The position numbers were made by a program, and so were the translations under genes. A stretch of DNA of 52,618 bases from a virus: the IMG/VR virus record IMGVR_UViG_3300009826_000007, positions 1 through 52,618 of that record; one strand, written 5' to 3'. Positions within the stretch are counted from its first letter, which is position 1; each line of letters starts with the position of its first letter. The notes below the pieces were generated by a model. That model was given only the letters and a program-made list of their open reading frames with translations, searched no databases and had not been told where the DNA came from. Positions 1 through 52,618 of this stretch are shown one piece after another.

Positions 1-123
1 CACTGTTCTTTATGCGCAAAACGGATTCGGGTGTGTTTCCAACGTGAATCCATGCATCGTGGGAATAGTCGAAATGAGTGAGGTAGGTTAATAACATATT
101 TTTAAATTCTATGCCGCGATACA
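1..123. repeat. Terminal overlap: bases 1-123 are identical to 52496-52618 (circular closure or terminal redundancy; unique length 52,495 bp)
   Basis: Compared both ends base by base. cactgttctttatgcgcaaaacgg...attctatgccgcgataca is present at both termini. Confidence 0.97.
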
Positions 124-715
124 ATAAATTTTGCGAAATAAGTTCAAGCACCGTTCTGACCGCATCGGGACGTATTTCCTTGAACGCACGTTGGTAAATG
201 TCGGCCAACGCTTGGTAATAGGCCAATTCGCGGCTAAGCGCCTGATTTCCCTCGACAACAAACTTTTTGTTGACATCAATGTAAAAATGGTTGAATGTTG
301 TTATACTGCCATCCTCGTTTCGTTTGTAATTACAATTTATTCCCACTCTGTCCTTGCTGCACAGTGCTAAATTATTAATTGTATAGTGGCGGTTAACAAA
401 ATTATGCATGTTTTCGGCTACAATACCGAATATTGTGTCGGCAACACCTGATTTATGACAAACGTCCCATATTGTTGTGTATTTTTCGCCATGTTTGTAC
501 AACACAACATTGCCAATGTTCTGAATGAAATGTCTACAGGCGGTACAATTGTATTGCTGTGGTTCCCGAAATGAATCCAAATAACACTTCCATAATAAAT
601 CTTTGTCAATTTTTACACGAACCAATGTATAAATGTCTGGATGTGCTAATGCTAACCGTTCCATTTCGCTATATTTTTCTGCTACTGCTTCCGTAAAAAT
701 TTGAAAATCGTCCAT
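1..715 (-). CDS. 5' part (about 238 codons) of a 677-aa ORF that crosses the contig junction (715->1, then 52495->51177); function unknown
   Basis: ATG at 715 with AGGAG 10 nt upstream and an in-frame TAG further upstream. I checked every codon from 715 to 97 and found no stop. The Met codon at 97 is the same codon as 52592, the track start of the 471-aa ORF. Contains a CTACRHF Cys pair. Confidence 0.8.
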   Translation of the reverse strand, partial: MDDFQIFTEAVAEKYSEMERLALAHPDIYTLVRVKIDKDLLWKCYLDSFREPQQYNCTACRHFIQNIGNVVLYKHGEKYTTIWDVCHKSGVADTIFGIVAENMHNFVNRHYTINNLALCSKDRVGINCNYKRNEDGSITTFNHFYIDVNKKFVVEGNQALSRELAYYQALADIYQRAFKEIRPDAVRTVLELISQNLLYRGIEFKNMLLTYLTHFDYSHDAWIHVGNTPESVLRIKNS

Positions 716-761
716 TCTCTCAAATCTCCTATTTTTCTAACAAACTTTCCCGTTCTAATAC

Positions 762-911
762 CTAAAACTCATTAAATTCTTCAAATCCCGACTCCTTGCA
801 TCGTGGACAAACGCTAATAATTTCATATGGTTCACTGTCTAATCCATGTGTTTCGATAAAATATTTTGGTCGGTCGAACACATATTTACATACTACACAT
901 TCGTACAACAT
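762..911 (-). CDS. 49-aa zinc-ribbon-like protein (below ORF-track cutoff)
   Basis: Translates as MLYECVVCKYVFDRPKYFIETHGLDSEPYEIISVCPRCKESGFEEFNEF. It has CxxC...CxxC. The ATG lies 1 nt after the stop of the upstream gene. Confidence 0.55.
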   Translation of the reverse strand: MLYECVVCKYVFDRPKYFIETHGLDSEPYEIISVCPRCKESGFEEFNEF

Positions 912-912
912 A

Positions 913-1575
913 TTATTTTCCCCTGTTCCGTTTCTTGATGGTCAACTCGCGTTCGTTTAAAACAAACGACTTATTTTTACGCCTGTCATATTCTTTTGGC
1001 AAATTACGTGGGGAAACTGCTCTAAAATTTAGGGTAGAATTTGTTATAACTTTTAATTCGTCCGAATCGTACTCTCCGGTGTCGTCAATGCTGCGAACTA
1101 ATGTATGGCTACGCGTTTGCATGACAATTTTGTATACGTTTGGGTCTTTTCGAAAAACGATGATTCTTGCACCACTCGGGTGTACTCGCTCCCAGTCAGA
1201 AAACAACAAATCATATTGTGGATGTTTTAACGTGACAATCAAATTGCCATCGACTTCGATTTGCTGTACGCGTTGGTTGTTTGTCTTGCGCAATTTATTT
1301 CCCTTTTTGACTGCGTCAATTTTTAATGCGGCTGCTACGACCGATTCTAAATCGTTTAAATCGCTATTTGGGTCAATCCTGTTGATAATAAACCGTTCAA
1401 TCGCTTTCCAATTGAATTCATGGCCATTGTAAAAAATGTTGTCTGCATCTGGGGACTTTCCGATTGCGTACATTTGCCGTCTTTTGACATTAATTACCTC
1501 GCCCAATGATGTGAGTGTAGGCTTGCCCAAATCCTCGATAACCTCTAATAACCGGTAATTTGTAACTATGCTCAT
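913..1575 (-). CDS. First gene of the leftward early operon; hypothetical, possible N-terminal HTH
   Basis: 220-aa ORF with GAAAGGAGG upstream of the ATG. PTLTSLGEVINVKRRQMYAI resembles a helix-turn-helix. It sits directly downstream of the predicted promoter. Confidence 0.7.
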   Translation of the reverse strand: MSIVTNYRLLEVIEDLGKPTLTSLGEVINVKRRQMYAIGKSPDADNIFYNGHEFNWKAIERFIINRIDPNSDLNDLESVVAAALKIDAVKKGNKLRKTNNQRVQQIEVDGNLIVTLKHPQYDLLFSDWERVHPSGARIIVFRKDPNVYKIVMQTRSHTLVRSIDDTGEYDSDELKVITNSTLNFRAVSPRNLPKEYDRRKNKSFVLNERELTIKKRNRGK

Positions 1576-1614
1576 GTATTTATGCTACCTCCTTTCATAC
1601 ATATATACATACAT

Positions 1615-1643
1615 ATTATATCTGTGTGCTAAACACATGTAAA
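1615..1643 (-). promoter_or_regulatory. Sigma70-like promoter for the leftward operon
   Basis: The minus strand reads TTTACA-17 nt-TATAAT. The -35 is at 1643-1638 and the -10 at 1620-1615, about 40 nt upstream of ATG 1575. The spacer contains a TGTGT/ACACA dyad. Confidence 0.55.
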
Positions 1644-1746
1644 AATATGGAAATAGTTGGAGTCGATTAGAATCGTTTTCATCTGCCAAATCATGTCCGT
1701 CAAACGTAAAAGAAAATCCTTTAATGCCTAGCAAAAATGCGATTGA

Positions 1747-1813
1747 GTTAGTCATAGCTAACTCGAGTTAGTGCCAACTAACTTTGAAATGGTGACGGTT
1801 AGTCATGACTAAC
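1747..1813. promoter_or_regulatory. Three 16-bp operator-like inverted repeats GTTAGT-N4-ACTAAC
   Basis: Site sequences: 1747-1762 gttagtcatagctaac; 1767-1782 gttagtgccaactaac; 1798-1813 gttagtcatgactaac (perfect palindrome). Centre spacing is 20 and 31 bp. Confidence 0.6.
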
Positions 1814-2430
1814 TAGAATGGTAGTTAATGGTAAACGTGATGAAATGTATAAAAAGTATAGTTCCCTCTCATGATTATGCCATCCAGCTTTTTCCATGTG
1901 TTTGTTTGCCATATTTGACATATTGTACCATTTTATGCATTTGTTTACATTCTGATAACATGTTGATTATTTTTTGCTCACTTGTCTGTTGTACAGGCTA
2001 CTACATACACTATATACATATATACATGTGTATAGATATACATATATACTACCATATAACGTATGTAGTAGATATATGGTATATGTATAGTGATATATAC
2101 ACATATTAGTACTATATATACACACATATATATGTATATAATGTATGTATGTTTATAGCCGTGTACTGGAATTCTGGAACAAATTCACTCATGATTTACC
2201 GTGCCGAAATTCTATCACACAAAATCCGAAAAGTAAATTGCGTTGGTCAAACTCATTTTTGTCATGCTTGAAGGGTAAGTATAAGGGTATAGACATATAT
2301 GCATAAACGTATTAAGTTGTAGTTATAGGGTTTATAGGCATTTAAAGGGTGTAATGATACACATGTGATACTTGTGCAACATGAAAATCTTTTATAAATT
2401 TCCCATTTCGCACGAAAAAATTTGTCAGAC

Positions 2431-2497
2431 TATTCCATATATGGTTCGTATGTAAGGACATGACCCTCGTCTTTACATACGAACCTTATATGGAATA
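2431..2497. repeat. Long inverted repeat (about 25-27-bp arms, 13-nt loop)
   Basis: ttccatatatggttcgtatgtaagg pairs with ctttacatacgaaccttatatggaa. There is one mismatch and one G-T pair. Confidence 0.9.
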
Positions 2498-2580
2498 CAC
2501 CACAACATTTTTTGACAAAATATGGCATAATTTAGTAGATATGAGCCAAATATGTCATATTTTTCCATATATATGTGTAC

Positions 2581-2630
2581 CGCCCCCCGTCCTGCCGCCG
2601 CCGCCGGGCGCACACCTCCCCCATCCACTC
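2581..2630. other. Isolated GC-rich island in an AT-rich non-coding region
   Basis: cgccccccgtcctgccgccgccgccgggcgcacacctcccccatccactc has 41 of 50 G+C by my count. Confidence 0.85.
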
Positions 2631-2845
2631 AATCCATATATATAAATACCTCCCAAAAATTTCGGACATACAAAATAACATTCATGTATATATTTCACGA
2701 GTACCAAAAATATTTCGATATAATGATTGCTATTACATTTTCCATGATATACAATATATTGTAATTAACGGGCGCTATCTCCCATACATTGTACTAACGC
2801 CTGTTAATTTCTCTTTTGTGCGTATTTGGTGGAGTGCATTTGGTG

Positions 2846-2892
2846 AAAGGCAATGTACGCATGGCGTTGTGTACATTGCCTTTGACTTTTTC
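2846..2892 (+). terminator. Perfect 13-bp stem hairpin followed by a T-rich tract (intrinsic-terminator-like, plus orientation)
   Basis: aaaggcaatgtac (2846-2858) pairs with gtacattgccttt (2871-2883), followed by gactttttc. No annotated gene lies upstream. Confidence 0.4.
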
Positions 2893-3338
2893 GTCATAAA
2901 TTTCGAACGTACTTCTACATGCAAACATACATGTATGTCTGTACTCACATACAAGCATACATATATACATATATACATATATACAAGCATATATACATAC
3001 ACATCCATGTAAATACCCCAAGCTCATATATATTCCAAGCATATATTTATATATAGGCATGTCTACACGTAAAAAATACATTCCACAAATTTCGAACACA
3101 ATCAATCAGATATGTTGATATATATTTCGAGTATCAAAAATTTTTCGAGGAAAGATTGTATATATATTCCGGGTATCATATAATGGGGTTGGGTATTCAG
3201 GTATATGCTCAATCAGCCCTCACTGATTTTATATGTTTTATATGACAATTACGTTAGTTCGCCATAACTAATGTAATTGTTTAGGCACAGCCATTCTCCA
3301 AAGCTCAAAAACAAATATATTTCCACAATCCTACAATT

Positions 3339-3397
3339 TAGCGCATATTAAACTTTTTCGTTAAGCAATTCCGAAAACGCTTAATATGCGCTATTTT
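3339..3397 (+). terminator. Hairpin/attenuator-like structure just upstream of the first rightward ORF
   Basis: tagcgcatattaa (3339-3351) pairs with ttaatatgcgcta (3381-3393). There is an inner ttttcg/cgaaaa stem, then tttt. ATG 3424 lies 30 nt downstream. Confidence 0.4.
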
Positions 3398-3423
3398 GCT
3401 TGTAATTACGAAAGGGAACAAAA

Positions 3424-3702
3424 ATGTTTAAACCAACAGCAGATATAATAGGCATAATAATAGACAACAAGCATGTCGGTGAATTATTTTTTATGGAAAT
3501 TGTAAATTTAAAAGACAAATTTGGCGTAGTCATGCCTGAACATAAAATTGATGATAAAATATTGTTGGAAATACTAAAAGAACGTAAGACGGATTTACTT
3601 GTCAAGGTATTTGGTAGCTATTATCAAGCGCCAAAAGGTAAGCATCTTATCATGGCAGATTCAATGTCAGTTATGAATGAGCCTAGAGTTGTTATGTGTT
3701 AA
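3424..3702 (+). CDS. Hypothetical protein (92 aa)
   Basis: ORF with AAAGGGA upstream. It is the first gene of the rightward block. Confidence 0.6.
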   Translation: MFKPTADIIGIIIDNKHVGELFFMEIVNLKDKFGVVMPEHKIDDKILLEILKERKTDLLVKVFGSYYQAPKGKHLIMADSMSVMNEPRVVMC

Positions 3703-3710
3703 CAAAATAT

Positions 3711-3782
3711 TGGACTATCGCCAAACGGTAAGGCACTAGACTTTGACTCTAGTATTTGTTGGTTCGATTCCAACTAGTCCCG
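3711..3782 (+). tRNA. tRNA-Gln (anticodon UUG, 3743-3745), no encoded CCA
   Basis: - Hand-folded cloverleaf: acceptor TGGACTA/TAGTCCC with a 1:72 mismatch.
- D arm GCCA-AACGGTA-AGGC, as in E. coli tRNA-Gln.
- Anticodon arm CTAGA-CTTTGAC-TCTAG.
- T arm GTTGG-TTCGATT-CCAAC.
- Discriminator G. Confidence 0.88.
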
Positions 3783-3807
3783 TAAAAAAGATGAGTGAGG
3801 GGGAAAC

Positions 3808-4251
3808 ATGGCACATATTAAGGAACACTTGAATATGGAAAATGTGGAATATAAGGTGAAATATCTTGAAGAATGCTTATACGCAAAAATCATTAACGAT
3901 ATGATAAAACAGAATAATGTTGACAATGGGAACATAAGTGACGGTTACAATACTTTCGATGAATTGTATAAACATAGGACTGTGTTATTTAGCGTTGTTT
4001 GTAGCAAATTCAAGTCTATGGCTTGGAAGTCTAAACAACATTATGATGGTACTATGCCTTGTGGGTATTTTATTGCTGGTATAGATACTCCAATTGGGCA
4101 AGTAACTTATCATTGCAGACTGGAATTTTGGAATTGGTTTAATGTTACCGAATTGCCAAAAGTTCGTAAGCATGACGAAATTTCAAATGAGGAAAAACTA
4201 CAACGCATTGCAATGTTGGCCAATGTAGTCCGTGTGGAACCGAAAGGCTGA
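3808..4251 (+). CDS. Conserved-looking phage protein of unknown function (147 aa)
   Basis: GAGGGGGAAAC RBS. Contains a DGYNTFDELYKHR...WKSKQHYDG...TPIGQVTYH block. Confidence 0.7.
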   Translation: MAHIKEHLNMENVEYKVKYLEECLYAKIINDMIKQNNVDNGNISDGYNTFDELYKHRTVLFSVVCSKFKSMAWKSKQHYDGTMPCGYFIAGIDTPIGQVTYHCRLEFWNWFNVTELPKVRKHDEISNEEKLQRIAMLANVVRVEPKG

Positions 4252-4255
4252 AAAA

Positions 4256-4381
4256 ATGCAAAATTATTTTACAGTAAAAGATTTTAATAAAATGGAAGAG
4301 GAAAAAGAAGAGAAAATTAGGATTAAAAAGACCATTGAACAATATAACAAGGATAAAAAGTTAAAAAGGGGATTCTTTTAA
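4256..4381 (+). CDS. 41-aa K/E-rich protein, paralogous at its N-terminus to 4972..5235
   Basis: Translates as MQNYFTVKDFNKMEEEKEEKIRIKKTIEQYNKDKKLKRGFF. GAAAGG lies 7 nt upstream. It is below the track cutoff. Confidence 0.45.
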   Translation: MQNYFTVKDFNKMEEEKEEKIRIKKTIEQYNKDKKLKRGFF

Positions 4382-4399
4382 CAGAAAGGATGTGAAGGA

Positions 4400-4972
4400 A
4401 TGGGAAATTGTATTATATGTGAACACGAAAAGCGTATTGATATAGAATCTGCTTTGCTAGCCGGTCAAACGGCAAGGAACGTAGCAAAATTTTATAATGT
4501 TGATGTGGCTGCGATTGAATCGCATTCTTCCATATGCTCAACATACGTTTTAGGCCTAGAAGAGTTTGACAACATTGTAATGAAAGAAATTTATGAGTTT
4601 AACGAAAGTCAAGGGTTGAGTAATGCAGCCGTAAAATTGCCAGGGAGCATACAACGGCAAATTGGGTTGCGTGAAGGCGATATGCTGGCTGCTGTTATGC
4701 AAGAACATTTGGTGACATTAAAGAATATGGGTAGGCAAATCAATCATTATATTAATAAGGCCAATACGCGGGAAGGGCTAACTGACCAACAAAAGTTTTT
4801 GCGTAAACCTATTATGGATGCCTATGTGCTGGTAAGTTCCGAAATGCGGCAAACGGCTAAAACAATGGCAGACATTGAAAAAATGCTACATGCACCGGAA
4901 CCTGAAAGCCCTGTCAGCGGATTGTACGCATTAACGAATGCGATAGCGATTTCCAAGAAAAATGTGGGTTGA
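4400..4972 (+). CDS. terS: Terminase small subunit (putative)
   Basis: 190 aa, positioned just before terL. The N-terminus has a Cys pair plus an HTH-like LLAGQTARNVAKFYNVDVAAIESH. Confidence 0.65.
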   Translation: MGNCIICEHEKRIDIESALLAGQTARNVAKFYNVDVAAIESHSSICSTYVLGLEEFDNIVMKEIYEFNESQGLSNAAVKLPGSIQRQIGLREGDMLAAVMQEHLVTLKNMGRQINHYINKANTREGLTDQQKFLRKPIMDAYVLVSSEMRQTAKTMADIEKMLHAPEPESPVSGLYALTNAIAISKKNVG

Positions 4973-5235
4973 TGAGGATGCAAAATTATTACACAATCAA
5001 AGATTTTGAAAAAAATGAGAGCAATAGGCGGGAAGTAGACGAAATTGCAAAACAAGTGCAGTTTTTGACGATTGAAGTTGAAAAATTAAAAAAGATAATA
5101 AGACAAAAACAAAATTATGAAATGGGAATTTTAAAAAGCGAGTTGGACGTAATGCATAAAATAGATCAAATAACTCCTCCCCATTTTTCTTGTTCTCCTC
5201 CTCGCCCGTTGGTGACACATGATAGATTTTGCTAA
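4972..5235 (+). CDS. Small coiled-coil protein between terS and terL
   Basis: Track ORF 4969..5235. MQNYYTIKDFEKN mirrors the MQNYFTVKDFNK of 4256..4381. The start is ambiguous (4969, 4972 or 4978). It overlaps the terL start by 17 nt. Confidence 0.5.
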   Translation: MRMQNYYTIKDFEKNESNRREVDEIAKQVQFLTIEVEKLKKIIRQKQNYEMGILKSELDVMHKIDQITPPHFSCSPPRPLVTHDRFC

Positions 5236-6529
5236 CGGCAAATTTTCGCCCAAAGCATTAGATTTTATTGAAAACTCCACCGCCCGACTGTGTATTTTAC
5301 ATGGTTCTGTGCGTTCGTCTAAAACCGTCAATTGTACTGTCCGCTGGTTGATATATATCGCCAGTGGGCCTCCTGGCGATTTAGTGATAATGGGCAAAGA
5401 CAGGGGATCAATATGGCGGAATGTCCTCAATGACATGTTAGAAATAGTTGGTAAGAAAAGTTATAAATGGGTTGACCGAATGCGTGGGGAGCTAACCATT
5501 TTTGACCGTAGAGTTTGGGTCATAGGTGCCTCTACGGTCGAAGCGGAAGAAAGACTTAGGGGCGCGACATTTGCAGGCGCGTATTGCGACGAGGCCAACA
5601 CATACCCGGAATTAGTTTGGAATCAACTTCTTGCACGGCTAAGCGTTAAAGGGGCGCAAGTATTTGCCAACTGCAATCCAGATACACCTTATCACTGGTT
5701 TTATTGCGGGCCATTAACGTCCAAGGAAATTACTAACCGGCAAATATGGCATTTTACAATGGACGATAATCCAAATCTTGATCCTGAATATAAATCAAAT
5801 TTGATCGCGGAATTCAAAGGATCGCCTGTATTTTATCGCCGATTTGTATTGGGTGAATGGATTGTCGCAGAAGGGTCAATATATCAGGTGTTTAGTGACA
5901 ACGAGGACGATTATTATAATGTTCAATGGAACAAGGAATCAAGAAAATTAGAATTTCTTGATCCTAAAACTGGCTCAATCAAGGAAAAACGAATAGCACA
6001 TATAAATATTGGGGTTGACTGGGGGCAAAATAATTCTGCACATGCATTTGTTGCTACAGCGCTAACAGAAAATTATGAAGACCTTGTCGCCTTGCGCTCT
6101 CGTAGGCACAAAGCGACAGGCACTACACCAAACGATGTATTGGAATGGTTTATTGATTTTGCGGACGGGATAACGGCTGATTTCGGTAGGGTACGAGCGG
6201 TCTACTGCGATAGTGCAGAACAAATTTTAATTAATATGCTACGCCAAAACACTAATTATTCTATTCGTAATGCCCTAAAATATCCGATTGTTGACCGAAT
6301 ACGCGCAACAGTTGCATTAATGGGACAGCGTAGATTCCACATGCTTGACGATACCCTTGATCTCCAAGGCTTTTTCCGTGCCGCACGATATAAGGAAAAT
6401 TCTCACACAGACGAGCGATTGGATGACGGTAGCTATGACCAAGATACAGGGGATGCGTTCGAATACACGTTCGAGCGATATATGAGATATTTAATAGATG
6501 GCAGGGATGCGGATGTCGTTCATAACTAG
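5219..6529 (+). CDS. terL: Terminase large subunit
   Basis: 436 aa with a Walker A-like LHGSVRSSKT, a YCDEAN Walker B-like motif and a C-terminal nuclease-sized domain. The portal gene follows. Confidence 0.9.
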   Translation: MIDFANGKFSPKALDFIENSTARLCILHGSVRSSKTVNCTVRWLIYIASGPPGDLVIMGKDRGSIWRNVLNDMLEIVGKKSYKWVDRMRGELTIFDRRVWVIGASTVEAEERLRGATFAGAYCDEANTYPELVWNQLLARLSVKGAQVFANCNPDTPYHWFYCGPLTSKEITNRQIWHFTMDDNPNLDPEYKSNLIAEFKGSPVFYRRFVLGEWIVAEGSIYQVFSDNEDDYYNVQWNKESRKLEFLDPKTGSIKEKRIAHINIGVDWGQNNSAHAFVATALTENYEDLVALRSRRHKATGTTPNDVLEWFIDFADGITADFGRVRAVYCDSAEQILINMLRQNTNYSIRNALKYPIVDRIRATVALMGQRRFHMLDDTLDLQGFFRAARYKENSHTDERLDDGSYDQDTGDAFEYTFERYMRYLIDGRDADVVHN

Positions 6530-7955
6530 GATTGTGAGTGGGGCGAAAAATTTGTTTAATAATTCAGGAAAAAAACCATTAAAACAGGCGTACCCAATCA
6601 TGAATGGGCGACAAATGTTGTGGAAACAAATGTATATGAATCAATCGCCCTGGCTAATCCCTGATAAAATTTGGTCAACAAATCTGGCTTGCATTGTTTC
6701 CGGTGAAGTATCGCGTTTGGTGACCCTTGATTTACGGACGGCTGCGGAAGCTGACCCGGACATACAATCTATTTATGAACGCGAGGTTATATCAAACATT
6801 AGAAACCAGGTTGAATATGGTTTAGCGTTGGGCGGAATTATAATCAAACCCTATCTGTCGGGCGGTAAAATTAGAATAAATTTTGCGCAACCTAGCGAAT
6901 ATGAAATAATTTCATTCGATACAGATGGCACAATCCTAGAATGTTATTTTAAGGATTACGAGCCTGTTGACGTTTCTGATTATTTATGTCGGGTCGAACA
7001 TCATATTTTTGAACGCGATACTGGCAATTACTACATCACAAATGAAGTTTATACAATGAATGGGATAGCTGATATTTCCGGCAATTTAGGTACCAGACAT
7101 TCGAATACCCAAGAAGCATTGAATAGTGTTGCACGATGGCGTGGAATAGCGATTGAACAAAAATTGACTAACGTACACGATACTTTGTTTGGATTTTTTA
7201 AGCCCGCGACATCAAACAATATAGACACAAAATCACCCCACGGAGTTTCCATTTTCGACAAGGCTATTCCGACAATAAAATTGGCCGACATTCAGTTATC
7301 GGCGCTTGTCCGCGAGTTTAAAATAAAAGAAGGTCGTTTGTATGTTGATAGGTTGGCGTTGGAGGGAACGTCTAAAAGAGGTCAAACCATACCACATTTA
7401 GCAGATGATTTTTATATTAAAATGGATGTTGACCCAAAACAGGGTACTACATTTTTTGAGGTGTTTTCCCCGGAAATACGCTCTACCGATTTTTTACGAG
7501 TGTTAAATAAATATCAACAGCTAGTTGAAGATAATGTTGGGTTAATGCATGGCACCTTTTCCGCGCCGGATATTACCGATAGAACGGCTACAGAAGTTCG
7601 AGAGTCAAAACACCGCACATACTCGACTGTGAGCAGTAACCAGGCAGCATTACATAGGGCGTTACAACAAACCGTTAATGCCTTATCCTATTATTTGGGC
7701 AAGCAACACATAAAAGTTGTTACGGCGTTTGATGATTCGTTGCTGCGAGACCCGAAAGAAGTATTGGAGTCTATGTCCGATGACGTAGCGGCGGGACTCA
7801 TACGCCCAGAAATTTATTTGGCTAAAAAATATGGTCTGACAGAGGTTGAAGCGTTAAAGATGATGCCTACTGGCCTGCAAATGCTGAGAGGCACTAATAC
7901 ACAAATTACCTGGAACGAATCCGATATAAACACCCCTAGCGGTGATGGCGAATGA
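6498..7955 (+). CDS. Portal protein
   Basis: 485 aa, immediately after and overlapping terL. Size and position are typical of SPP1 gp6-type portals. Confidence 0.85.
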   Translation: MAGMRMSFITRIVSGAKNLFNNSGKKPLKQAYPIMNGRQMLWKQMYMNQSPWLIPDKIWSTNLACIVSGEVSRLVTLDLRTAAEADPDIQSIYEREVISNIRNQVEYGLALGGIIIKPYLSGGKIRINFAQPSEYEIISFDTDGTILECYFKDYEPVDVSDYLCRVEHHIFERDTGNYYITNEVYTMNGIADISGNLGTRHSNTQEALNSVARWRGIAIEQKLTNVHDTLFGFFKPATSNNIDTKSPHGVSIFDKAIPTIKLADIQLSALVREFKIKEGRLYVDRLALEGTSKRGQTIPHLADDFYIKMDVDPKQGTTFFEVFSPEIRSTDFLRVLNKYQQLVEDNVGLMHGTFSAPDITDRTATEVRESKHRTYSTVSSNQAALHRALQQTVNALSYYLGKQHIKVVTAFDDSLLRDPKEVLESMSDDVAAGLIRPEIYLAKKYGLTEVEALKMMPTGLQMLRGTNTQITWNESDINTPSGDGE

Positions 7956-9082
7956 TGACCGATGAACAGATAAAAAAATTACCTAACTCTTTACAAAAAA
8001 TTTTTCGCAATCTTGAATATCGGATAATCCGGCGAATATTAGAACATGTCAAGGCGATTGGTGAGTCCACGCCTTATAGCATAAATAAATTGTTGGAATT
8101 CAGAAAAATTGGAACAAACATTGACGCAATTGAGCAGGAAATAATGTCAACTATTAATGCCTCTTCAATCGAATTGCAGCGAGTTTTGGAGTGGGCAGCA
8201 AAACAAGAATATAATTATGTTAAAAAACATTCGGAAACATTCGGTATAGACCCCCCGGACTTCCAAAATAATATACCGCTACAGCAATTGATTGAACGAA
8301 TCTCAAATGTAACCGGGGGGTCATTTAGCAATATAAGTGGAGGCACCGCTATCGGTATGGTTGACCGTGCCGGAAACGTGCAAACGCTCACAAGTTTCTA
8401 CTATAATATAATCGATGATGCCATTTTAAAAATTAATTTAGGCAAAGAGGACTTCCCAACCGCTATGCGTAACGCAATTCGAAAAATGGCGGATGGCGGT
8501 ATCAGACAATTGACATGGGATTCTGGTTATACACAACGGATTGACACAGCAGTTAGGCGAAATATTCTTGGGGGTCTAGCTACTCTTTCCCTGCAACAAT
8601 CAGAATTGATAGCAGCACAATTGGGTGCTACCGGGATGGAAATATCATGGCATGATGGTTATAGACCTAGCCATGACTGGGGCGGTTTACAATTTCCAAT
8701 GGAAAAATGGCGGCAAGAAATAAAACCGCAAATGCAGGAACCAAATTGTTATCATCGTTCATTTGCTATATTCTACGGACTTTCCACGCCCGCACATTCA
8801 GCGGACGAGTTGGCAGCTCTACGCGCTAAAAATGAGAAAAAATTTGAATTCGAAGGTAAAATTTTCAATAGATATACAGCGGAACAGCGCCAACGCCAAT
8901 ACGAGGCAACGATACGAAAGGCGCAAGACCGCATTCATGCCTATGATGCCGTTGGCGATTTGGACGCTAAGAAACTAGAAAAAATTAAACTGAATCAATT
9001 GTTTGAAAATTATAAAAAGTTTTCCAAAAGTGTAAATCTTCCCACGCGATCACACCGTTACACAGGGGTCGGGGGAAGTTAA
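7952..9082 (+). CDS. Minor head/head-morphogenesis protein (SPP1 gp7 / Mu F-like by position)
   Basis: 376 aa with an ATGA overlap to the portal stop. This is the canonical position. Confidence 0.65.
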   Translation: MMTDEQIKKLPNSLQKIFRNLEYRIIRRILEHVKAIGESTPYSINKLLEFRKIGTNIDAIEQEIMSTINASSIELQRVLEWAAKQEYNYVKKHSETFGIDPPDFQNNIPLQQLIERISNVTGGSFSNISGGTAIGMVDRAGNVQTLTSFYYNIIDDAILKINLGKEDFPTAMRNAIRKMADGGIRQLTWDSGYTQRIDTAVRRNILGGLATLSLQQSELIAAQLGATGMEISWHDGYRPSHDWGGLQFPMEKWRQEIKPQMQEPNCYHRSFAIFYGLSTPAHSADELAALRAKNEKKFEFEGKIFNRYTAEQRQRQYEATIRKAQDRIHAYDAVGDLDAKKLEKIKLNQLFENYKKFSKSVNLPTRSHRYTGVGGS

Positions 9083-9158
9083 AAATTCGCTTGTGTGGAG
9101 CGTTAACCATGCAACCGGTCAAGGGTCGCAACCTTGTTCTACCAAATAGCGTTGCCGG

Positions 9159-9866
9159 ATGAAAGGTAAAATTATGACTAGAGATTTTTTGAAAGGTTTA
9201 GGAATTGACGATACAGCCATCGAAAAAATAATGACAGAACATGGTAAAACCGTTCAAGCAGAACAGGCAAAAAAAGGTGGGTTGACCGAGGAAGACGTGA
9301 CCAAGGCGGTTAATCATGCAAACAAAGACCTTAACGTAATAATCGAAGGTCTTAATGCGCAAATCATTACACTTACGAATCAAAAATCAGATTTAGACAA
9401 GATAATCAAGGAAGCGCCTAACCTAGACGAGGCAATAAAAAATGCTGTCGAAGAGGCTGGCAAGGCTCACAAAACGGCGATGGCTGAATTAGAAAAAGAG
9501 CATAATATTAAAACCGCGAACATGCAAAGGGATTCAGAAACTGCTGACTTTCTGCATAATTTAGGCAAAAAATTTATTACACCTGAAACAGAGACAATTT
9601 TCCGCCAACGTCTAAATGATGCATTATTAGACAAAGCCAACGAGGGCAAAAACAGAGCTGATATTTTTGCTGGATTAATCAAAGGCACAGACGGCAAAGA
9701 TAGAACCGATATTTTTGCGACAGACACCCCCCAAAATTCATTTATACAAGGATTGGGAGCGGCTGGCCCCGGTACGGGAACATTACCGGATGCAAACAAT
9801 GGGACGGGCGGAATAAAATTTAATTTTGCGGGCATTCGTGGCCGTGGAGGTAATGCGGATGCCTAA
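9159..9866 (+). CDS. Scaffolding protein
   Basis: 235 aa, charged and coiled-coil-like with a Gly-rich tail, directly before the capsid gene. An alternative start is at 9174. Confidence 0.7.
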   Translation: MKGKIMTRDFLKGLGIDDTAIEKIMTEHGKTVQAEQAKKGGLTEEDVTKAVNHANKDLNVIIEGLNAQIITLTNQKSDLDKIIKEAPNLDEAIKNAVEEAGKAHKTAMAELEKEHNIKTANMQRDSETADFLHNLGKKFITPETETIFRQRLNDALLDKANEGKNRADIFAGLIKGTDGKDRTDIFATDTPQNSFIQGLGAAGPGTGTLPDANNGTGGIKFNFAGIRGRGGNADA

Positions 9867-9884
9867 AACTGGAGGCATTTAATT

Positions 9885-10793
9885 TTGAATGAATTTAATA
9901 GACAGGCGTTAGAATACGCCATACAATACCAGGCAGCATTAGAACAGGAATACCCGTATGTATTGCATTTCTGGAATTTGCGAAATGCACCGGCAAACAG
10001 CACGTATAGGTGGACACACGGCAATACTATCAGAATTCCGACAGTGGCAACAAGCGGGCGCGTAGATTCTGACCGCGACATAATTACAGACGCAAGGCGA
10101 AACTATAATGTTACATGGAGGTCTTACGAGCTTAATTTTGAGAGAATTTGGAAGTCGCTCATTGACCCAATTGACATTGACGAAACAAACATGGCCGCAA
10201 CCATTAGAAATATTACACAAACTTTTAATGAGTCCCAGAAATTCCCAGAAATGGATGCATATTTAGTATCAAAATGTTATGCCGATTGGCTGGCATTGGG
10301 CGGCGTAGCCAATACACAAGCGGTAACCGCTGCTAACGTACTTTCCATTTTCCAGCAGTTTGTTGAGGAAATGGACGAGGGGCGGGTACCACCAACCGGG
10401 CGTGTACTTTACGTTACGCCACGGGTTAGCCGTCTTTTGCGGGAAGCAGATGCAATAGACCGTACAATTGAGTTACGAAACCGCGCAACCAGAATCACTA
10501 CAATGATTACTGACATTGACAGCGTGCGATTGGAAATGGTTCCAAGTAATTTAATGCGGACATTATATAATTTTACGAACGGGGCTAGACCTGCTGCAAA
10601 CGCCGGACAAATCAATATGTTTTTAGGCCATAACAGCGCGGTAGCTACGCCGGTTAAATATGAATTTGTAAATATTTCGGAACCTACCGCCATCACAGAC
10701 GGGAAATTTGTTTATTTTGAGCGCTCTTACGAGGATGTGTTTGTTTTACAACATAAGGTTGACGGATTAAAATTCAATGTGACAGCATCATAA
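9885..10793 (+). CDS. Major capsid protein
   Basis: 302 aa, following the scaffold gene. Assigned by size and position only. Confidence 0.8.
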   Translation: MNEFNRQALEYAIQYQAALEQEYPYVLHFWNLRNAPANSTYRWTHGNTIRIPTVATSGRVDSDRDIITDARRNYNVTWRSYELNFERIWKSLIDPIDIDETNMAATIRNITQTFNESQKFPEMDAYLVSKCYADWLALGGVANTQAVTAANVLSIFQQFVEEMDEGRVPPTGRVLYVTPRVSRLLREADAIDRTIELRNRATRITTMITDIDSVRLEMVPSNLMRTLYNFTNGARPAANAGQINMFLGHNSAVATPVKYEFVNISEPTAITDGKFVYFERSYEDVFVLQHKVDGLKFNVTAS

Positions 10794-10806
10794 GGGAGGA
10801 CATTAT

Positions 10807-10977
10807 ATGGACACAGTAAAAGTTATGAAGGGCAACCGGGAATATGATGTACCCCAAGAACAGCTAGAATGGTATCAAAGCCAGGGTTGGCAAAAGTCAG
10901 TACCTAAGCCTGAAACCAACGAAAAACCTGTAGCGGCAACGAAAAGGAACACGTCAATGCCCGGGCAGAATGGTTAG
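10807..10977 (+). CDS. 56-aa protein after the capsid gene (possible head decoration/unknown)
   Basis: GGGAGG lies 7 nt upstream of the ATG. Translates as MDTVKVMKGNREYDVPQEQLEWYQSQGW... It is below the track cutoff. Confidence 0.55.
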   Translation: MDTVKVMKGNREYDVPQEQLEWYQSQGWQKSVPKPETNEKPVAATKRNTSMPGQNG

Positions 10978-11422
10978 TTATAAAATTAATGTGTCGCGGG
11001 AAATGTATGAGGCACGTGGCTATTCTGCTATACCCGTAGACCGTTTTAAGACATTTATAACACGTGCCGGACTTTTTGCGCAAGAAAAAACGCTGGGGCG
11101 TGTCAAATGGAGTTTCGCCTCGCAAACGGAACCGACACAAGAGGACTACCCGGATTATAATATTGATGAATTTGAGGATGCATTTGATCTGCGGGAACAA
11201 AATATACATGGTATTTGCACTTTAGCTGACTTATATTTTCGTTCCGAGGCTGCGGTTGGGGAGTCTGGGGCAACACTTATCTCGTTTATCAATGAAGGAT
11301 ACCATGAAACCTATGAGGGATTGGCGCAAGGTGGATATATTGAATTGTTAAATCATCGACTGTCGAGTATTTTGTTTGCTCATTTTAGTGCAGAACAACT
11401 TTCTAGGCGGGTGATGTTATAA
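10970..11422 (+). CDS. Head-tail connector/adaptor protein
   Basis: 150 aa. Assigned by position in the head-to-tail joining block. Confidence 0.6.
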   Translation: MVSYKINVSREMYEARGYSAIPVDRFKTFITRAGLFAQEKTLGRVKWSFASQTEPTQEDYPDYNIDEFEDAFDLREQNIHGICTLADLYFRSEAAVGESGATLISFINEGYHETYEGLAQGGYIELLNHRLSSILFAHFSAEQLSRRVML

Positions 11423-11844
11423 TGTTGGGTGGCAATTCATTTATAACTATCTGGAATCGATACGAAAACAATCATTATAGACAGGAAATAAATGTTAAAT
11501 GTCGATTTACGCAAAAAACTCATAGAAGCGTTTCAAATTCCAATGAAATGAGGTCTGTCAATGTTTTCGGGACAATTGTCTGTAGGATACCCTACATGGA
11601 AAATTTTAAAATGCCGGAAAATTGGCAGGCGCTAGACGATGATGAACGCAAAAACTATTTTACCGTCCAAGTTGATGATTATATCGCGCTAGGAACCCAC
11701 GACTATGAGATTGGGCGCGGCGAAAATGCGGTTACAGTGCCAGAATTGCGCCGAAAAATAGGCTCGCAGTTAATGCAGGCGAAAACCGTCAAGTATAGTA
11801 CACAAACATTATTCGGAAAGCACATTCGAGTAGAGGGGGTATAA
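11422..11844 (+). CDS. Head closure / head-tail joining protein
   Basis: 140 aa, translationally coupled (the start overlaps the preceding stop). Confidence 0.55.
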   Translation: MLGGNSFITIWNRYENNHYRQEINVKCRFTQKTHRSVSNSNEMRSVNVFGTIVCRIPYMENFKMPENWQALDDDERKNYFTVQVDDYIALGTHDYEIGRGENAVTVPELRRKIGSQLMQAKTVKYSTQTLFGKHIRVEGV

Positions 11845-11846
11845 AC

Positions 11847-12218
11847 ATGGAAATTCGTGTAGAATGGAATGAGCCTATTGACGCGATCATAAACAGGCGC
11901 GTACTTCGAGACGGTAAAACGGCTCTTTTTATGGCAGAAACATGGAGACGTTTATACACCCCCTTTGTTCCGCGAGATCAAGGGCCGTTATACAACGATT
12001 CGGTTAGTGTGCATTCCGAGGGCGCAAAAGGATATATACACCACAATGTGCCGTATGCCAGATATATCTATTATGGTCATCAATTAAATTTCAGCAAGGC
12101 AAAACACCATTTAGCCGCTGCACAATGGGACATGGCGGCGCATAAAGCTGGCCGGAGTAAGGCACTTGTTAGCGACACGCAAGCATATATACAAGGGAGG
12201 AACACAGTTGGACGTTGA
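11847..12218 (+). CDS. Tail-completion/neck protein
   Basis: 123 aa with a GGGGG RBS. Assigned by position. Confidence 0.55.
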   Translation: MEIRVEWNEPIDAIINRRVLRDGKTALFMAETWRRLYTPFVPRDQGPLYNDSVSVHSEGAKGYIHHNVPYARYIYYGHQLNFSKAKHHLAAAQWDMAAHKAGRSKALVSDTQAYIQGRNTVGR

Positions 12219-12636
12219 TCGGGATGGTGCATTGTGGGAATGGGTATCCCGCCCGCCGGAACACGGAGAGGCATTATTGTTTGATTATTTACGCGGGGTC
12301 GAAGGTTCCTGTAGTATTGCGCCTGTTAGCGATGAAGTTGTTAGGCGATACATTAACGGTACAGTAGAACGATCCTACGCTTTTGCGCTACAAATAATTT
12401 TGCCGATGTCAGACACAAACGACAATCAAAATATTTCTAATATGGTTTTTACTCGTACCTGGCAAAGATGGGTAAAACAACAGGCAAAATCTGGCAGTTT
12501 CCCTGATTTCGGTGAACAATGTAGTAACTATAGGTTAGTTTCTGAAACAGCGCCAACATTAACACAAATGTATGATAATAACTTAGCAAAATATAGCTTT
12601 TATGCAACGATAAAGTATAGAGAGGAGGCAAGTTGA
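12208..12636 (+). CDS. Tail terminator-like protein
   Basis: Track ORF 12166..12636. The likely start is TTG 12208, preceded by AAGGGAGG. Confidence 0.55.
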   Translation: MDVDRDGALWEWVSRPPEHGEALLFDYLRGVEGSCSIAPVSDEVVRRYINGTVERSYAFALQIILPMSDTNDNQNISNMVFTRTWQRWVKQQAKSGSFPDFGEQCSNYRLVSETAPTLTQMYDNNLAKYSFYATIKYREEAS

Positions 12637-13250
12637 TGGCTGATCAAGGCACAAGTGCTATTATTAGAAATAATTTAGGCGATTTTTTGAATGTAGGTAC
12701 GTTTTCTACACCGCGATTTGTATTATTAGGCCCTGGTTTCACCGGATTGGATGAAAACCCCAACGCACAAGCAGAACAACGTGCATACATTTCTGACCGT
12801 TCGACATCCTCAATTATTCGAGGTTATGAGGCACAATTTCCGTTTACTGCTGATATGATGATTTCGAACGCGACAGAGGGAATAACGCGAATTTACGAGG
12901 TTGGGCGAAACCAGCGACAGGCAGCAGAGGCAGAATCCGAATATGTGCGGGTTGAAGTATTTATGCCGACCGGTATCCAAAATGTGCATCCTGCTCGTAA
13001 ATTTAGGGTAGCAATTGAGGTTACCGACATAGCAGGCGAAGGAACACAAATTATTGAAATGTCCGGAAATTTGAATGTTGTAGGCGATTTTACACCCGGT
13101 TGTATGAATATTGAAACCAAAATATTTTATCCCGGCGTAACATCACGAACCGATGCAGGCGTGGAAATTGTTACCGTGGAGGTGGGCGCTGCTACAGTTG
13201 TGTTGGAGAACGGGTTATTTGTTGTCGGCACACCGTTCGGGGGTGAGTAA
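12633..13250 (+). CDS. Major tail (tube) protein
   Basis: 205 aa, immediately upstream of the chaperone pair and the tape measure. Confidence 0.7.
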   Translation: MMADQGTSAIIRNNLGDFLNVGTFSTPRFVLLGPGFTGLDENPNAQAEQRAYISDRSTSSIIRGYEAQFPFTADMMISNATEGITRIYEVGRNQRQAAEAESEYVRVEVFMPTGIQNVHPARKFRVAIEVTDIAGEGTQIIEMSGNLNVVGDFTPGCMNIETKIFYPGVTSRTDAGVEIVTVEVGAATVVLENGLFVVGTPFGGE

Positions 13251-13255
13251 TACAT

Positions 13256-13603
13256 TTGGAAAAATTAACATTTACGATGGGGAAGCGCAAGACGCTCGAA
13301 GTCAATGGTGAAATTTACGATGTTTTATTAAATGATATTGAAGTTGCCGCAAAAGTTGTAGAAATCAAAAATAGGTATATGGAAATTTCTAAAAACGGTG
13401 AAGTCCAAGACGATGCCGAAATAGTGATTGATTTTATTTCGAATTTGATTTTGTGTGTAGATGAAATTTTAGGCGAGGGCGCGTTAAAGAAAATAACGCA
13501 AGGACAAACGCCCTCGTTTGCCGAATCCATCGAGTTGTTTAGACTGATAACAGAAGCCATAATTCGCATATACGAAAAAGATATAAAAACTAAGTATGCC
13601 TAG
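13256..13603 (+). CDS. Tail assembly chaperone (G-like)
   Basis: 115 aa, acidic. It is the first of two ORFs before the tape measure. Confidence 0.65.
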   Translation: MEKLTFTMGKRKTLEVNGEIYDVLLNDIEVAAKVVEIKNRYMEISKNGEVQDDAEIVIDFISNLILCVDEILGEGALKKITQGQTPSFAESIELFRLITEAIIRIYEKDIKTKYA

Positions 13604-14222
13604 ACAGCCATTTACGTTGTGGCGTTCTGTAGATAATACATTCCCGAAAAGCGTGTTGATAGCCGGACAAGAAACACCGATTAACTCGGACTTTCGAACG
13701 ATTTTAAAAATATTGAAAATTTATGAGGATAATGACGTTAATGATGTCCGTAAATTTTCGTTAATTTTAGAGTGGTTTTATCCTGTTATTCCGGTCGAAT
13801 ACGCAAACGAGGCACTAACCGCTTTAGTTGAGTTTGTTGCACCACCAAAAGAGGAATACTCTGACCCAATGCGTTCTGTATACATGAATAATCAGGAAAA
13901 ATTACGTAAAGAAAAGTCACAAAAATATTGTTTTGAGTTTGATGCCGAGGAAATATACATTTCTTTTTTGTATGATTATAAAATTGACCTTGTAGAAATT
14001 GAATATTTACATTGGTATAAATTTTTAATTATGTTTTCGAATCTATCCAAAGACACGCCGTTCCAGCGTAAAATGGAATTGCGTACAATGGATTTGAAAG
14101 ATTTTAAGGGCAAAGACCGGGCTAGAATGATGAAGGCGCAAAAGGCTGTGCAAATACCGCTAAAGCTTAGCACCGAGGAAATGGATCAAATGTCGAAATT
14201 GATAGAAACATTGATGTCGTAA
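13596..14222 (+). CDS. Tail assembly chaperone (T-like)
   Basis: 208 aa. It overlaps the end of the G-like ORF in the +1 frame and has a weak RBS of its own. Confidence 0.6.
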   Translation: MPRQPFTLWRSVDNTFPKSVLIAGQETPINSDFRTILKILKIYEDNDVNDVRKFSLILEWFYPVIPVEYANEALTALVEFVAPPKEEYSDPMRSVYMNNQEKLRKEKSQKYCFEFDAEEIYISFLYDYKIDLVEIEYLHWYKFLIMFSNLSKDTPFQRKMELRTMDLKDFKGKDRARMMKAQKAVQIPLKLSTEEMDQMSKLIETLMS

Positions 14223-14235
14223 TATATTTTGAGGA

Positions 14236-17200
14236 GTGAGTTTGTTGCAGGCAGATGGAAGTGTAATAATTGGAACCGAATTGGATACCCAAAATGTAGA
14301 AACTTCCATGAACAAACTTGGAACCAAGATCAAGACATGGGCAGCGGGTGCTGCGGCTGCATGGGCGGCGTTAAATGTTGCGGTTATCGCTACGGGTGAT
14401 GCTTTTGACGCGCCTATGGGAACCATCCAGGCGCAAACTGGGATGGCAGATGAGGCCATTGCACAATTGGGCTATCGCTTTCGTGATTTATCACAATTAG
14501 GCACACATTCCGCAACGGAGATAGCAACCGCATTCACAAAGGTAGCCACGCAAGGCCGAACAGTTGAAGAATCCTACAAATTAATGTCATACGCGCAAAC
14601 ATTGGCAAACGCCACAAGTTTCGAACTTAAACAGTCAACAGAGTTTTTAGGGTTGGCGTTAATGAAAACTGGGGCGGATGTTTCCAAGTCACAATCTTAT
14701 ATTGACACCTTTAGTCAGGTGGTTGCCTCGTCTGGCATGTCGCTAGGCAATTTGCAAAAGGCCGTAATAACGCTAGCGCCAACAATGAACGCGTCCGGCA
14801 AGTCCATAGAATACATGGGTGGAACATTAGCAACACTGTACAGAGGCGGTTTATATGGTGTTGCAGCCGGTCGTGGATTAGAGCAAATTTTCAATCAGTT
14901 AACTGGCCCCTCGGATGCAGCAGCCGCCGCCATGGATAGATTAGGCATTAGTATGTTCGATTCTACTGGAGCGGTTCGTCCTTTAAATGATGTCCTTTTG
15001 GAGGCTATGGACGCGCTTGACGATGTGGCTACAGAACAAGAACGTATTAATTTAGCACAGGATTTATTTAGCACTGTGTATGCCCGTGCGGTGTTTGATG
15101 AATTGAAGAATAATCGGGATGCATGGCAAGAAAATATTAAATTAATGTATGAGGCCGGAGACGCTTTTGATGGGATGGGGCAAGCGTGGGGTATGGCAGA
15201 AACTGCTGGGCTTGGGTTTAGCACGTCTTTAGGTTCAATCGGCCATGCGCTCCAGGATGTGTTCATTTCCTTATGGCATGTTAAAGAGGGCGCGAAAGTA
15301 GCATTGTTGGATACAATTGGTGAGGGGCTTTGGGTTTTAGCTAGGATGTTGCGCTCGGATGGCGAATTACATGGCGCTGTTCTAGCATTCGGTGCAATAA
15401 ATGAGGTAGTATTTAATGCTTTGATTGTATTGCTACGAGGAGTTATAGACATTGTAGTGTTCTTAATTCGCGCAATGGATTTTGGTAGTGCAATGGCCAC
15501 TTTGCAACCACTACAAGGGGCTATCGGCAATCTTTTTGATGCATTTTCAAATTTGATAACGGCTGTAGGCAATTTTATTACTGCCTTAATTGGCATTTCA
15601 GATTCAAATGCGCCCAGTTTTTTATCCCAATTGTTAGAGGTTATTGTTACATTGATAACTGCTGGTATTGAGATAGCCATCAACAAATTAAATCTGTTGC
15701 GGGAAACGCTTGGATTTATGACACAAGCAGTCCGAAATACATCGTTTGACGCTGGATTATTGGGCGATTTGTTCAAGGCGTTGTCCAATGTAATAGGGAC
15801 ATTGGTATCAGCGTTTGGCAATTTGTTATCAATAATCGGCGGCGCAATTATCAATGCAATATGGGATTTTAGTAAGGGTTTAGATTCAGGCGTTACATTG
15901 GGCGGAATACTTAATACTGTGATAGGCGCTCTTATAACAATTTTAGATATTTTTTCCAACGCAATAGAAGCTATTAACAGAATCCTAAGCGGGGCATTAC
16001 CACAAGCATTTGATGCAATTATTCAACTTGTAAAATCACTTGCAAGCGGTTTCTTAGGATTAGGGGAACACCTACCAACATTTCTAAACGTGATTACACA
16101 GGTTGCCTCTGTTGTTGGCGGTGCTGTGCTGTTAGCATTTGAGGCGTTAGTTAATATTGCGGTATTTTTATTGGATACACTAAATTTGTTATATCCGGTT
16201 GTCGCTATATTGGCAGCGAAATTCATCAAAGTAAAGGTTGTATCGAAAATCGTAACAATGTTTAACGCATTAAATATTGGTATGATGGCGAACAAAGTTA
16301 GCATGGTGGCATTATCTTCAAAGTTGGCATTATTTAAAAAAGGAGTTATTGCTAGTTTCGTGCCGCTTACAACTTTCACCGGAAAACTCACGACTGCGAG
16401 TAAAACAACCGGAATTTTTAGTATGGCGTTGGGAAAAGCTAAAGCTGCACTAACGGCTACAACCGCACTTTTCGTCAAAATTGCTGGGCCAATTGCGATT
16501 GCTGTTACTGCCATAGTTTTTTTTACGGATGCGTTTAGTAATTTGCATCCTATGGTGGGTGCTGTCACTGTGGCTTTGGCTGCATTTATTGCATCGTTTC
16601 AGTTATTAAATGCCAGTACAACCACCGTAACAGCAGTGAAAACCGCATTTACAACACTCTATGCGACAATAAAGGCGTTTAAACTTGCACCACTTATAGG
16701 ATATTTTACTGCACTTTTTGCGACTATGAAGACAAGCGTTGCTACTGTGGGTCTTCTAAACACAGTATTACACGGTCTTTCAGTTGCTTATATGGCGGTC
16801 AAAAAAGCTGCTATTAAATTTAAAGCTGTGTTATTGGCAAATCCTTTTGTTCTTGCGGCGGCGGCTGTTACAGCATTGGTAGTGGCGATAGGATATTTGA
16901 TAAAACGAAACATGACTGCAACAGAGGGATACGAGGATTTAGCGGCAATTTCCAGGGAAGCAGCACAGGCACAACAAGAATTTGAACGCAATGTCGAACA
17001 GGCATCCCATGCGGTAAATGATAACATTCGGGCGATTGATGAGCAGGCAGCACGCAACCAATATTTAACTGACACAATTGTATCATTAGCAAACGAACAG
17101 AACCGGACAGTCGGCGAAACTGTGCGAATGAATCGTTACATTGATGAATTGAATCAGGCTATTCCGGGACTTAATTTGGCTTTCGATGAGACCGAAAATT

Positions 17201-20200
17201 CGTTAAACCGCAGCACCCAAGCAATGCAATTATTCATTGATTCATCGCGAGCCATAGAATATTTAAACACGTTGGTGGAGGAAAGCAACCGCCTATCGGC
17301 TGAAAGAACCGAAATATCAGGGCGCGTAGCAGAAACAGAACAACGCTTGATCCAATTAAACGAACAACAGGATCAAGGGATTAGAAACCGCAACGCGAAT
17401 CAAATTGCGCTTAGCCAGGCGATTGTAGAGGCCGAGGCAACATTGGCACGATATAATGATATGCTGGGCAATAATACCCGTTCCCAAGATGGATTAACAC
17501 AACGCATTGACGAACAAATGGGTGTTGTTGGCCGTTTGAGGCAAGAACAAAACGAATTAATCCAAACTTTGGCCAACCAACAGGCGGCCATCCAAGCGTT
17601 GGAGGGTGTGCTAAATCAATACGCGAAGGTTGTCAGTGACACGTTCAAACAAGCATCCCAAGATTCCGAGGCAAGTGCAACTTCATTGCTTAACGACTTG
17701 CGAAAAGTTAACGCCGGATTAGAAAACAGCAGACAAGAGTGGGACTTGTTTGGAATGTATATGCAGCGAATTGAAAAGTTAGCAGCAGAATTAGACGTTA
17801 GTGACGAGGTTGTCAATGAGCTTCGCGGCATGGGACTCCAAGGATTACCAATTATACAAGATTTTGTCAACGATGGCGGCGGAATGCTCGAGGAAATGGA
17901 TCAAATTTTTAAAGATATTTCCGCTAACACAGTCCAGGCAGTAGCCAGTGAATTTTCAGCACTAGGCGATACAATGGATGACGCTATGGAGTTGGCTGCA
18001 CAGGCGATACAACAAAATGCGGCCATGGAAAATTCTATGGTAGAGGCCGTTGTCCAAGCGTTTGATGCCGCCAAAGATGCTGTTAAAACCAATGATCCAG
18101 CCAGTATTGGTATGGCTTTTGGTGATGGCGCGGTTGAGGGCCTGGAAAGTACGTATGGTGATTTGCGACAATCGGGCGAGGGTGCAGTTGATGAAATTGC
18201 GGAGGGAATGGAGTCCGCCGGGCTAATACGTTCTCCATCTAAACGAACAAAGACTATTGGCGAGTTTCTTGCCGAGGGGCTTGTGCAGGGGTTAGAACCA
18301 GGTAAAACTAAATCGCGCACTGTTGCAAAAGAAATAATCGAATCCATAACGACAACACTGGAAGGTCTATCCTTGGAAGCTACGGGCCGCCAAATAATGC
18401 AAGGATTAATTAACGGTATGAACGCAAAAATGGCGGATGTCCGGCGGATAGCAGCCGAAATTAGTGCTACCGTGGAAAATACTGTCAGAACATCCATGCA
18501 AATACATTCACCATCGCGAATCATGGAACGTATAGGCAATAACATTGTTGATGGTGTTGTTGTCGGCATTGATGCACTTCGCGGGGCCGCCGTTGGCGCG
18601 GCACAAAGAATGTCGGACGGGATAAAAGATGCTGCATCCGAATGGGTGGACGATTACGCAAACGCGACAGAAATTTTGATAAAGGATGAAATCGATAAGT
18701 GGGGCAATTTCCTTAATGCCTATGATGATCAAGCACAACGACAAAAAGAAATTGATCGCCAAAATTCGTTGTTTAGGATGGAAATAAGGCAAAATGACTT
18801 TTCTAACAATAAAGAATATTTAGAAAAAATGTTGGAGTCTACAAAACTCTCTAAATCAGAAGAAATTTTTTTGTTAGAGAATTTGGCTAGACATTACCTC
18901 AAAAATTCAGATGAGCGTATTAAAATTGAAACACGGTTGAGGGATAGACAGGCCGCCCTATTGGATGAAATTCATAAAAAACAACGAGATGTAATGGCCC
19001 AAATGCGACAGGCAGAAAACGAATATACACAGGCAGTCGAAAACCGGACACAAGCACTTTCCCGCACATTTAATATGCAGCGTGAATTGTCGTTGCAAGA
19101 AACAGGGGTTGATCGCAACCGGCAAGAGGTTGAAAGATTAACCGAGGTATATGACCGGAACCGAGCAGCATTGTCAGACGTTGTAGCAGAAATGATTGCG
19201 GCACAAGTTGCGGGGGAGGATTACACTGAAATAAATGAACGGTTGCAAGCAGCCCATCGCGATGTGGCTAATTCACACACAGAATTAACAACAGCAATGG
19301 AACGGTCTACCCAATCGCAGGCAACTATTTGGGCGAACAATTTGCAAGATCAAATCGATAATATGAACGACTGGGCCAACGAAATTGACAGATTAGCGCA
19401 AAAAGGTTTGTACGAGGGTTTGGTTGAACATATGCGGCAAATGGGGCCGGAATCAGTAAACTATCTACGTGAATTAAATAACTCATCGCGTGAAGAATTG
19501 GAAAGGTTGAGCCATCTCTACCAGGAGCAACACGCCACTGCTAGAAGAGTAGCGGGCGAAGAGCTTGTCGGATTAAGACAAGACACAAATGAGAGACTAA
19601 GAGAGCTTGCGGGTGATCTTGACCGATTGGGGCAACAAGAATTTCAAGCAGGTGGGCGCAATCTATCCCGGGGTATACAAGAAGGCATTCGAAGTGAACA
19701 AACCAACGTGCAAGCAGCAGGCAGGGAAACCGTTAACACATACGCCAATGCTGTGGGTCAATCAGGATCGCAACAAATGCCACAACAGGGACAACAATTG
19801 GTATCAAATGTAGCCCAGGGCGTTAACCAGGGATCGCCGCAAATGCGCAATGCAGCCGATTCGGTGACGCGACAATTCAAGGATTCAATGCGAAACGCTC
19901 AATTTCAGGCACAGGATACGGGTTCACAACTGGCACGGGGTGTTGCTGATGGCGTTGATCGCGGAGCATGGGGGATTAGATCGGCCATGGAGGCAGCAGC
20001 GAATAGTGCAGCATTGGCAGCAATGCGAGCTTTGAAGATTCGTTCTCCATCGCGGGTCGGTATATATATCGGTGATATGTTTTCGAAAGGTATCGCGGGC
20101 GGGATTGACAAAGGCGCTAAGGCGGTAGAATATGCAGTCGAACAGATTACTGACTACATGACTGCACTTGAATATCCTAATATGGAAAATATGTATAAAA

Positions 20201-20457
20201 ATTTAGTAGATTCCAAAAAAGCCCTACAAGACCTCGACAAATTTTACTTAAAAATACCCGAGCCGTTTGTCGCAGCACAAAAAATCACACAGGAACAACA
20301 GCAAAAACCTAGCGGAACAACTTTTGACAAACTAGTTTTGCACATTCATTATGAAGGTAACCCGGAAAATTACGACATTGAGTATATTGGAAGGCAAATC
20401 GCACAAGACACTATACGCGATTTGCGAAGCAAGGGGGTAGTAGTACATGCTTATTGA
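14236..20457 (+). CDS. Tape measure protein (2,073 aa)
   Basis: Three I(R/H)SPS(K/R) motifs are present (IRSPSKRTK, IHSPSRIME, IRSPSRVGI). It also has a long hydrophobic A/I/L block and extended coiled coils. Confidence 0.93.
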   Translation: MSLLQADGSVIIGTELDTQNVETSMNKLGTKIKTWAAGAAAAWAALNVAVIATGDAFDAPMGTIQAQTGMADEAIAQLGYRFRDLSQLGTHSATEIATAFTKVATQGRTVEESYKLMSYAQTLANATSFELKQSTEFLGLALMKTGADVSKSQSYIDTFSQVVASSGMSLGNLQKAVITLAPTMNASGKSIEYMGGTLATLYRGGLYGVAAGRGLEQIFNQLTGPSDAAAAAMDRLGISMFDSTGAVRPLNDVLLEAMDALDDVATEQERINLAQDLFSTVYARAVFDELKNNRDAWQENIKLMYEAGDAFDGMGQAWGMAETAGLGFSTSLGSIGHALQDVFISLWHVKEGAKVALLDTIGEGLWVLARMLRSDGELHGAVLAFGAINEVVFNALIVLLRGVIDIVVFLIRAMDFGSAMATLQPLQGAIGNLFDAFSNLITAVGNFITALIGISDSNAPSFLSQLLEVIVTLITAGIEIAINKLNLLRETLGFMTQAVRNTSFDAGLLGDLFKALSNVIGTLVSAFGNLLSIIGGAIINAIWDFSKGLDSGVTLGGILNTVIGALITILDIFSNAIEAINRILSGALPQAFDAIIQLVKSLASGFLGLGEHLPTFLNVITQVASVVGGAVLLAFEALVNIAVFLLDTLNLLYPVVAILAAKFIKVKVVSKIVTMFNALNIGMMANKVSMVALSSKLALFKKGVIASFVPLTTFTGKLTTASKTTGIFSMALGKAKAALTATTALFVKIAGPIAIAVTAIVFFTDAFSNLHPMVGAVTVALAAFIASFQLLNASTTTVTAVKTAFTTLYATIKAFKLAPLIGYFTALFATMKTSVATVGLLNTVLHGLSVAYMAVKKAAIKFKAVLLANPFVLAAAAVTALVVAIGYLIKRNMTATEGYEDLAAISREAAQAQQEFERNVEQASHAVNDNIRAIDEQAARNQYLTDTIVSLANEQNRTVGETVRMNRYIDELNQAIPGLNLAFDETENSLNRSTQAMQLFIDSSRAIEYLNTLVEESNRLSAERTEISGRVAETEQRLIQLNEQQDQGIRNRNANQIALSQAIVEAEATLARYNDMLGNNTRSQDGLTQRIDEQMGVVGRLRQEQNELIQTLANQQAAIQALEGVLNQYAKVVSDTFKQASQDSEASATSLLNDLRKVNAGLENSRQEWDLFGMYMQRIEKLAAELDVSDEVVNELRGMGLQGLPIIQDFVNDGGGMLEEMDQIFKDISANTVQAVASEFSALGDTMDDAMELAAQAIQQNAAMENSMVEAVVQAFDAAKDAVKTNDPASIGMAFGDGAVEGLESTYGDLRQSGEGAVDEIAEGMESAGLIRSPSKRTKTIGEFLAEGLVQGLEPGKTKSRTVAKEIIESITTTLEGLSLEATGRQIMQGLINGMNAKMADVRRIAAEISATVENTVRTSMQIHSPSRIMERIGNNIVDGVVVGIDALRGAAVGAAQRMSDGIKDAASEWVDDYANATEILIKDEIDKWGNFLNAYDDQAQRQKEIDRQNSLFRMEIRQNDFSNNKEYLEKMLESTKLSKSEEIFLLENLARHYLKNSDERIKIETRLRDRQAALLDEIHKKQRDVMAQMRQAENEYTQAVENRTQALSRTFNMQRELSLQETGVDRNRQEVERLTEVYDRNRAALSDVVAEMIAAQVAGEDYTEINERLQAAHRDVANSHTELTTAMERSTQSQATIWANNLQDQIDNMNDWANEIDRLAQKGLYEGLVEHMRQMGPESVNYLRELNNSSREELERLSHLYQEQHATARRVAGEELVGLRQDTNERLRELAGDLDRLGQQEFQAGGRNLSRGIQEGIRSEQTNVQAAGRETVNTYANAVGQSGSQQMPQQGQQLVSNVAQGVNQGSPQMRNAADSVTRQFKDSMRNAQFQAQDTGSQLARGVADGVDRGAWGIRSAMEAAANSAALAAMRALKIRSPSRVGIYIGDMFSKGIAGGIDKGAKAVEYAVEQITDYMTALEYPNMENMYKNLVDSKKALQDLDKFYLKIPEPFVAAQKITQEQQQKPSGTTFDKLVLHIHYEGNPENYDIEYIGRQIAQDTIRDLRSKGVVVHAY

Positions 20458-21028
20458 TCTTGATCTTGACCCGCGAATTCCAAAGGATAGTTTTAGCATA
20501 AACGCCCCAATCAACAACTACCGAACAAGATTTGGAATTAAATGTATAAAATATGATGTAGTAGCACCACCGAAACGGGAACGTACTATAAAAATTCCTC
20601 GCGTGTCGGGGTCTGTTGATCCGGAACCTAGAGGCGAACGCTATTATGACGATAGGCAAATACAGGTACAAATGGTGTTGGAGCGTAAAGTTTCCACAGT
20701 AGAATGGCGGCAAATAATCTCAGAATTTGCGGGACAATTCAGGATTTATTTTTGGGATGAGCCGGGTATATATTATGATGCGGAAATGTACGAGTCCCCA
20801 ACAGTTACAGAATTCCAACGGCAGGTAGAACGAGAAGCAATTTTGCCTTTGCGCTGTTTTCCTTTCGCTCTAAGCGAACGTAAAAGTCATTCATGGGTAG
20901 GCGGCGAAATATTTAGAAATTTAGATTATAAGGGAACACAAAATACACCACCCGTTTTAACCATTATAAATAACGGTAATACTACAATAACAAGGTTTGA
21001 TATACGCATATATTCGGTGAGGAGGTAG
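20447..21028 (+). CDS. Distal tail protein (Dit-like)
   Basis: 193 aa, overlapping the tape-measure stop. Confidence 0.65.
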   Translation: MLIDLDLDPRIPKDSFSINAPINNYRTRFGIKCIKYDVVAPPKRERTIKIPRVSGSVDPEPRGERYYDDRQIQVQMVLERKVSTVEWRQIISEFAGQFRIYFWDEPGIYYDAEMYESPTVTEFQRQVEREAILPLRCFPFALSERKSHSWVGGEIFRNLDYKGTQNTPPVLTIINNGNTTITRFDIRIYSVRR

Positions 21029-21035
21029 CATAAAG

Positions 21036-21845
21036 GTGGTTGCAACTACTGCATTGTCTATTAGGGTTATGAATGCAATCGTTGGTATTGCAAGCCCTGC
21101 ACAAGTCTTGTGGCTTGGTCTTTTCACGCGTAACCCCGGACTTGAAGGCGATCAATCCAGCGAGGTAAATTATGGTTCATATGTGAGACAACCAGCCCTT
21201 TTTCAACTTCCTACTGGAATCCCCGACAGTTTGGAAAGGACAATGTTAAATAACACTATGACCTTTCCAAGGATTACATCGGCTTTGATGGGGAATTTAG
21301 ATACGTTTGAAATACGTTTTTTTGGTATTATGACTAGTCAGGCGTTGGGGAGTGGTGACATGCTAGTTACCGGTGAATTTATTAACCCCCTAATTTTGCA
21401 AATAAATGATTCACCGACTTTATTGGCGGGTGATATAGCGTTAAGAGTGAGTGGCACTTTTGGCATGACTATAATGGACGATATATTAAACCACATCCGA
21501 GGGCAAGCACTTCCATCACGGGGCAATTTACAAGTTGGGTTATTTGATGGCGATCCACGAATAAACGGAACAGAATTGTCCGGCGGTGGATATTTTAAGC
21601 AAAATATTACAATGTCGGATAGATTGGGAGCAACTCCTTGGGGTGACCCACCCGGTACAGAAATTGCTAATATAGCCTTGGTCGATTTCAGGTTCCCGCA
21701 AGGCAATTGGGGCATTTGGTCACATACTGCATTATATTCTGGTACTACTATTGTCGATGTTGCACCAAGAGGCATTAGCAGGTTACTAAATCAACAAATC
21801 AACCCAAGGATACCACCGGGCGGATACAAAATGAGGTTTATATAA
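21036..21845 (+). CDS. Tail/baseplate structural protein, unassigned
   Basis: 269 aa with a GTG start after GAGGAGG. It lies in the tail-tip block. Confidence 0.6.
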   Translation: MVATTALSIRVMNAIVGIASPAQVLWLGLFTRNPGLEGDQSSEVNYGSYVRQPALFQLPTGIPDSLERTMLNNTMTFPRITSALMGNLDTFEIRFFGIMTSQALGSGDMLVTGEFINPLILQINDSPTLLAGDIALRVSGTFGMTIMDDILNHIRGQALPSRGNLQVGLFDGDPRINGTELSGGGYFKQNITMSDRLGATPWGDPPGTEIANIALVDFRFPQGNWGIWSHTALYSGTTIVDVAPRGISRLLNQQINPRIPPGGYKMRFI

Positions 21846-22462
21846 TGTTAATGTTTGGTAGGATACCGTTTGGTCGTAGAGATGTACAAATATCGTATTA
21901 TGTAGACCGCTTAGATATTTTATCTATAACAGAATTATCTGCCATAGTACAAGGGTTTGCGATTGCGGAACACAAAGCAAAATCTAAGTCACATTTATAT
22001 GCTATTTCAAATTTGCGTGTTCATTCAGACTTAAATACCGTGGGTGAATCAAAACTTTTATCACCTGCTAAAGATAATATATTAAGATTATATTCTTATT
22101 ACACCAAAGAAGTATCAGAAAACAACCTTCACCAAGATGAAGGCATAATAAGAGCAACTATACCTATACCAGAAATAAATTCGCGAACATATTTAGATGT
22201 TGAGGCACGTGTTGGAGCATTAAATACATTTTCTGTGGTGTTCAATGGACAATTCCCGCCGAGAAATGTTTTAATTATAGATAGCGAAAAAAGAGAAACA
22301 ATGTCAAGATTTCCAGGTATGCCCCCACATTTGTTATTTGCATCAACATTTTTGCCAACAACAGAATCATGGCCAATAATCGGGCCTGATACCGATTCTA
22401 TTATAGTAAGTGGTTCTAGTGATGTTTCTTGTCGGCTAGAATATAATGAAAGGTATTTATAA
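21845..22462 (+). CDS. Tail/baseplate structural protein, unassigned
   Basis: 205 aa, translationally coupled. Confidence 0.6.
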   Translation: MLMFGRIPFGRRDVQISYYVDRLDILSITELSAIVQGFAIAEHKAKSKSHLYAISNLRVHSDLNTVGESKLLSPAKDNILRLYSYYTKEVSENNLHQDEGIIRATIPIPEINSRTYLDVEARVGALNTFSVVFNGQFPPRNVLIIDSEKRETMSRFPGMPPHLLFASTFLPTTESWPIIGPDTDSIIVSGSSDVSCRLEYNERYL

Positions 22463-23718
22463 TGGCTATACTAGAAGTATTTGACTCACAACGCATAAAA
22501 CAAGCAGAAATTAATACCGCATTTGACATTACGGAAAACCAAAAAATAAATAAATTATATACGTTTTCTTTTTCTATTGCGCTTTCGGATAGTAAAATTG
22601 AATTCTGTTTGTTGGGCAACTTTGTTAGGCTTATTATAAACAATTTTGTTGGTGAAATTTATAGAATATCTTCATACAAAAAAATATTTGGCAAAAATAA
22701 AATAATACATTTTACCTGTGAACACCCTTGGGCTGATTTAAGTCGTTCTATTATGTATAACATTAGATTTTTGGGTCAAATAGTTATAAATACAGATATT
22801 GCATTCCCGCTAGTTTCATCGTTTACAAGTGTTCCGGTGTGGTTGACGGGTGCCATACGAGATTTACCAATGCTTATAGCTCTAATCTTAGAGTTTTGTA
22901 GTCCCCCTATTAGTATTCTAAAAGGCGGTCGTTGGCAAATTATAACTGATAGTAATGCTTTTGGATTTTCGCCAGGTGTTGAAATGCAATTAAACAATTC
23001 AAATGTATTACAGGCAATACAGCAGGCGCTACGTTTTGTAACTAGGGATTTTATAATTAGATATGTAATTGGGGCAAATTCTCTTTCTAATAGTGCTTAT
23101 ATTTCTCCTTTAATTTTAAATGATTCAACAAGAACAAATAATGTTTATTATTTGGGAAAAGATGTAATTGAATTTATTGAAGAAAAATCAATCGAAAATA
23201 TTATTAATCAAGTAATACCATTAGGAGAACGTATGCCCGAAAACATTAGAGAGTGGAGAGGTTACAGGTCGAATTTAAGACCGGGATTAATGAGCATAAC
23301 ACCCGATATAGCTGATACGTGGGCGGTTAGAGCTTCACAAGATAATCTTGAACAATTTGGACGAAGAACATTAATAGCAATTAACGACAAAAAAATTGAA
23401 GAAAGTGGTACTCCGGGACTTTCAGCAAACCGCATTGCATTTCTTAACAATTTTGCTCAAACCATACTTTCGCGAACATCTCAACCGGAAATTTTAAGTT
23501 CTGCTTTGTTGCATCAACATGTTTTAAATGGAACATTTAATTTGGGTAATATAGTCGAGATTAGAGATGAAAATAACGATCAACTTGCCAGACAATTTAT
23601 AACTAATATAAGAATAGCTGTAAAAGATACAACAACAGTAAAAATAGACTTATCAAATACAACACTAGATATATCAGATATTTTCTTCAATGTTTTGCAA
23701 CAGGCAAAGACTCAATAA
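22462..23718 (+). CDS. Tail-associated/baseplate protein
   Basis: 418 aa, AT-rich and coupled to its neighbours. Confidence 0.6.
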   Translation: MAILEVFDSQRIKQAEINTAFDITENQKINKLYTFSFSIALSDSKIEFCLLGNFVRLIINNFVGEIYRISSYKKIFGKNKIIHFTCEHPWADLSRSIMYNIRFLGQIVINTDIAFPLVSSFTSVPVWLTGAIRDLPMLIALILEFCSPPISILKGGRWQIITDSNAFGFSPGVEMQLNNSNVLQAIQQALRFVTRDFIIRYVIGANSLSNSAYISPLILNDSTRTNNVYYLGKDVIEFIEEKSIENIINQVIPLGERMPENIREWRGYRSNLRPGLMSITPDIADTWAVRASQDNLEQFGRRTLIAINDKKIEESGTPGLSANRIAFLNNFAQTILSRTSQPEILSSALLHQHVLNGTFNLGNIVEIRDENNDQLARQFITNIRIAVKDTTTVKIDLSNTTLDISDIFFNVLQQAKTQ

Positions 23719-24952
23719 TAAAAAGGAGATAACCATCATAGACCTAAAATCCATGTACCCGGCGATTGCTCAAAGCCCACCCACATATACAATGTCTGAA
23801 ATATCAGACGCGGAATATGATGTGATAAGCGTGGAAAATCCTAATGCGCTCATCGCAGAAAATTATGAGGGTGCAAATTATGCAACACTTGGCCCCAATC
23901 CAGAAATAGACGGCAATGACGACTTTGAAACAATTATATTCGAAAATATAGACGGAACAAATTTACAAAACATAAAAAGAGGCGTGGAAGGCATAGCGCG
24001 TTATTGGCCTGAAAATACGCCTATTGCGCGGTATATGACTTCGAATGACCTTAACGATTTACAGGCCAATGTACGAAATAATAATATTTTAATTGATAAT
24101 CATAGACATAATGCAAACCAAATAAACGATGGAATACTTGCATTTGCAAGTGGCGGAACGGGAATCAATACGATACAACAGGGACAAATTCTTTTGGCCA
24201 CATGGAATAATATACTTGCCGCAGTAAATCGCGATGAAGTGCGATTCACGAACCAAAATTTGGCAACGCGCTTTTTTCGTTCAACCAGGCCATTAAACAG
24301 TTGGGAAACATTTATGATTACTGTGATTGGAAATGACAACAGCCTAAGTGTTATTTCAGGTATGCGAAACGCTTTAACTCTAACACTTGCACATTTGGGT
24401 AGGTGGTGGAATGGGATTGGCGCTGTTACCCGCGTGGGTATAGATGGCGCGGGACATTTGTTGGTAGATGCAGCCGGTGCAATATCGAACAGAAGTATAC
24501 TATTTGCCAATAATAGCGGTGGTTTTGGGTTTCGCGGAATGCCTGGATTGGAATTTACAGCGCAAGCGACAGAACCACCATTATCAGGCGGCCAATGGCA
24601 ATCCGTTAATGCACTTGTGTGGACAAACGTAATAATGCAAAATGGTTGGGTAGCACATTCAACTATGGCTCCAAGATTTAGAAAAACATCTTCTGGTATT
24701 GTTTTGGTAGAGGGTTATGTGTCTCGTGGTCCAACAGTTACTGATAGTAATAGTGCAATGTTTTCATTACCTGCCGGATTCAGGCCGGGAAGAGCGATAA
24801 CTTTTGGCACTACTACATGGTCATCCCCAAACATGGCTGTTAATATGAATATTATGAGTTCAGGTTTTGTACACGTATCTATGCAAAATCAACAACTTGC
24901 AGCAAACTTGCAAAATATTAGCATACAGGTTGCATTTCTGGCAGAACTTTAA
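23690..24952 (+). CDS. Tail fibre / receptor-binding protein
   Basis: 420 aa. HRHNANQINDGILAFASGGTGINT resembles a fibre motif, and the C-terminal domain looks beta-rich. The start is uncertain: an AAAAGGAG at about 23722 suggests a later start. Confidence 0.6.
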   Translation: MFCNRQRLNNKKEITIIDLKSMYPAIAQSPPTYTMSEISDAEYDVISVENPNALIAENYEGANYATLGPNPEIDGNDDFETIIFENIDGTNLQNIKRGVEGIARYWPENTPIARYMTSNDLNDLQANVRNNNILIDNHRHNANQINDGILAFASGGTGINTIQQGQILLATWNNILAAVNRDEVRFTNQNLATRFFRSTRPLNSWETFMITVIGNDNSLSVISGMRNALTLTLAHLGRWWNGIGAVTRVGIDGAGHLLVDAAGAISNRSILFANNSGGFGFRGMPGLEFTAQATEPPLSGGQWQSVNALVWTNVIMQNGWVAHSTMAPRFRKTSSGIVLVEGYVSRGPTVTDSNSAMFSLPAGFRPGRAITFGTTTWSSPNMAVNMNIMSSGFVHVSMQNQQLAANLQNISIQVAFLAEL

Positions 24953-24972
24953 AAGGCGAAGGAGAATAATAA

Positions 24973-25446
24973 ATGGATGAACAAATGCCCGAACATACAG
25001 GAATAGAAATTCAGGTAATTCCCATTGATGACAATGGTTTTGTGATTTGGGATTCGGAAAAATATTGCTATAAAGATTCATCATATAAACCATTGCCAAA
25101 TGAAATAACCACACCGATACCAACAAATGTTAATTGGTATCAACCTCGCTGGGATGGCATACAGTGGGTGGAGGGCAAAGACCACCCTGGACTTCCTGTA
25201 ATATCTCCCGATCCAAATTTACCAATGGCAGAAATGCCCAAAGACGGCATATACTGGATAACCGACCCCGAAAAACCTCATACGATGGAAGAAATATTAG
25301 ATTACGTCATGAATGCCGAAATATCTGTAGATGATATTATTTTAAATAAACAATATTTCGCTGATACCCGCATGATACCAATATTACTCAAAAAAATACA
25401 ATTGTTGGCTAGGCGTGTAAGTGATTTAGAAAATGCAGGGAGGTAA
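24973..25446 (+). CDS. Hypothetical (tail-fibre accessory position)
   Basis: 157 aa with AAGGAG upstream. Confidence 0.6.
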   Translation: MDEQMPEHTGIEIQVIPIDDNGFVIWDSEKYCYKDSSYKPLPNEITTPIPTNVNWYQPRWDGIQWVEGKDHPGLPVISPDPNLPMAEMPKDGIYWITDPEKPHTMEEILDYVMNAEISVDDIILNKQYFADTRMIPILLKKIQLLARRVSDLENAGR

Positions 25447-25450
25447 TCAA

Positions 25451-26239
25451 TTGCGTAAAATATTTATAGACCCGGGACATGGCGGACATGACCCCGGCGC
25501 GGTTGCTAACGGAATGCGTGAAGCGGATATAGTTTTAGAAATAGGATTATATCTCAATGAAATTTTAAAAGCTAGTGGACTCGACACGCGCATGTCCCGC
25601 GAGAGCAATATATCACCACAACAGCGCTGGCAGATTGCAAACCAATGGGGCGCGGATATGCTTGTATCGATTCATGTGAACGCTGGTAGTGGTACAGGTG
25701 TAGAAACGCTAATACCGACAGCCTCACCAAATAATCCAAGACGCGATTTAGCCTCTAACCGTAGACTCGCAGAGCAAATGTCGTTTGACATTGGACAGCG
25801 ATTTGGTATGCGCTTGCGCCGTGCGAATGGCGTCATGTTGGAAACTGAAACCCGACACCCATTTGTCGGCGTTTTGCGTAACAGTAATATGTTGGCAGTT
25901 TTGCCAGAAATTGCTTTCATAGACAGTCCACCACAAAACCCAGATGTTAATGTATTACGCAATATGCGCCGTGAGGTTGCAGAAACACTGGCAGGAACAA
26001 TTTTAAGTTGGTATAATATTCCAATGCGTACAGCTTTGCAACCCACACCGGAACATCCATTTATTGATGTGCCGCGTGACCATTGGTCTACTGAATCTTT
26101 GCGCGAGCTTCACACACGGGGCATTATTAATGGTAGCGCCCCCGGCATTTTGGGCGGGTTTGGGCAACCAATGCCCACGGAACGCGTAGCGGCCATGATG
26201 TGGAATATGATTAGGTACTTAGAGGGAAAGAGGGAGTAG
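25451..26239 (+). CDS. Endolysin: N-acetylmuramoyl-L-alanine amidase (Amidase_3-like) with a C-terminal SLH-like domain
   Basis: IFIDPGHGGHDPGAV and SIHVNAG are amidase_3 hallmarks. FIDVPRDHWSTESLRELHTRGIINGS...TERVAAMMWNM resembles an S-layer-homology domain. The start is TTG 25451 after GGGAGG (track start 25433). Confidence 0.88.
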   Translation: MRKIFIDPGHGGHDPGAVANGMREADIVLEIGLYLNEILKASGLDTRMSRESNISPQQRWQIANQWGADMLVSIHVNAGSGTGVETLIPTASPNNPRRDLASNRRLAEQMSFDIGQRFGMRLRRANGVMLETETRHPFVGVLRNSNMLAVLPEIAFIDSPPQNPDVNVLRNMRREVAETLAGTILSWYNIPMRTALQPTPEHPFIDVPRDHWSTESLRELHTRGIINGSAPGILGGFGQPMPTERVAAMMWNMIRYLEGKRE

Positions 26240-26240
26240 C

Positions 26241-26447
26241 GTGGATTTAAGACGCAAGTTAACAAGTCGAAAATTTTGGTGTGCTATCGTGGCATTTTTG
26301 ACCCCTCTTTTATTTTTATTTAACATCGGGCAAGAGGTTGTTGCACAAGTCACCCTGGTTATTACTAGCGTTGGTGCGTTAATTGCCTATATTTTTTCAG
26401 AAAGTTCTGTTGATAAAGAAAATTGCAAGGCGGGGGCGGACAAATGA
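26241..26447 (+). CDS. Holin
   Basis: 68 aa with two hydrophobic helices and a charged C-terminus. It has a GTG start directly after the endolysin. Confidence 0.7.
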   Translation: MDLRRKLTSRKFWCAIVAFLTPLLFLFNIGQEVVAQVTLVITSVGALIAYIFSESSVDKENCKAGADK

Positions 26448-26776
26448 TGTATATTGGCGAAATTGGGCCCAGTGCAATATTATCATTATTAACGGCTATT
26501 GGCGTGTTGTTTGCCACTTATTTTAATTTTAAAAAATTAAGTGACAACATCAAATTAGAAGAAAGATGGCGTACAACCATAGATATGAAGTTAGAAATGA
26601 TTTCTACAGATGTGAAATTAATCCGAGGTTTGGAAACCATTAACCAGGAATTAATGAACCGAATGAGCATTGTAGAGAATAATTTGTCTGCTGCTTTCAA
26701 GCACATTGATAAAAATAGACTAGATATAGATAAATTATTGCATAGAAAATTTAGCAACAAAAGTGAGGAAACATAA
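26444..26776 (+). CDS. Membrane-anchored coiled-coil lysis-accessory protein
   Basis: ATGA overlap with the holin stop. It has an N-terminal TM segment (GPSAILSLLTAIGVLFATYF) followed by a coiled coil. Confidence 0.55.
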   Translation: MMYIGEIGPSAILSLLTAIGVLFATYFNFKKLSDNIKLEERWRTTIDMKLEMISTDVKLIRGLETINQELMNRMSIVENNLSAAFKHIDKNRLDIDKLLHRKFSNKSEET

Positions 26777-26779
26777 AAC

Positions 26780-28015
26780 ATGATTGTAGTAACCAAATTA
26801 TATCATACAACTTTAGTGTTAATAGGTACTATATTGTTAATCATGTATATAACAGTCCTTTTGGGCTATAGAGGGTTTTTAATTTTAGGTGACATTTATA
26901 TTCCTTATAACATAGATATATTGATAACAACTAGTTTGTTTATGGTAAAATTCTACATGTTAGCGGGAATATTTTGGAATAAATTTAGTAAATCATTAAT
27001 ATTGTGGGTATCTCCATACATTTTAATTTTTGCGATTAGTTCTTTCTATTTCAACATTAGTATATTAACTGTAATTGTATTACCTGTTTTATATTGGGTT
27101 GTTATAACTATTTATTTGGGTAGTTGGAAAGGTAGAATTAAACGCATACTTTCAGCAGTAGTAATATATTGCGGATTCACAATCGCGATTAATTGGATAA
27201 AGACTAATATTTTTTTTGCGGGTCTAAATGATCAAATAACTTTGTATCAAATGTTGGTACTTTCAATTAATTCTATTGTCATCTTAATAATTTTATATGG
27301 AAAGGAGTGGATTATAAATGAAAGAGGCAACACATCCAAGAACGCCATGGAAACCGCTTTTTCCGACCTCGGAACGGTTGAGTCATGCAGTTATGTCGAT
27401 AGTAAAAGTTTTCAGGAAATTCAAAATTTAGTCGGTTGGGAACGTGCGATTGCGGCAATTGTTTGGATTAGTCTACAAATGTTGTCATGGATTGTCATAT
27501 TGGTTGTAATTAAAATTATCAGCAACGTATTTTGGGAAGCGTTAATTATTTCAATTGCCTATGCTGCATACGGCTATACTGTCCGATATAGAATGCATTT
27601 TAAATGGTGTACGCTTGCGAGTGGTGTTATTTTTTTTGTGGCGGCAAGGCTAGTACCGTCTATCCACTATACCCCATTTATACCCGTTTTACTTGCTCTG
27701 TTTTTGGTCTATGGGTCGTTTCGAATTGCATTGCATTTTAACAATTACAACGAATTAGAGGCGCGATTAGCAATTGTTAATGAAACCATAGCAAAATGGC
27801 ATACATTTACATTACAAAAACACTGCGACTATGCGCAAATGAAAAAAGTAGCGGAATCGAAGGGCATGACATCAAAACAAATTAGAATATTAAAATTATA
27901 TTACTGCGATGCAGCAAATTGGGCGCAAATTAACATTGCAATGGCTCCGTGGTCTGAATCTACAACACGAAAATTTTTAAAACAGGCTAAAACGGACTTC
28001 GAAGCACATCCTTAA
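26780..28015 (+). CDS. Polytopic membrane protein with a C-terminal HTH-like tail (cargo gene)
   Basis: 411 aa with roughly nine hydrophobic segments and a very AT-rich sequence. The C-terminus MTSKQIRILKLYYCDAANWAQINIAMAPWSESTTRKFLKQAK resembles a sigma region-4/LuxR-type HTH. Confidence 0.7.
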   Translation: MIVVTKLYHTTLVLIGTILLIMYITVLLGYRGFLILGDIYIPYNIDILITTSLFMVKFYMLAGIFWNKFSKSLILWVSPYILIFAISSFYFNISILTVIVLPVLYWVVITIYLGSWKGRIKRILSAVVIYCGFTIAINWIKTNIFFAGLNDQITLYQMLVLSINSIVILIILYGKEWIINERGNTSKNAMETAFSDLGTVESCSYVDSKSFQEIQNLVGWERAIAAIVWISLQMLSWIVILVVIKIISNVFWEALIISIAYAAYGYTVRYRMHFKWCTLASGVIFFVAARLVPSIHYTPFIPVLLALFLVYGSFRIALHFNNYNELEARLAIVNETIAKWHTFTLQKHCDYAQMKKVAESKGMTSKQIRILKLYYCDAANWAQINIAMAPWSESTTRKFLKQAKTDFEAHP

Positions 28016-28033
28016 TGGGATGTGCTTTTTTTT
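28004..28033 (+). terminator. Rho-independent terminator
   Basis: gcacatcc-ttaatg-ggatgtgc followed by T8. It overlaps the stop codon of 26780..28015. Confidence 0.8.
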
Positions 28034-28107
28034 ATGTGTGTTTTAAATCAAATTAAAAATTATAAAAAAGGCTCTGCATTCTATAATCCAAAGCAGGAGG
28101 TGATTGT

Positions 28108-28311
28108 GTGCATAAAATAAATGGTTTACTCCAGCAACATGAAAATTGGTTAAACAGTTTAGAAATTAAAGGAACCCCCGAGTCAATGTTACGCCAATGG
28201 GACACAATATTAGGCCAAATGGAGCGCAATTTAACTATGCGAGAAATGATAGCGAACACGTTAAACATGAATCGCGGAATGCATGAGGGTCGTCCGGGCA
28301 GGGGGGAATAA
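28108..28311 (+). CDS. Hypothetical (67 aa)
   Basis: GTG start after AGGAGG. A TATAAT lies at 28082-28087 upstream. Confidence 0.55.
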   Translation: MHKINGLLQQHENWLNSLEIKGTPESMLRQWDTILGQMERNLTMREMIANTLNMNRGMHEGRPGRGE

Positions 28312-28313
28312 TT

Positions 28314-28580
28314 ATGGCTAAACGCCGTGGATGGCACCCCCCGGGTATAGGATCAAAAGCCCGCCGAAATATGCCGCGTTCTGCATTTTTAGTACCGTCA
28401 CAGCGCAAATATCCATATAAAACAAAACGCGGTGGACGGTGGGTGGCATCCGAACGTGGTTTGATGGCGGCCTATAAACGTGCCAAACAACAACATAATG
28501 AACCTGTTGCAGCCGCTGCATTACGTAAACTTAACCCCATACGCAAAGGCAAGGGCAAAGAAACCCTACCGCTACATTAA
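28314..28580 (+). CDS. Small highly basic protein (88 aa)
   Basis: GGGGGG upstream and K/R-rich throughout. Confidence 0.6.
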   Translation: MAKRRGWHPPGIGSKARRNMPRSAFLVPSQRKYPYKTKRGGRWVASERGLMAAYKRAKQQHNEPVAAAALRKLNPIRKGKGKETLPLH

Positions 28581-28595
28581 ATAAAAGGAGTTCCA

Positions 28596-29273
28596 ATGTC
28601 TAATTACCAAGCTATATCGCCGCAAGGCCAATACTACCAGGCTCCGTATTTTCAATCACAAGGCCAATATTACCAACCACAGGCGCAACCGATAGATCCC
28701 TATTCCGCGCAAGCAGAATATTGGCGGTCTGTTCGTGATCAATACGGCCAACCGTTTACACAGCAAAATTATCAAATGCCAGTCCAACAGCAAATACAAC
28801 CACAGCAACCACAACAACGACAGCAAACACCTATGGGGCAAATATTCGCCTATCCGGTGACAAATATAGATGAGGCGAAGGGAATGCGAATTGATGCATT
28901 TAACACATTTATATTTGACGACCCTAGCGCTGAAAAAATTTATAAAAAGAAAATAAATAATGACGGTTTGCCCGTTTTTCAAACTTATATTCTTGAAAAT
29001 GTGCAACCGACTACACAACCGACAGAACAGTCTGAAAATACGACACCGCCGGACACGGTCGCAATACATCGAACCGACTTGAATAAAATTGAAGCACTCA
29101 TAAATCGAATTACTACATTAGAACAATTTTGCAAGGAGATTAGAGACAATGGAAATAATGCAACTGATAAATTCACTTCGACAGACGAACAATCCCCAGG
29201 CACTTCTACAGCAATTATCTATGCAAGACCCAACAATAGCGAAGGCAATGCAAATGACACAGGGCAAGAATAA
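28596..29273 (+). CDS. Protein with a Q/Y/P-rich (prion-like composition) N-terminal region
   Basis: AAGGAG RBS. By my count 27 of the first 84 residues are Gln. The 3' 125 nt overlap ORF 29149..29361. Confidence 0.6.
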   Translation: MSNYQAISPQGQYYQAPYFQSQGQYYQPQAQPIDPYSAQAEYWRSVRDQYGQPFTQQNYQMPVQQQIQPQQPQQRQQTPMGQIFAYPVTNIDEAKGMRIDAFNTFIFDDPSAEKIYKKKINNDGLPVFQTYILENVQPTTQPTEQSENTTPPDTVAIHRTDLNKIEALINRITTLEQFCKEIRDNGNNATDKFTSTDEQSPGTSTAIIYARPNNSEGNANDTGQE

Positions 29274-29361
29274 TCAGCAGATAATGGAATTGGCTGAAAA
29301 TTTATCACAAAACATGTACGGTATGCCCTTGGCGCAATATCGACAACAAATTGGTGTTTAG
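29149..29361 (+). CDS. Hypothetical (70 aa), overlapping the previous ORF in another frame
   Basis: AAGGAG lies 10 nt upstream. The sequence looks helical and Q-rich. Confidence 0.45.
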   Translation: MEIMQLINSLRQTNNPQALLQQLSMQDPTIAKAMQMTQGKNNQQIMELAENLSQNMYGMPLAQYRQQIGV

Positions 29362-29370
29362 CGCTTATTC

Positions 29371-29463
29371 GGTTAGTTGCTAATGTTAAACAACCAACCT
29401 TGATCTTGATCCTTGCCCGATCTTGATCCTTGAAGGTTAGTTGTTAATGTTAATTAGCCAACC
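29371..29463 (+). promoter_or_regulatory. Composite element: hairpin - four GATC sites - homologous hairpin
   Basis: ggttagttg-N11-caaccaacc lies at 29371-29399. gatcttgatccttg occurs twice, placing GATC at 29402, 29408, 29419 and 29425. ggttagttg-N13-gccaacc lies at 29435-29463. Confidence 0.6.
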
Positions 29464-29521
29464 AAAGCGATTCACATAGTAATTTTTTAACCCTGTATCC
29501 CTAGAAGAAGGAGGAATTTTA

Positions 29522-29894
29522 ATGGGTGGAATGTTAGGTAATACGGAATTTGTATCGTCCGGCGGCGGCGGTTTTGGTAGCCACAATGACGGATGGCTAG
29601 GAATGTTATTGGTTATCGCATTGTTAGGCGGACGCGGCGGATTTTTTGGTCATGGTGACAATGGCGGCGTTGGTGACATCGAACGTATGCAGTTAATGAT
29701 GAATGACAATAACAACATTCGTTTTAACCAATTGGCCGGTGAAATTGGCGCGGTTGAGTCACGCGGCCAAATTGGTCAATTGCGAAACGACATGGACAGC
29801 GGCTTTAGAGGTCTTGCGCGTGAAGTTGGACAGCTTGGAGTGCAGAACCTTTTGACTGCGAAAGATGCACAAATTGCCAATTTGGAGTGCTGCT
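29522..29894 (+). CDS. Exon 1 of the intron-split gene (Gly-rich membrane-anchored protein, unknown function)
   Basis: GAAGGAGG RBS. The ORF runs into intron sequence and stops at 29915. The proposed 5' splice site is after T29894, which forms a U-G pair in a 6-bp P1 (29890-29895 with 29903-29908). Confidence 0.6.
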
Positions 29895-30937
29895 TAACTT
29901 GTAGGCAGGCGGCGTAGTAATACGCCGATTAATGTACTGGGTGAATTGCTGGAAAACTAAATATACATTACTTTGACGGCATAGATTATTTGCTGTACAA
30001 TACATGTAAAATATGACATTTAGGAGGCTTTATGTTTTATGTGTATGAGTGTTTTATAAAAGATTCGGGCGAAATAATCTATGTTGGGAAGGGTTCAAAA
30101 AAACGATATAAAGCCAAAAAGAAAAATAAGTTGTTAAATGAGTTTCTTAACCGTTTTGACTGTGATGTTAGAATCATAGAGTATTTTGACAATGAGCTAG
30201 ATGCATTTGAAAAAGAAGCAAAGCGTGTGCATGAATTGAAAAACATTGGACAGTGTGTTTGTAATAATCATAGGGGTGGTTTCGGCGGTTGTAGTTATAT
30301 TTGGAATGACGAAAGACGTAAAAAGGCATCCGAAAATAATGGAATGAAACACGCCGAACAAAGAAAACGTATGTCAATATGCAATCCAATGAAAGACCCG
30401 GTAATTGCTGCAAAATCAGGTGCAGAGCATAAACGCGCCATTGTGTTAGATAATAAATATTATGCGAGCCAAATAGATGCAGCAGCGATAATTAATGTTA
30501 GTACTAATACCATATTAACGTGGTTAAAACGGGGCTACAACTCCAAGGGGAAAGCATGTTATTATGCAGATACCCCGCGCAATGCTAAAGATGTAAAACT
30601 CAAAACAACTAATTCAAAACAAGTTATAGTTGATGGAAAAATATTTGATTCTGTAAGAAGTGCTGCAAAATTTATTGAATGCGCTCCAGAAACTATAATT
30701 AGAAACATAAAAAACAATCGGCTTTGTAAAGGTTTTAAATGTATATATGTCAACCAGCAGCCAAGTTAGGTGAATTCGATAAAAGTAGCCTAAAAGGTTC
30801 AACGACTAATGCTTGCGGACGAACACCAATAATAGCGACACGAGCGCCCAGCCCCTAAATTTAGGGTGAAGATATAGTCTGGACTTATGGGAAACCATAA
30901 GAAGTAGTGGATAAAGAGCCACTACGATAACAAAACG
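29895..30937 (+). mobile_element. Group I intron (IA-like) carrying a GIY-YIG homing endonuclease ORF in a peripheral loop
   Basis: - P-like element aattgctggaaaa at 29944-29956.
- R-like element gttcaacgactaatg at 30797-30811.
- S-like element aagatatagtctggac at 30869-30884.
- GNRA-capped hairpins at 29911-29926 (GTAA) and 30884-30901 (GAAA).
- A further hairpin at 30904-30925.
- The exact boundaries are inferred. Confidence 0.8.
30032..30769 (+). CDS. GIY-YIG homing endonuclease
   Basis: N-terminus MFYVYECF...GEIIYVGKGSKKRY...AFEKEAKRVHELK. NUMOD/IENR-like HTH repeats are present (ASQIDAAAIINVSTNTILTWLKRG; DSVRSAAKFIECAPETIIRNIKNN). TAGGAGG RBS. Confidence 0.85.
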   Translation: MFYVYECFIKDSGEIIYVGKGSKKRYKAKKKNKLLNEFLNRFDCDVRIIEYFDNELDAFEKEAKRVHELKNIGQCVCNNHRGGFGGCSYIWNDERRKKASENNGMKHAEQRKRMSICNPMKDPVIAAKSGAEHKRAIVLDNKYYASQIDAAAIINVSTNTILTWLKRGYNSKGKACYYADTPRNAKDVKLKTTNSKQVIVDGKIFDSVRSAAKFIECAPETIIRNIKNNRLCKGFKCIYVNQQPS

Positions 30938-31299
30938 GCAAAACAAACAGTAACATCGATCAACTACGTTTCAATATGTCCGAGGGTTTTTGTTCCGTTA
31001 ACTTTAATGGCGAACGCAATACAAATGCAATCGTCCAGGCTGTTAACGCTGCATCCCAACGACAAATCGACTGGTTGACCGCCAACGAATTGAAAGAGGT
31101 ATACGCTGAAAATGCAAGGCTAAACGGTCGGATCAATACTGCTGAAATTGTTAATACAATTACCAGCAATCTTCAACCGCCACGCCCGGTTCCCTCGTAT
31201 GCGGCATCCAATCCATACGAGAATTTTATAGCACCTGTACGCGTGGTAGCCCCCCCGCATTTAGCGCAACAGCACCACGGTTGCTTTAATAATGGTTAA
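30938..31299 (+). CDS. Exon 2 of the intron-split gene
   Basis: The frame is open from 30931. NIDQLRFNMSEGF repeats the exon-1 block QIGQLRNDMDSGF. Joining T29894 to GC30938-39 keeps the frame and gives 244 aa in total. An alternative 3' site lies after G30958. Confidence 0.6.
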
Positions 31300-31324
31300 A
31301 ATGGAATAAAATAAAAGTTGCTGG

Positions 31325-31372
31325 TTTGGGGCGTGGGTGTCTGCCGCCCCCAAGCCTGACTTTTCAAATTTT
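31325..31372 (+). terminator. Terminator-like GC hairpin after the split gene
   Basis: tttggggcg...cgcccccaa followed by gcctgacttttcaaattttt. Confidence 0.5.
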
Positions 31373-31389
31373 TGAAAGGTGGACTTAAA

Positions 31390-31866
31390 ATGAGCATCCC
31401 CGATTTACGATTTTTAAAAGATTTAGATATAACGGTCGTACCAGGTACATCGTTATTTATTACCGTACAGGATTTTACCCCGGTTAATCGCCAATTTTAT
31501 ACATTATGGATTGGCCAATTTTTGCCGGAGGTAGTCGGCACAGAGCAGGTATTTATTCAACAACTTGGGTCATTAATAAATGTTCCATTAATTGACAGAT
31601 TTGGAAATATAGTTAGAGCTGGCCAATTGCGAGGTGCAAGGGTGGTACATGAACATCCGTGTCATTTACGCCCGGCACGTTATCGCCTGACATACGGTTC
31701 TGATACGTTACCAACGGGTGCAGCCCCGGTATTTACGGTTTGGGAAGGTTTGGCAGATTTTATCTATAACGGCGCTGCTGCATTATCCACTGACCCGGGG
31801 GCGGGGGGCGCAATCGCACCGCTTACGGCCAAAGTTTCTTTAAAAGTGGATGACAAATCCAAATAG
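31390..31866 (+). CDS. Hypothetical (158 aa)
   Basis: AAAGGTGG precedes ATG 31390. The track start is 31372. Confidence 0.6.
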   Translation: MSIPDLRFLKDLDITVVPGTSLFITVQDFTPVNRQFYTLWIGQFLPEVVGTEQVFIQQLGSLINVPLIDRFGNIVRAGQLRGARVVHEHPCHLRPARYRLTYGSDTLPTGAAPVFTVWEGLADFIYNGAAALSTDPGAGGAIAPLTAKVSLKVDDKSK

Positions 31867-32026
31867 TAAAGATAATATTGCGTGGGCAACGCTGGTTGCT
31901 ACCGTCATGAATTTGGATGTTAATATACAAATTTTGAATATCAGCCAGCAACGCCTGCAAACTGCTAACCATCAAACACAAATATTAGAACAAATATTCG
32001 AGGAGTTGAAAAACAAAAATGGATGA
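31850..32026 (+). CDS. 58-aa hypothetical (below track cutoff)
   Basis: Translates as MTNPNSKDNIAWATLVATVMNLDVNIQILNISQQRLQ... It overlaps both neighbours by a few nt. Confidence 0.4.
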   Translation: MTNPNSKDNIAWATLVATVMNLDVNIQILNISQQRLQTANHQTQILEQIFEELKNKNG

Positions 32027-32702
32027 GTTAAATGTCGAGGGCAAACACGGCAAAAGTGCATATGGTCATGAGGCCACTGCGCCAATGATGGAGGATATGG
32101 AACACGTTGGCGAACATGCTGGCCCACGTGCTATGACCAAAGAAAATTGGAAGGCTTCCATAGCAGAAATTGCTCCGATTTTAGATAGAATACACACATA
32201 TTTGATATGTGGATATATGTGGCATGGACGCGCTGCCAATGAATGCCGCAGATTTCGCATACGAGGCATGGGACGCTGGCATGAGGCCGAGGCGTTATCA
32301 GACGCTAATTGTCATATTAATTTGATGAAATTATTTCAGGATAATTTATGGTATTCGCCCGTCACCAATTGGGAACATGTCAAGGGCGATAATGAATTTA
32401 CAATTGATTCTTTGACTGATTTTCAACAGCATTTTGTTGTATGGATGCAGCGCGAGGCACATTTGATTGATGCACTAAACGAGGCCATTCATATGATGAG
32501 GGCGATAGATATATCCACATATAAACATTTGTTATGCGCACTAGAGGAAGTACAAAACGAGTCTATGCGGGCGCGTTGGGTATATGAAAATTTCAAACTT
32601 GCTGATTGGGAAGGTCATCACCTGCTCCGCAGTAGCAAAGATTTACACCAATACTTTGAATTTGACTACAAGGGCGGTTTGATTGATTTTAATATAGGTT
32701 AA
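32019..32702 (+). CDS. Hypothetical His/Trp-rich helical protein (227 aa)
   Basis: GAGGAG RBS. It is the last rightward gene. Confidence 0.65.
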   Translation: MDELNVEGKHGKSAYGHEATAPMMEDMEHVGEHAGPRAMTKENWKASIAEIAPILDRIHTYLICGYMWHGRAANECRRFRIRGMGRWHEAEALSDANCHINLMKLFQDNLWYSPVTNWEHVKGDNEFTIDSLTDFQQHFVVWMQREAHLIDALNEAIHMMRAIDISTYKHLLCALEEVQNESMRARWVYENFKLADWEGHHLLRSSKDLHQYFEFDYKGGLIDFNIG

Positions 32703-32750
32703 CCGTAAAATGAATAAAAAAAGCCCCAGGTTGCACCCCAGGGCATTTGT

Positions 32751-32996
32751 TTATGAAGTTTGGTCGGCCAATCGTTTTGCGCGTCCATATTCGAATTCTG
32801 GACAATTTTGCACTGTAAAAGATTCGATAGAATAATGTTTAATATGCGCCCCATATCCCAATGTAACATTTATTGGGGCGTATATTGCTGTCCATCCATC
32901 TACTGGCCTAAAATATCTGTGCCAGTCGCAGCCCAACGCGTGAGCATTTGCGCATTCCCAACAAATTGTTAATATTTTCCCTGGTTTCCCTGCCAT
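32751..32996 (-). CDS. Cys-rich small protein (81 aa)
   Basis: ICWECANAHALGC...QNCPEF. It is the last gene of the leftward array. Confidence 0.55.
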   Translation of the reverse strand: MAGKPGKILTICWECANAHALGCDWHRYFRPVDGWTAIYAPINVTLGYGAHIKHYSIESFTVQNCPEFEYGRAKRLADQTS

Positions 32997-33466
32997 TCGG
33001 TATCACCTTGATCCTTGTTTTCGTATTCATTATACAATTGGTTTAGCTTTTCCGAAAAATATTTTATAAAAAAAGCAATGTCATCGGCGTTAGGTTTATA
33101 TACATATTTGTTGCTACCGTTGTAGTCATCAAACAATATAATCGCTTGTGTATTTGATACTTCTACATCTTGAAAATGCTTCCCTACATGTTCGATTTTT
33201 ACAATTTCGTTGTATGCATCTTTTGCTTTTTCCAAAAATTTTTTTATTGCTATCTTGTCAGCCATGTTTGTCTTCCCCGTTTCAATGGTTGGTGCATCGT
33301 CTATCGCGTCCGCAATTTCATACATCATCAATGTGCTATAACTATATTCGCGGTGGTGACTGTCCTTATGCCCGGATTTAACAGCATCTGACAGTTTGTA
33401 ATGTCTACCGCAAAACAACGAGGCACAAAATAAGGCATCTGCATCAATTAATCGCATTATTCCCAT
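32969..33466 (-). CDS. Hypothetical (165 aa)
   Basis: Begins MGIMRLIDADAL... and lies downstream of int. Confidence 0.6.
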   Translation of the reverse strand: MGIMRLIDADALFCASLFCGRHYKLSDAVKSGHKDSHHREYSYSTLMMYEIADAIDDAPTIETGKTNMADKIAIKKFLEKAKDAYNEIVKIEHVGKHFQDVEVSNTQAIILFDDYNGSNKYVYKPNADDIAFFIKYFSEKLNQLYNEYENKDQGDTEWQGNQGKY

Positions 33467-33471
33467 ACCTT

Positions 33472-34581
33472 TCAGAAATTCACAACACGCTGTATAAACT
33501 TTTCCATTTTGATCCCGGATTCTTTTTGCATTCGTTCCGTCACATGCCCATAGGTATCCAATGTAAACGCCACAGAATGATGTCCCAAGCTTTCCGCAAT
33601 TGTTTTTATGTCTACCCCAGCTTGTATGGCAGAAACGGCATAACTATGGCGTAAATCATGGAAGCGCATAGAGGAATAGCCAATTTTCTCAACTATTTTT
33701 TTAAAATTTCGTTGTACAGTAACAGGCGTGAAGTGTTTGCCGTTTTTGTCTGTAAACACAAAACCCTCTTGTCTGATTCCCAAAACACTAAGTTTTTTTA
33801 TAACATAAGGAGCCATTGTTACCCACCTTGATTTGCCACTTTTCGGCAAAATCAGCTTATAATTAGCGCCTTTTTCAATAGGTTTTTGTAACTGTTTACT
33901 AATATTTATACGCCCATCCGAAAAATTTATACAATTCCACGTTAGCCCCAAAACTTCTCCTAAGCGCATACCAGTAAATAATGTCACAACAAAAAGAGTT
34001 TCAAGTTGGTGGCCCTCTATTTCATTTAAAAATGTAAAAATTTGAGTGTCGTCTAAAAACTGCATTTCTTTTTTTGTATTTTTTGGCAAAACACAAGCGT
34101 CTGTCGGGTTTGTTCTGATATACCCAATATTAACCGCCTGGCCTAATGATTTGCCTAATACCGAATGGACAAGTTTTACTGACCTATCTGACAAACCCTT
34201 TTCGCGCAAATTATTATAAAATTGCTGTATCATGCCGGGGGTAAGAAGCGCAAGCCTGACAGCGCCTAAAACTGGTATAATATGATTGCGGCAATTATTT
34301 TCGTAAATGCGAGCGGTAGCGGGTTTTACTGACACGATATAATCTTTTATCCACATATTAATCCATGCCCCAATGGTTAATTTTGACGGGCTAATAAATG
34401 TTCCATCGTCAATCGAAGCTATAATCTGTGTCAACTTTTGACGAACCTCTTTTTGTGTCTTGCCATAAATGGATTTTTGGATTTGTTTACCTGTTCCCGG
34501 GTCGCGTCCTACAGTGTAGCGAGCTTCCCAGTTTCCGTTTTTTCGTTGGCGTATGCTTCCCGCGCCCTGCATATTACGCAT
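33472..34581 (-). CDS. int: Tyrosine recombinase / phage integrase
   Basis: The arm-binding-like N-terminus reads GSIRQRKNGNWEARYTVGRDPGTGKQ. Catalytic residues are in GMRLGEVLGL, HDLRHSYAV, GHHSVAFTLDTYGHV. The likely start is ATG 34581 (track start 34626). Confidence 0.92.
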   Translation of the reverse strand: MRNMQGAGSIRQRKNGNWEARYTVGRDPGTGKQIQKSIYGKTQKEVRQKLTQIIASIDDGTFISPSKLTIGAWINMWIKDYIVSVKPATARIYENNCRNHIIPVLGAVRLALLTPGMIQQFYNNLREKGLSDRSVKLVHSVLGKSLGQAVNIGYIRTNPTDACVLPKNTKKEMQFLDDTQIFTFLNEIEGHQLETLFVVTLFTGMRLGEVLGLTWNCINFSDGRINISKQLQKPIEKGANYKLILPKSGKSRWVTMAPYVIKKLSVLGIRQEGFVFTDKNGKHFTPVTVQRNFKKIVEKIGYSSMRFHDLRHSYAVSAIQAGVDIKTIAESLGHHSVAFTLDTYGHVTERMQKESGIKMEKFIQRVVNF

Positions 34582-34834
34582 TATTATCATTCTCCATTGC
34601 AATTTTATCCATAACAACCGCAACATCTAAAATTACATCATCAAACGGGCGTATTACCCCATTGTCATCATACAACCTAACCCCGATTCTGTTTACGGCG
34701 GTTTTTATTTTTTCAGTTGCGCTTGAACCGTCAATAAAAGCCCAATCTATGTCTTTGTTTTCAAATTCTTTTTCTAAATCAACACATCTGTCCACCAAAT
34801 GTTTTCTAAAATTAGTAATATCATCATGTGTCAT
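34574..34834 (-). CDS. Hypothetical acidic protein (86 aa)
   Basis: ORF immediately upstream of int. Confidence 0.5.
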   Translation of the reverse strand: MTHDDITNFRKHLVDRCVDLEKEFENKDIDWAFIDGSSATEKIKTAVNRIGVRLYDDNGVIRPFDDVILDVAVVMDKIAMENDNNA

Positions 34835-34889
34835 TTTAGTCGGTTATACATTTCTAATTTTTTCCTAGTCATTGTTTAATCTCCTTTTT

Positions 34890-35573
34890 TTAAAAAGCAT
34901 CAAATAAACTACGCATCTTTTCCGTTTTTTGCGTGTCCGTTTCGGTATCCCTTTCGGTGTCCTTTTCGGTGTCCTTTTTGGTGTCCATTATGGTTCCCTC
35001 TTTTGTACCTATTTCGGCACCCATTTGCGTTCCCATTTTGGCATCCTCTTTGATACCCATTTTGGTATCCGTTTTGGCAAGTTGTTGCATTTGTTGCGCT
35101 ATTTGGGGCGTTTTTTCAACAAAATCCCGTTTGGTATCATTTACGGTGTCCATTTTGGTTCCCTTTTCGGTATCCATTTGAGTATCTTTTTTGGTGCCCG
35201 TTATGGTATCTGTTTTAGTTCCCTTTTCGGTGTCCGTTATGATACCATTTTTAGTATCCATTTCAATGCCCATTTGCGACTGATTTACAGCCGCAAATGA
35301 GTTAATTGTGTAAACAGTGGATTGACTTCCCTTACGCGTTTCATATTCAATCAGACCCAACGCCTGCAATTCATTCCTGGCAACCCAGATTACCTTTCTG
35401 CTAAGGCTGGTCTTAGATTCAAGCACGGAAAGCCTTAGTTCAAAAGTGCATTGCCCACGTTTGTATGCGAAAAGTGCTAACGTATGCCATAAATTGATAG
35501 ATGAATGACGTACAGACCGCGCTTCCCTAAAATTGTCAAACGCTAATGTCTCAAAAATAAGATCATAATCCAT
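34890..35573 (-). CDS. Winged-helix-like N-domain plus a D/T/K tetrapeptide-repeat tail (candidate ParM adaptor)
   Basis: The N-terminus is SLSRKVIWVARNELQALGLIEYETRKG. The tail is DTEKGTKTDTITGTKKDTQMDTEKGTKMDT...DTEKDTERDTETDT. It lies directly downstream of the parM-like gene. Confidence 0.65.
   Translation of the reverse strand: MDYDLIFETLAFDNFREARSVRHSSINLWHTLALFAYKRGQCTFELRLSVLESKTSLSRKVIWVARNELQALGLIEYETRKGSQSTVYTINSFAAVNQSQMGIEMDTKNGIITDTEKGTKTDTITGTKKDTQMDTEKGTKMDTVNDTKRDFVEKTPQIAQQMQQLAKTDTKMGIKEDAKMGTQMGAEIGTKEGTIMDTKKDTEKDTERDTETDTQKTEKMRSLFDAF
34933..35285. repeat. 12-bp periodic tandem repeats (consensus GTRTCCnTTTYG), two blocks
   Basis: Twelve consecutive units span 34933-35076, for example gtgtccgtttcg, gtatccctttcg, gtgtccttttcg. 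A second block spans about 35133-35285. All three plus-strand frames are open here. Confidence 0.85.
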
Positions 35574-35581
35574 AACTATTC

Positions 35582-36574
35582 CTATGCCTTTTTGCTCATC
35601 TGGTTGTATGCCGCCAAATAACCCTTTGCGTTAGCAAAAATATCATCCTCAAAATATGCATCACCTATCATTCCGGTGTCTAAAATATATTTTTTTAATG
35701 CTATTGCACCACCGCCAACAAAAATTGTATAATCTTCGCGTAAGTCAATACCCTGTTGAGATACCGCTGCTAGTAGCTTCACGGTTAATTTTTGTGTGAG
35801 ATCAAAAACAAGTGCCTGTCGCTCGTTTGAGCAGCCATTTAGGGATTTGGCCTTTTTCTGAATAATGCCCTCAATGTTGCTATCCGTCATTCTTTTCCCT
35901 ATTTTTGCGTTAATTCGGCTGTTTACCTCGTCCAACAATATATTAACGCCAATGTACAGGGATTCCACTATGTCTGGTTGTCCGTTATTAATTCGTATGC
36001 AATCCACAGTGTAACCGCCTATGTCTACAATGTTTACAGTGTCACGACTGTCAACAATAGCCCATAGGTGGTTTAATGCTGTTGTGGCAACGCCCTGGGG
36101 ATAGACATGCACGTTGGTGATTTTTATAATCATGGGTGTATCGTTAATACGAAAACTAATTTGCTTGCCTTCACGTTGGAAATATTTTGCAAATTTTGCG
36201 CCGATTTCCTTTTTGTGCATTGGCGGTACCCCAACCAACAAATCAATTTCAACATATCCATCCTGCACCATTTCCTTATAACAATTCAAATCGGCTAAAA
36301 CTTGCTTCCCGATGGCAAACAATGTCAACAAAAAATAATCATCATCGGCGGTCTTGTCATCTTTTTGGTAAAATCGGCAGTCTACTAACGTGTATTCTTT
36401 GCCATTAAAATCTAATCTATCGCCGCCATGACTGCCCTGGATGGTGCTATCAATAAAACTGGATGCAAAATTAATACAAATCAATTTGCCTTTTTCCCCG
36501 GGCAAGCTGGTTGACAATGCGCTACACGACTTTGTGCCTCTATTGCCGTGGTCTATTGCTACTATTTTTTTCAT
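35582..36574 (-). CDS. ParM/Alp-family actin-like segregation ATPase
   Basis: Actin-fold motifs are AIDHGNRGTK (phosphate 1), VDIGGYTVD (phosphate 2) and FVGGGA (adenosine). Confidence 0.8.
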   Translation of the reverse strand: MKKIVAIDHGNRGTKSCSALSTSLPGEKGKLICINFASSFIDSTIQGSHGGDRLDFNGKEYTLVDCRFYQKDDKTADDDYFLLTLFAIGKQVLADLNCYKEMVQDGYVEIDLLVGVPPMHKKEIGAKFAKYFQREGKQISFRINDTPMIIKITNVHVYPQGVATTALNHLWAIVDSRDTVNIVDIGGYTVDCIRINNGQPDIVESLYIGVNILLDEVNSRINAKIGKRMTDSNIEGIIQKKAKSLNGCSNERQALVFDLTQKLTVKLLAAVSQQGIDLREDYTIFVGGGAIALKKYILDTGMIGDAYFEDDIFANAKGYLAAYNQMSKKA

Positions 36575-36601
36575 ATTGGCACTCCTTTTCTAAATACAAT
36601 A

Positions 36602-36754
36602 TCATTTGTTTTTTTCTAATTCTGTAATTTTCGTGTTAATATTAACTATTTCATTTTCAATGATTTCTTGCGTTTGTTGAATTTCTATAACAATCTTTTG
36701 AATTTCAAACATTCTTTCTAAAATACATATTACTTGTTTTTGCAAGTCGTACAT
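36602..36754 (-). CDS. 50-aa coiled-coil peptide (below cutoff)
   Basis: Translates as MYDLQKQVICILERMFEIQKIVIEIQQTQEIIENEIVNINTKITELEKNK. No clear RBS. Confidence 0.35.
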   Translation of the reverse strand: MYDLQKQVICILERMFEIQKIVIEIQQTQEIIENEIVNINTKITELEKNK

Positions 36755-36761
36755 TTGTAAA

Positions 36762-37118
36762 TTATACATTTAAAACCTCATCGCTATTTTGCTCAAAATT
36801 GCAATTTTCGCTTTCTGGTTCATCAATTGATGTACTTTTTTTTAAAATGTCAAGCATATTCTCGAAAATTTCAAAAATTTTACACAAATTGTAGTTTATT
36901 TCTTGAATCTCTACTTGCAAATCCTCAATTTTTTTTTCTTGTTTTGAAATAGTTCTAGTTACTTTTGCAATGTCTTTTCCAATTAACTCGCTATTAGCAA
37001 TCGCAAATTCAAGAGATTCTTGCCTTGCTTCCATTATTTGTGTTTGGTTTTTCATATACAACTTATTAATCGTAGAAGCGTAGGTTAAAACTTCATCAAT
37101 TTTTTTTCCATACCACAT
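36762..37118 (-). CDS. Coiled-coil protein (118 aa)
   Basis: ORF with heptad-like character. Confidence 0.55.
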   Translation of the reverse strand: MWYGKKIDEVLTYASTINKLYMKNQTQIMEARQESLEFAIANSELIGKDIAKVTRTISKQEKKIEDLQVEIQEINYNLCKIFEIFENMLDILKKSTSIDEPESENCNFEQNSDEVLNV

Positions 37119-37136
37119 GATTAATTTTGTCCTCTA

Positions 37137-37835
37137 CTATTTGGCTGATTCCCCGTAAAGTTCATTTGCTAGTTTGATGTACAAAAAATATTCGTCAATA
37201 TATTTTTCTGCATTAGCCTCTTTTGCTATAGCTTTATAAGATTTTAACCATTCTTCAAGTGTGTGAATTTGACATCCAATTTTCAACTTGTTTCTGGATA
37301 CCATACATACAGACATCCTTGAGCCTTGAATATACAAGGGGGAAGTTCTCCATATGTCCTTATTCACCCACGCCGAGCCGGTTACATACGTCGAGTCGCA
37401 TATACGCGCCGAGCCGAATACACGCGCTGAACCGGATATACGCGCCAAGTCGGATACACGCGCCAAGTCGGATACACGCGCCGAACCGAATACACGCGCC
37501 GAACCGAATACACGCGCCGAACCGAATACATGCGCCAAACCGGATACACGCGCCGAACCGGATACACGTGCAAAGTCGGATACATGTGCCAAGTCGGATA
37601 CATGTGCCGAGTCGGATACACACGCCGATTTGGTTGCAACCGCTAAATTGGATACAACCCCATCATCAGCAACCCATGCTTTATCTAACAAATTGTATTC
37701 GGATTCAATCCAACCGCCAATATCTCCGGCACTAATCGTAAAAGCCCCATTTTCAAATGAATTTACGCATCTAATGCGCTGCACTAGTCTCCCATTTACT
37801 TCTTTAGTTTCGCCCGTAAACTCCCATTTTTTCAT
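37137..37835 (-). CDS. Beta-helix (hexapeptide-repeat) protein, paralog 1
   Basis: The N-domain is MKKWEFTGETKEVNGRLVQRIRCVNSFEN...GDIGGWIESEYNL. About 15 hexapeptides follow (GSARVF, GSARVS, DLARVS...). The C-domain is unique (PLYIQGSRMSV...IGCQIHTLEEW). Confidence 0.8.
   Translation of the reverse strand: MKKWEFTGETKEVNGRLVQRIRCVNSFENGAFTISAGDIGGWIESEYNLLDKAWVADDGVVSNLAVATKSACVSDSAHVSDLAHVSDFARVSGSARVSGLAHVFGSARVFGSARVFGSARVSDLARVSDLARISGSARVFGSARICDSTYVTGSAWVNKDIWRTSPLYIQGSRMSVCMVSRNKLKIGCQIHTLEEWLKSYKAIAKEANAEKYIDEYFLYIKLANELYGESAK
37369..37638. repeat. About 15 tandem 18-bp repeats (cgcgccgaaccgaataca-type) encoding the hexapeptide beta-helix
   Basis: Units were read off at 18-bp steps from 37369. 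Three consecutive units are identical (37477-37530). Confidence 0.9.
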
Positions 37836-37963
37836 TTTTTCAACCTGTCGAGCTGCTCAAAATGTGTATGCGGTTCTGAAAACGATTTGCATTTTTCGCA
37901 TTTAGTCATTCCGCGCAATGCCATTTTTTTAGCATAGCAGATTAAATCTTCAATTCTTTTCAT
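37832..37963 (-). CDS. 43-aa protein coupled between the methyltransferase and beta-helix genes
   Basis: Translates as MKRIEDLICYAKKMALRGMTKCEKCKSFSEPHTHFEQLDRLKK. There are ATGA overlaps at both ends. Confidence 0.5.
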   Translation of the reverse strand: MKRIEDLICYAKKMALRGMTKCEKCKSFSEPHTHFEQLDRLKK

Positions 37964-38544
37964 ATACCACAATTCCTTTCTACTTCTGCAATTGCCGCTA
38001 AAATCGGGTATATTTGCTGTGGTACAACGGCGTTGCCCACAAAAAATACTCGTGATCGTCTGTGGGGCGCTCCGACAGCCGCAGCCTCATAATTAAAAAT
38101 CCCGATGTCATAGCCTTCACGTTCCAAATCCTGACAAATTGTGTCCCCGGCAATTGGCAAAATTCCAGGTACGTTTTCAACCAATACCCAATGCGGCGCA
38201 AATTCCCGGATAATTCTGCACATTTCTGGCCATAAATAACGTCCATCCCCTTTTCCCTTTTGTTTTCCTGCCACGGAAAAGGGGGTGCATGGTGGGCCTC
38301 CGGAAATAATGTCAACTGTTCGGGAACCTGTTCGTTTGTAAAATGATTCTGCTGTGACATCTTTTATGTTCCTCCACCGCGGCACATTCGGCCAATGTTT
38401 TTCTAAAATTTTTGTCGGATAATCGGAAATTTCACATTGTCCAACAGTTTTAAAACCTGCCCATTCAGCGGCAATGTCAATGCCTCCAATGCCCGAAAAA
38501 AGGCTAAAATGTGTTAGTTTTTCCTGATTCATAAACATCACCAC
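37960..38544 (-). CDS. DNA (cytosine-5) methyltransferase catalytic core lacking a target-recognition domain
   Basis: Motifs seen are FSGIGG (I), GGPPCTPFS (IV), ENVPG (VI), and HRRSRVFFVG (VIII) running straight into GNAVVPQ (X). The protein is only 194 aa. Confidence 0.8.
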   Translation of the reverse strand: MVMFMNQEKLTHFSLFSGIGGIDIAAEWAGFKTVGQCEISDYPTKILEKHWPNVPRWRNIKDVTAESFYKRTGSRTVDIISGGPPCTPFSVAGKQKGKGDGRYLWPEMCRIIREFAPHWVLVENVPGILPIAGDTICQDLEREGYDIGIFNYEAAAVGAPHRRSRVFFVGNAVVPQQIYPILAAIAEVERNCGI

Positions 38545-38629
38545 ACTTTTGTATTTTCATAAATCGTCTACTCTTTCTCTACTGGAATCCATTTGTATTA
38601 TATAACTTTCATTTTTTGGCCTATAATTA

Positions 38630-38998
38630 TTAGTCTCCTTTTTTTCTGCTATATTTTTCACGATATTCCTTTTGTTGTTTGCGTATTTTTTCGGTGTTTT
38701 TTAAGTAATATTCCCGCTGATATTGTAATATTTGTTCTTTGTTTTTTTCATAACGCGCCCTGTTATATGCAGAATTTTTGTTTTTTCGTGTTTTTTGATG
38801 TGCTAAAATTCGTGTGCGATTTTCGTTATAATATTGTCTATTGCGTTCTGAAATTCGCGCTTTATTGCGCTCATAATATTCCTTTTTTTTCTGCCTGACC
38901 CTATCGCGATTTGCGACATAATAGGCCTTATAGTATTGCAATCTCTTAGTTTTAGATATTCTTGCCAATATCATTTGCACATCCATAACGGCGCTCAA
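38630..38998 (-). CDS. Basic repeat protein (YY-x-N-K/R periodic repeats)
   Basis: KEYYERNKARISERNRQYYNENRTRI...REYYLKNTEKIRKQQKEY. Confidence 0.6.
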   Translation of the reverse strand: MSAVMDVQMILARISKTKRLQYYKAYYVANRDRVRQKKKEYYERNKARISERNRQYYNENRTRILAHQKTRKNKNSAYNRARYEKNKEQILQYQREYYLKNTEKIRKQQKEYREKYSRKKGD

Positions 38999-39519
38999 AC
39001 CTCCCGGAAATCAATGTCTGGATTCTGAAACTCAAATAGGTTCCTTTTGACCACATATGTCCGATTTTTCGCAGTTATAGGACTTTTTACATCCTCGACA
39101 ACAACTTTTTTTCCCTGGAAATATTCAAAATCAGCGGAATAGGTCACCGCCCGGCGTTTGTCTGTTTTTGGCACAATTACAAATTTTGGATGTGTTTTTA
39201 AATTAGATATTACGCCGTCCGCTTCCAACAATTTTAGTTCTTGATACCTGTTGGCCTCCTTTTTTGATGCAAATGTTATACCATCTATTACCATTTCAAC
39301 ATTCCTATATTTTTTTGGCATGTTTGACCGCCTCTTTCCCAACTTTCTCTCAATTTCATCATGTAATATTAAATACAATATGCATTTTTTGCTTAATTGT
39401 TGGTAAATTTCTTCTATTTCTTCTTGCTGATACCTGTCTTCTTTGCTATTTTCGGGGAAATTGTGTCCAATAAACCAAATGTCAATATCGCATAACATAT
39501 TTTCAAAATATATTTTCAT
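38995..39519 (-). CDS. DUF1064-like nuclease (putative resolvase)
   Basis: GITFASKKEANRYQELKLLEADGVISNL...YSADFEYF...VVEDVKS...YVVKRNLF matches the DUF1064 pattern as I recall it. The true start may be the internal MPKKYRN. Confidence 0.65.
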   Translation of the reverse strand: MKIYFENMLCDIDIWFIGHNFPENSKEDRYQQEEIEEIYQQLSKKCILYLILHDEIERKLGKRRSNMPKKYRNVEMVIDGITFASKKEANRYQELKLLEADGVISNLKTHPKFVIVPKTDKRRAVTYSADFEYFQGKKVVVEDVKSPITAKNRTYVVKRNLFEFQNPDIDFREV

Positions 39520-39539
39520 ATATTTTCCCTTTCCAAATT

Positions 39540-39758
39540 TTAACTCTTACAAACGCCCTCCAATTGCTCGTATGTTGCCAGGTATAACCGCCCGCTTTCT
39601 TCCAAAAATTGGTTACGTAGGCTTTGAAATTTCATGTCAAAATCAATCAAAATATTTCTTATCTCATCCGGCGTGTATTGGTATGTTACATTTTCAAACC
39701 TGCCAATATTTTCAAATGTTATCATAATTTCACTCCCTGTTTTCATTCTAACTGGCAT
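39540..39758 (-). CDS. Hypothetical (72 aa)
   Basis: GGGAG RBS. It is the first ORF after the 330-nt leader. Confidence 0.5.
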   Translation of the reverse strand: MPVRMKTGSEIMITFENIGRFENVTYQYTPDEIRNILIDFDMKFQSLRNQFLEESGRLYLATYEQLEGVCKS

Positions 39759-40071
39759 TGAGACGCTCTATTTTGCGTTTTAAACCTCGTCTAACTTGCT
39801 TAACGTGATTTCCATACAAATAAACTCGGAAGCGCTGGAAAGCCCTTTTATTCGCGTCTGATAGCACAAACAAATTTATGTAGTCAATTCGATTCTCTTA
39901 TTGCCCTATGGCTCTGTGACCCTTTCTAAACTTTTCGGGATGCTATCACGCATATAGCGCTGAAACACATTTATTTACGTTTTAAACCATGTTAAACACG
40001 TTAGACGTAATTTTGCACACAAAATATTAGGGACGCTCAAACCCCCCCTTTATTCGCATCTGGAGGCATAT

Positions 40072-40220
40072 GTGCAGCGCCTGGTTTGGACACGCTGCAA
40101 CTGTTCTAATGTTTCGCGATGTCGTTCAACATCCATTGACACCATTGTATACCATAAATAAAATGGTGTCAAGCGTTTTTTTTAAAAAAATTAACTTTTT
40201 TTGCTGGAAATTTTTTGAAG
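40072..40220 (-). promoter_or_regulatory. Repeat cassette copy 1 (palindromic promoter/operator plus leader hairpin)
   Basis: - The core 40118-40202 is identical to the other two copies.
- Inverted repeat ttgacaccatt (40136-40146) / aatggtgtcaa (40162-40172).
- Minus strand TTGACA-17-TACAAT; plus strand TTGACA-17-TAAAAT.
- GC hairpin gcagcg...cgctgc. Confidence 0.7.
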
Positions 40221-40227
40221 GATTTTT

Positions 40228-41124
40228 TTATGCGTCCAAAAGTTCAAGCAATGCCTTTTTGTTTTCCATGCCATTGTGAATGCGCCAACTTTTTCCAGTA
40301 ACTTCAAAATTCGCACAAATTTCGACAATCCGATTGTAAATTCTGTCGGATGTATCGCGTTTACCGGTTCGTGCATCCACTATGGATAAATTTTCCCGCA
40401 ACTCGTTTAGATCCAAATTGGTTGTGACGATAAGCGGTTTTTTTGCCCGTGAGCGTGTATCTATAACACTGTAAATTTTTTCATATGACCAATATGATTT
40501 TTGTTCAATGCCTAAATCATCCAAAATTAGAAGTTCGGCATCGCGGATCGCGTTAAGTATTTCAATCTCTCGGACATTTTCATTACTGCCATATTTTACA
40601 TAACCGTCCTGAATGATTTTTAAAATTCTGCCTGCAGAAATAGCCAAAACTGTTACGCCTCGTCGGTGCAGTTCGTTAGCAATTGAATACGATAAATATG
40701 TTTTTCCATTGCCGGATACACCATGCAAAAGTAACCCGCGATTATTGGCAAAAATTTCAGGCCATTTATCACAATATTTTTTCCCGATGTCGTAGAGTTT
40801 TTGATTGTCCCTAAAAATCCAATTGTCAAAGGTTGAGTTCTTAAAATTTTTGTCCGCAAGCGAATATTCACGATAACGATCCAATTTTCTGTCAAAATCC
40901 CGTTGCGCTGTTATTCGCCTGATTTCGTCAAATTCTGCCCGCTGACATTCACATGCAATTCTCATTCTGCGAATAAAATCACCAATTTTGATGTCTGTTT
41001 GCATCGGTTTAAGGCATTCGTCACAAATTTCAATCGGTTTGTTAAATTTTTGTTGATGTGATACATGCATATTCATCTGGTTCATTATTGGCATTTCTGC
41101 CAGAATTGCTCCCACCGAATTCAT
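40228..41124 (-). CDS. DnaC/IstB-like helicase-loader ATPase
   Basis: Walker A is LLLHGVSGNGKT and Walker B is ELLILDDLG. The N-terminus has Cys pairs. The start is uncertain because it overlaps the upstream gene. Confidence 0.8.
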   Translation of the reverse strand: MNSVGAILAEMPIMNQMNMHVSHQQKFNKPIEICDECLKPMQTDIKIGDFIRRMRIACECQRAEFDEIRRITAQRDFDRKLDRYREYSLADKNFKNSTFDNWIFRDNQKLYDIGKKYCDKWPEIFANNRGLLLHGVSGNGKTYLSYSIANELHRRGVTVLAISAGRILKIIQDGYVKYGSNENVREIEILNAIRDAELLILDDLGIEQKSYWSYEKIYSVIDTRSRAKKPLIVTTNLDLNELRENLSIVDARTGKRDTSDRIYNRIVEICANFEVTGKSWRIHNGMENKKALLELLDA

Positions 41125-41923
41125 ATACTTTTCCTCCTTTTGTTTTTATTTGATCCCAAACAATACCCTGCCAATTATTGGACATGCAATTATTAATGGC
41201 ATCAATAACGGCATTTTCCCCAAAATCGGCGGCGTTTTTCTGGATTTTATTTAACAACGATTTTAATCCCGTGGGTTTGTACGCTAAATTTTTTTCGGTT
41301 TTATATTGCAAAAAATTATCCACAGCATCGCCTAACGAATCGCTAAAAACGTAATTATTGCGTATGTCCGCAGTCTTTTCTTTGTCTTTTTTTGGAAAAT
41401 TTTTAGGTTTATTCTCCCTCCCCCCCCCAAGGGGTTTATCTTTAATATCTAAACCTAAACCTAAACCTAAACCTAAACCTGGGGCCCCCATTCCGGTTCC
41501 ATGTTGGTTCCATTCTGGTTCCATTCCGGTTCCATCCTGTCCCCATTCCGGTTCCATTCCGGTTCCATGTTTTAAATAATAACAACCTTCAATTTCATGC
41601 AATAATTTTTTTTCGTTTTGGTGTATGGTCGGGTTATATCGGTCTTTTTTTATATAATTGTGTTGCTTCCAGTGCGAAATAACAACAACTCCGCTGTTTA
41701 AACCGTGGTCATCGAATGAAATAATAAAATTTTTATCAGCTAACACTTTCAGGTCATCACTATTCGCCCCAATCATACGGGCAATGGCTTTTGCGTTTCC
41801 TAAAAAACCATCGTCATCGGCCCGCATGTTTAGATCATAATATAATAAACGTGCAGCCATCGGCATATCCATAAAATCATCTGTGTTAATTTTATCCTTT
41901 GCGATCATCCGTCTACCTGCCAT
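41042..41923 (-). CDS. Replication initiator / replisome organizer (DnaD-like C-terminal domain)
   Basis: The N-domain is MIAKDKINTDDFMDMPMAARLLYYDLNMRADDDGF. A repetitive linker follows (GTGMEPEW repeats, GLGLGLGLGL). The C-terminus is AVIDAINNCMSNNWQGIVWD. It lies upstream of the DnaC-like gene. Confidence 0.7.
   Translation of the reverse strand: MAGRRMIAKDKINTDDFMDMPMAARLLYYDLNMRADDDGFLGNAKAIARMIGANSDDLKVLADKNFIISFDDHGLNSGVVVISHWKQHNYIKKDRYNPTIHQNEKKLLHEIEGCYYLKHGTGMEPEWGQDGTGMEPEWNQHGTGMGAPGLGLGLGLGLDIKDKPLGGGRENKPKNFPKKDKEKTADIRNNYVFSDSLGDAVDNFLQYKTEKNLAYKPTGLKSLLNKIQKNAADFGENAVIDAINNCMSNNWQGIVWDQIKTKGGKVYEFGGSNSGRNANNEPDEYACITSTKI
41495..41566. repeat. Iteron array 1: GGTTCC at exact 11-bp phasing inside the organizer gene
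   Basis: GGTTCC occurs at 41495, 41506, 41517, 41528, 41550 and 41561. A degenerate GTCCCC occupies 41539. Confidence 0.9.
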
Positions 41924-42159
41924 TATTCACCTCGATTTGTCCACAATTTGCGTAGTTCATAGGTTTTTAACCATGCCACAATTCTACCGGGTTTATCGGC
42001 ACCCCCCGGCCATCCATATAATTCGCAATTTGCTAGGTATTCTTGCATTTTCTCAACTGGTAAAATTTCCAATGTAAAACCCCCATAGTTATCCAAAATA
42101 GAACCGCGTTGCGTCCAATGTTTCCTCCAAATATTCCTCCAATTCCCACGGAATGCCAT
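41923..42159 (-). CDS. Hypothetical; probably shorter (internal Met at 42048)
   Basis: The track ORF overlaps the upstream gene by 71 nt. Starting at MQEYLANCELYGWPGG removes the overlap. Confidence 0.4.
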   Translation of the reverse strand: MAFRGNWRNIWRKHWTQRGSILDNYGGFTLEILPVEKMQEYLANCELYGWPGGADKPGRIVAWLKTYELRKLWTNRGE

Positions 42160-42436
42160 TGTCTATGCTGAAAACGCAAACATCACCTTCGACACAATTA
42201 TCAATTATTGATGAATCTGCACAACATTTTCTTAACAATTCTCTCAGTTTGCCTCTATCTTTTGTTTTTGTCGCGATACAATTATCGCCTATTTGAAAAT
42301 CTTCACCCACCAATCCAACTCCTACATCTTTCAAATACTTATAGATTTCGCGTACTGACATATCGGCCAAATCATCATTTTGAATGATGTAGCAGGACGA
42401 TGAGGAATTTGTCACAAAATCATGTCTGTATTTCAA
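42089..42436 (-). CDS. Acidic 115-aa protein with a TNSSSS motif; homologous to the C-domain of beta-helix paralog 2
   Basis: CYIIQNDDLADMSVREI...EGDVCVF...YLEETLDATRFYFG aligns with CYIIKDEYFANMSLREI...NGDVCIF...YLMESWGATQYCFG. Confidence 0.65.
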   Translation of the reverse strand: MKYRHDFVTNSSSSCYIIQNDDLADMSVREIYKYLKDVGVGLVGEDFQIGDNCIATKTKDRGKLRELLRKCCADSSIIDNCVEGDVCVFSIDNGIPWELEEYLEETLDATRFYFG

Positions 42437-42614
42437 TTTCTTGATCCTCCACGCTGTCCACGGTGGGATATCCGACCTTTAATAATGCTTGATAAATTTG
42501 GAATGACATAGAAGCACCGTGCGAATCTTTTCGTTTTTTCAATTCGTTTAACATACTCATAGGCAACCAGATTGACGTTCTTTTCTTGCCCGCGCATTCT
42601 TGTTTGTTTGTCAT
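42420..42614 (-). CDS. Ribbon-helix-helix (CopG/Arc-like) DNA-binding protein
   Basis: KRTSIWLPMSMLNELKKRKDSHGASMSFQIYQALLK fits a beta strand followed by two helices. Confidence 0.6.
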   Translation of the reverse strand: MTNKQECAGKKRTSIWLPMSMLNELKKRKDSHGASMSFQIYQALLKVGYPTVDSVEDQEIEIQT

Positions 42615-42631
42615 TTATAACACTCCTTTCA

Positions 42632-42871
42632 TCAATCATCCTGCGGCATTTGAAAATATTGGGTGTCCGTGGAAGACAACCAGGCGGCCAACTCGTCCAT
42701 TACTTTTTTCGTGGTGGTTACGTCATCGTAACAACCCAGAAAATGTCTTTCTTTTTCACCAAAATAGATGTGAATGAAAAAATCGCTATTTATGGACGGC
42801 ATCACTACAATGTTTGTAAATTTGCGTATTGGAATAATTTGACTTTTGTCCTGTGTAAATATTGTTCTCAT
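42632..42871 (-). CDS. Hypothetical (79 aa)
   Basis: AAGGAG lies 5 nt before ATG 42871. The track start is 42889. Confidence 0.55.
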   Translation of the reverse strand: MRTIFTQDKSQIIPIRKFTNIVVMPSINSDFFIHIYFGEKERHFLGCYDDVTTTKKVMDELAAWLSSTDTQYFQMPQDD

Positions 42872-42978
42872 TTTTTCTCCTTTTTTCACTTTTTTTTAAA
42901 ATGTGAAGCCCCAGCCGGGGTTGTCCCCACAGGGGGGGGACGCGCCGGGGCTTTTCCTTCGCCTTTAAATTTTCAATG

Positions 42979-43857
42979 TTATCCAAAACAATATTGTGTT
43001 GCGCCCCACGATTCCATCAAATAATTATTAACATCGCCAAATGTGTATTCGGCTGGATTAAAAATACAAACATCGCCATTTTCGCAGAAACTAAGTATCA
43101 CATCGATGTCGTCATCACTGCCACCATATTGGTGAATTAATTTAATTAAATTTTTCTTGTATTTCATTCGCGTTACAAAGTACAAGTAATCCATTTTGTA
43201 TCCTGTTAATGTTTCGCATTGCTTCGCGTCATAACCTGTTAATGCTTCGACTGCAAAATGCTTTCGGATTTCACGCAATGACATATTTGCAAAATACTCG
43301 TCTTTGATTATATAACATTTTGATTTTTGCGCGGGTTCAGCGCCCAGAGATGTTTCCGGCGTATCATCATCATCGGACACCCGCATATTACCGCACACCT
43401 GCATGTTTCCGCATATTTCCGCATGGCCGAACACCACGCCATTATTACACACCACTGCATTACCATATACCTGTGAATCCCCGTACACCTGCGAATCCCC
43501 GTACACCTGCGAATCCCCGTACACCATTGAATTATTACGTACCACCGCATTATCGAAAACCCACGCATAATCGAAAACCTGCGAACAATCGCGTACCTGC
43601 GCATCACCGCACACCCACGAATCACCGCGTATCCACGCATCACCGGACGCTATCGCGTTATCGAACACACACGCATCACCGGACACCCACGCATTTTCAA
43701 TTAAATTGTCCTCAGACTCGATCCAACCGCCTATTTCCCCGGTATCAACAGTTACATTTTTATTTTCAAATGAATTTACGCATATAATGCGCTGCAATGT
43801 TCTGCCATCTAATTTTTTTGTTTCGCCCGTGAATTCCCAATTTTTCATTTTCGCCAT
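42979..43857 (-). CDS. Beta-helix (hexapeptide-repeat) protein, paralog 2
   Basis: The real start is MAKMKNWEFTGETKKLDGRTLQRIICVNSFEN, after AAAAGGAG. The track ORF runs upstream through the promoter cassette. Hexapeptides include VYGDSQ x3. Confidence 0.8.
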   Translation of the reverse strand: MAKMKNWEFTGETKKLDGRTLQRIICVNSFENKNVTVDTGEIGGWIESEDNLIENAWVSGDACVFDNAIASGDAWIRGDSWVCGDAQVRDCSQVFDYAWVFDNAVVRNNSMVYGDSQVYGDSQVYGDSQVYGNAVVCNNGVVFGHAEICGNMQVCGNMRVSDDDDTPETSLGAEPAQKSKCYIIKDEYFANMSLREIRKHFAVEALTGYDAKQCETLTGYKMDYLYFVTRMKYKKNLIKLIHQYGGSDDDIDVILSFCENGDVCIFNPAEYTFGDVNNYLMESWGATQYCFG

Positions 43858-43888
43858 TTTATTTTCTCCTTTTCTCATCCTTATGTGT

Positions 43889-44025
43889 GGTGCAGCGCTA
43901 GGTTTGACACGCTGCACCTGTTCGCGATGTCGTTCAACATCCATTGACACCATTGTATACCATAAATAAAATGGTGTCAAGCGTTTTTTTTAAAAAAATT
44001 AACTTTTTTTGCTGGAAATTTTTTG
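43889..44025 (-). promoter_or_regulatory. Repeat cassette copy 2
   Basis: The core 43926-44010 is identical to the other copies. The inverted repeat is at 43944-43954 / 43970-43980. It lies 32 nt upstream of ATG 43857. Confidence 0.75.
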
Positions 44026-44035
44026 CTGGTTTGTT

Positions 44036-45025
44036 TTAATATTGCCCAATAATCCCATTTGCTTTTAATGCTGCGAAAATTCGGACTAAGGAACCCTTGA
44101 AGCCTATAACATCGTCCGGGTCATGCTCGCCTGTTAACCTTTTTGTTTCGCGTAACTCGTCCCGGATTTCTTTGGCGATGTCTAATTCGAACCGCACGCC
44201 CCGGAATATATCTTCTTTGAGTTTTTGTATTGCCTGTTCACAGTTTATTTCCGTCATTTTGATGTGCATTTTTGCGCCCTCGCGAATGTTGGCTATTTCT
44301 TCGTCTTTGGCAGATAATTCTGCTTCAAATTTTTTGTTGTTGGCTACAATTTCCGCATTGCGATCTATTCTATTTGTATCGTGTAGACGGCTGATTCTAT
44401 TACTTATTTCGGTTCTGCGATCCATCGTCTCTTTAATTCGCGCATTTTCTGCCTTCAACTCACGGATTTCGGCCTCTTGGCGCTCGATCAATCCCTCACA
44501 TCCAATGATTTCGGGTGCAGGCGTGTTATCATTTAATTGTCTAACGCCATTTTTATATATTGTGAGTTCAACTGGTTTTTTCGATTGCATGGTTTTGTCT
44601 GGCAAAAATTTGTATTGAATCCATTTGTCGTTGCCACCAATTTCACAATTGCCGCCTGCTGTATTAATCACCGACGCGTTGCCGGTTATTTTAGAATCCC
44701 AAATTTCCGATTCGTGGACAGCTGCAGAATTGTCAACAGTTGTGTTGATTATTGATGTATTTTTTGCAATAAATGCACAACCGTAAACCATAGAATCGCT
44801 ATCCAACCACGCGTTATATCGCAAATTGGCATCAATTTGAATCCAACCGCCCATTTCCCCGGTTTTAACAATCACGTTTTTATTTTCAAATGATTTTATG
44901 CAATGTATTTGTCGCAATCTTATTTTTGCCAGCCCCCCTGTAATTTTACAGGGGATTGACACTATTTTTGTTTCGCCCGTATAATCCCAGGTTATTCCTC
45001 TGTTTGATTTTTGCATTTTCGCCAT
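44036..45025 (-). CDS. Beta-helix N-domain protein, paralog 3, with a C-terminal coiled coil
   Basis: MAKMQKSNRGITWDYTGETK...IHCIKSFENKNVIVKTGEMGGWIQ, followed by a long charged helical region. Confidence 0.75.
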   Translation of the reverse strand: MAKMQKSNRGITWDYTGETKIVSIPCKITGGLAKIRLRQIHCIKSFENKNVIVKTGEMGGWIQIDANLRYNAWLDSDSMVYGCAFIAKNTSIINTTVDNSAAVHESEIWDSKITGNASVINTAGGNCEIGGNDKWIQYKFLPDKTMQSKKPVELTIYKNGVRQLNDNTPAPEIIGCEGLIERQEAEIRELKAENARIKETMDRRTEISNRISRLHDTNRIDRNAEIVANNKKFEAELSAKDEEIANIREGAKMHIKMTEINCEQAIQKLKEDIFRGVRFELDIAKEIRDELRETKRLTGEHDPDDVIGFKGSLVRIFAALKANGIIGQY

Positions 45026-45061
45026 TTTTTTTCTCCTTTTTCGCTCATCCTGTGGGGTGGA

Positions 45062-45203
45062 GTGCAGCGCCTGGTTTGGACACGCTGCACCTGCTCAAAC
45101 GATGTCGTTCAACATCCATTGACACCATTGTATACCATAAATAAAATGGTGTCAAGCGTTTTTTTTAAAAAAATTAACTTTTTTTACTGGAAATTTTTTG
45201 AAG
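45062..45203 (-). promoter_or_regulatory. Repeat cassette copy 3
   Basis: The core 45101-45185 is identical to the other copies. The inverted repeat is at 45119-45129 / 45145-45155. It lies upstream of ATG 45025. Confidence 0.75.
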
Positions 45204-45216
45204 GTCTGTTTTTCCC

Positions 45217-45465
45217 CTATTTTGCGCGTTTTTCCATATATTCAACCAATGCGGGGGTCGCCCGCCATGATACGGCACCCGTCATGTTTACCGCCCCGAT
45301 GTCAATCAATGTGGTGAAAATGTCAAACATCAAATAACGGTCGATGTTTAATAATGCTGGGGAACGTGCAGCTTTTAACGTTACATTGCCCGCTGTGATG
45401 AAATTGGGTAATTTTGGGTATCGGTCAAACAATATTTCCAGTCGTTCAATATTTTTTTCATCCAT
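45217..45465 (-). CDS. Hypothetical (82 aa)
   Basis: ORF overlapping the stop of the MCM-like gene by 8 nt. Confidence 0.55.
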   Translation of the reverse strand: MDEKNIERLEILFDRYPKLPNFITAGNVTLKAARSPALLNIDRYLMFDIFTTLIDIGAVNMTGAVSWRATPALVEYMEKRAK

Positions 45466-47338
45466 TTATTTTATTTCCCCCGTCTATTTGTTCGATTATA
45501 TCAATCAGTATTTTTTCAGGTCGATAAGTGGAGCTGGATTGGATAGTTATTAATTTGCGTTTAATCATGTTAACCAGTATTTGCGATCCAATAATTTGAG
45601 TTGTTTCATTATTTAATGCGTTTAAGAAATTTATTCCCCGGAATATGGGTGTGGTTAATATTGCCTTCACGCCTGGGTGCAATTGTAAAAGTTCACGTAT
45701 GAAAATAATATTTTGGTTTCGTATTTCGCGCATTCGTTTTAATTCCTGCACGTAAATGCTGTAACTCATAGACCGTTTGGACAAACAAAATTCTAAAAAT
45801 TCAATGGCAAAATTTAGGTGTTTTTCTACAATTATGAGCTGTCCGCCTTTTATCGACCCCAATAATACAGCGAAAGCGCATGATAATCGTAGTAATTTTT
45901 CATGTGCCGTCATGCCAACAATAAATGGGGTTCCGCCCATTTCATCGTTAATGTAATCGGCGGCATCGTGCAGGTTATTTTTAAAATTATCATCGTAACA
46001 AATGTCGTTGGCCGCCATTGTCCACGCCTGTTTTATTAACGTCCGCCAATTGTCTACATTGATTTCGTAAAAATTTTCAATTTTTTCAAATGTATTTGTA
46101 TTTGTATCTAAATCTACATCTAAATCGCTGTACGCGGCGGAAATGACTAAATCAAATTGTGATTGTCCTTTGGCATTTGGAATAAAATCCTGAAATGCGC
46201 CGTATCCCTTCCAGAAAAAATCCTGAATGTCTGCATTATTTTTGGGCGTGGCCAACCAAATTAACCGGGTACGTGTTTTCGCCTCGCCCTGCACGATGCC
46301 ATCGAATGCGATTGATTCCGTATTGCAGGCATTTACAATATTTCGGATGTCGTATGGATCGATCCTGTTGGCATTCCCAATTGCCAATAACCCACGGTCA
46401 TTATTCGGAAACGCCCCCCATGTGACAAATTTTGATTGGCCAAATTGTTGTGTTTTCCCAATAATGTTGGTTTCCCCATTTGTATATTCGCCCATCCCGA
46501 TTACATCCACAAAACGCTGCACCATTTGTGTTTTGCCAATTTTTGTATCACCGATACAAATTGTATTTAACCGCCCGCGAATAGTTTTATTTTCCCACGG
46601 AATCCTGTCCACAGAACAATATGTCAAAATCATAGCGCCAAATAAATCAATACGCCCCTCGATTTCTAATACTGGCAACCATTTTTTGTAAAAAAATTCG
46701 AAAAGTTCAATGGCGCTATTCGCCGCATTAGCAACCGCCTGGATGCTGGCTAATTCTTTTTTCCGTAAAAGTGGCGCAAATTTTCCGGGCCGATCAAGCC
46801 GTTTGACATCACGAATTAAATAACATTCCATTTTTGTGTTAGGGTCAACAACTTTCATAGCTGTCAAATTATATTTTCGTGTCGGAAATAACCGTTGCAT
46901 TTTGTGTACATACATACCAAATTTGCATTTGTCAGCGGGCGAAGCCATGTTTTGAAAAACAATTTTTTGTACATTGGTATATTCAATCGGCGTTATTTTT
47001 ACTTTCTCGCATCTGAATTTTTTTTTCGCAAATTCACGCCATGCCCGCGCCCCGCGATTAACATAATCAACTGTGTTTTGAATTGGCAAAATTATAATCT
47101 CTTCTTTTTTGAATTTTGGGGCCAATATGCATTTTTTCCTGCAGTTTTTTATTTTGCATTCGCATTTAATTTTTGTTGGAATAACATAATTTTCGGGGTC
47201 TACGCCGATAACTGTTACGTTGTCAAATTTGATTCGGCGGGTTGTTTTTTCTGTTGTTTCAACAATATCATCATTCAAATTGCCTTGTCCTCCTTTCGGT
47301 TCCGGTCTGGTTCCATTTCGGTTCCGGTCTGGTTCCAT
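45458..47338 (-). CDS. MCM-like AAA+ protein with an N-terminal Zn/OB-like region
   Basis: GDTKIGKTQ corresponds to the MCM Walker A, and ...TRLIWLATPK to the sensor region. SQFDLVI sits where MCM has SRFDLIF. CECKIKNCRKKC is a Cys cluster. An alternative start is TTG 47278 after AAAGGAGG. Confidence 0.6.
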   Translation of the reverse strand: MEPDRNRNGTRPEPKGGQGNLNDDIVETTEKTTRRIKFDNVTVIGVDPENYVIPTKIKCECKIKNCRKKCILAPKFKKEEIIILPIQNTVDYVNRGARAWREFAKKKFRCEKVKITPIEYTNVQKIVFQNMASPADKCKFGMYVHKMQRLFPTRKYNLTAMKVVDPNTKMECYLIRDVKRLDRPGKFAPLLRKKELASIQAVANAANSAIELFEFFYKKWLPVLEIEGRIDLFGAMILTYCSVDRIPWENKTIRGRLNTICIGDTKIGKTQMVQRFVDVIGMGEYTNGETNIIGKTQQFGQSKFVTWGAFPNNDRGLLAIGNANRIDPYDIRNIVNACNTESIAFDGIVQGEAKTRTRLIWLATPKNNADIQDFFWKGYGAFQDFIPNAKGQSQFDLVISAAYSDLDVDLDTNTNTFEKIENFYEINVDNWRTLIKQAWTMAANDICYDDNFKNNLHDAADYINDEMGGTPFIVGMTAHEKLLRLSCAFAVLLGSIKGGQLIIVEKHLNFAIEFLEFCLSKRSMSYSIYVQELKRMREIRNQNIIFIRELLQLHPGVKAILTTPIFRGINFLNALNNETTQIIGSQILVNMIKRKLITIQSSSTYRPEKILIDIIEQIDGGNKING

Positions 47339-47380
47339 TTCGGTTCCATTCTGGTTCCATTCTGTCCCCGTTCCGGTTTC
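47298..47380. repeat. Iteron array 2: GGTTCC at exact 11-bp phasing at the 5' end of the MCM-like gene
   Basis: GGTTCC occurs at 47298, 47309, 47320, 47331, 47342 and 47353. Degenerate units follow at 47364 (GTCCCC) and 47375. The 24-mer at 47353-47376 matches 41528-41551 with 2 mismatches. Confidence 0.9.
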
Positions 47381-47387
47381 GGATATT

Positions 47388-47422
47388 AAAAACGCCCTAA
47401 GCGGGCGCGGTTGTTTTTTTTA
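47388..47422 (-). terminator. Short GC hairpin flanked by A and T runs (bidirectional-terminator-like)
   Basis: The minus strand reads A8-caaccg-cgccc-gctta-gggcg-TTTTT. It lies about 30 nt after the stop at 47440. Confidence 0.4.
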
Positions 47423-47439
47423 AATTAGATTTTTTGAAA

Positions 47440-47862
47440 TTAGAAGGGTAAATCTGATTCGGCATCGGCGGCATTGGCCATTTGTGCCATGGTTTTAAAC
47501 CCTTTCACGGTGTTTCGGATTTCGATTCCGTTAAAAATTTCCTGTATTACTTTTACACCCAAACGCAATCCGACAATGTCGGTGGGGTCAATTTCCACAA
47601 TCGCATTGGTGTCAATTTCAATCGCGTCAAAAAATTGTTTTGCCCGCCACAACGCTGAATCGGTCAAAATAAAATTATCCCACAATTTACGGACACTATC
47701 CACGGGGGTGCCGTCACTATGCCCAAAAATTGAGTACGTAATTGATAACATCGGTTTGCCGGTGGACGATTCTTTTAAAATCGCCTCTTGGATGCTGGCC
47801 ATATAATATCCGGGTTCCAATGGTTCGCGATTAGGTACACCTCTAAAATCTAATCTAACCAC
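47440..47862 (-). CDS. DUF669-like protein (phage ssDNA-binding partner of Sak4-type ATPases)
   Basis: 140 aa, immediately after the ATPase. The N-terminus reads EPLEPGYYMASIQEAILKESSTGKPML. Confidence 0.55.
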   Translation of the reverse strand: MVRLDFRGVPNREPLEPGYYMASIQEAILKESSTGKPMLSITYSIFGHSDGTPVDSVRKLWDNFILTDSALWRAKQFFDAIEIDTNAIVEIDPTDIVGLRLGVKVIQEIFNGIEIRNTVKGFKTMAQMANAADAESDLPF

Positions 47863-48627
47863 TTAAAATTCCTCCTTTTCCGTGATTCCAAGCACATATC
47901 GCATTGTGGGGTTAATAAAATCTCCCCCAGCGCCTCTTCGACTTTTTGCAGGCCATTTTCCTTTGGATTTGGTTGAGGCCTTGTAGCGCCCCATTAAATC
48001 GGTTTCAGTGTGTACTACAATTCCAAAATATGACGGCATTTCTTGTACCATTTTCCCATGGATGGCTGGGCCACCTAAAATCGCGCCGGACAACTCGTCC
48101 TTGATTAATGTTTCCTGCATGATGAATATCTGATTTACGGGGCATTTGCGCAATTCCTGTATAGACAATTTGTTCAAATCGGTCAACATGCCCCAATGTT
48201 GTAATTCAACACCCTTGCGGAATCCTAATACACCCGTAAATCGGTCATGGTTCTTTTGGCTACGCAATTCCTCGACCATATAAAATTGTATTTCAGACCA
48301 CGTATCCCACACAATCCAATCAAACGGGCTAGTAATTTCTGTATTAAAAATTGTAGACCAATGCTTGGGGTCATTTTTCTTTACCGCCTTGTACGCGGTA
48401 TCCAAATCCCTAAAATTTTCAAATGACACCACAGTAATATTATCGCGGAATTTTGCCAGACCGTCTGCACATGAAATTGTTTCGTACCCCTGATCAATGT
48501 CAATAAATAATACGTTGCCAATTTCGCCCAATGTGCCACATAAATGTGTTTTGCCCGTGCCGGACGCGCCATAAACCAAAACAAAATACGGCTTGGATAT
48601 ATCTTTTTTTGCATCTATAATTTTCAT
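47863..48627 (-). CDS. Sak4-like RecA-fold ATPase
   Basis: Walker A is VLVYGASGTGKTH and the Walker B-like motif is WIVWDTWSE. Confidence 0.75.
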   Translation of the reverse strand: MKIIDAKKDISKPYFVLVYGASGTGKTHLCGTLGEIGNVLFIDIDQGYETISCADGLAKFRDNITVVSFENFRDLDTAYKAVKKNDPKHWSTIFNTEITSPFDWIVWDTWSEIQFYMVEELRSQKNHDRFTGVLGFRKGVELQHWGMLTDLNKLSIQELRKCPVNQIFIMQETLIKDELSGAILGGPAIHGKMVQEMPSYFGIVVHTETDLMGRYKASTKSKGKWPAKSRRGAGGDFINPTMRYVLGITEKEEF

Positions 48628-48857
48628 TATGTCACCCCCTTTTTGTCTGTGTTGTCGTTGTCGCTGTCGCTAATCGATTCAACACCCGTGTAGTCCTTGC
48701 ACAAAATGGCAATGTCGTTTAACGCTGAAGTTAGGCAATTAATCAATTCAACAGTTTGCGAATAGGTAATATTGCCCGGATTCACAAAAAAATTGGTTAA
48801 ACATTCGGAAGATTTTTTTGTGCGCTCTGTAATTTCTTCAAATTTTTCAATTGTCAT
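48627..48857 (-). CDS. Hypothetical (76 aa)
   Basis: The ORF is coupled to the ATPase start. Confidence 0.5.
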   Translation of the reverse strand: MTIEKFEEITERTKKSSECLTNFFVNPGNITYSQTVELINCLTSALNDIAILCKDYTGVESISDSDNDNTDKKGVT

Positions 48858-48878
48858 AGCACATACTCCAGGCTTTTT

Positions 48879-49067
48879 CTACCAAATAGTCGCAAATACA
48901 GTCAATTTCATCACTTTCCAACTGTAAAACCGAAATTCTGGCAATATATTTGCAGTTATAGCGTTAATATAGTGAATCATTATTTTGATTTCCTCGACTC
49001 GGTGTATTATTCCAATTTCTTCTTGTTTTTTGATTATTGCTTTCACTTTTTTCATTCGATCCATCAT
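48879..49067 (-). CDS. Hypothetical (62 aa)
   Basis: ORF with GGAGG-like sequence upstream. Confidence 0.45.
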   Translation of the reverse strand: MMDRMKKVKAIIKKQEEIGIIHRVEEIKIMIHYINAITANILPEFRFYSWKVMKLTVFATIW

Positions 49068-49101
49068 TTATTTCCTCCAGGGGGCTAAATAATTGCAACC
49101 C

Positions 49102-49293
49102 CTAAAACAATGTATTATTAACAACTGCATAGCAATCACCGCCGCAATATTCAGGCCGTTTCCCTTTTTCGTTATAATAAATCATTGTATGCACAAGTTT
49201 TTCGACATCTACCTCGTTTTTTTCTGCTATTTTGTCACAAACAACACAATAATATCCTAAATATGCAAAACGGTTGTCATTGTCCATTATCAT
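49102..49293 (-). CDS. Hypothetical Cys-containing protein (63 aa)
   Basis: YYCVVCDK...YCGGDCY. Confidence 0.5.
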   Translation of the reverse strand: MIMDNDNRFAYLGYYCVVCDKIAEKNEVDVEKLVHTMIYYNEKGKRPEYCGGDCYAVVNNTLF

Positions 49294-49396
49294 TTTCCTT
49301 ATATTTTTTCCGCAAAGCGCCTACAGTAGCAATAAATATCCAAAATGCGTGTGTAGCTATTACGCCTATCCAAAAATCACTAATTATTATTGTCAT
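49277..49396 (-). CDS. 39-aa single-pass membrane peptide (below cutoff)
   Basis: Translates as MTIIISDFWIGVIATHAFWIFIATVGALRKKYKENDNGQ. Confidence 0.4.
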   Translation of the reverse strand: MTIIISDFWIGVIATHAFWIFIATVGALRKKYKENDNGQ

Positions 49397-49414
49397 ATTC
49401 CACAACTTTCCAAA

Positions 49415-49615
49415 TTATTTTCTACCTATCATTGCAAATTTTACGAAAAGCACAACAATTGCACCAATTTTGATTAAACCTGTGACCCAAATTGGCGCAA
49501 GAACCCACCACCATGACCAATCTATAATGTCTGCTAGACGTAAAACTATAAATGCTATCGCCAAAAATGAACAGAAAATGCCTATGTTAGAAACATTTCT
49601 ATTGTTGTTTTCCAT
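49415..49615 (-). CDS. Small two-TM membrane protein (66 aa)
   Basis: IGIFCSFLAIAFIVL and WWWVLAPIWVTGLIKIGAIVVLFV. Confidence 0.55.
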   Translation of the reverse strand: MENNNRNVSNIGIFCSFLAIAFIVLRLADIIDWSWWWVLAPIWVTGLIKIGAIVVLFVKFAMIGRK

Positions 49616-49652
49616 ATATTAATTTTCCTCATCATCCAAAAAGTCGGCATGG

Positions 49653-50129
49653 TTATCCCTCCAGGAATCGGAAATTCCCGAGAAGCACATTGACTATTTT
49701 TGTGCCAACTGCTATTTTTGCGATTAATGCCGGTGTGGTTGTAACCGGCGCGTCCACGTCCCAACGCTGAAAATATCCCAAATCAAATTTTACCCAATTT
49801 TCAATATCAATGTCGAAATATTCGCCTGCACATTTACGCCCTTGTTTTGTTTCGAAATTTTCCCGTGATCCCCAAAATTTCAAATCGTCCGGTGCCGCAA
49901 AAACAATTCTGTTATTTTGTAATTCTATCACTCCCACGGTAACCGTTTTTGCGTTGTCTAAATCCTCGTTGAGGGTGCCATAAAACGCTGTCCCCCATTC
50001 ATGGAAATAACCATTTTCAAAATTTTCCTTGAATTCTTCATTTTCGTGTTTCTGTCCGTAATATTTGCCGCTACATTTGCGTAATTTTTCTATGTTTTTT
50101 GTAATTCTACTCACTTTATCCTTTCCCAT
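49653..50129 (-). CDS. Hypothetical (158 aa)
   Basis: ORF in the operon context. Confidence 0.6.
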   Translation of the reverse strand: MGKDKVSRITKNIEKLRKCSGKYYGQKHENEEFKENFENGYFHEWGTAFYGTLNEDLDNAKTVTVGVIELQNNRIVFAAPDDLKFWGSRENFETKQGRKCAGEYFDIDIENWVKFDLGYFQRWDVDAPVTTTPALIAKIAVGTKIVNVLLGNFRFLEG

Positions 50130-50231
50130 ACATAGAACAATAGTACAGTTGACAGGAAAAGAATAAATAAATCTGTGCCTATCAACTGTAAAACTATCCA
50201 GATTATAACTGCTGTTGCTATTATCGAAATA

Positions 50232-50462
50232 TCAATCACCACTCATTAACATTTTTATCATGACAATTGTGTTGACTAAAATCAAAATTAGAGTCGAAAT
50301 TATAAATATCCAAAACAAAAGAAGTTCATTACTTCCACTCATAAAACGCAAAACTAGTGATACTATCATTATTATCATGATGCAGGCGTAAAATATCCTA
50401 TAGGATTTATATTTAAACATTTTTTTCACCCATTTTGTCAATAAAGTTTTGTACGATCTCAC
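50232..50462 (-). CDS. Small two-TM membrane protein (76 aa)
   Basis: RIFYACIMIIMIVSLVL and LLLFWIFIISTLILILVNTIVMI. Confidence 0.5.
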   Translation of the reverse strand: MRSYKTLLTKWVKKMFKYKSYRIFYACIMIIMIVSLVLRFMSGSNELLLFWIFIISTLILILVNTIVMIKMLMSGD

Positions 50463-50760
50463 CTGGGACTATTGATTGTTTGTCTTTTTCGAATGTAGTA
50501 ATCACATTTGATTTGAAAACGATAACATGATTTATAATTTCAAGGGCCAAAATAAGTGTGCTGATATTATATTTTTCCTGTCCCAAAGTGCTACATTTTG
50601 CGTCATTTATGGCCTCGAAATATCTGTGTGCTAAGTCGTCAAGAGATGTCCTTTCTTTGGATTTTATTGGAAGATCGTAGAGTTCCTCTACCGTCAAATG
50701 ACCAAAAAATCTAAGTTTTGTTATTGCTGCCTGCTCAAAAATGGTAATATAGTCGGTCAT
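50413..50760 (-). CDS. Hypothetical, tandem paralog B
   Basis: FEQAAITKLRFFGHLTVEELYDLPIKSKERTSLDDLAHRYFEAI parallels the upstream gene. Confidence 0.6.
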   Translation of the reverse strand: MTDYITIFEQAAITKLRFFGHLTVEELYDLPIKSKERTSLDDLAHRYFEAINDAKCSTLGQEKYNISTLILALEIINHVIVFKSNVITTFEKDKQSIVPGEIVQNFIDKMGEKNV

Positions 50761-51167
50761 ATCAATTCCTCTAGCATTTTTTGCAATTCCTCGACTGATT
50801 TTGCGCTAAGTGCCTCGTCCTGCTTGTTTGCGATTAAATGTAACAATTTTTGTTGGCGGTCACGTAGGGCGCGGGCGTTTGCATGTTTTTCGCGTTCTGC
50901 CAATTTAACGTCAATGATATGTTTGACGATGTCAAATTTTAATTTTATTAATTCAAACTTGCTGTCAGCAACGGCGTTTTGATCCGGGACAAAACAAACT
51001 TCTTTGTCCGCTTTTATAGCCTGAAAATATCCCCGTGCCATGTCGTCCAACGATATTTCGCCGTTTTTGGATGTTAACGGAATATCAAACAAATCCTCTA
51101 CGCTTAACATGCCTATTTTGGTACTAAATCGTAGTTTCATCCGTGTAGCCTTTTCAAATATATTCAT
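50757..51167 (-). CDS. Hypothetical, tandem paralog A
   Basis: FEKATRMKLRFSTKIGMLSVEDLFDIPLTSKNGEISLDDMARGYFQAI. Confidence 0.6.
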   Translation of the reverse strand: MNIFEKATRMKLRFSTKIGMLSVEDLFDIPLTSKNGEISLDDMARGYFQAIKADKEVCFVPDQNAVADSKFELIKLKFDIVKHIIDVKLAEREKHANARALRDRQQKLLHLIANKQDEALSAKSVEELQKMLEELI

Positions 51168-51176
51168 AAATTCCCC

Positions 51177-52618
51177 CTAAAATAATATTTTTAACAGCCG
51201 TGTAACATTGCCGTGTGATTTAACGATAACGCTTTCCCGTTTCGTGGACGAGAATCCCAATCCCGAAAGCTGATTTTTATTATATGGTACTGTCATTTTG
51301 CCGCCTAATATCTCAAAAACTTTTCTATGTTCGTTTAATTCTTCGATTAAAAATTCGTTAAAAAACCCGCGTGTTTCCTTTGGATTTCGGCAACCCGCCA
51401 TCATAAATAAAAAATGTTTGTTTCCGACAGCAGAACCCGGCCAATAATTGGGCGATAAACACATCAAATTTACCCGTTGCATGGTCTGTGTGTGAATATT
51501 CCACACTTTTCGGACTGACTCACCGGACGGTATGAAAGATTCCAGTATTTGGAAACCCCCCGCCTTATCCAATTCAATTTTACAAACGGGTACGAATTCG
51601 CCATGTTTGACAGGTTTTTCGTATTTGAAATTATGAATTTTCCCACACAATTCCAGTTCGACTTCGAATCCTGTGTCATCGGCGGAACGCGAGCGCTTGC
51701 TAAAATTGTTTACTACCAGCGTGTAAATGCCTTTTTTCATGCTCTTGACATTTTGATAAAAAATATTTTCCACAGCATCATTAACGAATGGGTCGTGGGC
51801 ATTCATATCAACATCCAATTGCCCGCCATATGGTGATTTTTTTGCGCCATAATATATCCGAAATTTATTTGGTTCAATCAAATGTAAATCCAAATCATTG
51901 TAATTATGCCATGACAAACTGGCACGAAAATCACCCGTCACATTTCCACCTGCCGCCTTCACACGCTGTTTAATTGAATCTGTGGCATCCCCGTTATATG
52001 TCCACGTGAAATTGTTTGACCATTTAAACAAATGGCGCTGTGGGGCATCCTCGCGTGTTTCGGGGGCAATCAGCGAGACTAGGTTAGGAATGTGTTTACT
52101 CTCAAACAAAATTTCTAATTCGGTCGTATGCGGTAAAACATCCCGGACAAACCTGTCAATTTTGATTTCTGTCGGTTGTGTTCCGCCCGCGATATATTTC
52201 TTGGGTTTTGTAGGCGCGAGACCGTCAAATCCGTTATTTTGCGCCTTTATTTGTGTGGAACGGTCAACAAATAACATGTTATTGACTGAAATATCATCCA
52301 TACGCGCATGACGGCGCGTCAACATGGCGGTCAACCCCAATTCCTCGCATTTAGATTTTGCGGAATCAATCATCGACTGTGTAATTAACGCCGTGGGTCG
52401 TTTGTAATTTTCCGGTGCAACCATTTTTTCGTATTTGCGGACGGCTATTTCTAATTCTTCCCCGCCGCTCAAATCCAAAAGCAATGCACCGATAACACTG
52501 TTCTTTATGCGCAAAACGGATTCGGGTGTGTTTCCAACGTGAATCCATGCATCGTGGGAATAGTCGAAATGAGTGAGGTAGGTTAATAACATATTTTTAA
52601 ATTCTATGCCGCGATACA
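51177..52618 (-). CDS. 3' part of the junction-spanning 677-aa ORF
   Basis: The frame stays open upstream of the track Met (52592) to the window end. Contains LSWHNYNDLDLHLIEP...GGQLDVDMN, which resembles a YfaP/DUF2135-type beta-sandwich as I recall it. Confidence 0.8.
   Translation of the reverse strand, partial: YRGIEFKNMLLTYLTHFDYSHDAWIHVGNTPESVLRIKNSVIGALLLDLSGGEELEIAVRKYEKMVAPENYKRPTALITQSMIDSAKSKCEELGLTAMLTRRHARMDDISVNNMLFVDRSTQIKAQNNGFDGLAPTKPKKYIAGGTQPTEIKIDRFVRDVLPHTTELEILFESKHIPNLVSLIAPETREDAPQRHLFKWSNNFTWTYNGDATDSIKQRVKAAGGNVTGDFRASLSWHNYNDLDLHLIEPNKFRIYYGAKKSPYGGQLDVDMNAHDPFVNDAVENIFYQNVKSMKKGIYTLVVNNFSKRSRSADDTGFEVELELCGKIHNFKYEKPVKHGEFVPVCKIELDKAGGFQILESFIPSGESVRKVWNIHTQTMQRVNLMCLSPNYWPGSAVGNKHFLFMMAGCRNPKETRGFFNEFLIEELNEHRKVFEILGGKMTVPYNKNQLSGLGFSSTKRESVIVKSHGNVTRLLKILF
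52496..52618. repeat. Second copy of the 123-bp terminal overlap
   Basis: Identical to 1-123. Confidence 0.97.

Follow-up and report, generated by a model that had tools for sequence, protein, structure and literature searches.

A coding-free region between the early and late gene blocks of an uncultivated phage, read as a probable composite of cis-acting control elements

Uncultivated phage genomes are usually annotated by gene, and cis-acting DNA is thereby ignored. What, then, does a long coding-free region do in an otherwise compact phage genome? Here, we have analysed the genome of an uncultivated phage (IMG/VR record IMGVR_UViG_3300009826_000007, positions 1-52,618; this whole stretch of 52,618 nucleotides is referred to as the window), which is a closed circular genome of ~52.5 kb whose break in the assembly is arbitrary. 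Its GC content is ~40%, and the phage, which encodes an integrase and an actin-like protein, is temperate or plasmid-like. The region in question is probably the central cis-acting control region of this phage, a composite that is neither a gene nor a single element; unusually large as it is, it is best read as assembled from known kinds of parts (Table 1).

Table 1. Features of the coding-free region and of its rightward neighbours (positions are those of the window)
Feature	Position	Strand	Details
Coding-free gap	1576-3423		1848 bp; between leftward (early/replication) and rightward (packaging/structural) blocks
Leftward leader	alternating tract 1596-1616, then RBS AAAGGAGG, ATG at 1575	-	by sequence reading
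Leftward-block promoter, predicted	1615-1643	-	sigma-A/sigma-70-like TTTACA-17-TATAAT; 11/12 matches, best of scan
Three 16-bp palindromes (operator triad)	1747-1762, 1767-1782, 1798-1813		GTTAGT-N4-ACTAAC; within 67 bp
Weak rightward promoter-like site	1792-1819	+	GTGACG-16-TAGAAT, 9/12; spacer filled by third operator
AT-rich alternating Pu/Py tract	1998-2157		internally palindromic (inverted repeats I2, I3); runs of 24 and 28 nt
Large inverted repeat	2415-2513		45-nt arms, 9-nt centre; outer ends with outward-facing TTGACA-like hexamers
GC island	2579-2632	+	ends in box CATCCACT
Promoter module, copy 1	2644-2761	+	P1 = TTGCTA-17-TACAAT (2727-2755)
Predicted non-coding P1 transcript	2762-2892	+	~130 nt; 12-bp hairpin 2763-2809, terminator hairpin 2846-2883, T run
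Second alternating Pu/Py tract	2947-3062	+	direct repeats CAAGCATAYATAT at 2952, 2984, 3036
Promoter module, copy 2	3074-3185	+	P2 = TTGTAT-17-TATAAT (3156-3184); register from sequence reading
Leader of first rightward gene	3191-3423	+	~230 nt; hairpins 3245-3280, 3339-3393, then RBS, ATG 3424
92-aa ORF	3424-3702	+	precedes tRNA
tRNA-Gln(UUG)	3710-3783		the genome's sole tRNA, ordinary type
TerS	4400-4972		1.8 kb downstream of the GC box
TerL	5219-6529		Terminase_6N and Terminase_3 Pfam matches

Coding-like ORFs were chosen by codon usage, with a filter for which 33 long genes served as the training set; under it, the overall coding coverage of the genome is 0.90 and the region is its largest gap, the runner-up measuring 602 bp. 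None of the 30 ORFs of at least 25 aa in 1500-3500 reaches the score of the weakest training gene (0.114 per codon), and a Shine-Dalgarno-like match, even of 4 nt, accompanies just three of them. Pfam and PHROG scans of the longest ORFs in the region gave zero matches, tblastn with the neighbouring genes of relatives left no trace inside it, and no match was returned when the region was compared with 50,697 phage records by megablast and blastn. The minus-strand block stops at 1575 and the plus-strand block begins at 3424. An earlier note on this DNA had described an ORF-free stretch in a packed genome, at the divergence point of two transcription blocks and directly upstream of the tRNA and terminase genes; all of this stands except the word "directly", since a 92-aa ORF intervenes.

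At the same junction, ORF-poor gaps that measure 0.6-2.1 kb are also present in seven relatives, whose TerL proteins are 66-79% identical to that of the window. BLASTN detected no similarity between these gaps and that of the window, and blastn-short matches among the gaps were not above chance. A GC-rich box is retained in most relatives, but the other sub-elements are not conserved in them, so that the function of the latter is without support from conservation. A word-indexed search with the flanking 220-aa protein recovered only that protein itself, and three distant loci (L001-L003), in which the 220-aa protein lies inside gene blocks, were uninformative. The earlier note had overlooked both the clade-wide nature of the long gap and the identity of its direct repeat as a duplicated promoter module, described below.

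Close to the early block, the non-coding DNA carries the operator triad, comprising two exact sites and one single-mismatch site at 1747-1813 (GTTAGTCATAGCTAAC, GTTAGTGCCAACTAAC, GTTAGTCATGACTAAC), with the motif occurring nowhere else in the genome. The operator Oc of DicA in the Qin prophage of E. coli has been experimentally defined as TTGTTAGTCATAACTAACAA (PMC3441716), and the same sequence was read from the E. coli K-12 genome. Its half-sites and 4-bp spacing are those of the palindromes in the window, which had previously been described as operator-like and can now be equated in these respects with a proven operator. Like the Oc region, located between dicC and dicA in the Qin/Kim cryptic prophage, the triad lies between divergent transcription units and one of its sites overlaps a promoter-like element. 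However, the window has three sites where Qin has one proven site, no DicA-like or DicC-like protein was found encoded in it, and a long distance separates its operators from the best early promoter. Judging from the genomic GC content and from the isolates nearest in TerL, which are Firmicute phages, the host is unlikely to be an enterobacterium.

Tblastn and phmmer searches with DicA and DicC found no credible homolog in the genome, and no XRE-type HTH (HTH_3-type Pfam) was found among approximately 60 genome ORFs scanned, which agrees with the earlier remark that a canonical cI/cro pair is lacking. The palindrome is also absent from the closest relatives, as expected for a swappable immunity specificity. 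In a pattern scan of IMG/VR, the paired GTTAGT-N4-ACTAAC pattern was present in more than 120 contigs with GC contents of 28-61%, where it is clustered and often located at the junction adjoining terminase genes. BLASTP clustering of proteins neighbouring the operators (±7-kb flanks) yielded no shared family, 142 neighbouring ORFs scanned against Pfam and PHROGs contained no common operator-binding family, and when all ORFs of the window were compared by tblastn with the loci that bear the operator, TerL and a methyltransferase were the only matches. It is conceivable, if rather doubtful, that the palindrome serves as a control site across phage lineages and is read by a family of regulators without recognisable resemblance to DicA or XRE proteins; if so, the region would exemplify a widespread and undescribed switch coupling early transcription with the packaging-gene promoter region. 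A candidate reader is the product of the first early gene (913-1575), whose confident structure model had no match in a PDB fold search. Centromere sites of the actin type normally adjoin the ALP operon, and such a role is therefore unlikely for these palindromes.

The promoter scan found 19 promoter-like sites in the region against 19.7 expected from shuffles, so that the leftward promoter, the strongest in its direction, should be taken as a consensus match only. The operators sit 100-190 bp upstream of it, too distant for occlusion, which, like the chance-level site count and the failure to find a cognate repressor, speaks against the control-region reading.

On the rightward side, a direct repeat of ~115 bp (2644-2761 versus 3074-3185) has an alignment score of 97, compared with 50 +/- 6.5 and a maximum of 69 in shuffles, in agreement with the imperfect repeat of roughly 100 bp seen before. 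Its units are rightward promoter modules, paralogous to each other, and strong hairpins follow each of the two; the genome has no further copy. In copy 1, TTTCGR boxes are found at about -70, -34, and -15 relative to the -35 hexamer, and five of the 20 ATTTCGR copies in the genome fall in 2659-3124; interpretation of these motifs as Spo0A boxes was dropped, as they do not fit TGNCGAA. P2 scored under the threshold of the promoter scan. The predicted P1 transcript contains no ORF and has a predicted fold of -46.7 kcal/mol (z -4.7), and both of its stems carry a G-T pair that becomes a C-A mismatch on the opposite strand, which favours the plus strand. The P2 leader also folds (z -4.9), its first hairpin containing GTTAGT-N8-ACTAAT and its second being followed by TATTTTG.

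The at least four long hairpins reported earlier were confirmed by folding: 2410-2520 (-45.4 kcal/mol, z -11.7), 2840-2895 (z -6.8), 3238-3290 (z -4.7), and 3330-3402 (z -6.3). A terminator rule selects 2846-2883 only, as 3245-3280 has no T run and 3339-3393 has a U-rich tail, yet folds better on the minus strand; thus, of the two plus-strand terminators without an upstream gene that had been suspected, at least one is supported. No copy of the large palindrome was found in an IMG/VR scan. Its interpretation as a telomere-resolution site was rejected, given that its centre lacks palindromic symmetry and that the recombinase of the phage is of the ordinary integrase type.

In the late control of phage lambda, PR' gives rise to the short 6S RNA, which is terminated at tR' and read through by Q. 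The window likewise has a good constitutive-looking promoter, from which a short non-coding RNA ended by a terminator is predicted, with hairpins in front of the packaging and structural genes; neither a Q-like gene nor a qut-like site was identified in it, and the parallel is purely one of functional analogy. Nor was a gene for a late activator or antiterminator recognised in the genome, which also speaks against the control-region explanation.

The remaining parts of the region stand out by base composition. CATATATA has 11 copies in the region versus two in the other 50.6 kb (both strands), and 11 of the 21 alternating purine/pyrimidine runs of at least 12 nt lie here, including the six longest (maximum 31 nt), so the dominance of TATACA/TGTATA-type tracts claimed earlier is borne out. 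The genome's most easily melted DNA is also found here: 1957-2156 is the least stable duplex at 60-, 100-, and 200-bp windows (z 3.4-3.6; 3.1 at the next site), and second place among 100-bp windows goes to 2956-3055, within a tract (2947-3062) where the 8-bp unit ATACATAT is repeated 3.6 times. The first of these findings favours the DNA-unwinding element suggested earlier, for which the tract at 1998-2157 is a candidate.

At the opposite extreme, GC content reaches 82% over 2579-2628, exactly the value noted before, with a 40-nt maximum of 88%. A GC-rich island is kept upstream of terS by most relatives, in a single copy per locus and on the terS strand, at a distance of 140-290 bp in four of them (L078, L044, L073, and L075) and ~550 bp in L080; only a weak version (40-nt GC maximum 57%) exists in L005, and L077 has no clear counterpart. 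The island ends in CATCCAC[TC]AA in L078, L075, and L080, with variant boxes in L044, L073, and L005, and the alignment is short and weak (mean column identity 50%). A pattern scan of IMG/VR for the box found one contig (L004) plus three chance matches in coding sequence. As RNAalifold predicted no pairs, the box probably acts at the DNA level. By sequence reading, a sigma-70-like promoter lies ~60-120 bp downstream of the box in the relatives, as P1 does in the window, and the box is a candidate for either a pac recognition site or an upstream element of a late promoter.

Several other explanations have to be weighed against that of a composite control region. Phage or host genes might be regulated in trans by small RNAs from the region, such as the ~130-nt P1 RNA, the repeats being incidental, and the P1 unit does combine a promoter, two stable hairpins, and a T-run terminator with neither ORF nor RBS, on a strand favoured by its G-T pairs. 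However, Rfam 15 at the gathering score reported tRNA only, relaxing the search (E up to 10) added nothing but low-complexity noise from miRNA models on the TA/CA tracts, no homolog was found among the relatives or in the phage collection, and the P1 RNA has no stretch of more than 11 nt complementary to the rest of the genome. With the P2 leader included, such stretches reach at most 13 nt, consistent with chance, and a match to GCGCATATTAA at 32839 is not enriched; we consider this explanation unlikely. The earlier candidate of one or more non-coding RNAs is weakened by the same lack of an Rfam family match and by a conserved GC box that has no consensus RNA fold. It is highly unlikely that the region hides small, recoded, or decayed genes or is mostly a neutral, functionless simple-sequence expansion. 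Three minus-strand ORFs within 1585-1961 do have mildly positive codon scores (0.08-0.11), and the tracts, which are not conserved, resemble microsatellite-type expansions of 8-bp units. On the other hand, RBS, family match, and tblastn trace are all absent, pure junk is made less likely by the operators, the duplicated promoter module, and the clade-wide gap, and the recoding that the earlier note had considered finds no counterpart in a genome where the standard genetic code reads well across the rest and the only tRNA is ordinary.

It is possible, although we lean the other way, that the region is mainly a replication origin, in which the AT-rich tract or tracts would be the unwinding element and the direct repeats (CAAGCATAYATAT and ATACATAT units) initiator sites, with flanking transcription (the P1 RNA, or a rightward transcript under operator control that starts at ~1826) activating or priming replication as in Lactococcus c2-type phages. 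This would be compatible with the control-region explanation, and the two least stable duplexes of the genome both lie here. The non-coding ori gap of c2 spans a few hundred bp, and the gap in the window is much longer. In the Lactococcus Ceduovirus group (c2, bIL67, and 923 types), the ori region is likewise non-coding, flanked by promoters, without an RBS, and located between divergent early and late blocks, and its sequence is very diverse among related phages, as is the case for this gap, with ori types that share no similarity (PMC7150918). Unlike the ceduoviruses, this phage is temperate or plasmid-like and its region additionally holds operators and a GC box, the origin here being only putative. 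The origins of SPP1 also consist of direct repeats together with an unwinding element that is AT-rich (PMC6316719). Against an origin, none of the 21 genome matches to the DnaA box (TTATCCACA) with at most one mismatch falls in 1576-3423, the stability minimum has a z of only 3.5 against 3.1 at the next site, the tracts are confined to this phage, and the DnaD-like, DnaC-like, and MCM-like replication genes are 12-20 kb distant, with a 469-bp gap immediately after the DnaC-like gene as an alternative site. A further tentative possibility is that the GC island, its CATCCACT box, and the bendable flanks form a TerS-recognised initiation site for headful packaging, i.e., pac rather than cos. The TerL belongs to the PBSX/Terminase_3/6N type, which is not of the cos kind (the nearest isolates are annotated with PBSX-family TerL), and SPP1_portal matches were found in the relatives, so the headful-type terminase of pac phages is encoded here and the corresponding portal in relatives; the cos option raised earlier is therefore unlikely and pac fits better. 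Besides the recurrent position of the island and its probable DNA-level action, an N-terminal zinc-ribbon/HTH-like segment of TerS is conserved across the same phages in their translations. In SPP1, whose terminase and portal families are of this kind, the longest intergenic regions hold transcription signals and oriR, comparable to the window, and pac overlaps late promoters upstream of terS (PMC6316719); however, neither SPP1 pac nor oriR shows sequence similarity to the window, and the GC-rich box has no described counterpart in SPP1. In addition, 1.8 kb and three genes separate terS from the box in the window, the alignment of the boxes is weak, an upstream activator site of a late promoter would account equally well for the position of the box, and no clade contig ends at it, though circular or permuted assemblies would not do so anyway.

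A composite control region thus remains our preferred reading, within which roles in origin function and packaging are plausible. The four roles that the earlier note had listed unranked fared unequally: the operator and unwinding features gained support, and cos and an Rfam-type RNA lost it. In the mechanism that we propose, a dimeric regulator would bind the operator triad and set transcription of both the leftward early block and the weak rightward promoter, as an immunity-type switch. The rightward packaging and structural block would be driven by P1 and P2 as activator-type promoters, each with three upstream TTTCGR boxes. Terminator hairpins may limit read-through from both, so that P1 would yield the ~130-nt non-coding RNA, and a P2 transcript would have to pass two hairpins before the first late gene. 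P2 together with the 92-aa/tRNA-Gln/WDGH cassette looks like a later insertion between an ancestral GC box/P1 unit and terS. As for the AT-rich tract and the GC box, their role is probably in DNA transactions, namely origin unwinding and terminase recognition for headful packaging.

Read in this way, the region offers a compact map of the sites at which the decisions of such a phage are probably made. Its operator triad has a known specificity and no known repressor, its duplicated late-promoter module would record the insertion of a gene cassette, and its clade-conserved GC box is a good candidate for a packaging signal. Should this type of operator prove as common as the scan of IMG/VR indicates, it could provide a marker for immunity and control regions in many metagenomic phages, as well as a bait for fishing out the protein that reads it.

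The identical 123 bp at both ends of the window (1-123 and 52496-52618) indicate a closed circular assembly with a unit length of 52,495 bp. Long plus-strand ORFs encoding packaging, head, tail, and lysis proteins extend from 3424 to ~32.7 kb and long minus-strand ORFs from ~33.0 kb across the coordinate origin to 1575, which places the region 1576-3423 exactly at the divergence of the two blocks, where the earlier note had located it. This region is real and unusually large. With codon usage scored against a training set of 33 long genes, its 1848 bp form the largest stretch of the genome without a coding-like ORF (the runner-up has 602 bp); the 30 ORFs in 1500-3500 with 25 aa or more all score lower per codon than the weakest real gene and lack a proper ribosome-binding site (RBS), and the longest ORFs of the region have no Pfam or PHROG match. 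Gap-adjacent proteins of related phages left no trace in the region in tblastn searches, and the description of the region as ORF-free holds. The explanation that fits best is a composite control region in which operators and divergent promoters are combined with late promoters limited by terminators.

The plus block starts with a 92-aa ORF, tRNA-Gln(UUG), a WDGH-domain protein, a terS-like gene, and TerL, and the minus block includes a tyrosine integrase, an actin-like segregation protein, DnaD-like and DnaC-like loaders, an MCM-like P-loop protein, a Sak4-like annealase, a methyltransferase, and a resolvase. The kit of integrase, DnaD/HTH_36-like, and ALP/ParM-type proteins, whose genes are neighbours (33472-36574), suggests plasmid-prophage maintenance or actin-driven DNA positioning. 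The minus-strand gene from ~714 runs on into 51177-52592 (~677 aa) and matches phrog_1735, whose function is unknown, and three paralogous genes of the early block (37137-37835, 42979-43980, and 44036-45025) belong to the unknown families phrog_5070/phrog_7964. Small ORFs on either side of the terS-like gene (4256-4381 and 4978-5235) have near-identical starts, MQNYFTVKDFNK and MQNYYTIKDFEK, and are possible paralogues. The tRNA-Gln(UUG) (3710-3783) is also present in a distantly related locus (L003, 9348-9421) and is absent in the closest relatives of the window.

Positions of genes, predicted promoters, and a second non-coding gap in the window
Feature	Coordinates	Strand	Remarks
First early gene	913-1575	-	AlphaFold model, pLDDT 89.9
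P1, TTGCTA-17-TACAAT	2727-2755	+	Repeat copy 1; also in promoter scan
P2, TTGTAT-17-TATAAT	3156-3184	+	Repeat copy 2, aligned in register
terS-like gene	4400-4972	+	
TerL	5219-6529	+	
Tyrosine integrase	33472-34626		
DnaD/HTH_36-like protein	34890-35573		
Actin-like ALP/ParM-type protein	35582-36574		
469-bp gap	39759-40227		Directly downstream of DnaC-like gene; T/A runs, 15-bp hairpin 40136-40172

The palindromes GTTAGTCATAGCTAAC, GTTAGTGCCAACTAAC, and GTTAGTCATGACTAAC occupy 67 bp (1747-1813) and have no further copy in the genome. They match the DicA operator Oc of the E. coli Qin prophage, TTGTTAGTCATAACTAACAA, a 20-bp inverted repeat across the -10 of the dicC promoter in which one base change abolishes DicA binding in vivo (PMC3441716); in the E. 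coli K-12 sequence, Oc is located in the dicC-dicA gap. At the sequence level, the window sites thus belong to the DicA-Oc class and would be operators of known specificity, which bears out the operator-like palindromes reported in the earlier note. The hairpin 3245-3280 is made of operator half-sites at wider spacing (GTTAGT-N8-ACTAAT). A scan of IMG/VR for two such palindromes 2-30 bp apart (24 specified bases, estimated chance expectation ~0.01) revealed the pair in at least 120 contigs. Among the matches listed, operator-bearing contigs have 28-61% GC and clusters of 2-12 sites spaced 20-50 bp apart, with the extended consensus A-GTTAGT-N4-ACTAAC-T and without fixed promoter boxes at its flanks; in one group of these matches, comprising 37 high-GC loci, terS and TerL follow ~240 bp downstream of the cluster, a junction of the kind seen in the window. 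No such palindrome was found in the window's closest relatives, as expected of an exchangeable immunity specificity. Large arrays were also observed, with 12 copies in L127 (9399-9923), seven at an exact 40-bp period in L119 (15-270), 10 directly upstream of the TerL gene in L153 (10029-10326), and further arrays in L141 (68-210 and 3087-3206), all of which look more centromere- or iteron-like than simple operators; several contigs of >100 kb carry many dispersed copies.

Neither DicA nor DicC homologs were detected in the window by tblastn and phmmer, and no XRE-type HTH was found by Pfam in the ~60 ORFs scanned, consistent with the lack of a canonical cI/cro pair proposed previously. BLASTP clustering, Pfam, and PHROGs revealed no neighbour protein shared across the operator-bearing contigs listed. 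Judged by position, the first early gene is the obvious candidate for a reader of the palindromes. The model of its product contains an N-terminal three-helix unit and a small C-terminal beta domain, and only 58 relatives exist in 1.8 billion representative proteins; given that a PDB fold search yielded no significant match, the reader role remains a guess.

The other structural features described in the earlier note were largely confirmed. For the TATACA-type tracts, CATATATA occurs 11 times in the region versus twice in the other 50.6 kb, and of the 21 alternating purine/pyrimidine runs that reach 12 nt, 11 lie here, including the six longest (maximum 31 nt). The four hairpins fold well above shuffles (z -4.7 to -11.7), the 82% GC island occupies 2579-2628, and the ~100-bp direct repeat (2644-2761 and 3074-3185) has an alignment score of 97 versus 50 +/- 6.5 for shuffles. 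The sole other genome site where GC reaches 75% over 40 nt, 42908-42955, is a GC-rich hairpin between early genes with an A run ahead and a T run behind, probably a bidirectional terminator.

Judged by its sequence, the direct repeat represents a promoter module that has been duplicated and has only two copies in the whole genome. Each copy contains a predicted rightward promoter (P1 or P2) preceded by three TTTCGR boxes, whose distances from the -35 hexamer are similar in the two copies; of the 20 ATTTCGR copies on the forward strand of the genome, five fall within a 470-bp stretch here. Downstream of P1, a 12-bp hairpin is followed by the hairpin 2846-2883 and its T run, the sole site in the region that meets the terminator rule, which supports at least one of the two plus-strand terminators suggested before. 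P1 and this terminator predict an RNA of ~130 nt without ORF or RBS (fold z -4.7); between P2 and the first gene lies a 230-nt leader that includes the hairpins 3245-3280 and 3339-3393. G-T pairs, mismatched on the opposite strand, are present in three of the stems and mildly favour plus-strand RNA, whereas the fourth stem (3339-3393) favours the minus strand.

TerL searches identified seven relatives with 66-79% TerL identity (L044, L004/L078, L005, L073, L075, L077, and L080). In six of these, the leftward block and terS are separated by an ORF-poor gap of 0.6-2.1 kb; the short contig L080 shows 1.2 kb upstream of terS only. In L005, the gene left of the gap is homologous to the 220-aa gene of the window. 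Lack of conservation, named in the earlier note as a potential weakness, applies to the gaps at large, among which BLASTN detected no similarity and each of which has its own distinct repeats. Common to most relatives is the GC box, a GC-rich stretch containing a C-rich box (CCCCTYTCG-like), with CATCCAC[TC]AA or a variant ~40 bp beyond the latter; it is present a single time in each locus, on the same strand as terS, and its counterpart in the window is the GC island. Upstream of terS, the distance to the island is 140-290 bp in L078, L044, L073, and L075 and ~550 bp in L080; the island is weak in L005 (40-nt GC maximum 57%) and has no clear counterpart in L077. Since a predicted sigma-70-like promoter lies ~60-120 bp downstream of the box in L078, L044, L073, and L075 and P1 lies 105 bp after it in the window, the GC box/P1 unit would be the ancestral arrangement. 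Between the P1 terminator and terS, the window has the second TA/CA tract, P2, the 92-aa ORF, the tRNA, and the WDGH gene, a segment that is absent in the relatives and looks like a later insertion that came with a duplication of the promoter module. No consensus RNA fold was found for the GC box, which therefore probably acts at the DNA level. Within their gaps, L005 has a 27-bp perfect direct repeat (5462-5488 and 5703-5729, 241 bp apart) and L044 a 29-bp perfect inverted repeat (4343-4371 and 4556-4584) on either side of a small leftward gene; these are probably duplications of operators or promoters that are specific to the lineage and comparable to P1/P2.

Roles as an origin and as a pac site would be plausible additions to the control region. 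TerL matches Terminase_6N and Terminase_3, and among its nearest isolates are phages with PBSX-family annotations; together with the SPP1-type portals of the relatives, these annotations make headful packaging from a pac site more likely than the cos option raised earlier. As the late promoters and terS start of SPP1 overlap pac (PMC6316719), the GC box may by analogy be a reasonable pac candidate, although an upstream activator site for the late promoter would fit its position equally well. With regard to replication, it is plausible that the region holds the origin, considering that duplex stability in the genome is lowest at 1957-2156 for three window sizes and, for 100-bp windows, second lowest at 2956-3055, and that Ceduoviruses provide a close precedent, their origin being non-coding, sequence-diverse, and situated between divergent early and late blocks (PMC7150918); the region is likewise non-coding and lies between divergent blocks. 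However, it contains no DnaA boxes, its tracts are not conserved, and the origin could alternatively lie in the 469-bp gap after the DnaC-like gene.

Every component of this composite control region is of a known kind. Its interest lies in a DicA-type operator class that has no recognisable reader and is evidently widespread in uncultivated phages, in a clade-conserved GC box, and in a duplicated promoter module that marks a cassette insertion.

Follow-up and report, generated by a model that had tools for sequence, protein, structure and literature searches.

The 52,618-nt viral sequence considered here (IMG/VR record IMGVR_UViG_3300009826_000007; henceforth the window) contains a pair of open reading frames separated by about 1 kb. 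The intervening segment, 1,043 nt with a G+C content of 36%, as against 47% in the exons, itself carries a gene for a putative nuclease. The segment had been read in an earlier note, made from the sequence by eye, as a group I intron with a GIY-YIG homing endonuclease that splits one 244-aa gene, and the core of this interpretation is borne out by the analysis described below. The principal features of the locus are:

29522-29894, plus strand: exon 1 of the host gene, comprising codons 1-124 and the first base of codon 125, delimited by the open reading frame list, the homologue alignment and a blastn match to an intron-less locus (L001)
29895-30937, plus strand: group I intron, recognized by a match to RF00028, a junction fixed by homologues, covariation and composition
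29973-30001, plus strand: promoter-like site (TTGACG, 17 nt, TACAAT) inside the intron, upstream of the endonuclease gene
30022-30027, plus strand: ribosome-binding site of the endonuclease gene, AGGAGG, 4 nt upstream of the ATG
30032-30769, plus strand: predicted homing endonuclease gene, 245 aa, based on PHROG 314, invariant residues, AlphaFold2, Foldseek and a profile match to 1i3j
30937, plus strand: terminal intron guanosine (omega-G), followed by the predicted 3' splice site; the blastn alignment with L001 restarts at 30938
30938-31299, plus strand: exon 2, made up of bases 2 and 3 of codon 125, a further 119 codons and the stop codon

The host gene is placed between the lysis genes and an integrase gene. 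A scan with the Rfam covariance model RF00028 (Intron_gpI), which had been proposed as a check, returned a match of 48.6 bits at 30666-30901 (E = 5e-11 in a local search, 2e-9 over the whole window), though this is 1.4 bits under the curated gathering cut-off of 50 bits. The P4'-P9 half of this match is well aligned, and the score falls below 50 because the 0.77-kb insert in P5 breaks the model and pushes its 5' half onto ORF sequence. Introns at the same site that lack an ORF score 97.4 bits (L080) and 93.4 bits (L025), and an ORF-bearing one scores 61.1 bits (L014). At the gathering threshold an Rfam search of the whole window reports only a tRNA, the intron being seen only in E-value mode, and no group I match is returned by Rfam for the 5' part alone (29880-30040). 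With E = 2e-9 against RF00028 and homologues that match across the exon junction, the group I core is far more than a chance resemblance. Three near-matches to the J8/7-P7 segment elsewhere in the window all break P7, have no covariance-model support and are not introns. The structural elements of the RNA are as follows:

29890-29908, plus strand: P1, CUGCUU (29890-29895) with AGGCAG (29903-29908), 6 bp, the U29894-G29904 wobble marking the 5' splice site
29899-29902, plus strand: 5' strand of P10, UUGU, pairing with the first four exon-2 bases GCAA (30938-30941)
29910-29927, plus strand: P2 hairpin, 7 bp, GUAA tetraloop
29937-29943, plus strand: 5' strand of P3, CUGGGUG, pairing with 30845-30851
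29944-29952, plus strand: J3/4 (AAU) and then the 5' strand of P4 (UGCUGG, 29947-29952)
29961-29969, plus strand: 5' strand of P5, AUAUACAUU, pairing with AAUGUAUAU at 30738-30746
30754-30759, plus strand: 3' strand of P4 ("Q element"), CCAGCA, pairing with 29947-29952
30760-30798, plus strand: P6 (30760-30761 with 30797-30798) and P6a (UUAGG at 30766-30770 with CCUAA at 30789-30793)
30799-30808, plus strand: J6/7 and the 5' strand of P7, in which GACUA (30804-30808) pairs with UAGUC (30875-30879)
30810-30837, plus strand: P7.1 (30810-30813 with 30834-30837) enclosing P7.2 (30817-30818 with 30826-30827)
30845-30851, plus strand: 3' strand of P3, CGCCCAG
30853-30866, plus strand: P8 hairpin, CCCUA with UAGGG
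30867-30879, plus strand: J8/7, UGAAGAUA, and then the 3' strand of P7, UAGUC
30884-30901, plus strand: P9 hairpin, 7 bp, GAAA tetraloop
30904-30925, plus strand: P9.1 hairpin, 7 bp, with a conserved AUAAAGAG loop

The sequence elements picked out by eye could all be located, including the P element aattgctggaaaa at 29944-29956, the R element gttcaacgactaatg at 30797-30811 and the S element aagatatagtctggac at 30869-30884, and every core helix is canonical in the window sequence. In an alignment with related introns (30 in number) the conserved core, with its P3-P8 and P4-P6 domains and the P7/P3 pseudoknot, is supported by strong covariation: 89.3% of cells are paired versus 66.8% in shuffles, 37 of the 50 core base pairs have changed on both sides, and the covariation score is 0.572 versus 0.161 in shuffles, with none of 500 shuffles reaching the observed value and slid controls at or below 0.135. 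Among the individual helices of these 30 introns, pairs changed on both sides number 5 of 7 in P3 (95% of cells paired), 5 of 5 in P6a, 6 of 6 in P7.1/P7.2 (P7.1 being 97% paired), 6 of 7 in P9 (100% and 87% paired) and 7 of 7 in P9.1, while J6/7 and the 5' strand of P7 are invariant. P4 reads GCUGG/CCAGC in most introns and CGGU/ACCG in others; the two P6 pairs of the window (G30760-U30798 and C30761-G30797) are canonical; and P8 is paired in only 64% of cells because its length differs among the relatives. P5 is a 9-bp helix that closes a 768-nt loop containing the endonuclease gene, and in 17 ORF-bearing relatives its strands pair with their own partner at -8.9 kcal/mol versus -4.2 +/- 2.6 kcal/mol for mismatched partners. 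The GUAA-capped P2 recurs in L003, L014 and L025 on stems that differ in sequence. The presence of P7.1 and P7.2 as extra helices between P7 and P3' is a hallmark of subgroup IA, and the window intron can be assigned at this subgroup level.

At the 5' end of the element the internal guide sequence (29903-29908) forms the 6-bp P1, in which the predicted splice site follows the U of the U29894-G29904 wobble. The same helix is formed by GCUGCU with GGCAGC in same-site relatives and, with compensation, by GCUGUU with GACAGC in Clostridium phage CPQ4. The statement that no P10 supports a 3' site before 30938 proved wrong, as there is a P10 between 29899-29902 and 30938-30941; it is only 4 bp long, includes one G-U pair and amounts to -2.1 kcal/mol when folded as an 8-nt duplex. 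A P10 of 4-6 bp lies in the same place in the same-site relatives L014, L025, L037, L043 and L080, and changes along with their exon-2 starts. This weak P10, together with the RF00028 score just under the gathering cut-off, could be taken to mean that the element is a former group I intron that no longer splices, leaving the host gene inactive with only a 131-aa exon-1 product. However, all core helices are intact and canonical, P7, J8/7 and J6/7 show no departure from the consensus of the 30 relatives, neither the U-G pair nor the terminal G is missing, both exon frames are open and match homologues end to end, and the endonuclease retains every invariant residue; we therefore regard a decayed intron as very unlikely.

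The exon junction is fixed from two directions. The suggested search for intron-less homologues of the fused 244-aa protein recovered ten uninterrupted proteins that span the junction, the best with 74% identity over 100% of the length, and the spliced product reads ...LECCCKTNSNIDQLRF... across it, in agreement with these homologues, which carry ALECCCKTNSNIDQLRF where the spliced protein has NLECCCKTNSNIDQLRF. At the DNA level, blastn aligns the intron-less locus L001 to the end of exon 1 and again exactly from 30938, with 17 identical bases around the junction. Both lines of evidence confirm the splice sites originally proposed, 29894/29895 and 30937/30938; joining T29894 to G30938 keeps the reading frame, as had been claimed, and the predicted ligated junction is ...GAGTGCTGCT joined to GCAAAACAAAC. 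The element thus ends with a G (G30937) whose excision together with the rest restores a continuous frame, and the 3' ends of related introns likewise lie 4-6 nt after GAUAACA. The gene callers and the GenBank record of CPQ4 treat the pieces as separate ORFs, as would be expected if there were no intron and two independent small genes merely flanked a free-standing homing endonuclease gene, with core-like motifs arising by chance. Such a reading is next to impossible to reconcile with the covariance-model match (E = 2e-9), the strong covariation, the full-length uninterrupted homologues that span the junction and the want of a start codon or ribosome-binding site in exon 2 where homology begins (30938). 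Splicing of the same intron after G30958 instead, an alternative that had been entertained and that keeps the frame too, can be set aside with near certainty, as it would delete CKTNSNID, the most conserved motif of the family, and is at odds both with the restart of homology to intron-less DNA at 30938 and with the position of the 3' ends of related introns.

Exon 1 specifies the N-terminus, which is rich in Gly, as well as a hydrophobic helix (WLGMLLVIALLGG) and the first part of a long helix. A profile match places the host protein in phrog_16490 (E = 7e-11, residues 14-203); there were no matches to it in Pfam or NCBIfam. The structure model of a homologue (P0001) shows a short helix at 24-35 and a long helix at 87-191, but its pLDDT of 49 is too poor for a fold search. 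The insertion falls in codon 125, which specifies the third Cys of a conserved CCC(K/E)TNxNID motif. The likeness between exon 1 and exon 2 that had been advanced as evidence of a single gene (QIGQLRNDMDSGF versus NIDQLRFNMSEGF) is real, with 7 of 13 positions identical, but on its own is no proof of one gene, since the family has a true internal repeat, with two to three copies of CCCxTNxNIDxLRF in some homologues. The argument that the presence of an intron marks the gene as conserved and important holds insofar as the intron sits in the most conserved motif of the family, and homing endonucleases usually target highly conserved motifs. It is weakened by the fact that such introns are documented in many kinds of phage genes, among them tape measure, terminase, tail tube and lysin genes of prophages and phages (PMC2504315).

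Taken together, the core RNA, the exact exon junction, an endonuclease intact in its catalytic residues and the recurrence of the element at the same site in other phages make us confident that 29895-30937 holds a mobile, presumably self-splicing intron of group I, phage type IA, which interrupts a 244-aa phage gene between bases 1 and 2 of codon 125. Splicing itself would take place at 29894/30938.

The open reading frame inside the intron had been described as free-standing. It is indeed an endonuclease gene within the intron, but its position is specific: it occupies the P5 terminal loop and extends with its final codons over P5', J5/4, P4' and the start of P6. The N-terminal domain of the product carries YVY at residues 3-5 and YVG at 17-19, the counterparts of the GIY and YIG motifs (typically about 10-11 residues apart), followed by R25, E62 and N78. 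Y3, Y5, Y17, G19, R25, E62 and N78 are invariant in 41 homologues, and V18 is nearly so. C-terminal to this domain are NUMOD3-like NPMK repeats and two helix-turn-helix-like units. The protein matches PHROG 314, "homing endonuclease" (E = 4e-12), a family with GIY-YIG, NUMOD3 and I-TevI DNA-binding signatures (PMC11878797). In an AlphaFold2 model (pLDDT 86.8) the protein is predicted to adopt a GIY-YIG fold with a modular C-terminal DNA-binding region. A Foldseek search of BFVD with this model gave GIY-YIG or intron-associated endonucleases as best matches, with E down to 6e-12 and 216 matches at E <= 1e-3. Structure matches in the PDB include PD-T4-3 (9u75; probability 0.97-0.99), which we take to be a nuclease with a GIY-YIG domain, and the DNA-binding domains of I-TevI and I-HmuI. 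The family profile matches 1i3j, the I-TevI DNA-binding domain (E = 0.0023), and PF20987. Sequence searches with the window protein were less productive: it has no match to PF01541 (GIY-YIG), which two of eight close relatives do match at E = 2.6e-5, and reaches only E = 0.05 with LEM-3 GIY-YIG; TIGR01453, "group I intron endonuclease", is matched at E = 0.0065, under its cut-off; phmmer against the PDB gave no match; and hhalign of the family with I-TevI aligned the DNA-binding part alone, at 11.5% probability. On the basis of the invariant catalytic residues and the structure matches, and not of the weak Pfam score, we predict that the product of the P5 insert is an intact endonuclease of the GIY-YIG type, similar to I-TevI.

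The promoter-like site at 29973-30001 is the best consensus match within 28000-33000, and L003, the L016 group and L068 have similar sites at the corresponding position, whereas L014, L023 and L043 have none there; it may serve the endonuclease gene as a promoter. The pairing that had been proposed between the ribosome-binding site and aaagtagccta is unremarkable: at -10.7 kcal/mol it is about 1.5 sd better than the average intron window and is not the best partner, and the aaagtagccta segment is part of P6a.

Clostridium phage CPQ4 (MZ401006) has the same intron, in a gene of the same family and interrupting the same codon; it is unannotated there, the pieces being recorded in GenBank as "hypothetical proteins" and exon 2 not being called. 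A gut-metagenome locus (L084) has this arrangement too. Phage CPD1 (MH999280, gene CPD1_039) has the intron-less allele of the CPQ4 gene. With one motif the lineage could be traced to 73 viral contigs, in 25 of which a homologue of the host gene adjoins the intron, and the endonuclease family comprises 474 clusters, which reveals a widespread intron lineage. Its P5 terminal loops accept ORFs with GIY-YIG, HNH or DUF2726 signatures, and there are ORF-less members too. A related intron occupies a second site in the same host-gene family. A search of viral contigs and genome contigs with the fused protein gave no match, and deposited phages had no blastn match to the terminase and portal region. 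We found no description in the literature of an intron in the phrog_16490 gene family or in C. perfringens phages.

These observations suggest the following course of events. The host gene would be transcribed together with the intron, whose RNA would fold through P1-P10. An external guanosine would attack after U29894, positioned in P1 by the guide at 29903-29908, and the freed end of exon 1 would then attack after G30937, with the short P10 aligning exon 2. The ligated mRNA would yield the full membrane-anchored, long-helix protein, and the endonuclease would be translated independently, possibly from its own promoter. In mixed infections or lysogens the enzyme might cut intron-less copies near the CCC-coding site, and repair would copy the intron in (homing).

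Introns that carry a homing endonuclease are familiar as selfish elements, and the present case changes nothing about how such introns work. Its recognition restores one 244-aa protein from a host gene that gene finders mis-call as two or three ORFs and points to an annotation fix for dozens of phage and metagenome contigs. It also adds phrog_16490, an uncharacterised membrane-protein family, to the phage genes colonised by group I introns. Where the intron is inserted, the CCC(K/E)TNxNID motif marks out a region of the protein under functional constraint and offers a good handle for study. We think it quite improbable that the intron is more than a passenger, with its splicing efficiency gating the membrane protein, its promoter-like site driving the endonuclease gene and exon 2 independently, and the gene family being a preferred, repeatedly colonised target at two sites; were the last of these true, the protein might have an essential and strongly conserved role in the phages of clostridia-like gut bacteria.

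Of the introns available for comparison, that of CPQ4 shares with the window the host-gene family, the insertion point (which follows base 1 of the codon for the third Cys in the CCC motif) and the location of the ORF in the P5 loop. Its endonuclease is 47% identical over the full length, the DNA is about 76% identical from the 3' end of the ORF to the end of the intron, and P1, P2, P3 and P6a differ through compensated changes. In contrast, the similarity between the exon proteins is only distant, with 27.5% identity between the window protein and CPD1_039, and the neighbourhoods differ, a KilA-like gene adjoining in CPQ4 whereas the window gene comes after lysis genes. The td intron of phage T4, likewise of group I, encodes the GIY-YIG endonuclease I-TevI, which is translated separately and resembles the window enzyme in that a linker joins a catalytic domain at the N-terminus to a helix-turn-helix DNA-binding domain at the C-terminus. 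However, the td ORF is located in P6a and that of the window in P5, the catalytic domains have no detectable sequence similarity, and the I-TevI zinc finger is not seen in the window endonuclease. I-TevI translation is controlled through a hidden ribosome-binding site, to which the hairpin predicted over the ATG of the window endonuclease is only loosely comparable. A further comparison is with the subgroup IA introns of Firmicutes phages (Streptococcus thermophilus, Staphylococcus Twort/K-like phages and Bacillus prophages), which have P7.1/P7.2 between P7 and P3' as here. In blastn, the P7-P9.1 part of the window intron matches 223 phage records over 75-180 nt, among them 126 from Staphylococcus, 63 from Streptococcus and 17 from Bacillus. 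Many such introns have a homing endonuclease gene in a loop that interrupts the ribozyme, and the IA2 subclass is heterogeneous (PMC11878797); introns of prophage genes sometimes occupy several sites in one gene (PMC2504315). The window intron differs from these in its host gene, which here encodes an uncharacterised membrane protein instead of being a lysin, tape measure, terminase, polymerase or nucleotide-metabolism gene.

The intron proposed for window 29895-30937 separates two exons, 29522-29894 and 30938-31299, over which the following reading frames are found (slashes within sequences mark junctions).

29522-29917, ORF of 131 aa, its stop just inside the proposed intron
30032-30769, ORF of 245 aa, between the two exon ORFs
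30976-31299, ORF of exon 2, its frame open back to 30931

All motifs listed by the earlier note were recovered where it had placed them, and the splice it favored, T29894 to G30938, indeed keeps the frame through a Cys codon (T/GC) to yield a 244-aa protein. Searching 5.8 billion proteins with this fused product for intron-less homologues, as that note had proposed, yielded ten, several of them full length, the closest of which (P0001, 233 aa) is 74% identical over 100% coverage. At the place of the predicted ...AQIANLECCCKTNSNIDQLRFNMS..., the aligned homologues have ...AQISALECCCKTNSNIDQLRFDMS..., and an intron-less locus (L001) matches exon 1 at the DNA level, the match picking up again exactly at window 30938, with TGCTGCAAAACAAACAG identical around the junction. 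As judged from these alignments, the two exon ORFs are one gene. The CCCK codons are reproduced by the T29894/G30938 junction only; the alternative 3' site, after G30958, would lose CKTNSNID. The supposed lack of a P10 pairing did not hold up, as UUGU (29899-29902), the four bases directly 5' of the guide sequence, pairs with GCAA (30938-30941), the first four bases of exon 2, the very first of them in a U-G pair. The starts of exon 2 differ in relatives inserted at the same site, and the corresponding intron bases pair with the start present in each.

L014, GUUUCA with UGAAAC
L037, GUAUC with GAUAC
L043, UCUCAU with GUGAGA
L080, GUUUC with GAAAC
L025, UCAU with GUGA

Since the P10 pairing and the match to homologues and intron-less DNA agree, the 3' boundary after G30937 is supported at the sequence level by both RNA pairing and homology, and we consider a group I intron with these boundaries very highly probable.

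The scan with the Rfam Intron_gpI model (RF00028) suggested by the earlier note gave a single match in the window, at 30666-30901, with an E-value of 5e-11 locally and 2e-9 over the whole window and a score of 48.6 bits, under the cut-off of 50. The alignment is good from P4' to P9; the true 5' half is found 0.8 kb further upstream, so that ORF sequence was aligned to that half of the model instead. The same trouble has been described for phage introns with an endonuclease loop interrupting the ribozyme, one side going undetected altogether in 10 cases (PMC11878797). Same-site introns lacking an ORF pass easily (L080, 97.4 bits; L025, 93.4 bits), and the ORF-bearing L014 scores 61.1 bits. A full set of helices, all canonical, was found by hand and then by comparison.

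P1, 29890-95 with 29903-08, U29894-G29904 wobble
P2, 29910-16 with 29921-27, GUAA loop
P3, 29937-43 with 30845-51
P4, 29947-52 with 30754-59
P5, 29961-69 with 30738-46, closing the ORF loop
P6, 30760-61 with 30797-98
P6a, 30766-70 with 30789-93
P7, 30804-08 with 30875-79
P7.1, 30810-13 with 30834-37
P7.2, 30817-18 with 30826-27
P8, 30853-57 with 30862-66
P9, 30884-90 with 30895-901, GAAA loop
P9.1, 30904-10 with 30919-25
Terminal G, G30937

As P7.1 and P7.2 stand between P7 and P3', this predicted fold places the intron in subgroup IA. The J8/7-P7 motif GAAGATATAGTCTG has four matches in the window against 0.14 expected; the three extra ones, each with two mismatches (34415-34428, 37938-37951 and 44202-44215), were rejected as introns as all break P7 and lack covariance-model support, and are probably effects of chance or composition.

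The P7-P9.1 part is shared by 223 phage records detected by blastn, mostly from phages of Staphylococcus, Streptococcus, Bacillus and Clostridium, and core alignments were built from 73 loci obtained by scanning viral contigs for the P6-P7 signature. Across 49 non-identical introns aligned with MAFFT, P3, P4, P6a, P7.1, P7.2, P9 and P9.1 are nearly always paired while their sequences swap. A formal count on 30 sequences and 50 pairs (alignment A5), which includes one P6 pair entered one column off, the correct pair being canonical, found 89.3% of cells paired as against 66.8 +/- 0.8% in shuffles, and both sides changed in 37 of the 50 pairs. The covariation score was 0.572; shuffles gave 0.161, none of the 500 reaching the observed value, and sliding the partners by 1-3 columns gave no more than 0.135. 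P5, which in the window intron spans a 768-nt insert, pairs at a mean of -8.9 kcal/mol with its own partner as against -4.2 +/- 2.6 with strands of other introns (17 ORF-bearing introns).

The 245-aa protein encoded in the P5 loop gives only weak matches to Pfam when used alone (I-TevI DNA-binding domain, E = 3.5e-4; LEM-3 GIY-YIG, 0.05; NUMOD1, 0.065) and a clear one to PHROG 314 'homing endonuclease' (E = 4e-12), a family bearing GIY-YIG, NUMOD3 and I-TevI DNA-binding signatures (PMC11878797). At E <= 1e-5 its homologues fall into 474 clusters; among 41 homologues Y3, Y5, Y17, G19, K20, G21, R25, E62 and N78 are invariant, fitting the GIY...YIG...R...E...N pattern, and beyond this part come NUMOD3-like NPMK/NPM repeats and a helix-turn-helix-like unit present twice. 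Its AlphaFold2 model is confident (pLDDT 86.8) and, compared with viral models, most resembles endonucleases labelled GIY-YIG or 'intron associated' (E from 6e-12; 216 matches at E <= 1e-3). Among PDB structures the matches are PD-T4-3 (9u75), a nuclease with a GIY-YIG domain, together with I-TevI (1i3j) and I-HmuI (1u3e), both of these through their DNA-binding domains. The family profile matches 1i3j at E = 0.0023, and direct profile comparison with I-TevI, its sequence confirmed as that of the ORF lying within td in T-even phages, aligned the DNA-binding part alone, and weakly. Hence, at the level of predicted fold and motifs, we accept the protein as an I-TevI-like GIY-YIG homing endonuclease.

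Its ORF has an AGGAGG 4 nt before the ATG, and the best sigma-70-like match in 28000-33000 falls inside the intron (TTGACG-17-TACAAT, 29973-30001). Similar sites occupy the same place in Clostridium phage CPQ4 (TTGACT-17-TATAAT), the L016 group and L068, and are absent there in L014, L023 and L043; a promoter dedicated to the endonuclease gene is plausible, but not general. A predicted local hairpin (30001-16 with 30029-45, z = -2.5) covers the ATG. The pairing of the ribosome-binding site with 30782-94 that the earlier note had put forward was rejected: its -10.7 kcal/mol is unexceptional among all intron windows (mean -6.7 +/- 2.7), a better partner exists (-14.6), and P6a needs the segment.

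The host protein matches phrog_16490, a family of unknown function (E = 7e-11), and no Pfam or NCBIfam family. A structure prediction for a close homologue is of poor quality (pLDDT 49) and shows two helices, a short one (24-35) and a long one (87-191). Judged from sequence, family members begin with a Gly-rich N-terminus, after which come a single hydrophobic helix, a long helical stretch holding 1-3 CCCxTNxNIDxLRF repeats and a conserved LQPPRPVPAY...NPYE tail, often with a Cys/Gly-rich end. The intron site is the most conserved motif of the family, and homing endonucleases typically target such motifs; the position indicates that the motif is constrained and is silent on what the protein does. 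Around the gene are encoded, in this order, a Q/N-rich protein (~180-225 aa), a helical protein (~70-80 aa) and, after the split gene, a ~125-165-aa protein sharing a ...R(A/G)(D/G)Q(I/L)R...RY.(I/L).YG.D motif (neighbors at window 28596-29361 and 31372-31866, L008 1455-2226 and L003 3238-3615). None of these neighbors has a Pfam, PHROG or NCBIfam function. Judged by eye, the neighbors are similar between these loci and seem to move together with the host gene as one small conserved cassette.

The complete 52,618-nt contig looks, from its gene content, like a temperate siphovirus-type phage or prophage, and the split gene maps between the lysis genes and the integrase, in agreement with its earlier placing in a post-lysis region.

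3711-3782, tRNA gene (59 bits), upstream of the terminase genes
5219, terminase
6498, portal
14236-20457, 2,073-aa ORF of tape-measure size, after the head and tail genes
25433-26239, endolysin
33472-34626, minus strand, integrase
35582-36574, minus strand, actin-like ParM/Alp7A-type segregation protein

Given the segregation protein near the integrase, the element may also persist as a plasmid-like prophage besides integrating. The terminase and portal region has no DNA-level likeness among deposited phages by blastn. Matches to mir-297 at 2040-2150 and 2930-3002 are spurious, these being AT-rich tracts of degenerate ATATAC/ATGTAT repeats; between them lie a 28-nt inverted repeat (~2433-2494) and a C-rich run (2581-2630), and this could be an origin or packaging region.

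In CPQ4 (MZ401006) the same gene family has its third Cys codon interrupted behind the first base (SSC/CCETNRNID) by a related intron whose endonuclease is 47% identical; GenBank carries exon 1 and the endonuclease as separate hypothetical proteins (L003 1487-3149) and no CDS for exon 2 (~2850-3149). The closest endonuclease homologue (56% identical) is in a gut-metagenome locus (L084), in the same gene and site. A host-gene homologue adjoins the intron in 25 of the 73 motif-selected contigs, with the junction at the same codon in those inspected (L014, L023, L025, L037, L043, L074, L080); L057 shares the 5' exon end and guide sequence, but its exon 2 departs from the motif. The intron lacks an ORF in L025, L079 and L080. 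Twenty deposited phage records have no intron at the site, since their homologues align across it in one piece; CPD1_039 of phage CPD1 (L009 3827-4444) is the uninterrupted allele. One of the 20, bajarodcaudo virus 2 (PQ006093), is split elsewhere, at GAW/WIIIFV at the start of the hydrophobic helix, by what is likely a related intron of ~255 nt lacking an ORF (L008 ~2408-2661) and having a similar P9 region; with no more than 26.9 bits from RF00028, this case is less certain. The pair of short CDSs annotated at this place on the minus strand is probably spurious. Related ribozymes interrupt the tape-measure gene of phiCP13O and the portal gene of S. suis phiJH1301-1. Related cores differ in what their P5 loop encodes, namely DUF2726 (L004, L052), HNH with numerous CxxC repeats (L012), a product with zinc-finger-like matches only (L035) or canonical GIY-YIG with NUMOD3 (L045); the presence of such unrelated ORFs suggests repeated swapping of endonuclease genes. 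L015 and L053, with two intron signatures each ~1.6 kb apart, and L029, with two RF00028 matches (4320-4556 and 6452-6697), hint at a pair of introns within one phage gene or operon.

Among well-known elements of this kind are T4 td with I-TevI, the lysin intron known from S. thermophilus and the introns of Staphylococcus phage Twort. Phage and prophage genes are well documented as carriers of group I introns that encode an endonuclease (GIY-YIG, HNH or another type), and so are genes with several intron sites (PMC2504315, PMC11878797). The window element would work like these and shows the structural features of the class, its sole shortfall being the strict Rfam threshold, narrowly missed for an understood reason. 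Literature searches found no earlier description of an intron in this host-gene family or in C. perfringens phages. The new aspects of this known type of element are its host-gene family, the repeated and unannotated occupation of one codon of that family across many phages, and the likely second site.

What the first reader, a model, noticed from the sequence alone, without database searches (positions are those of the whole stretch)
37137..45025. Three-member family of hexapeptide beta-helix proteins with a shared N-domain and swapped C-terminal modules
What the sequence shows:
- 37137..37835, 42979..43857 and 44036..45025 all begin with W(E/D)(F/Y)TGETK...R(I/Q)(R/I/H)C(V/I)(N/K)SFEN...G(D/E)(I/M)GGWI(E/Q).
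- Each then runs into 6-residue repeats: GSARVF/DLARVS, VYGDSQ/VCGDAQ, and a looser set in paralog 3.
- This pattern is typical of a left-handed beta-helix.
- The C-termini differ. Paralog 1 has a globular domain with IGCQIHTLEEW. Paralog 2 has a domain homologous to the free-standing ORF 42089..42436. Paralog 3 has a long coiled coil.
- Paralogs 2 and 3 each have their own strong promoter cassette. Paralog 1 is translationally coupled behind the TRD-less methyltransferase.
- The repeat DNA is near-perfect 18-bp tandem sequence, about 15 units at 37369-37638. That makes copy-number change by slippage likely.

Interpretation: no acyltransferase-type active-site region is evident. A regular, in places acidic, beta-helix expressed from dedicated promoters could act as a nucleic-acid mimic, decoy or filament, for example in anti-defence or superinfection exclusion. 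This is speculation.
Basis: partly seen in the sequence, partly recalled or inferred. Interest (0 to 1): 0.72.

Follow-up and report, generated by a model that had tools for sequence, protein, structure and literature searches.

The report
Three slippage-prone phage beta-solenoid paralogs
A phage carries three related early genes for rod-shaped beta-helix proteins from a widespread family of unknown function, and the rods of two of them change length by exactly one 18-base repeat unit between otherwise identical copies of the phage genome.

Summary
Three minus-strand genes share a ~50-residue N-terminal cap, a 6-residue-period beta-helix and different C-termini: P1 37137-37835, P2 42979-43857, P3 44036-45025.

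They belong to a catalogued but uncharacterised family: PHROG 5070/7964, with a family profile matching Salmonella YdcK (PDB 2F9C) at E 2.7e-31. The family is common in phage early regions, and other phages carry tandem arrays of up to 8 copies.

P1 has the family's commonest C-domain. P2's C-domain is a near-orphan, with 2-3 relatives among 1.84 billion representatives, one being the window's own ORF 42089-42436. P3 ends in a long charged tail, probably helical.

The new result concerns the repeats. A second assembly of the same phage matches the 15.8 kb early region with 0 mismatches and exactly two gaps. Each gap is one 18-nt hexapeptide unit, one in P1 and one in P2. In close family pairs elsewhere, 20 of 23 indels are multiples of 6 residues.

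Length tolerance, loop-free coils and no enzyme-level similarity argue against an acyltransferase. Solenoid charge ranges from -20 to +9, so DNA mimicry is not a family-wide mechanism. Function remains unknown. An early host-interaction adaptor is the best guess.

The parts
37137..37835 (-). P1, 232 aa: canonical family architecture (N-cap residues 1-52, solenoid 53-160, C-domain 161-232)
   Evidence: ORF. phrog_5070 E 5.6e-42 and phrog_7964 E 2.3e-38. AlphaFold2 pLDDT 80.9, C-domain above 90. C-domain HMM E 3.5e-31.
37371..37628 (-). 18-bp tandem array encoding the P1 hexapeptide coils (14.3 units, 83% matches, 59% GC against 39.7% for the genome)
37513..37530 (-). Polymorphic 18-nt unit in P1 (ARVFGS x3 here, x2 in the second assembly L086)
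37832..37963 (-). Small 43-aa ORF between the C5-methyltransferase and P1. Its stop overlaps P1's ATG (ATGA).
   Evidence: Also called as a 43-aa gene in the second assembly.
42979..43857 (-). P2, 292 aa: N-cap 1-55, acidic solenoid 56-163, acidic linker plus near-orphan C-domain 164-292
   Evidence: AlphaFold2 N-cap and solenoid pLDDT 80-90, C-domain below 50. The true start is ATG 43857 behind AAAGGAG. The longer TTG ORF begins in the -35 box.
43508..43525 (-). Polymorphic 18-nt unit in P2 (GDSQVY x3 here, x2 in L086)
44036..45025 (-). P3, 329 aa: N-cap with insertions (1-71), short degenerate solenoid (72-137), long charged tail, probably helical (138-329)
   Evidence: phrog_5070 E 5e-11, and phrog_492 on residues 179-295. 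An identical protein, P0126, is in the second assembly.
42089..42436 (-). Free-standing 115-aa homologue of the P2 C-domain (motif DFVTNSSSSCYII)
   Evidence: Apart from this ORF itself (P0121), the exhaustive profile search found only two plausible homologues (P0122, P0125).
43889..44038 (-). Promoter cassette upstream of P2: A/T-rich tract, TTGACA-17-TACAAT inside the palindrome TTGACACCAT-N17-ATGGTGTCAA, then two 5'UTR hairpins and an RBS
45062..45213 (-). The same promoter cassette upstream of P3
40072..40230 (-). Third copy of the cassette. It drives a ~300-nt ORF-free leader and ORF 39540-39758, not a solenoid gene.
42420..42614 (-). 64-aa ORF in the P2 operon with a weak Arc/ribbon-helix-helix match. 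It is a candidate binder of the palindromic operator (inference).
   Evidence: Pfam Arc E 0.0021, 18.3 bits against a cut-off of 20.4

Best explanation
The three genes are paralogous members of the widespread YdcK-like beta-solenoid family of phages (PHROG 5070/7964).

**Architecture.** Each protein has three parts:
- a conserved ~50-residue N-terminal beta cap (KYEFTGETK..G.TL.RIRA..F..V.AGDLGGWIE.E.NL...AWV);
- a left-handed beta-helical rod built from 6-residue units;
- an exchangeable C-terminal module.

**Proposed role.** I read them as non-enzymatic, modular early proteins. The cap plus rod is the constant scaffold or recognition head. The rod is a length-tolerant spacer or oligomerisation element. 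The C-terminal module gives each paralog its specificity. P1 carries the family's commonest C-domain, P2 a near-orphan domain also encoded separately nearby, and P3 a long charged tail, probably helical.

**Expression.** P2 and P3 are transcribed from identical operator-containing sigma-70-type promoters. P1 is read through an ATGA overlap from a small upstream ORF.

**Repeat instability.** The rods of P1 and P2 are encoded by homogenised 18-nt tandem DNA. It gains and loses whole units by replication slippage, fast enough that these are the only differences between two otherwise identical genomes.

**Likely function.** Host takeover or counter-defence, by binding a conserved partner.

**Shown:** family membership, architecture, promoters, unit-step length polymorphism.
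**Inferred:** non-enzymatic nature, adaptor role, conflict function. The target is unknown.
For: **Family and architecture**
- PHROG hits E 1e-42.
- A family profile matches YdcK 2F9C at E 2.7e-31 over cap plus solenoid.
- There are 429 homologues and 395 IMG/VR loci with the cap.
- AlphaFold2 models are confident for cap, rod and the P1 C-domain.

**Modularity**
- 55 of 125 cap-bearing relatives carry the canonical C-domain. Others carry different tails or none. P2 and P3 tails are singletons.
- P2's tail has only 2-3 relatives among 1.84e9 representatives.
- Alternative N-caps with the same C-domain exist.

**Rod as a length-tolerant spacer**
- Relatives have from 0 repeats (P0009) to more than 30.
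- The second assembly (ENA ERZ27257300, 52,600 nt) matches the 15.8 kb early region with 0 mismatches and exactly two 18-nt gaps, one in P1 and one in P2.
- The unique genome lengths differ by 36 nt, which equals those two units.
- 20 of 23 indels in 41 close family pairs are multiples of 6 aa: 6, 12, 18 or 24. There is no preference for whole turns.

**Early or conflict context**
- In Ruminococcus phiRM10, Streptococcus Javan246 and CHPC919 the gene lies between the lysogeny switch and the recombination/replication genes.
- In Mycobacterium Boilgate it sits beside methyltransferases.
- In a T7-like Aeromonas phage it lies in the early region upstream of the RNA polymerase.
- Tandem arrays of up to 8 paralogs occur, a pattern typical of diversifying conflict genes (established knowledge, used as inference).

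**Promoters:**
Against: - No function has been shown for any family member, YdcK included. Literature searches found nothing.
- No PADLOC hit to a defence family; only a marginal coiled-coil-type LmuB match for P3 (E 0.002).
- Neighbour analysis gives only a generic early/replication context.
- Oligomeric state could not be predicted.
- The fold search against PDB was not significant. YdcK was the top hit for P1, but at E 0.26.
- The two 18-nt differences come from assemblies, not reads. Assembler choice between co-existing alleles cannot be excluded, though that would still imply polymorphism.
- Length variation may be neutral rather than adaptive.
Confidence: 0.55

Rival explanations
1. Phage-internal replication/recombination accessory. 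The solenoid proteins act as scaffolds or loaders within the phage replisome or recombination machinery rather than against the host.
For: - In the window they are interleaved with the MCM-like helicase, DnaC-like loader, replisome-organiser-like ORF, DUF1064 and AAA_24 genes.
- In relatives they sit next to Erf/Rad52/Gam-like, SSB, DnaB-like and primase genes.
Against: - There is no fixed partner gene across 85 loci.
- Copy number per genome ranges from 1 to 8, with free loss or gain of C-domains. That is unusual for core replication factors.
- The gene is present upstream of the RNA polymerase in a T7-like phage, away from replication genes.
Confidence: 0.18
2. DNA mimic or decoy. The acidic beta-helix of P2 imitates DNA and sequesters a host DNA-binding defence or repair protein.
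For: - The P2 solenoid has net charge -10, a DDDD linker and an acidic C-domain. Protein pI is 4.4.
- 35% of relatives have solenoids of -5 or lower.
- The gene lies in an early region near methyltransferases.
- Pentapeptide-repeat helices (MfpA/Qnr) are precedents for beta-helical DNA mimics (established knowledge).
Against: - P1's pI is 8.8, with 9 Arg in its rod.
- Family solenoid charge spans -20 to +9, with 36% at or above 0. Mimicry cannot explain the conserved cap or the family as a whole.
- No similarity to Ocr, ArdA or pentapeptide proteins was found.
Confidence: 0.12
3. Polymer-forming (bactofilin-like) cytoskeletal element. It would organise phage DNA or work with the ParM/Alp-like actin encoded at 35582-36574.
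For: - NCBI names some relatives 'polymer-forming cytoskeletal protein', and some homologues carry precomputed PF04519 hits.
- Exposed aromatic ladders (Y/F at hexad position 4) could mediate lateral association.
- An actin-like gene is 0.6 kb downstream of P1.
Against: - None of the three window proteins hits PF04519, even at E of 1 or below.
- Both rod ends are capped by folded domains in the models, which would block end-to-end polymerisation.
- Most relatives occur in phages without ParM.
Confidence: 0.1
4. Left-handed beta-helix acyltransferase that modifies a host or phage substrate.
For: - Weak hits to LpxA/LpxD/GlmU/NeuD models and PDB chains.
- Several database annotations read 'putative acyltransferase'.
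Against: - The hits cover only the repeats and reach about 12-23 bits against cut-offs of 161-666.
- There are no insert loops in the coils.
- Relatives exist with zero repeats (P0009).
- Plus or minus one hexad is tolerated between otherwise identical genomes.
- The only invariant residues lie in the cap and in the GC dipeptide of the C-domain.
Confidence: 0.05

Closest known systems
YdcK (E. coli/Salmonella; PDB 2F9C, 2PIG; NCBIfam NF040481; Pfam PF18836 B_solenoid_ydck)
   Same: - Homologous N-terminal cap and hexapeptide solenoid. Profile match E 2.7e-31, aligning family positions 5-133 to YdcK 15-139.
- Single sequences score 31-39 bits.
- YdcK was the top, though weak, fold match for P1.
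   Different: - YdcK is a 326-aa chromosomal protein with a long irregular solenoid and none of the three C-terminal modules.
- The window proteins are far below the equivalog cut-off (350 bits).
- YdcK's own function is unknown, so membership gives no mechanism.
Uncharacterised phage solenoid proteins of PHROG 5070/7964 (e.g. S. thermophilus Sfi19 orf229, Ruminococcus phiRM10 gp34, Bacillus phiAGATE 'hexapeptide repeat transferase-like', Mycobacterium Boilgate gp64, Lactobacillus LfeInf with 3 copies)
   Same: - P1 has the same three-part architecture at 30-40% identity over 85-100% of its length.
- The same early-region position.
- Multi-copy occurrence in one genome.
   Different: - The C-terminal modules of P2 and P3 were not seen in any of 245 relatives examined.
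- The two dedicated identical promoter cassettes are specific to this phage.
Left-handed beta-helix acyltransferases and gamma-carbonic-anhydrase-like proteins (LpxA, LpxD, GlmU, Cam)
   Same: - Six-residue periodicity with an inward-facing aliphatic residue and small residue.
- A helix-bearing domain follows the solenoid.
- Weak profile matches, E 3e-6 to 0.06.
   Different: - No loops, no conserved catalytic or metal-binding residues, and freely variable coil number.
- The hexad here is A-x-V-x-G-x, with an aromatic or Ser residue in the fourth position.
Bactofilins (PF04519)
   Same: Short-period beta-helical repeat proteins. Some relatives are annotated this way.
   Different: - No PF04519 hit for the window proteins.
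- Folded caps at both ends.
- Handedness and polymerisation were not testable here.
Beta-helical DNA mimics (pentapeptide-repeat MfpA/Qnr) and acidic anti-restriction mimics (Ocr, ArdA)
   Same: A regular, acidic repeat surface in P2, and early phage expression.
   Different: - Period 6, not 5.
- P1 is basic, and family charge is not conserved.
- No sequence or fold similarity.

Membership tests
YdcK-like beta-solenoid family (NF040481 / PF18836 / PDB 2F9C) | N-terminal cap homologous to YdcK residues ~15-60 (..L.RI.A..DF..VKAG..GGW......L...G..W) | tested here: met
   Family profile against PDB: 2f9c E 2.7e-31, domain 1 covering cap plus first coils. Single-sequence NF040481 E 5e-10 (P2), 8e-10 (P1), 1.3e-7 (P3), all aligned from the N-terminus.
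YdcK-like beta-solenoid family (NF040481 / PF18836 / PDB 2F9C) | Score at or above the curated cut-offs (NF040481 350 bits; PF18836 30 bits) | tested here: not met
   31-39 bits against 350. PF18836: P1 27.9, P2 17.0, P3 none. They are therefore relatives, not equivalogs. Most homologues do carry a precomputed PF18836 hit.
YdcK-like beta-solenoid family (NF040481 / PF18836 / PDB 2F9C) | Same three-dimensional fold as 2F9C | tested here: inconclusive
   Foldseek top PDB hit for the P1 model is 2f9c, but E 0.26 and TM 0.23. For the P2 model, 2pig ranks 9th at E 3.5. Model pTM is 0.46, and the cap-to-rod junction has low confidence.
PHROG 5070 / 7964 (phage proteins of unknown function) | Significant full-length match to the family HMM | tested here: met
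   P1 5.6e-42 and 2.3e-38. P2 7.5e-43 and 5.5e-42. P3 5.2e-11 and 1.1e-6, N-terminal part only.
Left-handed beta-helix acyltransferases (LpxA/LpxD/GlmU type) | Hexapeptide periodicity forming a left-handed beta-helix | tested here: met
   Hexad layout. AlphaFold2 strands every 6 residues.
Left-handed beta-helix acyltransferases (LpxA/LpxD/GlmU type) | Family-level similarity including the catalytic region (curated cut-offs) | tested here: not met
   Best is 22.6 bits against 231 (LpxA). PDB hits are E 0.09 or higher for P1 alone and cover only repeats.
Left-handed beta-helix acyltransferases (LpxA/LpxD/GlmU type) | Fixed coil number with insert loops and a conserved catalytic His at a trimer interface | tested here: not met
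   No loops in the rods. Coil number runs from 0 to over 30 in relatives and differs by one unit between otherwise identical genomes. No invariant His. Trimer formation itself is not testable here.
Bactofilin (PF04519) | Match to the bactofilin domain model | tested here: not met
   No PF04519 hit at E of 1 or below for P1-P3. Only some homologues carry a precomputed hit.
Bactofilin (PF04519) | Nucleotide-independent polymerisation | not testable with these tools
   Needs expression plus EM or light scattering.
Protein DNA mimics (Ocr, ArdA, pentapeptide-repeat MfpA/Qnr) | Strongly and consistently acidic surface imitating the DNA backbone | tested here: not met
   P2 is acidic (pI 4.4, rod -10), but P1's pI is 8.8 and P3's is 7.6. 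Family rods span -20 to +9. For P2 alone the question stays open.
Slippage-prone tandem-repeat (contingency-type) coding loci | Repeat-number differences between otherwise identical genomes, in whole-unit steps | tested here: met
   Two 18-nt gaps and 0 mismatches over 15.8 kb. L087 is 100% identical over a further 20.2 kb. 20 of 23 indels in close family pairs are multiples of 6 aa. The changes are in-frame, so this is length variation, not on/off switching.

The most novel reading that the evidence does not exclude
The solenoid rods are true contingency elements of phages. Homogenised 18-nt repeats make rod length the fastest-evolving character of the genome, with two independent unit changes against zero substitutions in ~52 kb. 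Selection would use this length and register variation, together with paralog arrays and C-terminal module swapping, to track or evade a host defence or target. That would make the YdcK-like family a large, unrecognised class of phage counter-defence or decoy proteins.
Probability: 0.2. Interest if true: 0.75.

Novelty: new variant of a known kind. Interest (0 to 1): 0.5.

Why it matters
- The family is very common in phage early regions. It has 429 homologues by a word-limited search and 395 IMG/VR loci from one exact motif, and it spans hosts from Firmicutes to Proteobacteria, Actinobacteria and Bacteroidota. A crystal structure of a cellular relative has existed since 2005, yet no function is known.
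- This locus offers a compact natural experiment: three paralogs with one constant scaffold and three different C-terminal modules, two under identical promoters.
- It also gives direct evidence that rod length changes in single-hexad steps on a timescale shorter than point mutation. That constrains any mechanism. The rod must tolerate 120-degree register shifts between its two ends, which argues against an enzyme and for a spacer or scaffold.
- It points to cheap experiments. If the family proves to be counter-defence, many phage genomes would gain an annotation.

Tried and rejected
- **Close relatives of P1, to compare repeat number.** There is no exact record. No close relatives turned up in viral, genome or metagenome contigs. 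The second assembly was found only through P3's C-terminal tail.
- **The P0121 look-up failed**.
- **The promoter-cassette 37-mer** has no exact match in viral, genome or metagenome collections.
- **P2 C-domain.** The word-index search found nothing. The exhaustive profile search found only 2-3 relatives. The AlphaFold2 model has pLDDT below 50 there, so no fold inference is possible.
- **P1 C-domain.** There is no Pfam or PDB relative. The best PDB hit is E 0.38, to the N-terminus of an HNH endonuclease, and was rejected as chance.
- **A remnant of the canonical C-domain in P3 (IIGCEGL)** was rejected: HMM score -2.9, E 1.8.
- **Foldseek against PDB** was not significant for either model.
- **BFVD** returned only other uncharacterised phage solenoids.
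- **PADLOC** found no defence family for the paralogs.
- **Neighbour clustering across 85 loci** found no fixed partner gene.
- **Literature.** Nothing on YdcK function or phage solenoids. The polyvalent-protein paper does not mention them.
- **Host identification via terminase** gave only distant hits of 40% identity or less.
- **Megablast of the region against the phage collection** found no match.
- **Rfam** found nothing in the cassettes or leader.

Full report
**Setting**

The window is a complete, circularly assembled phage-like genome. It has an exact 123-nt terminal repeat and 39.7% GC.
- Structural and lysis genes are on the plus strand (1-33 kb). They include terminase, portal, tape measure and amidase, as listed.
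- An integrase sits at 33472-34626.
- The early, replication and partition genes are on the minus strand (33-52.6 kb). They include a ParM/Alp-like actin, a short C5-methyltransferase, DUF1064, a DnaC/IstB-like loader, an MCM-like helicase and an AAA_24 protein.
- All features of the finding lie on the minus strand within this early arm.

**Check of the observation**

The three ORFs are as described.
- The N-termini align with many invariant positions.
- BLASTP gives P1 vs P2 E 1e-39 and P1 vs P3 E 8e-14.
- The hexad register is regular in P1 (18 units from residue 53) and P2 (18 units from residue 56). It is degenerate in P3.
- P2's C-terminal 117 residues align with ORF 42089-42436 at 33% identity, BLASTP E 2e-6.
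- P2 and P3 are each preceded by a ~150-nt cassette that occurs three times in the genome: 43889-44038, 45062-45213 and 40072-40230.
- The cassettes share an identical 37-nt core, TTGACACCATTTTATTTATGGTATACAATGGTGTCAA. This is a -35/-10 pair matching 11 of 12 consensus positions, set inside a perfect 10-nt inverted repeat.
- Two conserved 5'UTR hairpins and a strong RBS follow.

Four details needed correction.
- The 18-bp array has 83% matches, not near-perfect.
- A 43-aa ORF separates the methyltransferase from P1, and it is the gene whose stop overlaps P1's start.
- A third cassette exists.
- P3's coiled coil could not be confirmed. The region is highly charged and almost free of proline, but a crude heptad scan found no clear pattern.

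**What the proteins are**

Evidence for family membership:
- All three hit phrog_5070 and phrog_7964, both of unknown function.
- All three hit the NCBIfam YdcK model from its N-terminus, far below its equivalog cut-off.
- A word-limited search found 429 homologues, none above ~56% identity.
- An alignment of 39 members (A3) shows a conserved cap, a variable number of hexads and a ~65-residue C-domain with an invariant Gly-Cys (SPLYIQGS....IGC..HT..EW, or the variant GCF.G..EF...V..THGDN). One member, P0009, has no hexads at all, and others have more than 30.
- The A3 profile matches the structural-genomics structure of Salmonella YdcK (2F9C/2PIG) at E 2.7e-31 over cap plus rod. The next hits are LpxA at 3e-6 and gamma-carbonic-anhydrase-like proteins near 1e-4, on repeats only.

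Structure prediction:
- AlphaFold2 models P1 with pLDDT 80.9. It shows a beta-rich cap, an uninterrupted solenoid, and a C-domain of four strands and two helices at pLDDT above 90.
- P2's cap and rod are confident, but its C-domain is not.
- Foldseek against PDB is not significant. YdcK is top for P1 at E 0.26.
- Foldseek against BFVD finds only other unannotated phage solenoid proteins, including three in Lactobacillus phage LfeInf.

C-terminal modules:
- The P1 C-domain has no Pfam or PDB relative.
- The P2 C-domain has, besides the window's own ORF 42089-42436, only two credible relatives among 1.84 billion representatives. Both are free-standing and share the motif DFVTNSSSSC[YF].
- The P3 tail matched only its own copy in a second assembly.

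**Family-wide picture**

One exact cap motif retrieved 395 confirmed IMG/VR loci. Findings from the 85 loci held:
- 13 carry two or more cap-bearing ORFs, with tandem arrays of 7-8.
- 55 of 125 cap proteins have the canonical C-domain. The members of the large arrays have none. Other tails recur, including a coiled-coil-like one paired with a canonical paralog in L001/L017.
- Cap and C-domain can each be replaced independently. N-termini of the type W.QH.NGGGWV occur with the canonical C-domain.

So C-terminal swapping and paralogy are general traits of the family. P2's and P3's particular modules are unique so far.

In annotated phages the gene lies early.
- It follows cro, antirepressor or excisionase and precedes Gam/Rad52/Erf/SSB and replication genes.
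- It sits beside two methyltransferases in Mycobacterium phage Boilgate.
- It lies upstream of the RNA polymerase in a T7-like Aeromonas phage.

**The repeat DNA is unstable, shown directly**

P3's tail led to ENA ERZ27257300 contig k141_3732126, of 52,600 nt.
- Its locus L086 aligns to window 36821-52618 with 0 mismatches and exactly two gaps, and to window 1-2521 without any difference.
- The first gap is window 37513-37530 (TGTATTCGGTTCGGCGCG). The window has ARVFGS x3 and L086 has x2, so P1 is 232 aa here and 226 aa there.
- The second gap is window 43508-43525 (GGTGTACGGGGATTCGCA). The window has GDSQVY x3 and L086 has x2.
- Locus L087 from the same contig is 100% identical to window 16780-36961.
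- After removing terminal overlaps (123 and 141 nt), the unique genome lengths are 52,495 and 52,459. They differ by 36 nt, which is exactly the two units. This is arithmetic.
- A third dataset (Logan SRR10512955) is 100% identical over 21 kb of the other arm.

Both indels fall in the run of identical or near-identical units in each gene, as slipped-strand mispairing predicts.

The behaviour is general.
- Among 41 family pairs of at least 85% identity, 19 differ by internal indels, and 20 of 23 indels are 6, 12, 18 or 24 residues.
- One pair shows 0 substitutions plus one 6-residue gap.
- Steps of one hexad are the most frequent (9 of 23). A hexad is one third of a turn, so the rotational register between cap and C-terminal module is evidently unconstrained.
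- The repeat tracts are also compositionally distinct, at 53-59% GC in a 39.7% GC genome. Synonymous positions are homogenised across units, which indicates ongoing concerted evolution.

**Mechanism**

- *Shown:* family, architecture, promoters, unit-step length polymorphism, modular ends.
- *Inferred, with fair confidence:* the rod is not catalytic. The coils have no insert loops, no conserved His, and only repeat-level similarity to enzymes. Copy number runs from 0 to over 30 and changes by one unit between otherwise identical genomes.
- *Inferred, with lower confidence:* the conserved cap is the recognition head for a partner conserved across bacterial phyla, or a phage partner. The C-terminal modules add paralog-specific activities. 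The proteins act early in host takeover or counter-defence. This rests on early position, neighbouring methyltransferases, tandem expansions and rapid diversification.

The DNA-mimic idea remains possible for the acidic P2 only. It fails as a family mechanism because rod charge spans -20 to +9 and P1 is basic. Filament formation is disfavoured by folded caps at both ends and by the absence of a bactofilin-model hit.

**Novelty and score**

The kind is already catalogued (Pfam PF18836, NCBIfam YdcK_fam, PHROGs, PDB 2F9C), and multi-copy occurrence is common. The finding is therefore not categorically new. Four things are new:
- two architectures, the P2 fusion to a near-orphan domain that is also encoded separately 0.5 kb downstream, and the P3 charged tail;
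- co-regulation by triplicated identical promoter cassettes;
- direct evidence of simultaneous single-unit length changes in two paralogs against a background of zero substitutions;
- a family-wide pattern of hexad-step indels.

Function is still unknown. Interest is moderate: a good experimental target rather than a surprise.

Noticed in passing
window 40072-40230 and 39760-40070 (minus strand): The third copy of the promoter cassette drives a ~300-nt stretch with no ORF. That stretch holds two copies of CAGAYGCGAATAAARGG ... GGTTTAAAACG and precedes the small ORF 39540-39758. It could be a non-coding RNA, a leader or an origin-like element. There is no Rfam match.
   Followed up: partly
window 43944-43980, 45119-45155, 40136-40172: The promoter core is a perfect palindrome (TTGACACCAT-N17-ATGGTGTCAA), so it also reads as a TTGACA-17-TAAAAT promoter on the plus strand. 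This looks like an operator for a dimeric repressor, or a bidirectional promoter. All three 5'UTRs share the hairpins GAUGUUGAACGACAUC and GUGCAGCG..CGCUGCAC.
   Followed up: partly
window 42420-42614 (minus strand): A 64-aa ORF in the P2 operon has a sub-threshold Arc/ribbon-helix-helix match (E 0.002). It is a candidate autoregulator for the palindromic operator.
   Followed up: partly
window 37960-38544 (minus strand): The C5 cytosine methyltransferase is only 194 aa and matches Pfam DNA_methylase positions 3-161 of 324. The target-recognition half is missing, yet the sequence ends with a GNAVVPQ-like motif. The second assembly's gene call is 4 aa shorter (190 aa), although the DNA there is identical, so it is not an assembly error.
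   Followed up: partly
window 41459-41587 and 47284-47401: Arrays of an 11-nt repeat (GGTTCCATTCC-like) occur in two places. One is inside the replisome-organiser-like ORF 41042-41923. The other is at the 5' end of the MCM-like helicase gene 45458-47338. They are iteron-like and may mark the replication origin. By coordinate arithmetic the Logan contig of the same phage appears to break at the second array.
   Followed up: no
window 34890-35573 and 35582-36574 (minus strand): A 227-aa ORF built from ~20 copies of a 12-nt repeat (peptide TDTxKGTK) lies directly downstream of a ParM/Alp-like actin gene and next to the integrase. It may be a partition adaptor or centromere, which would hint at a plasmid-like prophage lifestyle.
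   Followed up: no
window 1-123 and 52496-52618: An exact 123-nt terminal direct repeat shows the window is a circular, or circularly permuted, assembly. Its unique length is 52,495 nt.
   Followed up: yes
L055, L058 (one 152.6-kb IMG/VR contig), L066, L077: Other phages carry tandem arrays of 5-8 cap-plus-solenoid paralogs, all lacking the canonical C-domain. This is an extreme expansion of the same family.
   Followed up: partly
L001 9238-9930 and L017 9152-9862: A paralog with a coiled-coil-like tail sits immediately upstream of a canonical family member, which parallels P3 and P2 here. The L001 and L017 copies differ by 0 substitutions and one 6-residue gap.
   Followed up: partly
window 3710-3783 (plus strand): A tRNA-Gln (anticodon UUG) is encoded among the small genes upstream of the terminase.
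   Followed up: yes

Follow-up and report, generated by a model that had tools for sequence, protein, structure and literature searches.

Three cassettes with an identical core in an integrase-encoding phage most likely form a triplicated host-type promoter module resembling PeSL cassettes

In the phage genome studied here (IMG/VR record IMGVR_UViG_3300009826_000007; "the window" is the whole stretch analysed, 52,618 nt), three copies of one intergenic cassette each hold a dyad from which a near-consensus promoter can be read on either strand. Are these cassettes switches, as an initial annotation proposed, or simply heads of transcription units? All three copies that it reported were found (Table 1), and their core is indeed 100% identical, though it measures 86 nt rather than 85; copies 1 and 2 have 105 identical nt in common. 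The edge of identity is sharp, with 86/86 nt in the core versus 63–75% in the leader and in the upstream DNA next to it, and ~52% once the coding sequence is reached. Because the flanks have diverged to this degree and the downstream paralog proteins are 34% identical (N-terminus of the 293-aa protein against the 329-aa protein), the core has most likely been held uniform by a strong homogenising force, gene conversion and/or strong selection, an earlier suggestion that these comparisons back.

Table 1. Positions, in the window, of the cassette elements and of neighbouring features
Feature	Copy 3 or single position	Copy 2	Copy 1	Strand	Remarks
Cassette	45062–45203	43889–44025	40072–40220	-	Copy 3 spans the entire gap from the 82-aa ORF (stop 45217) to the 329-aa beta-helix gene (ATG 45025); copy 2 separates the 329-aa gene (stop 44036) from the 293-aa beta-helix gene (ATG 43860); copy 1 lies immediately past the DnaC-like gene (stop 40228), structured non-coding leader next
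86-nt identical block	45100–45185	43925–44010	40117–40202	-	Minus-strand promoter positions -65 to +21
UP-element-like tract	45158–45185	43983–44010	40175–40202	-	-38 to -65; A7-G-TTAA-T7-A8-C
-35 hexamer TTGACA	45150–45155	43975–43980	40167–40172	-	
-10 hexamer TACAAT	45127–45132	43952–43957	40144–40149	-	17-bp spacer
Predicted start site A	45120	43945	40137	-	From spacing
Dyad	45119–45155	43944–43980	40136–40172		11-bp perfect arms, 15-nt loop
Promoter-like TTGACA-17-TAAAAT	45119–45147	43944–43972	40136–40164	+	Judged a by-product of the dyad
Leader hairpin 1, 5'-proximal	45101–45116	43926–43941	40118–40133	-	GAUGUU-GAAC-GACAUC
Leader hairpin 2	45062–45090	43889–43918	40072–40099	-	GTGCAGCG-N13-CGCTGCAC
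Non-coding leader			39726–40071	-	Imperfect long inverted repeat 39769–39811 / 39984–40026
329-aa beta-helix paralog	44036–45025			-	phrog_5070/7964; copy 3 is its putative promoter
293-aa beta-helix paralog		42979–43860		-	Copy 2 is its putative promoter
64-aa ribbon-helix-helix-like (RHH) ORF		42420–42614		-	Copy 2 operon; candidate regulator only
Perfect TTGACA-N18-TATAAT	44956–44985			+	Only one in the window; lies antisense within the 329-aa gene, at its 5' end

Read on the minus strand, every copy opens no more than ~10–15 nt past the upstream stop codon, fills the whole intergenic region and presents the same order of elements: stop codon, UP element, TTGACA-17-TACAAT, a 5'-proximal hairpin and a GC-rich hairpin, followed in copies 2 and 3 by an AAGGAG Shine-Dalgarno sequence and ATG. 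Near-consensus sigma-70-type promoters do occur on both strands, as had been claimed, each scoring 11/12 (TTGACA-17-TACAAT on the minus strand of all three copies, TTGACA-17-TAAAAT on the plus strand). The minus-strand promoter also has a discriminator that begins GG and, ahead of the dyad, the A/T tract that had been likened to an UP element, with T7 at -53 to -47 and A8 at -46 to -39. The UP-element consensus reportedly goes back to Estrem (1998/1999). Set against that consensus (see also PMC4390567), the tract matches at 8/9 proximal and 10/11 distal positions and is close to it. The early proteins that were tested yielded neither a phage sigma factor nor a phage RNA polymerase. From sequence, we infer that the cassettes most likely constitute a triplicated sigma-A/sigma-70 host-type promoter module; its great strength, its start sites and any stabilisation of the mRNA are predictions on the same footing.

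Both leader hairpins are predicted in every copy. Hairpin 1 occupies +5 to +20, within the identical block; hairpin 2, which the initial annotation described as conserved, occurs in all copies as GTGCAGCG-N11-13-CGCTGCAC; its stem measures 9 bp (loop 12 nt) in copy 2 and, one pair weaker, 7 bp in copy 1. The cassettes end 28 nt (copy 2) and 36 nt (copy 3) before the ATG of the beta-helix paralogs, for which 30–40 nt had been given. Copy 1 does precede a long leader, ~347 nt (previously put at 330 nt) to the next RBS and ATG at 39725, or 412 nt when counted from the predicted transcription start, and this leader folds better than 100/100 shuffles. From 33 to 52.6 kb every ORF lies on the minus strand, to which the GC skew also points, and the cassette neighbours form a replication module: copy 2 heads a block of an 85-aa ORF, the RHH, a 115-aa ORF (42089–42436), a 78-aa ORF and the DnaD-like and DnaC-like genes. 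The C-terminus of the 293-aa protein is homologous to the 115-aa ORF, pointing to domain shuffling beside the cassettes. The phage further encodes a Sak4-like annealase, a resolvase-like protein and an integrase.

Our preferred reading, with a probability of about 0.68, is that each intergenic cassette forms the entire head of a minus-strand transcription unit and is read by RNA polymerase with the host primary sigma factor. Contacts of the alpha-CTD on the UP tract together with the near-consensus hexamers would make these very strong, factor-independent promoters, and the 5'-proximal hairpin would stabilise the mRNA. The three copies most likely restart transcription within a ~20-kb leftward array of early and replication genes, ahead of the structured ~400-nt leader and of two fast-evolving beta-helix accessory genes, the second of which would also head the RHH, DnaD-like and DnaC-like block. 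Copies 2 and 3 would stem from an old duplication of the promoter plus gene 5' end, because they share the RBS and MAKM; copy 1 would have arisen via ectopic recombination. Gene conversion and/or strong selection would then have kept the core identical, the annealase and the resolvase-like protein being encoded by the phage itself.

The architecture fits, point by point, what has been published on the PeSL (promoter-early stem-loop) cassettes that T4-like myoviruses carry (Arbiol et al. 2010, PMC2839356; Comeau et al. 2014, PMC4122927), and the comparison makes a cassette of that kind, not a new kind of genetic switch, the most likely parallel. In both, repeated intergenic cassettes start at the upstream stop codon with an AT-rich tract, a consensus sigma-70-type promoter and a stable stem-loop able to overlap the -35 or -10, then a Shine-Dalgarno sequence and start codon; the downstream gene is variable and of unassigned function, and the region shows gene duplication and shuffling. 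Several differences stand out. First, there are 3 copies here versus ~50. Second, the carrier is not T4-like; it is temperate, encodes an integrase and has loaders of the DnaD/DnaC type. Third, the stem is A/T-mixed and takes in the whole core promoter (-35 to +2), whereas the PeSL stem is of the G-run/C-run type. Lastly, the present cassettes have a perfectly identical core and two extra leader hairpins.

Clustered strong early promoters are familiar from lytic phages, as in T7 (A1-A3), T5 and the SPO1 host-takeover module, and the morons of temperate phages usually carry their own downstream terminator. With these promoters and with the moron concept (PMC2629481) the cassettes share several near-consensus host-type promoters for early or accessory genes in independently transcribed units; the lytic-phage promoters, however, are similar, not identical over 86 nt, and a moron-type downstream terminator was not seen at the cassettes. 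If unregulated, the promoters would fire in the lysogen, which is awkward for an integrase-encoding phage unless that is the purpose.

No close relative of the phage was present in any collection searched. A single promoter built in the same way (terminator, T7A7 tract, TTGACA...TATAATGGTGTCAA, Shine-Dalgarno sequence) heads the replication module of a distant relative (L019), whose DnaD-like protein is 52% identical; this promoter shares the spacer motif CCATTTT...ATGG with the cassettes, and its dyad requires a 2-nt bulge. In the L001 lineage promoters of this design stand in arrays, each small gene having its own, and the two dyad arms drift independently: at arm-2 position 7 all four bases occur, facing a fixed -35 C. 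In one of its promoters, Pb, the two differences still permit G-U pairing on the sense strand.

The dyad itself, TTGACACCATT-N15-AATGGTGTCAA, is exact in the three copies, just as first described, and had 0 matches in 100 shuffles. Its arm 1 covers -35 to -25 and its arm 2 covers -9 to +2 of the minus-strand promoter, and a stable hairpin is predicted for either strand (-14.7 and -14.3 kcal/mol; z -4.2 and -3.6). Four ATGG/CCAT motifs lie at -29, -18, -8 and +2, ~10 bp apart, where 0.43 are expected and just 0.25% of this genome's windows reach four. Among the roles considered, the most likely is that of a putative site at which a phage regulator binds to switch the promoters off, and the next most likely that of a PeSL-type stem-loop attenuator.

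An operator-centred account modelled on P22 Pant/Arc is possible but doubtful: a dedicated phage repressor, such as the 64-aa RHH protein, would use the 37-bp dyad as its operator, occlude the -35 and +1 at all three promoters together and give an expression burst followed by shut-off. The positions of the arms and the ~10-bp motif spacing favour it, as does the distance between outer hexamers (31 bp) and inner pentamers (21 bp), ~3 and 2 helical turns, which therefore set the dyad elements on one helix face; the arm centres, however, are 26 bp apart, or ~2.5 turns. The recurrence of the spacer motif in L019 also speaks for a binding site, but the 2-nt shift there would break a rigid half-site, and in the L001 lineage the individual arms are not conserved. 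Just 5/11 arm positions are free of promoter constraint (-35 hexamer, -10 AAT, GG discriminator), and extension of the dyad by chance may therefore apply. As for the repressor, the main immunity operators (1746–1816) look different from the dyad, and a second regulator would therefore be needed to silence such strong promoters. The downstream RHH-like ORF is a plausible candidate, with a weak Arc match (Pfam Arc E = 0.002) and Arc and CdbA as best PDB matches, but it is an orphan, a search for homologs having found none, and its structure model is of low confidence. The 220-aa HTH protein, also put forward earlier, is an unlikely partner because it adjoins its own, different triple palindrome (1746–1816). 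Arc binds a compact operator of 21 bp that lies between -35 and -10, versus 37 bp for the cassette dyad. Like P22 immI, with Pant, the ribbon-helix-helix repressors Arc and Mnt and the sar antisense RNA (PMC2629481), the locus combines a phage promoter predicted to be very strong, a small RHH-like gene in the driven operon, where autogenous shut-off is possible, and a candidate antisense RNA over the leader and downstream gene start; it differs in having no sequence relationship, no antirepressor and an antisense promoter at one copy only.

A PeSL-type, structure-centred account is unlikely; here the dyad stem-loop would attenuate minus-strand read-through or, with T8, terminate plus-strand antisense transcripts. 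PeSL stem-loops over the -35 or -10 do attenuate transcription experimentally (PMC2839356), and besides the stability of the hairpin on both strands, the bulge tolerated in L019 and the G-U compatible changes in Pb would suit it, but the sense-strand hairpin lacks a U-tract and the L001 lineage has uncompensated arm changes. On the plus strand GCG-T8 follows the dyad, as noted before. Of the resemblance to an intrinsic terminator claimed there, the stable hairpin stands; the 15-nt loop, the 3-nt GCG spacer between stem and T-run and the absence of a call in the terminator scan count against it. Read on this strand, the UP tract becomes T8A7, resembling a terminator tail, so the UP element accounts for the T8: the terminator look arises because the UP A-tract adjoins the dyad, and all UP-bearing L001 promoters of this design likewise look like opposite-strand terminators. 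There are no plus-strand genes here. One terminated transcript could be a ~175-nt antisense RNA from the window's only perfect consensus promoter, which is directed toward the copy 3 dyad and T8; this RNA, a lead only, folds well (z -2.7), but the promoter stands at 1/3 copies and arises in 8/100 shuffles, not significant alone.

Much less probable still is the switch of the initial annotation, in which RNA polymerase orientations compete and a regulator picks the direction. Each -10 does lie within the opposite promoter's spacer, both strands reach the same promoter score, occupancy by the two orientations must be mutually exclusive, and such competition has been documented at pseudo-symmetric promoters under strong activation of one direction (PMC12825309). 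The promoters are nevertheless not face-to-face as labelled: with predicted starts at ~45120 (minus, downward) and ~45154 (plus, upward) they fire outward, the predicted transcripts diverge without overlap, and the pair is therefore an interdigitated divergent one. The plus-strand promoter has no UP element, serves no gene, would begin AAGCGUUUUUUUU, and its transcripts would all be antisense to upstream genes. Its start site lies past the hairpin, straight into the U8 run, and the dyad cannot terminate transcripts of this promoter. Given the dyad, a reverse -10 (TAN-AAT) needs two extra bases only, roughly 10% by chance, and it is absent from L001 and L019, the only two comparable promoters found. 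We judge the plus-strand "promoter" and "terminator" to be by-products of the dyad adjoining the UP A-tract. The claim that no described phage circuit matches is not supported either, given the PeSL cassettes (PMC2839356, PMC4122927) and the pseudo-symmetric bidirectional bacterial promoters of Warman, Grainger and colleagues (bioRxiv 10.1101/2020.01.31.928960; PMC12825309). In the latter, symmetry likewise permits either RNA polymerase orientation, with divergent transcription and mutually exclusive binding, but that class shares one -10 and has starts 10, 18 or 23 bp apart, whereas the cassettes are symmetric in their -35 and start-site regions, have separate -10s and would have starts ~34 bp apart; the reverse direction of the cassettes is probably non-productive.

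Identical repeats of 86–105 nt are a classic source of misassembly, but a duplicated or collapsed repeat made by the assembler is barely conceivable here, as the copies differ in their downstream partners and each is flanked by unique, diverged sequence, and an independently assembled Logan contig (L172), 100% identical to 45129->43996, confirms the repeats by breaking inside their cores, as true repeats predict.

The three minus-strand cassettes reported in the initial annotation are all present, at 40072-40220 (copy 1), 43889-44025 (copy 2) and 45062-45203 (copy 3), as is the exact dyad TTGACACCATT-N15-AATGGTGTCAA at 40136-40172, 43944-43980 and 45119-45155. None of the window shuffles yields a match to this dyad. 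The core is indeed 100% identical in all copies, though its length is 86 nt (40117-40202 = 43925-44010 = 45100-45185) rather than the 85 bp claimed, and copies 1 and 2 have 105 identical nt in common. An assembly duplication, which had been named as grounds for dismissing the repeats, was checked and rejected: the sequence on either side of each copy is unique and diverged, and an independently assembled Logan contig (L172, SRR10512955) agrees, being 100% identical to the window from 45129 to 43996 and ending within the repeat cores. Short-read assemblers stop in this manner at true repeats. The observed cassettes are real and non-random.

Read on the minus strand, each cassette takes up the whole intergenic space. 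The layout of copy 3 is tabulated with the surrounding genes.

Elements of copy 3 and genes of the leftward array
Feature	Position	Strand	Remark
Stop codon of upstream gene	10-15 nt ahead of cassette	minus	copy 3 layout
A7-G-TTAA-T7-A8-CGC	-65 to -36	minus	copy 3 layout
-35 TTGACA	45155-45150	minus	copy 3
-10 TACAAT	45132-45127	minus	copy 3; after 17-bp spacer
GGTGTC, then predicted start	A 45120	minus	copy 3
Hairpin 1, GAUGUU-GAAC-GACAUC	+5 to +20, 45116-45101	minus	copy 3
Hairpin 2, GTGCAGCG-N13-CGCTGCAC	45090-45062	minus	copy 3; behind linker
AAGGAG (SD), then ATG	45025 (ATG)	minus	copy 3
Sak4-like annealase	47863-48627	minus	
MCM-like helicase	45458-47338	minus	626 aa
Beta-helix paralogs	44036-45025, 42979-43860	minus	phrog_5070/7964, function unassigned
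Arc-like RHH	42420-42614	minus	64 aa
DnaD-like loader	41042-41923	minus	
DnaC-like loader	40228-41124	minus	
Resolvase-like protein		minus	
C5 methylase	37960-38544	minus	194 aa
Third beta-helix paralog	37137-37835	minus	
ParM/Alp-like partition protein		minus	
Rep-like protein		minus	
Tyrosine integrase		minus	

A consensus scan bore out the near-consensus promoters on both strands, with scores of 11/12 for each in all copies (TTGACA-17-TACAAT on the minus strand and TTGACA-17-TAAAAT on the plus strand). The UP-element consensus of Estrem (1998/1999) reportedly comprises a distal (-57 to -47) and a proximal (-46 to -38) A/T subsite. Compared with this consensus, the UP-like T7/A8 tract of the cassette matches at 10/11 distal and 8/9 proximal positions (TTAATTTTTTT / AAAAAAAAC). 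UP consensus sequences are mostly A and T tracts, with A at -41 to -43 being critical (PMC4390567); the cassette tract has A at these positions. The arms of the dyad overlap the -35 and +1, and the hairpin that they form, with an 11-bp stem, is stable whichever strand is read (-14.7 and -14.3 kcal/mol, z -4.2 and -3.6). An Rfam search returned no RNA family at gathering score or at E <= 5. The best explanation of the cassette is a host-type promoter that would be very strong, joined to a stabilising leader, the whole module being triplicated and homogenised.

The window, which is the entire 52.6-kb contig, carries structural genes on the plus strand at ~4-32.7 kb and a leftward early/replication array on the minus strand at 32.7-52.6 kb. 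The gene set, including an integrase and a partition protein, argues that the phage is temperate and possibly a phage-plasmid, and the loaders, the strong AAGGAG SDs and the Alp-like partition protein suggest that its host is one of the Bacillota. A stand-alone 115-aa ORF at 42089-42436 is homologous to the C-terminal part of the 293-aa protein (42979-43320; E = 2e-6); this shared domain and the three N-terminal beta-helix paralogs mark the region out as a hot spot where genes are duplicated and domains shuffled.

The cassette resembles the promoter-early stem-loop (PeSL) cassettes of T4-like phages. PeSLs are recurring motifs that combine a sigma-70 consensus promoter with AT-rich DNA ahead of the -35 and a stable stem-loop, which lies between the hexamers, overlaps either one or sits beside them. 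Each begins at the stop codon of the preceding gene and finishes with the SD and start codon of an ORFan. They cluster in plastic regions, their stem-loops attenuate transcription, and recombination between copies shuffles genes (PMC2839356; PMC4122927). Likewise, every copy here has a sigma-70-like TTGACA-17-TACAAT promoter matching at 11/12 positions, an AT-rich A7-G-TTAA-T7-A8 segment at -65 to -39 and a stable stem-loop overlapping the promoter, and copies 2 and 3 run from a stop codon to the SD and start of a variable ORF, copy 1 being followed by a non-coding leader. There are also differences. First, there are 3 copies compared to ~50, in a region with paralog duplication and domain shuffling. 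Second, the composition and span of the stem differ and there are extra leader hairpins. Third, PeSLs belong to T4-like myoviruses, whereas this 52.6-kb genome encodes an integrase, a ParM/Alp-like protein and DnaD-like and DnaC-like loaders; since the phage is not T4-like, we file the cassette as PeSL-like in its working and not as a member by descent. These exceptions apart, the predicted sequence elements of the cassette fit those of PeSLs one by one, and the best explanation of its sequence appears to be a fresh example, in a temperate Bacillota-type phage, of a known composite promoter/stem-loop class. If so, composite cassettes so far described only from T4-like lytic phages would extend to an unrelated temperate phage, probably of a Bacillota host, in which they stay sequence-identical while the genes they drive diverge, supporting the view that they are a general device to express and shuffle phage accessory genes. 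The 86-nt core would also be a compact candidate promoter of very high strength for gut Clostridia or other Bacillota, combining UP element, consensus hexamers and a stabilising 5' hairpin.

The identical block extends from -65 to +21, that is, the UP element, core promoter and 5' hairpin and nothing beyond. Identity falls just outside it, to 63-75% in the remaining leader, 64-70% in the upstream 40 nt and ~52% in coding sequence, and the proteins of the two downstream beta-helix paralogs are only 34% identical. The RBS and first codons (MAKM) are still common to copies 2 and 3, indicating that the original duplication took in both promoter and gene and is old. On this pattern of identity, the core must have been either homogenised later by gene conversion or held by unusually strict selection. 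Conversion is favoured by the promoter family of metagenome contig L001, in which spacers diverge freely. Among the products of the phage itself are a Sak4-like annealase and a resolvase-like protein.

Close relatives were sought by megablast and sensitive blastn among annotated phages and plasmids, by matching the exact dyad to IMG/VR and GTDB genomes, and by locus searches in which the helicase or the DnaC-like protein served as seed; none turned up in phage, plasmid, IMG/VR, GTDB or metagenome collections. An exact match to both arms and their spacing was found once, in L001 (1-1895), whose coding strand has four tandem promoters, TTGACAcc...TGTGGTATAATGGTgTCAAgAA, one for each small gene; in one of them, Pa, the 11-bp arms and their spacing are exactly those of the window dyad. 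Relatives of the L001 phage (L173-L178), which come from aquatic metagenomes, are lytic phages that encode rIIB and have arrays of such promoters. This lineage, unrelated to the window phage, shows PeSL-like arrays with a promoter ahead of almost every small early gene, the consensus being an A-run, TTGACAyC, TGTGGTATAAT and GGTnTCAAgAA. Within it the two arms of the dyad change independently of each other: position 7 of arm 2, opposite the fixed -35 C, is G, T, C or A, the inner positions of arm 1 are variable, and some changes are G-U compatible, with consistent compensation absent. Only 5/11 arm positions (CCATT, -29 to -25) are free of promoter function, so that comparison across lineages gives weak evidence that the dyad is under selection. 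In L019, which is distantly related to the window phage (DnaD-like protein 52% identical), a single promoter heads the replication module in the order terminator, T7A7 tract, TTGACAAGCCATTTTTATGGCATTATAATGGTGTCAA and SD, and its dyad holds only with a 2-nt bulge. Among 80 DnaD-related viral loci (785 kb), no promoter with a downstream TGTCAA was found and repeated promoter cassettes were almost absent, suggesting that the triplication is peculiar to the window phage. A relaxed dyad search in IMG/VR (10-bp arms, gap 10-24) gave 12 loci of mixed spacing, GC and context, including integrase starts, which we regard as unrelated palindromes. TTGACA-N17-TAnAAT-GGTGTCAA was found at 71 genome loci, mostly in Clostridia, compared to ~4 expected under a uniform model; GGTGTCAA after the -10 was rejected as a Clostridia-specific element, as the baseline at the same loci (~31 exact consensus promoters per Mb, position-weighted probability 5e-5) accounts for the 71 hits. 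A control 8-mer gave 0 vs 6 viral hits and, containing a CpG, is a weak control.

The proposal that each dyad builds a face-to-face promoter switch fared unevenly. Mutual exclusion of RNA polymerase binding still stands. The orientation does not: each start (~45120 on the minus strand, ~45154 on the plus strand) sits at the -35 of the other promoter, so that polymerases would fire outward, leaving in opposite directions with RNAs that do not overlap. As predicted from sequence, the pair is interdigitated and divergent. Pseudo-symmetric bidirectional promoters are a described class with mutually exclusive RNAP binding, one common -10 and starts 10, 18 or 23 bp apart (PMC12825309). The cassette is like them, at the sequence level, in having promoter elements on both strands and outward starts; it differs in its separate -10s (45127-45132 and 45142-45147) and in starts ~34 bp apart. 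The same interdigitated divergent geometry was observed in a host genome, an Oscillospiraceae MAG (L072 1459-1495), where TTGACATTATTCTACTTATGGAATATAATGGTGTCAA gives an exact TTGACA-17-TATAAT on one strand and, on the opposite strand, TTGACA-17-TAGAAT. It lies upstream of a gene encoding a protein that starts MLKHGILGLL.

The switch-like interpretation is unsupported, as the plus-strand reading looks like a by-product of the dyad on several grounds. It is without a UP element, its transcript would begin AAGCGUUUUUUUU, and there is no gene for it to serve. It also follows almost automatically from the dyad, whose arms give TTGACA and the AAT of the -10; the reverse -10 additionally needs 'TA' alone in the A/T-rich loop, roughly 10% by chance. 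Lastly, it is unconserved, the reverse -10 being GCAAAT or worse in L001 and missing in L019. The plus-strand terminator suggested by the initial annotation does have a stable hairpin and T8, but its loop is 15 nt, a 3-nt GCG spacer intervenes and the terminator scan did not call it, intrinsic terminators being defined by a GC-rich stem, a loop of 3-8 nt and a U-tract 0-2 nt from the stem. Only 4/11 pairs of the plus-strand stem are G-C. The T8 is, on the predicted layout, simply the proximal UP A-tract read backwards, and all L001 promoters of cassette design likewise resemble opposite-strand terminators. The dyad cannot terminate its own plus-strand RNA, because the plus start lies downstream of the hairpin, and on the sense strand no U-tract follows the dyad hairpin.

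Among the roles that the dyad itself might have, we rank an operator first. Its arms cover the -35 and +1, and four ATGG/CCAT motifs lie ~10 bp apart at -29, -18, -8 and +2, a post hoc observation (0.43 expected; reached in 0.25% of windows). An Arc-like RHH protein is encoded within the copy 2 operon, although it is without any homolog among 5.8 billion proteins searched, which leaves it a candidate for binding only. It scores below the cut-off against Pfam Arc (E = 0.002, 18.3 bits; cut-off 20.4), its PDB matches are Arc and CdbA at E about 1, and its AF2 model (pLDDT 55) has an extended N-terminus and two helices; for both regulator candidates, the RHH and a putative 220-aa HTH protein, model confidence was below use for fold search. 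Near the left end of the window, three TTAGT-N5/6-ACTAA palindromes at 1746-1816 (GAGTTAGTCATAGCTAACTC, GAGTTAGTGCCAACTAACT, GGTTAGTCATGACTAACTAG) adjoin the 220-aa ORF (913-1575, minus) and its TTTACA-17-TATAAT promoter (1643-1615), and are probably immunity operators. They bear no sequence relation to the cassette dyad, suggesting that promoters this strong would need other silencing.

Behind the operator, and roughly equal to each other, we place a passenger symmetry of the dyad and a PeSL-type stem-loop attenuator or plus-strand terminator. A terminator is favoured by the sole perfect TTGACA-N18-TATAAT of the window (44956-44985, plus), which points at the copy 3 dyad and T8 from ~175 nt away, antisense within the first codons of the 329-aa gene, and 12/13 nt of its -35 region TTGACACTATTTT agree with the cassette TTGACACCATTTT. 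This predicted promoter could drive a putative cis-antisense RNA of 175 nt that would span the RBS and start codon and that folds well (z -2.7). However, at least one such site arises in 8/100 shuffles, and the antisense promoter is missing at copies 1 and 2. For the operator combined with the antisense lead, the closest regulatory analogy would be P22 immI (Pant, Arc, Mnt, sar; PMC2629481). That an orphan-RHH operator at three identical promoters and a copy 3 antisense terminator together form a P22-immI-like circuit on a mobile cassette seems improbable to us; if true, bursts of accessory and replication genes would be coordinated in a Bacillota phage or phage-plasmid. A LexA (Cheo) box in hairpin 1 was rejected on inspection by eye, GAAC-N4-GTTC being absent, as was an N4-type or Frpo-type single-strand hairpin promoter, whose stem would pair -35 with +1 and rebuild no promoter and which is superfluous where a full duplex consensus promoter is already there.

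Several other elements of the window were observed. The copy 1 leader (39726-40071, minus), ~350 nt of non-coding sequence, holds an imperfect long inverted repeat whose arms (39769-39811 / 39984-40026) are 74% complementary, along with a direct repeat CCC(C/T)TTTATTCGC(G/A)TCTG. It folds at -108 kcal/mol compared to -93 +/- 5 in shuffles and has no Rfam match; a decayed beta-helix pseudogene was rejected for want of similarity, and the leader may be either a structured RNA or an element resembling an origin, supplied by the strong promoter. Two arrays of 11-nt period (unit about GGTTCCATTCY, minus-strand core GGAACC) lie at 41449-41571, in the linker of the DnaD-like gene adjoining a (CTAAAC)5 run, and at 47294-47364, at the 5' end of the MCM-like helicase gene. 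Both resemble iterons and are candidate replication origins, and placement within a replication-initiator gene recalls lambda ori within gene O. A link between the cassette ATGG motifs and these arrays (41.5 and 47.3 kb) was rejected, as the core GGAACC is absent from the cassette. Before the MCM gene, 47392-47438 (minus) opens with TTCAAAAAATCTAATTTAAAAAAA, 79% identical to the upstream edge of the cassette, and has a good intrinsic terminator (GCGCCCGCTTAGGGCGT then T5) in place of a promoter.

Homologs of the MCM-like helicase (~40-45% identical) are all primase-helicase fusions of ~890 aa with zinc-ribbon and Toprim domains; the window protein is without the primase part, and a separate primase was not noticed in the window. 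The C5 methyltransferase ORF at 37960-38544 matches positions 3-161 of the 324 in the Pfam profile, roughly half, and is overlapped by a 120-aa ORF in another frame (37998-38360); it may be a frameshifted or split gene. Lastly, a large low-GC (33%) stretch without convincing ORFs at 1900-3400 contains ATATACAT-type simple repeats (about 1980-2160 and 2930-3060), an inverted repeat with 45-nt arms (2415-2459 / 2469-2513), a C-rich run (2580-2625) and a hairpin with a 16-bp stem and T-run (2846-2883), and a tRNA-Gln lies at 3710-3783.
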